DNA of 20,000 nt, taken from an uncultured virus (IMG/VR IMGVR_UViG_3300032233_002452). Its lineage: Duplodnaviria; Heunggongvirae; Uroviricota; Caudoviricetes. Positions 1 through 20,000 of this stretch are shown here, piece by piece (positions within the stretch are counted from its first letter, which is position 1; every line of letters begins with the position of its first letter). The stretch is from the IMG/VR virus record IMGVR_UViG_3300032233_002452. One strand, given 5' to 3'. A program made the position numbers and the translations under genes. Below the pieces are notes generated by a model that did no database searches, had not been told where the DNA came from, and saw only the letters and a list, made by a program, of their open reading frames with translations.

Positions 1-45
1 GATTTTTTACAGGTTTATTTTTTGAGTAAAATTGGTCAAACATAA

Positions 46-795
46 TTAAGCAGCTTTCAACATAATTGAGGGATATTTCACAAAACCAGTTTCGTCTTTT
101 TTTGCTTTGCCTTTGGCATACAATCCAACGACAACATTTTTAGGGTCAAGGAAACGCAAATCTGATTCATCACCATTAAACACAGGACGACCCAAATAGG
201 TTTCTGGCATCGGCAAGGTTTTCTTAATGCCAAATACAACAGCGATATTATAACCTTGTTGAATGGCGGCATATACGTCAGCATCATTACCATCAGCGGC
301 AGAGAATGTCAACGAATAATTAGGAATTGATTTTACTTTGCGACCAAGAATTTTGGTATAATCATAAAAAGTCAATTCAGGGAATGCCATGAAAATATTA
401 GAATAAGATTGGCCATTGCGGAGTACTTCATACTTTTCAAAAGCAAGGTCGGAGGTACCATTCAAACGAATTACAGGAACCAAATTCATGCGAGCAGATT
501 GTTTAATTGCCAATTCAATATCTTTAACCAACAAATTCATAAATGTAATACGGTCTTCGAAAAACATTTTGGTTTTACGAATACGAGCTTGCTGAATAAC
601 GTTTGTCGTTTCGCCTCTTTTAAACATACCGCCACGACCAGCAAGGTTCAAACAAGCGGCAGTACAACCAGCGGTGCGCTTAGCACAGGTTTCATAACCA
701 GACAAATTCGCAGGGGCAAGGTGTAAGATATAAGTATTAAAACCTTCTTTAATACCTTTTAATACTTTTGGGTTACCTGTACTAAGCAATTTCAT
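46..795 (-). CDS. Conserved phage protein with Cys cluster (GP88-like / possible Fe-S or Zn-binding)
   Basis: 249 aa ORF; ETCAKRTAGCTAACLNLAGRG cysteine motif, IRLNGTSD, FYDYTK, GDESDLRFLD motifs; AAGGA RBS and promoter upstream. Confidence 0.6.
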   Translation of the reverse strand: MKLLSTGNPKVLKGIKEGFNTYILHLAPANLSGYETCAKRTAGCTAACLNLAGRGGMFKRGETTNVIQQARIRKTKMFFEDRITFMNLLVKDIELAIKQSARMNLVPVIRLNGTSDLAFEKYEVLRNGQSYSNIFMAFPELTFYDYTKILGRKVKSIPNYSLTFSAADGNDADVYAAIQQGYNIAVVFGIKKTLPMPETYLGRPVFNGDESDLRFLDPKNVVVGLYAKGKAKKDETGFVKYPSIMLKAA

Positions 796-827
796 TTCAA
801 TGTGTCCTTATCAACTCAACATAACCA

Positions 828-855
828 ATTATACAGGTTCCGGCAGGAATGGCAA
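828..855 (-). promoter_or_regulatory. sigma70-like early promoter TTGCCA-16-TATAAT
   Basis: Minus strand reads TTGCCA TTCCTGCCGGAACCTG TATAAT upstream of the 46..795 ORF. Confidence 0.75.
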
Positions 856-881
856 GCGGTCTAGCGTTCCGGTCAAGTATT

Positions 882-899
882 TGTTGTTTTTTTGCAACA
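882..899. repeat. Palindromic operator-like motif TGTTG-N8-CAACA, copy 1
   Basis: TGTTGTTTTTTTGCAACA, 26 bp upstream of the -35 at 850-855. Confidence 0.75.
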
Positions 900-931
900 T
901 CCTGTAAGCTATTGATTTGTAACACTTTTTT

Positions 932-1273
932 CTACCTCCGCATCGTTGCCTGGTCTAGAGCTTCTTCGGCACTAAAAATAGGCACAGCATTAGACTTGTG
1001 GAGGGTACCAATACCGACCATTTTATCGCCAGTATAAACTGGTACAGGTTTTTTCGAGGTATCGTGAAAACCCGAATTTAAAGACGGGTAATATGGCGTT
1101 TCACGGCGGTAAGGTTCAGACTTTTTAATATCAACTTTTTTCACTTTACCGTAGCGACCACCAAAATTGGTTTTCTGACTTTTAACAGAATCTAGCCAAG
1201 CAGTATACTCAGCTATTTCCTTTTGCGTTTTGTTTTTCTTCTTAGATTTTTGATTAGTATAAATTAAACCCAT
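932..1273 (-). CDS. Basic hypothetical phage protein
   Basis: ORF 932..1276; likely ATG at 1273 overlapping the upstream stop (TGATG); C-terminal YTGDKMVGIGTLHKSNAVPIF motif of a type I recall from T4-like environmental phages. Confidence 0.7.
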   Translation of the reverse strand: MGLIYTNQKSKKKNKTQKEIAEYTAWLDSVKSQKTNFGGRYGKVKKVDIKKSEPYRRETPYYPSLNSGFHDTSKKPVPVYTGDKMVGIGTLHKSNAVPIFSAEEALDQATMRR

Positions 1274-1407
1274 CACTTCACCATAATCATAAACAAAAAT
1301 GCAAAAGCCATAATGCCAAATGTAGCCGTTCGGCCAAGCAAGGCACCAGCAAAAGCACCGATAATAAAAAGGGTACTTGCAGTTATTTGTACACTTGCGA
1401 TATCCAT
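1273..1407 (-). CDS. Small hydrophobic membrane protein, 44 aa (not in ORF track)
   Basis: MDIASVQITASTLFIIGAFAGALLGRTATFGIMAFAFLFMIMVK*; directly downstream of a promoter; stop overlaps next start. Confidence 0.65.
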   Translation of the reverse strand: MDIASVQITASTLFIIGAFAGALLGRTATFGIMAFAFLFMIMVK

Positions 1408-1437
1408 AATCATTACTCTATCAATTCAACAAAGTCC

Positions 1438-1465
1438 ATTATACAGGTATTGGTAGGAAAGGCAA
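1438..1465 (-). promoter_or_regulatory. sigma70-like early promoter TTGCCT-16-TATAAT
   Basis: Minus strand TTGCCT TTCCTACCAATACCTG TATAAT; spacer and leader resemble the promoter at 828-855. Confidence 0.75.
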
Positions 1466-1468
1466 CAA

Positions 1469-1843
1469 TTATTTTGCCTGCTGTTGTTTTTCCGCAACAG
1501 CAGTAATATGTTTACATTTTCCACGGAAAGTAAAACCAGTACAGGTACAAGTATATTTTGAATTATCGATTAACTCAACCATATATTCTTTATCTTTCGA
1601 TTTTACTTTGAATATACGAATATTATTTTTATTTTTGGGTATTAATTCAGATAAGGCAGAATTATCGACCTTAATAAAGGTACGATAACGCTTATCGATA
1701 CGCATTCTGGATTTTAGTTGATTAACTTGATTATCGCCATATTTAACATAAGCGACAATTTTATCATTATCCAGTAAATAAGTGTGATTACAATGATTAT
1801 AATCACCTGCCCATTTTGTAGTTTCTTGTAATATTGAATACAT
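1469..1843 (-). CDS. Hypothetical protein with C-terminal SWIM-type zinc finger
   Basis: YTCTCTGFTFRGKCKHI matches the CxCxnCxH SWIM pattern. Confidence 0.75.
   Translation of the reverse strand: MYSILQETTKWAGDYNHCNHTYLLDNDKIVAYVKYGDNQVNQLKSRMRIDKRYRTFIKVDNSALSELIPKNKNNIRIFKVKSKDKEYMVELIDNSKYTCTCTGFTFRGKCKHITAVAEKQQQAK
1482..1499. repeat. Palindromic motif TGTTG-N8-CAACA, copy 2 (inside 3' end of SWIM gene)
   Basis: TGTTGTTTTTCCGCAACA, arms extend to CTGCTGTTG/CAACAGCAG (1478-1503); 16 bp from the -35. Confidence 0.7.
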
Positions 1844-1849
1844 GATAGT

Positions 1850-1878
1850 ATCCTAACACAAGATGAAGGGTCTGGCAA
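1850..1878 (-). promoter_or_regulatory. sigma70-like promoter TTGCCA-17-TAGGAT, probably yielding a leaderless mRNA
   Basis: Only 6 nt separate the -10 hexamer from the ATG at 1843. Confidence 0.65.
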
Positions 1879-1884
1879 GCCCTG

Positions 1885-1902
1885 TGTTGTTTTCCTACAA
1901 CA
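1885..1902. repeat. Palindromic motif TGTTG-N8-CAACA, copy 3
   Basis: TGTTGTTTTCCTACAACA, 6 bp upstream of the -35. Confidence 0.75.
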
Positions 1903-2064
1903 TCATTCCTGCAATAATTGCCCTTGATTCCGCAAGTCTTCCTCAAACTCTTGAACTTGCAAACGGGCAAGTGCCTGTTTCATTTGCTCAACGTCACCGA
2001 TATCGCTGGCAATTTTAGATTCGAGCTCAACGATTTGTTTTTTTAGGGTTTCTTGGTAACTCAT
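1903..2064 (-). CDS. Small coiled-coil protein, 53 aa (not in ORF track)
   Basis: MSYQETLKKQIVELESKIASDIGDVEQMKQALARLQVQEFEEDLRNQGQLLQE*; GAGGA RBS upstream. Confidence 0.65.
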   Translation of the reverse strand: MSYQETLKKQIVELESKIASDIGDVEQMKQALARLQVQEFEEDLRNQGQLLQE

Positions 2065-2191
2065 ATTCATCCTCAATCTTTTTATGTCTCTTGTCTTTCG
2101 ACTTGAACTTTTTAAAACTCATTGGTTGTTCGTCATCTTCGTAACGATTTTTCTTCTTGCTGATTTTCTCAACAAACTTCCCGCTATACAT
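2027..2191 (-). CDS. Small Lys-rich hypothetical protein, 54 aa (not in ORF track)
   Basis: MYSGKFVEKISKKKNRYEDDEQPMSFKKFKSKDKRHKKIEDEYELPRNPKKTNR*; fills the gap after clpP, AAGGT upstream. Confidence 0.5.
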   Translation of the reverse strand: MYSGKFVEKISKKKNRYEDDEQPMSFKKFKSKDKRHKKIEDEYELPRNPKKTNR

Positions 2192-2200
2192 CTTGCTACC

Positions 2201-2770
2201 TTATAGAATGTGGTCTGCTACACCTAGTTCGACTAACTCTTTTGCCGTTAACCAAATGTCACTTGGTGGCAAAAGCTTAGACTTGATTGTGCGGACATCC
2301 AGACTAGTGGCGTCACGCAAAATATTTACCATTCTTTGATTACAATTTTCATGTTCACGTGCTTGCGCTTTTATATCGTGGTACTTACCTTCTGGTGAAT
2401 CAGAAAATTGATGGCACATAATGCCTGTGTTGGGTGCAATGTATCTGTTTCCCTTTTGACCTGATGCAAAAATAAGAAACGCTGCGGACATAATAGAACC
2501 AATTCCAATAGTATGAATCGGATGTGTACTCATCTTCATTATGTCAATCAGGCCAAATGCCTGATATAAATCTCCACCAGGACTGTTCACGTATAGGTGT
2601 AAAGTTTTTGGTTTCGACTGGTCTAAATTTTCATAGACAATCCATTGAATCGCATCACGAATGTTGTCTTCATCAACATCACCCGTAAGGAAATGGATGT
2701 GTTTGTCTAAAAATTTTAATTCTATCTTTTCTTGTACTGGACAAAAGTCCAAATCTTTATTCTCTACCAT
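2201..2770 (-). CDS. clpP: ATP-dependent Clp protease proteolytic subunit (ClpP-like)
   Basis: LYVNSPGGD, GSIMSAAFLIFASGQKGNRYIAPNTGIMCHQ (catalytic Ser, His), DIWLTAKELVELGVADHI; likely start MVENK at 2770. Confidence 0.9.
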   Translation of the reverse strand: MVENKDLDFCPVQEKIELKFLDKHIHFLTGDVDEDNIRDAIQWIVYENLDQSKPKTLHLYVNSPGGDLYQAFGLIDIMKMSTHPIHTIGIGSIMSAAFLIFASGQKGNRYIAPNTGIMCHQFSDSPEGKYHDIKAQAREHENCNQRMVNILRDATSLDVRTIKSKLLPPSDIWLTAKELVELGVADHIL

Positions 2771-3701
2771 TTCGTTTTTCCCATTCGTAGGCTGTTGCGA
2801 TAATAGAGAATATATCATGTTTAGGGCGGTAATTCAATAGATTCTTGGCAAGAGTAACATCGGCAACTAACCTGTCGGGGTCACCCATTCTGCGTTCGGC
2901 AATACTGTAATTTACCTTTATGTTTTGGGTAGATTCGATTAATTTAATGATTTCTAAGATAGAATACCCGGTGCCTGTGCCTAAGTTGACAATGAAAGAA
3001 TCATTATCATCCAAGTGGTCAATAGCTAGAAGGTGTGCTGAGGATACATCACTTACGTGAACATAGTCTCGGACGCACGTACCATCATCGGTACTATAGT
3101 CATTACCATAAACTCTGAATGTATTTAGATTCCGAAAAATGCTAGGAATCAGATGTGTCTCAGGTTCATGGTTTTCACCAATATCACCCTCAGGGTCAGC
3201 ACCGGCAAGGTTGAAATATCTGAAAATACCATACTTAATTCCAGACTCCATAATCATGTTTTCACAAGCGATTTTGGTAGAGCCATAAACTGAATTATCT
3301 GGTGTTGTACATTCGTCTTCTTGTAAAGGCATGTAACCGGCTAGATAAACTGCAGCAGTTGAACTAAACAAGATTTTTGGCACCTTGTTTTTCTTCATTG
3401 CATTTAAAAGAATCGCAGTACCACCAACGTTCACTTCATGGAATTCTGTTGGGTCTTTCATTGATTCACCAACCTCAATACGTGAGGCGCAATGAATTAC
3501 CAGGTCGTACCTATGTCGAGCTAGAACTTCATTCACCCTAGTACGGTCACGAATATCACCAGGATAAAAAACGTGGTTGTATTTGTGAGTTGGTATTTTT
3601 TGGTCAAACCCAACTACAGTAAAACCTGCTATATGCAGGTCTTTACTTAACTGACTACCGAGATACCCGGAGCTACCTGTAACAAGTGCTGTTTTTTCCA
3701 T
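2757..3701 (-). CDS. galE: UDP-glucose 4-epimerase (extended SDR)
   Basis: TGSSGYLG NAD motif, FSSTAAVY, YGSTK, RYFNLAGA, GENHEPETHLIP, DGTCVRDYVHVSD, NLGTGTGYS. Confidence 0.92.
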   Translation of the reverse strand: MEKTALVTGSSGYLGSQLSKDLHIAGFTVVGFDQKIPTHKYNHVFYPGDIRDRTRVNEVLARHRYDLVIHCASRIEVGESMKDPTEFHEVNVGGTAILLNAMKKNKVPKILFSSTAAVYLAGYMPLQEDECTTPDNSVYGSTKIACENMIMESGIKYGIFRYFNLAGADPEGDIGENHEPETHLIPSIFRNLNTFRVYGNDYSTDDGTCVRDYVHVSDVSSAHLLAIDHLDDNDSFIVNLGTGTGYSILEIIKLIESTQNIKVNYSIAERRMGDPDRLVADVTLAKNLLNYRPKHDIFSIIATAYEWEKRNGRE

Positions 3702-4390
3702 GGAAATTCACTATTATATTTTTGAAATTGAATTGCATTACCTTGGTCAAAGAATTCTTTACTAACAGAATTCGGATTACCATCTAAACGATAACACATT
3801 GTATGAGCATTCGTGCATCCAAAATTAGGAAAGTTGTTTTTTAACGCACCAAAGAATTGTCTATCGGCGCCCCATTGGCCGTACCAAGCATGCCCAATCC
3901 TAACAGCAACATCACGGCGTATGGCAAAACTTGATGTATCAATGTGAAATACTTCATTGTTAAAAAATACAGGCCATTTTCCCAACGATTCACAATTGTC
4001 ATCACAGAGGTAGTTACCATTTTTATCATATATTTTCCTTAAAGAATATGCCCAATCATTACCTTCTTGAATTTTATTCACCAACTTTTCAACGTGACGT
4101 GGTTCATACCAGTTGTCTTCGTCAAGGTAACAAATAATATCCGCATTTACCAGAAACGAACAGGCAGCATAGACACGGTGACCGTACCAATTCTTACCTA
4201 CGTTTTCTTCCAATTCAATCATTCTGGTTTTAGTAGAACCAACTAGAATTTCTCTAGCTTTAGGTTCATACTGACAACCATCAATGAAAACGTAATGTGT
4301 CAAATCTTTATAAGTTTGTTTATCAACAGAATCGACACAATCCTTCAGTAACGAACTACCAATTGTAGGAGTTACAACAGCAACTTTCAT
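3647..4390 (-). CDS. Glycosyltransferase family 2 (GT-A fold)
   Basis: VAVVTPT, VDSVDKQTY, VFIDG, ICYLDEDNW (DxD), IDTSSF, GADRQF. Confidence 0.85.
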   Translation of the reverse strand: MKVAVVTPTIGSSLLKDCVDSVDKQTYKDLTHYVFIDGCQYEPKAREILVGSTKTRMIELEENVGKNWYGHRVYAACSFLVNADIICYLDEDNWYEPRHVEKLVNKIQEGNDWAYSLRKIYDKNGNYLCDDNCESLGKWPVFFNNEVFHIDTSSFAIRRDVAVRIGHAWYGQWGADRQFFGALKNNFPNFGCTNAHTMCYRLDGNPNSVSKEFFDQGNAIQFQKYNSEFPWKKQHLLQVAPGISVVS

Positions 4391-4641
4391 TTCTTCACCA
4401 AAGGGTTTACAGTATCATCCCAGCCCATTTCTTGTGAAATTTTTGACAACTTCTCAAGTGCTGCCAAACGAGCATCATCTTCTTTTTTAATTTCTTCTGC
4501 TGCTTGAATCACTTGTTCATGCAGATTCTCATCTTTCAAATCACGTTGAAAAATTGCGTCCCAACGGTTCACATATTCCTCTTGTGAAATGCTGAATGGT
4601 CGTGGCGAACTTCCTTTGCCGCCATCACTCATCTTACTCAT
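4387..4641 (-). CDS. Hypothetical phage protein
   Basis: 84 aa ORF coupled to neighbours; N-terminal SDGGKGSSPRP...Y..RWDAIF motif. Confidence 0.65.
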   Translation of the reverse strand: MSKMSDGGKGSSPRPFSISQEEYVNRWDAIFQRDLKDENLHEQVIQAAEEIKKEDDARLAALEKLSKISQEMGWDDTVNPLVKK

Positions 4642-5397
4642 TTATAATTTCCTCTCAATGTCTTCTTCTGTACAATAATCACCATATTGTATTTCAACAA
4701 TACGGCAAGGCTCATCGTATGGGTTACACAATTGATGCCATTCACCCAATGGAATATCTAGTTTGTCGTGCTTCATCATATTAACGGATGGCAATCTATA
4801 ACCACTCAACATTGCTCTATGTACAACGCATTTACCTTCAGATACAATCCAATACTCATGTCGTCCACTATGTCTTTGAAAACTTAGTGAAGCTTCGGGG
4901 TCAACAGTCAACTCTTTAACTTTCATTCCCGGTACTTCATGTAGTATACGATAATAACCCCATGTGCGTGTGGTTTTAGGATGTGTCCATTGGTCGAGAA
5001 TCCAAGAACTTGAATTCATCTTATGGTCGCCACCAATACCGAACTTGAATTCTACTCCAGCAACTCTCATCTCGGGAATATTTTCTTTTGTCCGGTCTCC
5101 ACCATTGGCAAAAATTATTTCTGCTTTTGGGTATTTGGCCTTCGCATATTCTAACACATCACATGCTGTATTGTCAAGGTCATTAATATTATATACCTCA
5201 TCAACCATGCGTAGATTGTAAATAATTCCGGCACGGTCATTCCAACGCATGAAAGGTCGACCTTTTTTACGGGTCAACCAATCATCAGAATTTACACCAA
5301 CAATAAGGTAATCACCAAGAGCTTTTGCTCGGTGAAACATTTCAATATGACCGGAGTGTAATGGGTCAAACCCACCAGATACGACCACGACTTTCAT
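4642..5397 (-). CDS. Cytidylyltransferase-like (HxGH) domain fused to mannose-6-phosphate isomerase type II cupin domain
   Basis: SGGFDPLHSGH, VGVNSDDWLTRKKGRPFM, FANGGDR, NSSSWIL; then RTWGYY, LSFQRHSGRHEYWIV, GEWHQLCNP, IVEIQYG, EEDIER. Confidence 0.88.
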   Translation of the reverse strand: MKVVVVSGGFDPLHSGHIEMFHRAKALGDYLIVGVNSDDWLTRKKGRPFMRWNDRAGIIYNLRMVDEVYNINDLDNTACDVLEYAKAKYPKAEIIFANGGDRTKENIPEMRVAGVEFKFGIGGDHKMNSSSWILDQWTHPKTTRTWGYYRILHEVPGMKVKELTVDPEASLSFQRHSGRHEYWIVSEGKCVVHRAMLSGYRLPSVNMMKHDKLDIPLGEWHQLCNPYDEPCRIVEIQYGDYCTEEDIERKL

Positions 5398-5399
5398 TT

Positions 5400-5837
5400 T
5401 TAAACTCCGATTTCGATACCGGGAAATGCTTCGACTACCAACTTAGGTGTAAGACCTTTAACACCAAGATTTTTCTTCAGCATATTGACAAGCAATGAAG
5501 CTTCATCTTTATGTAAAGACTTCAAGGTCGTAGCGAGCTGTTTAGATTGTTTATCTGCCGAAAGACCTAATGGTCGTTTTGGATGACCAATAATGTACAG
5601 GTACATTCTTCGCATCTCTTGGTCAAGGTAGGTGTGGTTTAGACCAGCAGGTTCAATCGCAGGTGTGTATTCGGGAATCTCAACATCAATTTTGATTCCT
5701 GGATGCATAGCAATAATGAAGAACTCTCGCAGAGCATAATGATTATGCTTCCGTAAGATATCAATCTTCTCTGCTTTTGTGGTGGCTTTCTCAAAATCCT
5801 CAAGGATTTCGGAATATAATTTATTAGAACTCATCAA
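5400..5837 (-). CDS. Conserved T4-like hypothetical protein adjacent to rnh
   Basis: 145 aa ORF overlapping rnh stop; LHKDEASLL, LTPKLVVEAFP motifs. Confidence 0.7.
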   Translation of the reverse strand: MMSSNKLYSEILEDFEKATTKAEKIDILRKHNHYALREFFIIAMHPGIKIDVEIPEYTPAIEPAGLNHTYLDQEMRRMYLYIIGHPKRPLGLSADKQSKQLATTLKSLHKDEASLLVNMLKKNLGVKGLTPKLVVEAFPGIEIGV

Positions 5838-6672
5838 TCACTTCCAGTAGATTTTTCAAACGATTCGCAATCATATAATTCATAAACTGCTGTTTCGTTG
5901 CGGGTTTAGTATTCTCATATGTATCTAGGATACTTTCTACAATTGGTGATGGAATAAAGTCCAAATCAATCATAGTCTGGTTACGAGACCAGTTACGTTT
6001 TAAATCATCATTGCCATCTTTAGCAATGTCAACATTCATCAATTCATCAATACGTTTTTGTGTAAGTGCCTTCTGACGAATGCCTTCAACGAGACAATTA
6101 TCGGCAGATAGAATGTTTGGCACACCGTCACCTTTATCACCATCGAGGATAAGATTCTTCAATTGCACTTTGGCATTGTCCGTCTTGATGTACTTTTTCA
6201 TAGTAGTTGAATATTGTACAACATTCGGATGTGTCTGTAATTGAACAAAGTCTTTATCGGAGGAAAGAATCATAATCTTTTCGTGAGCACAATATTTTTT
6301 GGTAAGTACACCGATAATGTCATCTGCCTCTGCGCCATCGATATCAAGTACCTTATATGGTGAACTAGTTGCCAATTCTGTACGAACTTTATGTAGACAT
6401 TCGAAAATGGATGCCCAATCATGTCCACTTGCATCACGGTTCTTTTTGCGGTTACTCTTATAAAACGGGAACACATCACGGCGCCAGTATCGTTTGTTGT
6501 CACAAGCAATAATTACATCACTACCATATTCAGCCTTGAATTTACGCAAGTTGGCACGAATAGTGTTTAGAATCATGTGACGAACCAAAGATTCTTCAAC
6601 GGGTTGTTTAGAGGAACCAATTTGTTCCATTAGATTCGCAATAGCGATTTGGTTAAAGTCAAAAATAATCAT
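5824..6672 (-). CDS. rnh: T4-type RNase H (5'-3' exonuclease, FEN-1/PIN fold)
   Basis: IIFDFNQIA, IACDNKRYWRRDVFPFYKSNRKKNR, GAEADDIIG, ILSSDKDFVQL, GDKGDGVPNILS, RNQTMIDL. Confidence 0.93.
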   Translation of the reverse strand: MIIFDFNQIAIANLMEQIGSSKQPVEESLVRHMILNTIRANLRKFKAEYGSDVIIACDNKRYWRRDVFPFYKSNRKKNRDASGHDWASIFECLHKVRTELATSSPYKVLDIDGAEADDIIGVLTKKYCAHEKIMILSSDKDFVQLQTHPNVVQYSTTMKKYIKTDNAKVQLKNLILDGDKGDGVPNILSADNCLVEGIRQKALTQKRIDELMNVDIAKDGNDDLKRNWSRNQTMIDLDFIPSPIVESILDTYENTKPATKQQFMNYMIANRLKNLLEVIDEF

Positions 6673-6713
6673 GTCACCATTCTATCACAATAAAAAATTA
6701 AAAGAGGCAAATG

Positions 6714-6887
6714 TCACTTACCATCATCGGCATACCGAATGAGAAACATCTTCACCAAATCGGTAAGTTGCCTTTGTGAGCCTATGTAAGTATCACCCAA
6801 ATCTTTAGTGCGGAAACCAAGTTTCTTTGCCTCATTTAATATATCATAATCGAGCTCAGTCATTTCGGTATTTTTGTAGTATGTCAT
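6714..6887 (-). CDS. Hypothetical protein (~57 aa)
   Basis: Start MTYYK at 6887 with GAGGA RBS; longer track ORF overlaps upstream gene. Confidence 0.55.
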   Translation of the reverse strand: MTYYKNTEMTELDYDILNEAKKLGFRTKDLGDTYIGSQRQLTDLVKMFLIRYADDGK

Positions 6888-6894
6888 ATTATCC

Positions 6895-7401
6895 TCACTT
6901 AAAGGGCCATGCAGCTGCAGAATCAGGTTCATCATTTGGTATAAATTCACGCTGAAAATACCGTTCATCAATCTTCTCTAAAATCTGCATCACTTCTTCT
7001 TCAGTAACTTCACATTCTGAGGTTTCGTACATACTATTAATTGACCATTCTTCGTTTTCTACATCATACCATGCGTAGATACAAATTTCTTCTTTTGGTC
7101 GGTGAATCAATGCCCAAGGTGTTTGCTCATGTTCGGGGAATGAAAATTCTTCCTCAGTAAGAACTCCCTTATGCAAAAATATAGCATAAGATTCCATATT
7201 CTTGTTACCACCTTCGGTGTAACGATACTCACCGTCTCCGTCTTCTTCTTCAAGGTCACCATAACCATCAAAGATGATTTTCACTTCAGGTAAATCGGAA
7301 ATATCTTCACCAATTTCCAATTCATCGGGGTCTCGCCACATTACATCCAACATTTTTAGGATGATTTCTTCATAACGATTGTAATCGAATTCTTCGCTCA
7401 T
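6895..7401 (-). CDS. Highly acidic hypothetical protein
   Basis: 168 aa, very Asp/Glu-rich, ATGA-coupled to upstream gene. Confidence 0.7.
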   Translation of the reverse strand: MSEEFDYNRYEEIILKMLDVMWRDPDELEIGEDISDLPEVKIIFDGYGDLEEEDGDGEYRYTEGGNKNMESYAIFLHKGVLTEEEFSFPEHEQTPWALIHRPKEEICIYAWYDVENEEWSINSMYETSECEVTEEEVMQILEKIDERYFQREFIPNDEPDSAAAWPFK

Positions 7402-8486
7402 TTTATTACCCTTAGTAAAATTGTTTCTGCATTCAAGCGCCCATTTGCTTCCATGTCTTTTGTTGTCAAATTATCCATAATACCACGCAATGCAACCTTG
7501 CCACCATTCAACACCTCAGGTAAAGTCTTTTCAGGTTTACGTAAAGTTTTAGTGGTAGATTTTGTTGCATTGAAACCCATTAGTGTAGAACCTTTAACAG
7601 ACAGGCCACTTGCATCATCGGCATTATATACCGACAATCGTTTATATTTAACGTTGAATACCCACAATTGAATTGCACCAATGATATCTTTGGCCGGTAT
7701 AGATTTCAATTTATAGTTATCATCCGACTCCAGCATTTTCACTTTAGCAACCAACTGGTCTGGAGACTTAGCCTTGCGCTTACGTGGTTTACGTGATGCA
7801 ACGGCTTCACCTGAAATTTTAATGCAGTCCGTGATGACCTGGTCACAATAGGCAACCAATTTTTTCAATTGTACTTTTGTGAAATTCGACCAACCCTCTT
7901 TAACCTGTGGGTCTTTTGATTCCAATGCTTCTTCAAATTGAACACGTTGAGATTTTGCCCATTCTGAGATTTGTTTGGCGTGCATACCCTTAACATTCAT
8001 GCCGTGCATAATGCCATAAGGCGCAGGTGTCTTTTTAAAATCACTTAGTACAAAATCATCAATAGAACCTTCCAACTCACCAATCATTTCCGAAACTTTT
8101 TCAGCAACACGGTCTTGGATTGATACTGTAGGTTTCTTTTCTTCTTTTTCTATGACTGGTTTTGATTTTGCAACCAGCATATCATCAACATATGATTTGA
8201 ACTTTTCTTCATGTTTATCGGAAAAGACAGCACCATTATTTTTCATTCGGCAAAGAAAACCGAATGTGTTATTTTGCCGATTGACAATATCAACCGCAAC
8301 TTTAATTTTATTTTTCTTTAGATAATCGCTAATGTATTTGATTGCCTGCTTCGAATCACGGTTTTGCCCGTACCAATTCAAAGTTTGCATCATTTTACTT
8401 TCAGAAACGGCATCAGCGGTAAACCGAGGTTCACCGCCGTTCATTGTTGCTTCAATTTCTTCTAGCGTTTTACGCCTTGTTGCCAC
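7398..8486 (-). CDS. Conserved hypothetical protein of T4-like phages
   Basis: 362 aa; C-terminal IIGAIQLWVFNVKYKRL, GLSVKGSTL, KTLRKPE, NGRLNAETILLRV. Confidence 0.75.
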   Translation of the reverse strand: MATRRKTLEEIEATMNGGEPRFTADAVSESKMMQTLNWYGQNRDSKQAIKYISDYLKKNKIKVAVDIVNRQNNTFGFLCRMKNNGAVFSDKHEEKFKSYVDDMLVAKSKPVIEKEEKKPTVSIQDRVAEKVSEMIGELEGSIDDFVLSDFKKTPAPYGIMHGMNVKGMHAKQISEWAKSQRVQFEEALESKDPQVKEGWSNFTKVQLKKLVAYCDQVITDCIKISGEAVASRKPRKRKAKSPDQLVAKVKMLESDDNYKLKSIPAKDIIGAIQLWVFNVKYKRLSVYNADDASGLSVKGSTLMGFNATKSTTKTLRKPEKTLPEVLNGGKVALRGIMDNLTTKDMEANGRLNAETILLRVIK

Positions 8487-8763
8487 TTGTCAATTCCTCA
8501 AATGTTAAATCCGGATAATTGTTGACAAACATAATACCATCGTCCGTTTCATCAACGGTGTTACTTATATCAAACGCCGCCTCTAAAACAGACTTTTCAT
8601 TTGGATAAACCGGACTTTCACCGAATAGTATCTTAAATTCTTCAGCATTCGGTATATAATTTATAGCAGAATCATCATATTTACCGAAAAGAGCATCATA
8701 TTTTTCACCATAAGCAACCCGGTAACCATCTTTAGTCACCAAGATATAAACGCCAGTATTCAT
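8470..8763 (-). CDS. Hypothetical protein
   Basis: 97 aa ORF in tightly packed run. Confidence 0.65.
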   Translation of the reverse strand: MNTGVYILVTKDGYRVAYGEKYDALFGKYDDSAINYIPNAEEFKILFGESPVYPNEKSVLEAAFDISNTVDETDDGIMFVNNYPDLTFEELTSGNKA

Positions 8764-8764
8764 A

Positions 8765-8983
8765 TCATCTTTCCAAAATCACATAGTCTCCAAAATTATC
8801 TTCAAATATTTGTACAAGGTTTTCATAATCGCCTGCCATCATATTTTTAATTATTGTATCACTATTCAAGCCTAATTGGCGGGCAAATTTGCGAGCATAA
8901 CCCATTAAAGCAAAAGCATTGCCGTCAGGACCAGTCAGGTCAATTATAACTGGTCCGGTTTGGGATTGTTTTTCCCTAATCAT
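8765..8983 (-). CDS. Hypothetical phage protein
   Basis: 72 aa; IDLTGPDGNAFALMG...GDYENL motif. Confidence 0.7.
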   Translation of the reverse strand: MIREKQSQTGPVIIDLTGPDGNAFALMGYARKFARQLGLNSDTIIKNMMAGDYENLVQIFEDNFGDYVILER

Positions 8984-9336
8984 TTTGTGAGCTCATAAGG
9001 TTTATTCCACTTACCTACATTAATGTGGTAGTAATAAGCAGTATCAAAATAATCGGTCATTGCATCCGAACGGTCATAATAATCCGCAGCGAGCAATGCC
9101 TGTTTGATTTCTTGCAATGCTTTCAACGCTTTTGGTTTATCTTTATAGTGGTCTTCTAACCAATAGGGATTCACTTGAATATTATCGCCACCAAAATCAA
9201 TTGGACCAGATTTGATATTTACGCAAATGCTGGAATGATTGTGAACACTCAAGGTTGCCTTCAAACCATATTTTTTAAATACAGGTTTAATAGCGGCGGC
9301 AATAACTGCCTTTTTTTGTTGATTCATGTATGCCAT
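8980..9336 (-). CDS. Early hypothetical protein, possibly LPD29-like (polyvalent-protein associated) domain
   Basis: 118 aa; YYDRSDAMTDYFDTAYY motif; AAGGA RBS. Confidence 0.55.
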   Translation of the reverse strand: MAYMNQQKKAVIAAAIKPVFKKYGLKATLSVHNHSSICVNIKSGPIDFGGDNIQVNPYWLEDHYKDKPKALKALQEIKQALLAADYYDRSDAMTDYFDTAYYYHINVGKWNKPYELTK

Positions 9337-9346
9337 TTTTATTTCC

Positions 9347-9619
9347 TTACATTGACCAATAAGATTCTGAAGCGGGAGAGCAATAATACGGAGTATCGTA
9401 TTTTTCTTTGAATTCTTTTCCGCTCATCATGTTCTTTTTTGTAACCCAAGTTTCAAACACTTCAACGGTCAAACCAAGTTTACGTTTTTGTTCTGCCACA
9501 ATTTCAATATAATCCTTGGTGACAGGAGCAAATTCTTGTTTAGCAATCAAGCGGCGACCTTCTTTGGTGCGCTTATCTGATTTGTAAATTTCGAGGGTAT
9601 ATTCGGTTAATGCAGACAT
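9347..9619 (-). CDS. Hypothetical protein
   Basis: Start MSALTEY with AGGAG RBS; C-terminal NMMSGKEF..DTPYYCSPASESYWSM. Confidence 0.7.
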   Translation of the reverse strand: MSALTEYTLEIYKSDKRTKEGRRLIAKQEFAPVTKDYIEIVAEQKRKLGLTVEVFETWVTKKNMMSGKEFKEKYDTPYYCSPASESYWSM

Positions 9620-9620
9620 T

Positions 9621-9854
9621 TTAAACTCCTTGCTTTTCACGTGATTCCATCATTTCTGACAAAATAAATTTAGCGACATTTAGTTGCTTGCGAACCATTT
9701 CGGTTTTATTCATCGCACCTAATTCTTGACAATCTGACAAAATGCCCATAACAACCATTTCGATACCGCAACATTTTGCGGTCATGCTATTGATATATTC
9801 ATCACGAATATCCGATTCGGTCATGCCGTAGCACTTGCTTTCAAATTCAGTCAT
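9621..9854 (-). CDS. Hypothetical protein (first gene behind early promoter)
   Basis: 77 aa ORF with GAGAG upstream. Confidence 0.7.
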   Translation of the reverse strand: MTEFESKCYGMTESDIRDEYINSMTAKCCGIEMVVMGILSDCQELGAMNKTEMVRKQLNVAKFILSEMMESREKQGV

Positions 9855-9885
9855 AATTTTCTCTCTTTTTTCAATCTATGGATAG

Positions 9886-9913
9886 AGTATAACAGAACCA
9901 CGGTAATTGTCAA
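9886..9913 (-). promoter_or_regulatory. Strong sigma70-like early promoter TTGACA-16-TATACT with extended -10 TGn
   Basis: Minus strand TTGACA ATTACCGTGGTTCTGT TATACT. Confidence 0.8.
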
Positions 9914-9955
9914 GCACTATTTGAATACTTGACCAAATTGGTCTGGTATTACTGT

Positions 9956-9973
9956 TGTTGTTTTTATACAACA
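9956..9973. repeat. Palindromic motif TGTTG-N8-CAACA, copy 4
   Basis: TGTTGTTTTTATACAACA overlapping stop of 9964..10161. Confidence 0.75.
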
Positions 9974-10161
9974 GTTATTTCATCCGAATCCATTAGTACT
10001 ATGGTTCTCAGTTCTCCGAACACCACAATAGGTTCATCTAATACAATAGTATTACTTACCTTACCACCGTATTTTACACGTGATTCCTGTACAATACCAG
10101 TAAAAAAGTACTCATTTAAATACTTGCCCACAACCTGCTTACCATCAAGAATCCAACTCAT
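9964..10161 (-). CDS. Small hypothetical protein (beta-rich)
   Basis: 65 aa, GAGGT RBS; GIVQESRVKYGGKVSNTIVLDEPI. Confidence 0.7.
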   Translation of the reverse strand: MSWILDGKQVVGKYLNEYFFTGIVQESRVKYGGKVSNTIVLDEPIVVFGELRTIVLMDSDEITVV

Positions 10162-10186
10162 AGTTACCTCATTAATTTATAGGGTA

Positions 10187-10215
10187 ATTTTACACTAAAT
10201 AGGGATAATTGGCAA
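10187..10215 (-). promoter_or_regulatory. sigma70-like early promoter TTGCCA-17-TAAAAT
   Basis: Upstream of 9964..10161. Confidence 0.7.
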
Positions 10216-10240
10216 GCGGTATAACCGTTATTTTTCATCA

Positions 10241-10258
10241 TGTTGCAAAAATACAACA
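10241..10258. repeat. Palindromic motif TGTTG-N8-CAACA, copy 5
   Basis: TGTTGCAAAAATACAACA, 25 bp upstream of the -35, in the divergent intergenic region. Confidence 0.75.
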
Positions 10259-10270
10259 ATAAGGGTCAAC

Positions 10271-10549
10271 ATGGACTTTTTTAAATTGGTAGCCGAGGTA
10301 GGGTTTCCTATCGCAGCGGCTTGTGCGGGTGGTTACTTTATTTTCTTAACACTCAAATTCATTTTGGCTGGTGTTATGAGCTCAGTCAAAGGTCTATCAG
10401 GAATCATTACAGCATTAGACAATCGTGTTAAAACGATGAATCATGATGTAGTGCGTATTGATACCGTAGTTTCAAATGCTCTTGGTTTAAAACCAGATAC
10501 AAATCGTATAGCTCGTGCCGATGGCAAGAATGACGCAAGGAGAGATTAA
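10271..10549 (+). CDS. Single-TM coiled-coil protein with GFPI motif (YvrJ/holin-like), paralog A
   Basis: VAEVGFPIAAACAGGYFIFLTL TM followed by ALDNRVKTMNHDVVRID heptads. Confidence 0.75.
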   Translation: MDFFKLVAEVGFPIAAACAGGYFIFLTLKFILAGVMSSVKGLSGIITALDNRVKTMNHDVVRIDTVVSNALGLKPDTNRIARADGKNDARRD

Positions 10550-10746
10550 TGTTATATGTTGAATATAATTTTGATTTAGAAAACAACACCATTATGTTTG
10601 ATAGTGATATGAGATTGGAAGGATATCCACTTCCGGGTGTGGGCGGAAGATTGCCAGAAAAGTGGAAAGATGGAGATTTATGGATGATGAAAGTTGTCGC
10701 TGATGGTAGAGTCGTTTTACAGAAAGTTAAAGAGAATGAACTCTGA
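10549..10746 (+). CDS. Hypothetical protein (possible AbrB-like beta-hairpin tail WKDGDLW..DGRVVLQK)
   Basis: 65 aa, TAATG coupling, GGAG RBS. Confidence 0.55.
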   Translation: MLYVEYNFDLENNTIMFDSDMRLEGYPLPGVGGRLPEKWKDGDLWMMKVVADGRVVLQKVKENEL

Positions 10747-10897
10747 CAATTTGACTCAACGTGAACAACTGATATACAACATGTATTTGTGCGAATGTGA
10801 TAAAAATAAAAGAATGAAAAGTATCATATACAGATGGAAATTGTCGTGGTACAATCTTACAAAGAGAATAAAAAATGGATGTAGTAGAGTTAATTAA
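10736..10897 (+). CDS. Possible small hypothetical protein
   Basis: ATG at 10736 overlapping previous stop region; overlaps next gene by ~23 nt. Confidence 0.35.
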   Translation: MNSDNLTQREQLIYNMYLCECDKNKRMKSIIYRWKLSWYNLTKRIKNGCSRVN

Positions 10898-11174
10898 CAA
10901 GTATGGTTTCCCAATTGTCGCTGCTGGCGGCATGGGTTACATGATTTACTTTGTATGGGAATGGGCAACAAAAGAGGTAAAGCCTGTTTTGTCTGAGGCA
11001 AATACGGTGCTTATCGCATTGATTGACCGTATTCGTATGCTTGATAATGACCTGATTCGTTTACAACAAAAGGTCGATGTGGTTCTTCACCTGCGTGGTA
11101 AGACCATTGAACATGAGCGTGTGATGGCTGAAGCAGAAATCAACAAACAACACGCCGAAACAAACAAGAAATAA
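10875..11174 (+). CDS. Single-TM coiled-coil protein with GFPI motif, paralog B
   Basis: INKYGFPIVAAGGMGYMIYFVW TM followed by ALIDRIRMLDNDLIRLQ heptads; alignable to 10271..10549. Confidence 0.75.
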   Translation: MDVVELINKYGFPIVAAGGMGYMIYFVWEWATKEVKPVLSEANTVLIALIDRIRMLDNDLIRLQQKVDVVLHLRGKTIEHERVMAEAEINKQHAETNKK

Positions 11175-13184
11175 TTACTTGCTTGTTGCCCGATAGGTGC
11201 CGTCCCAATCTTTTGGTGCGGTACCACCTTTAATTCTGTCATACATTACATCATAATAGTCACTCATTTCTGGAGTGGCATTCTTACACAATTCAATAAC
11301 ACCACAAGCTTTAGACCATTGACCTCTGTAGTAAAAGTCAAGGAAGGTTTTGTGTTGTTCCGTTTCATGTGCTAGTGTAAATATTTTTACACCTTCTTTT
11401 TTACCTTTAACTGCGATACAATCCAGTTCAAAGATATCATATTCATCTTTTACCAATTCTGCGGTTCTTTGACCTAAGACCATCTTTACAGCATAAGGTT
11501 TAGATTGTCCCTCTAAACGTGATGCAAGGTTTACGCCGTCACCTAGGCATGTGTAGTCAAATCGTTGGTCACTACCCATGTTACCTACAACCACGACCGC
11601 ACTATTAATACCAAGACCCATACCGAATGCAGGAATGCCTTCAGCGGTTATCTCTTTGTTGAAATCTTCTAAACTTTCCATCATCTGCAATGCAGTCTTA
11701 ACTGCCATGTGTGCATGTTGTGGTTCGTCTAGTGGTGCATTCCAAAATGCCATCTGAGCATCACCAATATATTTGTCTAGTGTACCATTATTGTCAATGA
11801 TTTTTTTCGTCATTGCCGTCATGTAACGGTTCATAATCTTTGTTAGGCCTTGTACATCTCTACCATAGTGTTCTGAGATTGTGGTAAAACCACGAACATC
11901 GGTAAACATAATTGACAACTCACGTTCATCACCACCCAATTGTAATTTTTCAGGATGTTTCTGCAACTGAGAAACTAGTGCTGGTGACAAATATGTTCCA
12001 AATTGTTTTTTGATTTGTAATTTTTGTTTTAACTCAACTAAGAATTTGACAATGTATCCGTGGAAGCTAACCAAGATAAGGACTGATATCGGAAATACAA
12101 CATCAACCAAATACTGATATCGAACAAACAATTCGGTACCAAAAATGTATGTACCTACAGCAATACAAAGTGCAAAGATGTATCCGTGTGTATATCTTGC
12201 TAGTAGTAGAGTTATTATACAAAACGACACAATGTATAATAACTCAGCTGGTAGTGCCCAATCTGGACGTGATATGTTTGTGCCGTTTACAACGGTGTCT
12301 AGTACTGCAGCTTGAACGTAATGTGGATAGACTGCGCCTGAAGGTGTTGCGACAGGATTGTTGAGACCTTTTGCGGTGAGTCCAACGATAACGATTCCGC
12401 CACCAAAGTCTTTGGGTAATTTATTGGCTGAATGTTCAATGGGTTTTGTAGACCAATCAACCCAAATTCTACCAAGTTCATCTGTGGTGATTTTTCCAAA
12501 TTTAGGAATTCTAACTGCCTCGATTCCGTTGTCGGTGACTTTGACTTGAAAACTTGGGTCTCCTGAGGCGACTCTGAGGGATTCCAAACTGATTGAGGGA
12601 TACAATCTGTCTCCGGACTGTACCACCATAGGCACTCGTCTTGTAACTCCATCGATTTCAGGGAGGGTGTTGACAACACCAATGCCAGCAGCGCTATCAT
12701 TGAGTTGTTTAATATTCGGTTCGATATTGCCATAATTTACTCCTGCGTTTTCACCACCAATTACAGAAACACCTGGTCTGAATGGTGGATATTTGTTTGT
12801 TATGTTTTCTGTAGTTGCTACGTGAGGTATAACTACTGGATATTTTTTGAAAGTTTGTGCTAATTGAGAATCTTGACCAAACCTATCACCGTCAGGCATA
12901 TACACGTTAAAGATAACCAACCCAGCACCATGCCGATACAAATCAGTAATGAGGGTGGCATATTCTCCACGGGGGAACGGGAATTGTCCTTTTTGTCGAA
13001 TATAGGCATCGTCTATGTTTACAACATGCACCTGTTTAGATACAGTTGTTTCCTTTCCTGTAATGAGTGTGTCGAAATAACGAAGTCTCACGGATTCTAC
13101 AAAACTTGGGTCTGCAATTCTGATTGCCAATAAAAGCATCATTGTTAGAAGTGCAGTCCAAGGCGACAGTAGAATTTTTTTCAT
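11175..13184 (-). CDS. CHASE2-domain class III adenylate cyclase (N-terminal TM, periplasmic CHASE2, ~3 TM, cytoplasmic cyclase)
   Basis: CHASE2: VNIDD..GQFPFPR, DGVTRRVP, YPHYVQAAVL; cyclase: MFTDVRGFTTISE, LDKYIGDAQMAFW, GINSAVVVVGNMGS, DYTCLGDGVNLASRLEG, VKGKKEGV; C-terminal PKDWDG. Confidence 0.95.
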   Translation of the reverse strand: MKKILLSPWTALLTMMLLLAIRIADPSFVESVRLRYFDTLITGKETTVSKQVHVVNIDDAYIRQKGQFPFPRGEYATLITDLYRHGAGLVIFNVYMPDGDRFGQDSQLAQTFKKYPVVIPHVATTENITNKYPPFRPGVSVIGGENAGVNYGNIEPNIKQLNDSAAGIGVVNTLPEIDGVTRRVPMVVQSGDRLYPSISLESLRVASGDPSFQVKVTDNGIEAVRIPKFGKITTDELGRIWVDWSTKPIEHSANKLPKDFGGGIVIVGLTAKGLNNPVATPSGAVYPHYVQAAVLDTVVNGTNISRPDWALPAELLYIVSFCIITLLLARYTHGYIFALCIAVGTYIFGTELFVRYQYLVDVVFPISVLILVSFHGYIVKFLVELKQKLQIKKQFGTYLSPALVSQLQKHPEKLQLGGDERELSIMFTDVRGFTTISEHYGRDVQGLTKIMNRYMTAMTKKIIDNNGTLDKYIGDAQMAFWNAPLDEPQHAHMAVKTALQMMESLEDFNKEITAEGIPAFGMGLGINSAVVVVGNMGSDQRFDYTCLGDGVNLASRLEGQSKPYAVKMVLGQRTAELVKDEYDIFELDCIAVKGKKEGVKIFTLAHETEQHKTFLDFYYRGQWSKACGVIELCKNATPEMSDYYDVMYDRIKGGTAPKDWDGTYRATSK

Positions 13185-14266
13185 TTTTGTATGATGTTAA
13201 TTGTGGTAGAACCACCAGTATTTACTTTTTGAGTTATTGCCAAACCATCTTGTGTGATATTGACAACAGAACTCTGTTCAATATTTAGAGTTACCACGGC
13301 CGTGTGTGAACTGGTTTTATTTAAGGTTACTTTACTGCCATCATCATTGAAATAGAAAATTAGACCACTAGCTTCATTATATCCAGGTAACAAAGTACTC
13401 ACGTTTGCCATTTCTTCAAACGATTGAAACAGTTGCCGTGTTGATAAATCTAAGGCATTGACCAACATGTTTACATCAAGTAGATTGATATCCAATTCTC
13501 TAAATGAATCAAGTTTGTTTTTATCAAGTTCATCATACTTTAAAAAGTTGCGGTCAAGAAAATTAATATCAAGTGCAGTTTTCATTTCCGACTTATGTTT
13601 TTCTTCTTCTCTAATTTCTTTTGGTGGTGCAATAATCAACATGTTGTTGATATTCATTTGGTCAACCATAATGACGACCGGTTTACTAGGTGGTAGATTG
13701 CGTGATACAACTAGTGTTGTTTGAAATGCTACATCCATAAAAACTTCACCGGCATCAGTTGATACCGAAATGGCACCGGTTACACAACCTTTATCATCAC
13801 ATGACGGTAAAAGAGTTACTAGACTACGACCTAATTCATCAACGGTCATAGAAAAATCGGTTCCACGTACAGCAACCGTTGCGGTTGGAGTCTGTATGTT
13901 GACCGATTGAGGATTAGTTTTTGCGATTTGACCACTTGCGTATCGTGCGGTGCCCATCACGACTTTCATGGCCAGTTTACCAGAACCTTTGATTGGGTCA
14001 TAAACAAAGTCATCAATGACCAGTTTAGATTGTTCTGTTATATTTACTGTTGTTTTGTCTTCGAATTCGAGTTTAGCCTTGGCACGAGCGGTAACTATCG
14101 TGTCATTCATTTCTACACCAGCATTGACCTTACTTTCGATTGACTTTTTGTTTCGTACAATCTCAGTAGGTCCGGTTTGTTCAGTAACCTTACCGACTGC
14201 GGCGTAATTAGTTTGACTGATTAATAGTAATGTTGTTACTATTGCCAGTCGAATTAACTGTAACAC
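13181..14266 (-). CDS. Secreted FecR-domain protein with curlin-like C-terminal strands
   Basis: GTG start, signal peptide; MNDTIVT, LEFEDKTTVNITEQSKLVIDDFVYDP, TPTATVAVRGTDF FecR motifs; ATGA overlap with cyclase. Confidence 0.88.
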   Translation of the reverse strand: MLQLIRLAIVTTLLLISQTNYAAVGKVTEQTGPTEIVRNKKSIESKVNAGVEMNDTIVTARAKAKLEFEDKTTVNITEQSKLVIDDFVYDPIKGSGKLAMKVVMGTARYASGQIAKTNPQSVNIQTPTATVAVRGTDFSMTVDELGRSLVTLLPSCDDKGCVTGAISVSTDAGEVFMDVAFQTTLVVSRNLPPSKPVVIMVDQMNINNMLIIAPPKEIREEEKHKSEMKTALDINFLDRNFLKYDELDKNKLDSFRELDINLLDVNMLVNALDLSTRQLFQSFEEMANVSTLLPGYNEASGLIFYFNDDGSKVTLNKTSSHTAVVTLNIEQSSVVNITQDGLAITQKVNTGGSTTINIIQK

Positions 14267-14798
14267 TTTGCGTTGTTATTCCAGATTGTGTAACACCAAT
14301 AACGTTTGTGTCACCAGTAACAGTAATATTTGCGTTTACTGTACCTGTTGAAGTGCTAGTATGCGTAACTTGGTTAGTACTGCCAGACACAGATATTGAA
14401 CTGGTGTGGTTTCCACCAGAACCTAATAGTTGTTTTACTGTGTTATCATCACCTACAATTTGTTGACTAATTGTGGAACCAGAACATGAAGCAGAAGTTG
14501 TAGTACCGCATTGAACTTCTTGCATGTTTCCAGAACCAACTGTATTCAATGTAACGTTCGTAGCGGCACCATTAACTGTCATAATCAATTCATTAGATGA
14601 ACCAATTTGGTCAATAATTACGGTATTTGTGCCGCCACCGATAAAAACGGTATCTGTTGGTGTGCCAACTTTGTTGCCTGTTCCGTCTTGTGTAATTGTT
14701 ACGGTCGAATTATCGCCTACCTGTTCAATATACACTTCGTTTGCATAACTTAAATTCACACCAACCATCATAGCAATGATTAATGCTAATTTTTTCAT
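14208..14798 (-). CDS. Curlin-repeat (CsgA/CsgB-like) secreted beta-solenoid protein
   Basis: Signal MKKLALIIAMMVGVNLSYA; repeats NEVYIEQVGDN, STVTITQDGTGN, NTVIIDQIGSSN, NVIGVTQSG, NNITINQ; ATGA overlap with csgG stop. Confidence 0.75.
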   Translation of the reverse strand: MKKLALIIAMMVGVNLSYANEVYIEQVGDNSTVTITQDGTGNKVGTPTDTVFIGGGTNTVIIDQIGSSNELIMTVNGAATNVTLNTVGSGNMQEVQCGTTTSASCSGSTISQQIVGDDNTVKQLLGSGGNHTSSISVSGSTNQVTHTSTSTGTVNANITVTGDTNVIGVTQSGITTQSVTVNSTGNSNNITINQSN

Positions 14799-15574
14799 TT
14801 GTTTTCCTTTTTGAAAGACCATAGTCCTTTTTTCTGTCCGTCCATAATCATCTCATATACTGATTGTTCAATTGCAACCCTAACGGCATAAGTCGTAGGT
14901 TCATTTGCGGCAGAACCACCTTCTAGTTCTAAGGCTTTCGTACCTTGTTCCAGAAATTTTAATACACCCACATTGCTTGATGTTGAATATACTGTTTTTG
15001 ATATTGCATTTGTCAGCAATATTTCACCAGAAGATACACTCACCAATCTTAATGAAACTGTTATCTCATCTACTCTATATTGTTGTGATGCCCCGATACC
15101 AAGATATCTGGCGCCTGCACCACCACTTTTAATGTTACTATCAAAACCAATAATACCACCTTCAATCATTACACCGGCAACTGTCATTGGTTTCAATGTC
15201 TTTGCTTCTTTACCCTCATAAACTTCACGTTGGTTACGAATCAATTGTCTTTCTTTGATGACGTTATCCAAACCAACACGTTCTACAACCTTAAACCAAC
15301 CTGGTACATCTTGTAGTGCTTTGATTAAAAACACTTCGCCACCTTGCGTTACCGCTTTACTGAACAGAGCCAGTTTGTCACTAGGTTTCATTTGGCCTGT
15401 CTTATCAGTAAAACCATAAACAGCAATAGTGATTGGCGGTCCATCCAAAGGTGGTATAGACTCTATCAAATTCTTTCTAGGTTGCACTTTGATAGGTTCT
15501 TCTTTAAGATACTCTAGGTCAATGCTAGCGCATCCTGTTAAAAAGACTATCAAAAGTGCAGCAATAAATTTCAT
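14795..15574 (-). CDS. csgG: Curli secretion channel lipoprotein CsgG
   Basis: Lipobox FLTGC; VYGFTDKTGQMKP, FSKAVTQG, WFKVVERVGLDNVIKERQLIR, IEGGIIGFDSNIKSGGAGARYLGIG, VSLRLVSVSSGEIL. Confidence 0.93.
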   Translation of the reverse strand: MKFIAALLIVFLTGCASIDLEYLKEEPIKVQPRKNLIESIPPLDGPPITIAVYGFTDKTGQMKPSDKLALFSKAVTQGGEVFLIKALQDVPGWFKVVERVGLDNVIKERQLIRNQREVYEGKEAKTLKPMTVAGVMIEGGIIGFDSNIKSGGAGARYLGIGASQQYRVDEITVSLRLVSVSSGEILLTNAISKTVYSTSSNVGVLKFLEQGTKALELEGGSAANEPTTYAVRVAIEQSVYEMIMDGQKKGLWSFKKENK

Positions 15575-15575
15575 A

Positions 15576-17591
15576 TTAGAATAATACTTTTAAACTTACT
15601 TGAGCAATGTTGTTTGTTACACCGTTTTGACGTTGTTGGGTTAGTGTTGCATTACCCAACACATTTTCTTTAGGTGTAAAATTTGCACCAACTTTAATTG
15701 TTGTAATGTTATTTGTTGTTCTACCAGCTTCTGCGATTACATTAACTTTTTCAAATACCACATTCTCATATCGCAAGCCGGCTTCACCGATGGTATTAGT
15801 TTTGTTAATCTTATCATATGTCATAGAAGAAACTTCTGAACCACTTTCAGTTAAACCATTTCGTTGTGCATTCTGTACACGCACGCCAGCGTACGGACGA
15901 AAACCTTCGAAACTTTCGAGACCTTCAATACCTTCTAAAGAAGGAGCGTATAATCTGTTTGCCAACCACACATCTTTACCATTTGCTTTACCTTGATTGC
16001 CTAATTGCAATTCATTGATTGTATGGTAGTTTCTATATGTATTTACGGCAACGCCGAAATCACTCTTCAACAACCAGCCTTCGTGACTATAAAGACTGTA
16101 AACACCCACATGATTCTTTTCTAAATTACCACCTGATTGGTCACCAGTTAGATTTGAGTTAACATAGTTGTACTGCCCACCAACTATCCAATTCGATTCA
16201 ATATTCTTTTCGTGGCCAACACCATAACGTTGAGTATTGAATTTGTAAGTATCACTTGTATTGCTACGTTGACCTTCAGCGATAAAATATGTCCAACCTT
16301 TTTCTTCATCACCAATCAAATCTGTTTTTGGTTTTATAATGTTATCAGAAACTTGATGGCGAGATAGAGTATCACTATCTAATGTTAAGTTGATACGATG
16401 GTTGGCATCGTTTAAGTATGAGTATTGGTCAACACGTGTTGAGTAATCTTTTTTGGTGTCAATTTCAACCACTTCAATACCAGGCGTATCAACAGAAGAA
16501 ACACTATTAGATGTTGTTGTTGATGTTACTGGTGTGCCGTTTTCAATTGTTGTAGTGCCGTCACTCCACACTTTTGTTGTTACTGGTGTTGTTACAGTTG
16601 TTGTAGTAACAGGAGTGGTACTTGTTTGTGTCAATGTGAACGGTGTTTTCCCTGTTGTTACAGTTGTTTGAATTACCTTCAATACTTTAGGTGTTTGTTC
16701 GCCTCTACCATTCGATTGAGCAACAGCGACAGCAGTAACACCATATGCAATATTGTTAACAATAGTAGATGTACCATTTACAGATGAAGATGTGGTTGAA
16801 TCGGATGTGGACTGACTAACAACAGTTGCAGCTGGTGGTGTTGGGTCTACTGTTGGCATTGATGGGTCGTTTGGAGCAACAGAACCAAATATTGTACCGT
16901 TTTGTGTAACTGTGCCGAGACCATCATTCACGTTTAGTACAGGAGATAGTGCGGTGTCACCTTGGTTGAATACTGCAAAACCTAATTTATAAGTGCCAGC
17001 GGTCAATACATTATAATTAACAACTTGCCAACCGGTTGAACCATATGAACCGGTTGAATAGTTACCTGTACCAGGATTTGTTGCACCCAATAATAAGTAT
17101 TGAGTTGAGACACCGTTAATCTTACCTAATGTAGTTGCATCACCTGTGTTTACCAAAGTGGTGATAGAACCATCATTGAATGGTACATAATCAACCGATG
17201 TATATGTCCAGTACATTTTGAAGGTTGATGGTGCTGCAAAGGTAAAGTTTTTGCTTACCCATGCAGCATTAGTGATGCTACCACCACCTGATGGGTTTTG
17301 CGCTGCGATTTCAGCAGACAAGGCTGTTACACTTGCTGAACTTAGACCTAATGCCGTTGACATATTTGAATATGTGTTGGTAGTGTTTGTTGGTGATAAA
17401 CTATACATTGTACTACCAGTATATGGACTGATAGACCATGCATTTGGTCCTGCTTGAAATGTTTGAGCACCAGTTAATGTTTGTCCAGAAACGGACGACC
17501 AATCACTAGTACCTAAACTCAAATCTAAACTCTGTGCGTTTACAGATAGACACATCAATAGCGTCAATCCTGTCATTGCTTTCTTTAACAT
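15576..17591 (-). CDS. Secreted protein with Ser/Thr-rich passenger, Thr-rich stalk and C-terminal autotransporter-like beta-barrel
   Basis: Signal peptide; TTPVTTTTVTTPVTT stalk; amphipathic strands (WIVGGQYNY, HVGVYSLY, FRPYAGVRV, GLTESG, GEAGLRY) ending VSLKVLF (terminal Phe beta-signal). Confidence 0.75.
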   Translation of the reverse strand: MLKKAMTGLTLLMCLSVNAQSLDLSLGTSDWSSVSGQTLTGAQTFQAGPNAWSISPYTGSTMYSLSPTNTTNTYSNMSTALGLSSASVTALSAEIAAQNPSGGGSITNAAWVSKNFTFAAPSTFKMYWTYTSVDYVPFNDGSITTLVNTGDATTLGKINGVSTQYLLLGATNPGTGNYSTGSYGSTGWQVVNYNVLTAGTYKLGFAVFNQGDTALSPVLNVNDGLGTVTQNGTIFGSVAPNDPSMPTVDPTPPAATVVSQSTSDSTTSSSVNGTSTIVNNIAYGVTAVAVAQSNGRGEQTPKVLKVIQTTVTTGKTPFTLTQTSTTPVTTTTVTTPVTTKVWSDGTTTIENGTPVTSTTTSNSVSSVDTPGIEVVEIDTKKDYSTRVDQYSYLNDANHRINLTLDSDTLSRHQVSDNIIKPKTDLIGDEEKGWTYFIAEGQRSNTSDTYKFNTQRYGVGHEKNIESNWIVGGQYNYVNSNLTGDQSGGNLEKNHVGVYSLYSHEGWLLKSDFGVAVNTYRNYHTINELQLGNQGKANGKDVWLANRLYAPSLEGIEGLESFEGFRPYAGVRVQNAQRNGLTESGSEVSSMTYDKINKTNTIGEAGLRYENVVFEKVNVIAEAGRTTNNITTIKVGANFTPKENVLGNATLTQQRQNGVTNNIAQVSLKVLF

Positions 17592-17602
17592 TTATTTTTC
17601 CT

Positions 17603-18061
17603 TTAGAATGCGAAACTTGCTAACGGTACGGTTATATCAGTACGATTACCACTTGCTTCTATAATTGTTAAAGTCACCTCAGTACCAGTCTTGACCCAAG
17701 ATATGTTAGTACCTTGAAAGTCCATGTTACCTGAATTACCACTACCCTCAGCGAACATTGCATCCGCTAATTGTTTGGATAGTTGTGCGTATATGCGAGA
17801 TTCTACATTGACCAAAAACTTGGCCAAGTTCGTATTTTTAGCATCTCTTTCTGCCTTATCGGCAGCTGCCTTTTGTTCGTCCCTTATTGTTTTTTTGCGT
17901 TGAGCCTCCAACTGTTCAATAGTAAGGACGTGTGACGAATACCCCACTCCATTGAAGGATGGGGAATTGAATGAATGAACTAGTTCAGAGGCACTTACGG
18001 TTGATACCGCAAAGAATATAGAATAACAAAGACCACTAATATTTTTTATTAGTCTTTGCAT
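17603..18061 (-). CDS. csgF: Curli assembly protein CsgF-like
   Basis: After signal peptide, SELVHSFNSPSFNGVGYSSHVLTIEQ matches CsgF N-terminal F-x-N/S-P-x-F-x-G; FLVNVESRIYAQLSKQL; C-terminal T-x-I-x-VP. Confidence 0.82.
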   Translation of the reverse strand: MQRLIKNISGLCYSIFFAVSTVSASELVHSFNSPSFNGVGYSSHVLTIEQLEAQRKKTIRDEQKAAADKAERDAKNTNLAKFLVNVESRIYAQLSKQLADAMFAEGSGNSGNMDFQGTNISWVKTGTEVTLTIIEASGNRTDITVPLASFAF

Positions 18062-18068
18062 AACGGTA

Positions 18069-18076
18069 TATTTATG
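18069..18076 (-). promoter_or_regulatory. Putative T4-type late promoter CATAAATA heading the csg operon
   Basis: NATAAATA box 7 nt upstream of csgF ATG; one mismatch to T4 gp55 consensus TATAAATA. Confidence 0.5.
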
Positions 18077-18099
18077 CCATTTGTTTGTGGCAAATCAAG

Positions 18100-18175
18100 T
18101 GGTGGGCTGAGAAGGACTTGAACCTATCACTCAAGCGATTATGAGTCGCCTGCTTTACCTTTAAGCTACCAGCCC
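18100..18175 (-). tRNA. tRNA-CAT, probably Ile2 (lysidine-type) rather than Met
   Basis: Cloverleaf, anticodon arm GGCGA-CTCATAA-TCGCT as I recall it for E. coli ileX; 3' CCA. Confidence 0.8.
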
Positions 18176-18180
18176 ATATA

Positions 18181-18264
18181 TGGTACGAGAGGAGGGACTC
18201 GAACCCTCAATCCTTGCGGCGGCAGATTTTAAGTCTGCTGTGTATACCATTCCACCACTCTCGC
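18181..18264 (-). tRNA. tRNA-Leu(TAA)
   Basis: GCAGA-CTTAAAA-TCTGC, long variable arm, CCA. Confidence 0.92.
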
Positions 18265-18291
18265 ATCGTCTTTAAAAATTATTGAATGTTT

Positions 18292-18367
18292 TGGTCCGGC
18301 GAGAGGGATTCGAACCCCCATCGGACGGTGTAGAAGACCGTTGCCTTATCCATTAGACCATCGCCGG
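18292..18367 (-). tRNA. tRNA-Arg(TCT)
   Basis: ACGGT-CTTCTAC-ACCGT, GTTCGAATC T-loop, CCA. Confidence 0.9.
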
Positions 18368-18375
18368 AAATAAAT

Positions 18376-18573
18376 ATGTTTATGTCACAAATAAAATATA
18401 AGAATTATATAACATCATTGGTTGATAATATTCCTAAAAAATTTGAAAATAAAGCTCAACAGCAAGCATATGAAAAAGGATTCTTAATAGGAATTCTTGT
18501 TAATCTTGCACTAGATGATTCTAGGAATTTCTATATTATTAAAAAGAAGTTTGGTGCTCTCAACGAGGATTGA
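18376..18573 (+). CDS. Small AT-rich ORF antisense within tRNA array
   Basis: 65 aa ORF preceded by AATAAATA late-promoter-like box; 3' end overlaps tRNA-Thr. Confidence 0.5.
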   Translation: MFMSQIKYKNYITSLVDNIPKKFENKAQQQAYEKGFLIGILVNLALDDSRNFYIIKKKFGALNED

Positions 18574-18625
18574 ACTTGTATTTCATCCTTACCAAGGATG
18601 TGTAATGCCATTATACTATAAGAGC
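18552..18625 (-). tRNA. tRNA-Thr(GGT)
   Basis: CATCC-TTGGTAA-GGATG; one T-stem mismatch; CCA. Confidence 0.85.
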
Positions 18626-18631
18626 TAAACT

Positions 18632-18708
18632 TGGTGCCCCAGAGGAGACTCGAACTCCTAAAATTTGGTTTCTAAGACCAACACGTATACCAATTCCGTC
18701 ACCGGGGC
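18632..18708 (-). tRNA. tRNA-Leu(TAG) with short variable loop
   Basis: TTGGT-CTTAGAA-ACCAA; 77 nt; CCA. Confidence 0.85.
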
Positions 18709-18716
18709 AAATTAAA

Positions 18717-18792
18717 TGGTACCAAGAATTGGACTCGAACCAACCACACCCAGATTTTCAGTCTGGTGCTCTACCTGATGAGCTATCTTGGC
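18717..18792 (-). tRNA. tRNA-Phe(GAA)
   Basis: CCAGA-CTGAAAA-TCTGG; CCA. Confidence 0.92.
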
Positions 18793-18796
18793 ATAA

Positions 18797-18871
18797 TGGT
18801 ACATCGTGACGGGATTGAACCGCCGACCTCCGCCTTGTAAGGGCATTGCTCTACCGCTGAGCTAACGATGC
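18797..18871 (-). tRNA. tRNA-Val(TAC)
   Basis: TGCC-CTTACAA-GGCG; CCA. Confidence 0.9.
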
Positions 18872-18882
18872 AAAATTTTCTT

Positions 18883-18956
18883 TGGGGTGACCTACGGGAG
18901 TTGAACCCGTACTAACAGAATCACAATCTGGGGTGCTACCGCTACACTAAGGTCAC
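18883..18956 (-). tRNA. tRNA-His(GTG)
   Basis: CAGA-TTGTGAT-TCTG; C73 discriminator; CCA. Confidence 0.9.
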
Positions 18957-18968
18957 ACCAAAGAAAAC

Positions 18969-19042
18969 TGGAGCAGAGTGTGGGAATCGAACTCACGACA
19001 CCAACTTGGAAGGATGGAGTTTTACCATTAAACTAACCCTGC
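18969..19042 (-). tRNA. tRNA-Gly(TCC)
   Basis: CCATC-CTTCCAA-GTTGG; U73; CCA. Confidence 0.88.
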
Positions 19043-19124
19043 AAATGTACCGATGCTTATCCAAGCAGTAGCAATGTTCGGTACCACACAAAGGCAGGAT
19101 TTAAAAAGAGCCTGCACTCTTAAA

Positions 19125-19198
19125 TGGAGCGGGATAGGAGAATCGAACTCCTGACTAAACCTTGGCAAGGTTTCGTTTGACCATTAAACTAATCCCGC
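19125..19198 (-). tRNA. tRNA-Gly(GCC)
   Basis: AAACC-TTGCCAA-GGTTT; CCA. Confidence 0.92.
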
Positions 19199-19203
19199 AC
19201 AAT

Positions 19204-19683
19204 TCATGCTGCCTTACGGTCAAGAACAAATTTTAATCTGTCTGCGGCGTAAGAAGCAGCGAATGCGTTCGGTTTCACCATTGGTACGACATTACACATA
19301 CCTTTGATGTAACCAACTGCTTGTGAAATAACACAAGAACTACCATGCATCTCGTTTGGGTTAATGTCTAAATGTACTTCAACGTGTTTATCTTCTAAAA
19401 CGTCACTTAGATTTTGGAATAATTCCGCAACCTTGTACACTTCATTCATCAAACGCATAGATGGTTTACTCATACGTTGGTCATAATCTCTTTCACGTGA
19501 AACTTCACCAAAGATTTTACAACCGTTATTACCGTTAATGTGAACTACGATAGCAAGTGTATAGTCGGCGTACCATACACCTTTCAAATTAATTCTTTCG
19601 GAGTCAGCACCAAGATAAATTTTAGTTTCTGGTGACTGTGCTTCAATGAATGCTTTGACTTCGTTTAGATTTAATTTTTTCAT
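19204..19683 (-). CDS. RNase H-like YkuK family protein
   Basis: KIYLGADSE, RLMNEVYK, EVHLDIN, KPNAFAASYAADR. Confidence 0.85.
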   Translation of the reverse strand: MKKLNLNEVKAFIEAQSPETKIYLGADSERINLKGVWYADYTLAIVVHINGNNGCKIFGEVSRERDYDQRMSKPSMRLMNEVYKVAELFQNLSDVLEDKHVEVHLDINPNEMHGSSCVISQAVGYIKGMCNVVPMVKPNAFAASYAADRLKFVLDRKAA

Positions 19684-19698
19684 AATTCATTTTCTTTG

Positions 19699-19772
19699 TG
19701 GCATCCCGGCAGGGACTCGAACCCCGACCAACAGTTTTGGAGACTGGTATGCTGCCATTACACTACCGAGAT
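19699..19772 (-). tRNA. tRNA-Trp(CCA)
   Basis: CAGT-CTCCAAA-ACTG; G73; CCA. Confidence 0.9.
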
Positions 19773-19778
19773 AAAATC

Positions 19779-19855
19779 TGGTACCCTAACGTGAACTCGA
19801 ATCACGGACCTTTCGCTTATCAAGCGAATGCTCTAACCAACTGAGCTATTAGGGT
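19779..19855 (-). tRNA. tRNA-Ile(GAT)
   Basis: TTCGC-TTGATAA-GCGAA; CCA. Confidence 0.92.
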
Positions 19856-19860
19856 ATAAT

Positions 19861-20000
19861 GCTTTCTTTTTGCGGCGGTAATTATAGTACATCAAGATAT
19901 GACGCTATCATACCCATCACACGTACCTTCCACCCGCTTCCCGACCAAAAAGAATTCTCGTATTGCCAACGCTACTTTGGTAAGAGTAGTACCACACTTG
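19861..20000 (-). ncRNA. Candidate structured non-coding RNA in tRNA cluster (may extend past window)
   Basis: Nested stems on minus strand: TTCTTTTTG/CAAAAAGAA, GCGG..TGG/TTACCGC, GTACGT/ATGTAC, GGGTATGA/TCATATCT; separate CTACT/AGTAG hairpin. Confidence 0.45.

Follow-up and report, generated by a model that had tools for sequence, protein, structure and literature searches.

A viral type VIII secretion (T8SS, curli) region that also encodes FecR and an adenylate cyclase has been described in pelagiphages (Wittmers et al. 2022, PMC9599517), and the cassette is annotated in HTVC008M (gp014-019) and Melnitz (gp99-104). Its authors interpret FecR as a regulator of iron; the term CHASE does not occur in the paper, nor does 'autotransporter' in its main text. 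In bacteria, FecR genes adjoining CHASE2 sensor genes are documented in Burkholderia (BiofilmReg LysM-FecR with a CHASE2 kinase, PMC5192318) and in a CHASE2 cyclase cluster of Campylobacterota (PMC9239204). In S. meliloti, an outer-membrane protein and CHASE2 cyclases (NsrA/CyaK) sense an external protein, a bacterial precedent in line with the original prediction for this locus. The S. meliloti gene SMc02177 presumably stands beside cyaD1, as we judge from locus numbering. PMC5498481 assigns its product a FecR domain and describes it as dispensable for signal perception.

Here we analyzed a locus within a 20-kb stretch of viral DNA (the window). The window carries this published cassette of curli, FecR and adenylate cyclase genes in a T4-like phage. 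Our preferred reading, to which we give a probability of roughly 0.45, is that the cassette would convert some state of the surface or envelope into cAMP. The original prediction had overlooked that the entire cassette, FecR and cyclase included, was already in print and annotated in both pelagiphages.

Organisation and phage context of the cassette

Six closely packed genes, all on the minus strand, occupy positions 11175-18061, and their ORFs were confirmed (Table 1). From csgF onward, an 11-nt gap is followed by a 1-nt gap, and csgG meets the curlin-like gene in an ATGA overlap if the latter starts at its ninth codon (28 nt with the longest ORF). The curlin-like and FecR genes overlap by 59 nt and the FecR and cyclase genes by a 4-nt ATGA. 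Gene content, positions and junctions thus agree with the original prediction, given that ninth-codon start. So does its claim that every product is an envelope protein, as a signal peptide, lipobox or transmembrane (TM) segments were observed in all six products by sequence and hydropathy. It had also stated that csgE, csgC and csgD are missing, and a scan of 30 window ORFs indeed turned up none of these families.

Table 1. Features of the cassette and its upstream flank in the window
Feature	Position	Strand	Description
csgF	17603-18061	-	152 aa; Pfam CsgF
Autotransporter-like gene	15576-17591	-	671 aa; Pfam Autotransporter beta-domain
csgG	14795-15574	-	259 aa; Pfam CsgG; outer-membrane lipoprotein pore subunit
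Curlin-like gene	14208-14822	-	204 aa from first ATG; 196 aa from ATG at 14798
FecR-domain gene	13181-14266	-	361 aa; GTG start; Pfam FecR
CHASE2 class III nucleotide cyclase gene	11175-13184	-	669 aa; Pfam CHASE2 + Guanylate_cyc
ATAAATA, T4-type late-promoter-like motif	18069-18075	-	8 nt upstream of csgF start codon
12-tRNA-gene array	18100-19855	-	ARAGORN + Rfam; directly upstream; context, outside cassette

The T4-like context is supported by a T4 RNase H-type gene in the window, whose best phage matches are Melnitz, HTVC008M and cyanomyophages (44-45% identity), by PHROG matches on the cassette flanks and by the tRNA array. No virion structural genes were found within the window. The ATAAATA motif occurs twice in the window, against 7.8 copies expected from shuffles, and the copy upstream of csgF, which may act as a promoter, is one of the two; TAAATA stands at a comparable position in most related loci, as judged by eye.

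The window and the pelagiphage cassette share T4-like carriers, the order csgF, csgG, curlin-repeat gene, FecR and then cyclase, and the lack of CsgE. Proteins of the window are 37-53% identical to those of HTVC008M and Melnitz (tblastn best segment), the curlin-like protein 28-33%. The pelagiphages carry a second curlin-repeat gene between FecR and cyclase, which is absent in the window, and a histidine-kinase gene upstream of csgF, where the window has its tRNA array. Specific to the window are the autotransporter-like gene between csgF and csgG, an arrangement found also in one related locus (L069), and the ATAAATA motif just 5' of csgF.

Pore, probable fibre subunit and surface protein

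The phage CsgF matches its Pfam family at 3e-15 over profile positions 10-132 of 132, and its hydrophobic N-terminus, ending in VSA, is a signal peptide. CsgG scores 6e-55 against Pfam CsgG, and its residues 7-256 align with E. coli CsgG chains at 3.7e-47; it has an LTGC lipobox and no TM helix. Of the three constriction residues of E. coli CsgG, the alignment shows Phe kept but Tyr replaced by Ser and Asn by Leu, and the CsgE gate was found neither in five related phage genomes nor among the window ORFs scanned. Both features would suit the proposal made for Melnitz (PMC9004378) that CsgG, alone or together with CsgF, has been re-purposed as a pore for timing lysis, in the manner of a pinholin or secretin, as would the late-promoter-like motif and the Rz-like spanin genes that a single related contig (L041) carries 4 kb upstream. 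We nevertheless consider lysis timing very improbable: holins depolarise the inner membrane, but CsgG is a lipoprotein of the outer one; CsgF and a secreted substrate are conserved alongside it; and the proposal accounts for neither FecR nor the cyclase nor the surface cargo, cyclase and FecR having no occurrence in the main text of PMC9004378.

The curlin-like protein matches Pfam Curlin_rpt at 3e-6 with a single repeat and NCBIfam CsgA at 7e-6, far under the family cut-off, and its Q-x-G-x-x-N units are kept across 26 homologues. Its AlphaFold model is all-beta (pLDDT 87), and VIA-align ranks Pontibacter CsgA (8c50) first at Z 17.0, generic beta-helices following closely at about 14.8. Because the model is a confident beta-solenoid that most resembles a CsgA in structure, the protein probably forms fibres, which weakens the original view that the operon does not serve to make biofilm amyloid.

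The autotransporter-like protein consists of a signal peptide, a head of about 225 aa, a Thr/Ser/Pro-rich stalk and a C-terminal beta-barrel (Pfam Autotransporter, 2e-12, residues 441-610). The head (residues 20-245) resembles, at TM 0.88, viral clusters that carry an autotransporter barrel or curlin repeats, a similarity that serves as no more than a lead. In other cassettes, homologues follow FecR, and the large genes at that place repeatedly encode F5/8 type C lectin domains or autotransporter-like barrels. The gene, which the original prediction counted in the operon, is not a fixed part of the cassette: of 13 loci encoding proteins with this head, 5 have no cassette gene nearby.

These exported proteins would also fit a cassette whose purpose is the fibre or adhesin itself, making infected cells sticky ('sibling capture') or coating them against superinfection, with FecR and the cyclase adjusting production or passengers. 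Both functions have been proposed (PMC7029224, PMC9599517), no essential curli part is missing (CsgG, CsgF and the beta-solenoid are all there), surface-display cargo recurs, and csgG, curlin and FecR form the tightest co-inherited block in the pairwise-distance comparison. We regard this as unlikely, albeit a serious contender: no clumping was seen in cytograms or TEM of Melnitz (PMC9004378), a fixed late programme needs little self-regulation by cAMP, no CsgD-like regulator was found in the window ORFs scanned, and the constant company of an exported FecR and a CHASE2 cyclase is left unexplained.

FecR, the CHASE2 cyclase and their linkage

The FecR protein (Pfam FecR, 1e-10) comprises a signal peptide, a FecR beta-sandwich (residues 23-200) with an invariant Cys pair (C156 and C161), a Leu-Asp-rich linker (207-294) and a small C-terminal domain (300-361). 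In its model, blocks over approximately residues 21-200 reach pLDDT 76-89, residues 207-294 fall below 50, and the best Foldseek match is the C-terminal cell-surface signalling domain of PupR (6ovk, E 8e-5). A low-confidence linker of about 90 residues between two folded parts would suit a periplasm-spanning tether. The periplasmic fold is shared with the FecR/PupR anti-sigma factors (FecIRA); the phage protein, in contrast, lacks their N-terminal cytoplasmic anti-sigma domain and has a cleavable-looking signal peptide instead, and neither an ECF sigma factor nor a TonB-dependent receptor is encoded in the window. These differences bear on the idea that an ungated CsgG pore admits nutrients or cofactors to the infected cell (PMC7029224, PMC9599517). 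The missing CsgE gate agrees with it, but a FecR of this kind with no adjoining sigma factor or TonB receptor does not, and the conserved CsgF, fibre subunit and surface cargo would be superfluous for uptake, which leaves it hardly credible.

The cyclase (Pfam CHASE2, 3e-37; Guanylate_cyc, 8e-20) is ordered as TM1, a periplasmic CHASE2 domain, three TM segments (about 312-378), a catalytic domain (about 415-605) and a conserved 60-aa tail. Among solved structures, its best matches are adenylate cyclases (6fht, 1e-33; P. aeruginosa CyaB 3r5g, 3.6e-28). The pairing of Lys with Ser/Thr is typical of class IIIb adenylate cyclases; homologue alignment shows this combination retained together with the metal-binding Asp pair and the Arg, and all 20 homologues share D429, K471, D475 and R556. 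In 14 of the 20, however, Ser replaces the transition-state Asn (N552), which counts against our reading. So does the search for a receiver: a cNMP_binding domain was found in none of five related phage genomes and in 2 of 41 genomes from the family of a Pelagibacter-titled MAG (SAR11-type), which may not be the host's family. The suggestion that the phage tunes host CRP regulons is weakened accordingly.

Conservation was assessed in 36 IMG/VR loci found through CsgG. We observed csgF in 36/36, curlin and FecR downstream of csgG in all 29 loci with at least 2.2 kb of downstream DNA, and the cyclase in all 21 with at least 4.5 kb; each of the 12 loci without a cyclase ends too early in sequence. 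Among loci with enough downstream DNA, related phages with csgF and csgG but no FecR and CHASE2 cyclase, which would have told against the original prediction, were thus not encountered. Against our reading, FecR-domain pairwise distances track those of CsgG (r 0.97) much more closely than those of CHASE2 (0.65) or the catalytic domain (0.32), although gene adjacency alone could explain the value for CsgG. It also counts against our reading that, of all cassette genes, the cyclase is the least tightly tied to the rest: it lies 0 to 5.3 kb of unrelated genes away from FecR, is inverted in two loci (L022 and L023), and has a catalytic domain (r 0.23-0.39 with other cassette parts) that has been swapped independently of its CHASE2 domain.

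This looseness would be expected if the cyclase served host takeover or counter-defence on its own and were only a neighbour of the curli block, its nucleotide product acting on host metabolism or defence whatever the pore does; cyclases matching in the catalytic domain only do occur without the cassette, in records of Acinetobacter phages and in a single contig of a faecal phage. We judge such independence quite unlikely, considering that CHASE2 is kept in 20/20 aligned homologues, that FecR and cyclase genes overlap in the window, that the cyclase is always present where the contig is long enough, and that the FecR-CHASE2 pairing has bacterial parallels.

Under the envelope-to-cAMP reading, the operon would be transcribed late in infection, and CsgG and CsgF would reach the outer membrane by way of the host Sec, Lol and Bam machines. 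The curlin-like subunit would exit through the pore and could assemble into a fibre, while the autotransporter-like protein would show its jelly-roll head on the cell surface. The exported FecR would act together with CHASE2, the part of the inner-membrane cyclase that faces the periplasm, as presumed for bacterial gene pairs, and might contact this domain or CsgG. Envelope or surface state would thereby be passed on as cytoplasmic cAMP, with signal, product and reader all putative.

Comparison with bacterial curli and FecR-CHASE2 pairs

With bacterial curli (csgBAC-csgDEFG, type VIII secretion), the phage cassette has in common the CsgG lipoprotein pore, CsgF and a curlin-repeat beta-solenoid. 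It differs in the absence of CsgE, CsgC and CsgD and in the altered constriction loop, and it adds an exported FecR protein and a CHASE2 cyclase. According to a published survey, FecR and cyclase are not found in bacterial curli operons (PMC9599517); conversely, tblastn gave no CsgG match in 15 bacterial FecR-relative loci.

The bacterial FecR-CHASE2 pairs likewise place an exported FecR directly upstream of a CHASE2 sensor, whose output can be a class III cyclase. In Acidobacteria-titled MAGs, FecR-OmpA is directly followed by CHASE2-HD, and in the phylum sampled FecR adjacency was seen in 3 of 26 CHASE2 loci, a minority habit that counts against our reading. In the bacterial pairs, FecR is joined to a barrel or to a peptidoglycan-binding domain (LysM or OmpA), whereas the phage FecR has its Leu-Asp-rich linker and small C-terminal domain, and no phosphodiesterase, TPR protein or Clr/CRP-type receiver was found in the phage cassette setting. 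The phage FecR is best read as the partner of a CHASE2 sensor, as in bacteria, rather than as an iron regulator, and the existence of this pairing in bacteria supports a sensing role for the phage FecR and cyclase.

Gene content and published relatives of the cassette

Open reading frames and Pfam matches bear out the six co-oriented minus-strand genes at 11175-18061, and their identities, as named in the original prediction. The junctions also agree with it: the gaps between csgF and the autotransporter-like gene and between the latter and csgG are 11 and 1 nt, the curlin-like and FecR genes overlap by 59 nt, the FecR and cyclase genes overlap by 4 nt (ATGA), and csgG and the curlin-like gene share an ATGA overlap, provided that the curlin-like gene begins at its ninth codon, which is the start used by most of its homologues. 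The cassette occupies nearly 7 kb of phage genome. All six products are predicted envelope proteins, with signal-peptide-like N-termini in CsgF, the autotransporter-like protein, the curlin-like protein and the FecR protein.

Features of the window, and mosaic cyclase genes in three of the related IMG/VR loci found through CsgG (L016, L022, L023)
Feature	Coordinates	Strand	Match or remark
csgF	17603-18061	-	Pfam CsgF, 3e-15
Autotransporter-like gene	15576-17591	-	Pfam Autotransporter beta-domain, 2e-12, residues 441-610
csgG	14795-15574	-	Pfam CsgG, 6e-55
Curlin-like gene	14208-14822	-	one Pfam Curlin_rpt, 3e-6
FecR gene	13181-14266	-	Pfam FecR, 1e-10
Cyclase gene	11175-13184	-	Pfam CHASE2, 3e-37; Guanylate_cyc, 8e-20
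12 tRNA genes	18100-19855	-	directly upstream of csgF, same strand
Mosaic cyclase	L016:17717-19786		
Mosaic cyclase	L022:14224-16275		
Mosaic cyclase	L023:17387-19441		

The T4-like phage backbone is upheld by flanking genes of T4 kind, which include a T4 RNase H-type gene, GP88, a ClpP-like protease and several PHROG families; the RNase H is closest to those of Melnitz, HTVC008M and cyanomyophages (44-45% identity). No virion structural genes were found within the 20-kb window. Two ORFs interrupt the tRNA array (Met, Leu x2, Arg, Thr, Phe, Val, His, Gly x2, Trp, Ile): one of the RNaseH_like family (PF04308) at 19204-19683 and, on the plus strand, one of 65 aa at 18376-18573. Elsewhere in the window, a sugar/LPS-type island on the minus strand (2757-5397) encodes a NAD-dependent epimerase/dehydratase, a family 2 glycosyltransferase and a cytidylyltransferase fused to a mannose-6-phosphate isomerase-type cupin. 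Four small plus-strand ORFs (9929-11174) lie between two long minus-strand blocks, and the last of them (10875-11174, phrog_18771) is convergent with the cyclase gene, with zero spacer between the ends.

The block is a further member of a published cassette. The order csgF-csgG-curlin-FecR-cyclase is the same in the Pelagibacter phage HTVC008M and the methylophage Melnitz, and DNA and protein searches found the cluster among isolated phages only in HTVC008M and four Melnitz methylophages, whose deposited annotation lists csgF, csgG, a curlin-associated gene, a FecR domain protein, a second curlin or hypothetical gene, and an adenylate/guanylate cyclase. Zaragoza-Solas et al. (2020) described csgF and csgG in pelagimyophages and proposed 'sibling capture' (PMC7029224). 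Wittmers et al. (2022) described the full region in podo- and myophages as histidine kinase, CsgF, CsgG, CsgA/B, FecR, often a second CsgA/B, and cyclase, stated that FecR, cyclase and kinase are absent from bacterial curli operons, and detected cassette transcripts in metatranscriptomes (PMC9599517). In that article FecR is interpreted as an iron regulator and the word 'CHASE' does not occur. None of the phage articles consulted connects FecR with the CHASE2 domain, and our literature search for CsgG, CHASE2 and FecR together found no paper. The observation behind the original prediction is confirmed, and its interpretation stands in part. The cassette is very common, as indicated by the number of FecR relatives (6223 proteins at E<=0.001 among 8000 candidates scored, most of those listed having no source name) and by its presence at all 65 ocean stations examined in the survey (PMC9599517).

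Linkage was assessed by a CsgG-based scan of IMG/VR, which gave 36 loci with CsgG identities of 64-79% on contigs of up to 364 kb, gene presence being scored by tblastn. csgF was present in 36/36 loci, the curlin-like gene and FecR in 29/29 loci with at least 2.2 kb beyond csgG, and the cyclase in 21/21 loci whose DNA continues for 4.5 kb or more past csgG; all 12 cyclase-less loci end within 4.4 kb. csgF and csgG without FecR and cyclase, an arrangement that had been set to refute the prediction, were not encountered in any locus long enough, and neighbourhood conservation is thereby supported. These counts do not represent independent events, since the loci all belong to one CsgG clade and include near-duplicates (e.g., L027/L028/L029 and L016/L036). 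The stretch from FecR to the cyclase varies from 0 to 5.3 kb and carries unrelated genes, including TerC, cytochrome c and glycosyltransferases. A second curlin-repeat gene at this place is frequent but not universal in the viral type VIII secretion (T8SS) cassette; the window is without it, and its nearest relatives (L021, L026 and L030) likewise have no gene between FecR and the cyclase. Other genes that can occur in the stretch, seen in two further related loci (L020:15275-17185 and L023:14377-16920), encode an LpxH-like phosphoesterase, a family 4 glycosyltransferase and a protein resembling UDP-glucose dehydrogenase. The calcineurin-like phosphoesterases there were considered as cAMP phosphodiesterases and rejected, given weak LpxH-type best NCBIfam matches and glycosyltransferase neighbours. 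The cyclase gene is inverted in L022 and L023.

Carriage by bacteria was addressed by scanning species genomes with the FecR alignment, which reaches only relatives of the phage FecR and yielded 21 loci. Six carry cassette genes on short MAG contigs with six different taxon labels, four of them with all five genes and two incomplete. Phage genes were seen in two of the four MAG contigs probed, those giving PHROG hits (L041 and L043), and the cassette-bearing contigs are therefore read as mis-binned phage DNA. In the other 15/21 loci, all holding relatives of the phage FecR, CsgG gave no tblastn match.

Curli-type components and the predicted surface-protein gene

The window CsgG has an LTGC lipobox and aligns over residues 7-256 with the solved E. 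coli CsgG (3.7e-47), as would be expected of the outer-membrane lipoprotein pore of bacterial curli. In this alignment Tyr is replaced by Ser and Asn by Leu while Phe is kept, at positions to which we attribute constriction-loop roles. Four of six longer CsgG relatives scanned among the IMG/VR loci (L003, L005, L013 and L023; example L013:9989-11236) have 354-415 aa and a C-terminal bacterial SH3-like domain, with SH3_3/SH3_4 matches of 6.5e-9 at best and 3e-5 to 1e-4 otherwise, only one of which lies above Pfam's own cut-off. The window CsgG, at 259 aa, is without this domain. Use of the pore for uptake seems to us extremely unlikely. A pore for lysis timing was proposed by Buchholz et al. 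(2022), in whose main text the cyclase and FecR do not appear (PMC9004378). As for CsgG and CsgF themselves, neither fits a holin or pinholin: the former carries no targeting feature beyond a lipoprotein signal, and the latter none beyond a signal peptide. Holins and pinholins are small inner-membrane proteins with transmembrane (TM) helices. We judge a lysis-timing pore very unlikely.

The curlin-like protein combines conserved Q-x-G-x-x-N units and two conserved Cys (26 homologues) with a model of stacked strand pairs (pLDDT 87). The NCBIfam CsgA match reaches 26 bits against a cut-off of 160, PDB sequence searches with this protein, CsgF and the FecR protein gave no matches, and Foldseek returned nothing for the curlin-like model at E<=0.001. 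In the VIA-align comparison the best-ranked structure was Pontibacter CsgA (8c50; 167 residues aligned at rmsd 8.4, Z 17.0); the E. coli CsgA fibril came sixth (Z 13.6), and unrelated beta-helices scored up to Z 14.8. As these scores lie so close together, the assignment as a probable curlin-type solenoid is made by sequence motif and fold class and not by a decisive score. That fibres or adhesion are the whole purpose of the cassette is a doubtful reading, albeit one to be taken seriously.

The autotransporter-like gene lies between csgF and csgG, an insertion that goes without mention in the cassette literature consulted. Type Va autotransporters consist of a signal peptide, a passenger and a C-terminal 12-strand beta-barrel; here a signal peptide is present and the PF03797 match spans only profile positions 13-181 of 255, while full-length homologues in three loci of the head-domain scan (L060, L065 and L069) have no Pfam match at E<=0.001. 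A homologue occurs in 13/36 loci of the CsgG scan, always between FecR and the cyclase. The large genes 3' of FecR in the scanned set include four with an Autotransporter match (L005, L007, L013 and L016) and four with an F5/8 type C lectin domain (L004, L005, L014 and L025). Scanning with the head domain (residues 20-245) yielded 13 loci: in seven the gene lies inside a cassette, one (L069) repeats the placement between csgF and csgG with the same six genes in the same order, and five have no cassette gene in the flanking DNA examined. In four of those seven (L060, L062, L063 and L064) the head is 80-87% identical to that of the window and CsgG only 48-52%, which suggests that cassettes already diverged have recently exchanged the gene for this surface protein. 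As leads only, the ESM Atlas model of the head resembles viral clusters whose proteins end in curlin repeats or in an autotransporter barrel (TM 0.88); its similarity to 'choice-of-anchor' domains is looser (TM about 0.6). In our reading the gene is movable surface-display cargo rather than a permanent link in a signalling pathway.

The FecR protein, the CHASE2 cyclase and their bacterial counterparts

The FecR sandwich was modelled well (pLDDT 76-89 in 10-residue blocks over about 21-200), and its best Foldseek match is the cell-surface signalling domain of PupR (6ovk, E 8e-5). About 90 Leu-Asp-rich residues below pLDDT 50 follow, and then a small C-terminal domain at about pLDDT 55. A curlin repeat in this C-terminal part was rejected, with hhalign giving a probability of 5% against the curlin alignment and, for the FecR N-domain control, a comparable 1.7%. 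The anti-sigma FecR of the FecIRA system has an N-terminal cytoplasmic domain and a TM helix, whereas in the window a signal peptide leads directly into the FecR domain; moreover, no ECF sigma or TonB receptor families were found among the window ORFs. In the absence of a cytoplasmic anti-sigma part and of such partners nearby, the protein does not qualify as an iron regulator of FecR type.

In the cyclase, one TM helix is followed by a periplasmic CHASE2 domain, three further TM helices (about 312-378) and a cytoplasmic catalytic domain, and the protein matches solved adenylate cyclases (6fht, 1e-33; CyaB, 3.6e-28). Its sequence carries the full class III set of D429, K471, D475, S528, N552 and R556, which we take to comprise two metal-binding Asp, a substrate-binding Lys with Ser/Thr (or Asp), and the transition-state Asn and Arg. 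All 20 homologues aligned share D429, K471, D475 and R556; most have Ser or Thr at S528, and 14/20 have Ser in place of N552. The pair of Lys and Ser/Thr (class IIIb) presumably points to ATP as the substrate of the predicted cyclase. No family matches the conserved tail, which is about 60 residues long and in which Tyr, Arg and Trp are invariant. The cyclases are mosaic, their CHASE2 and catalytic halves having different nearest relatives, and two catalytic types exist, with Asn or Ser at the transition-state position. Compared with the window, the cyclase of L016 has 52% identity in CHASE2 and 79% in the catalytic domain, a contrast that clearly indicates a swapped catalytic domain.

Across 19 cassettes, pairwise distances of the FecR domain correlate with those of CsgG at r 0.97, of CHASE2 at 0.65 and of the catalytic domain at 0.32; the physical adjacency of csgG, the curlin gene and FecR alone could account for the tracking of CsgG. 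Complex prediction from alignments for FecR domain 23-215 and CHASE2 24-312 gave, without controls, a score of 0.00 and counts neither for nor against binding.

In Burkholderia and Pseudomonas, LysM-FecR genes lie directly 5' of CHASE2 kinases (PMC5192318), and in Campylobacterota the clusters that encode CHASE2 cyclases also encode a phosphodiesterase, a TPR protein and an outer-membrane protein with a FecR domain (PMC9239204). In our searches, FecR(-OmpA) immediately precedes a CHASE2-HD-domain protein in two Acidobacteria-titled loci. The phylum of these MAGs was sampled with 151 genomes, 55 of which have CHASE2 (a tally that includes one unpublished genome, none of whose data were used), and 26 of 30 CHASE2 loci were kept, one being dropped as unpublished and three because the CHASE2 gene lay outside the picked ORFs. 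Within 1.5-kb flanks, a Pfam FecR gene was found directly upstream of CHASE2 in 3/26 loci. The FecR-CHASE2 pairing thus recurs across phyla and outputs (kinase, HD, cyclase), yet it is a minority habit. Other CHASE2 neighbours in this sample are Peptidase_M48 in 4/26 loci (L083, L085, L086 and L090) and outer-membrane barrel-like proteins (L076, L079, L098 and L103). The recurrence of the pairing speaks against a loosely linked cyclase acting independently of the other genes, which we judge unlikely.

By locus numbering, S. meliloti SMc02177 presumably adjoins cyaD1. SMc02177 has a FecR domain and is dispensable for signal perception (PMC5498481), while the outer-membrane protein NsrA of S. 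meliloti is required for the CHASE2-cyclase response to an external protein (PMC13001267, PMC7529298). Free ribosomal protein uL2, which is present in extracts of plants, yeast and bacteria, elicits a response from NsrA together with the CHASE2 cyclase CyaK (PMC7529298).

Four loci scanned from Elusimicrobia-titled MAG contigs (L047, L048, L050 and L054) share a conserved bacterial FecR cluster. Its members are a FecR protein of ~245 aa, a ~350-aa lipoprotein with a weak FlgT_N match (not seen in L047), another, small lipoprotein, a UPF0164-like protein and a ~1180-aa thermolysin-like protein with an FlgD-Ig domain (cut to 776 aa in L047); L059 resembles these loci in its ORF sizes. The FlgT_N-like lipoprotein, found also beside one CHASE2 cyclase (L104), was rejected as a CsgG relative (profile comparison, probability 1%).

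A sensory pair of the FecR-CHASE2 kind would be expected to have a cyclic-nucleotide receiver of Clr/CRP type in the same organism. The cNMP-binding domain (PF00027) was found in 0/5 related phage genomes (HTVC008M, Melnitz and three large related contigs) and in only 2/41 genomes, of unstated completeness, from the SAR11-type family of a Pelagibacter-titled MAG, which makes a CRP-type read-out doubtful for the marine relatives.

Probable late expression, proposed function and comparison with known systems

The motif ATAAATA occurs twice in the window against 7.8 copies expected. One copy lies 8 nt upstream of the csgF start codon; the other lies at the start of the 65-aa ORF within the tRNA array. 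As read by eye, most of the related loci keep a TAAATA upstream of csgF, and a small hairpin and GGAG often come next; no sigma-70-like or terminator-like sites stand out inside the operon. The T4-type late promoter consensus is TATAAATA; because the motif upstream of csgF resembles it, we infer that the cassette is probably expressed late in infection. The late-promoter motif of Melnitz has been taken as TATAAAT (PMC9004378).

Our main reading, to which we give a probability of about 0.45, is that the cassette would build a curli-type pore and fibre and display a surface protein late in infection, with FecR and the CHASE2 cyclase as a periplasmic sensing pair producing cAMP. The FecR-CHASE2 link recasts 'iron regulator plus cyclase' as a two-protein sensor hypothesis with bacterial parallels. 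A further step, that the phage installs an outside-to-inside sensor whose cAMP sets the lysis time or shuts out rivals, we consider rather improbable. Here an event outside the cell would be relayed to the CHASE2 cyclase through the fibre or displayed heads at the surface, the CsgG/CsgF pore and a tethered FecR. In the boldest form, by analogy with NsrA, CyaK and uL2, the debris of lysed neighbours might be sensed as a read-out of the progress of the epidemic. Against the FecR-CHASE2 sensing pair of the main reading stand the closer tracking of CsgG than of CHASE2 by FecR, the cyclase inversions in L022 and L023, the catalytic-domain swap and the scarcity of cNMP-binding domains. If the two-protein sensor hypothesis holds, the phage would be giving its host a new sensory pathway; sensing of lysis debris would be functionally akin to T4 lysis inhibition, but via a cyclic nucleotide. 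If the hypothesis fails, the cassette would serve to make fibres or an adhesin, and the cyclase would be attached to it only loosely.

Set beside known systems, the window differs from bacterial curli in its accessory and regulator genes: CsgE, CsgC and CsgD, which bacterial curli has, are all missing among the 30 window ORFs scanned, as originally predicted, and CsgE (PF10627) was found in 0/5 related phage genomes with a positive E. coli control. The absence of the CsgE gate is common to the window and the published viral T8SS cassette. With the bacterial sensory pairs the window shares an exported FecR-domain gene adjoining a CHASE2 membrane sensor gene, and with the viral T8SS cassette it shares csgF, csgG, a curlin-repeat gene, FecR and the cyclase, co-oriented on phage DNA.
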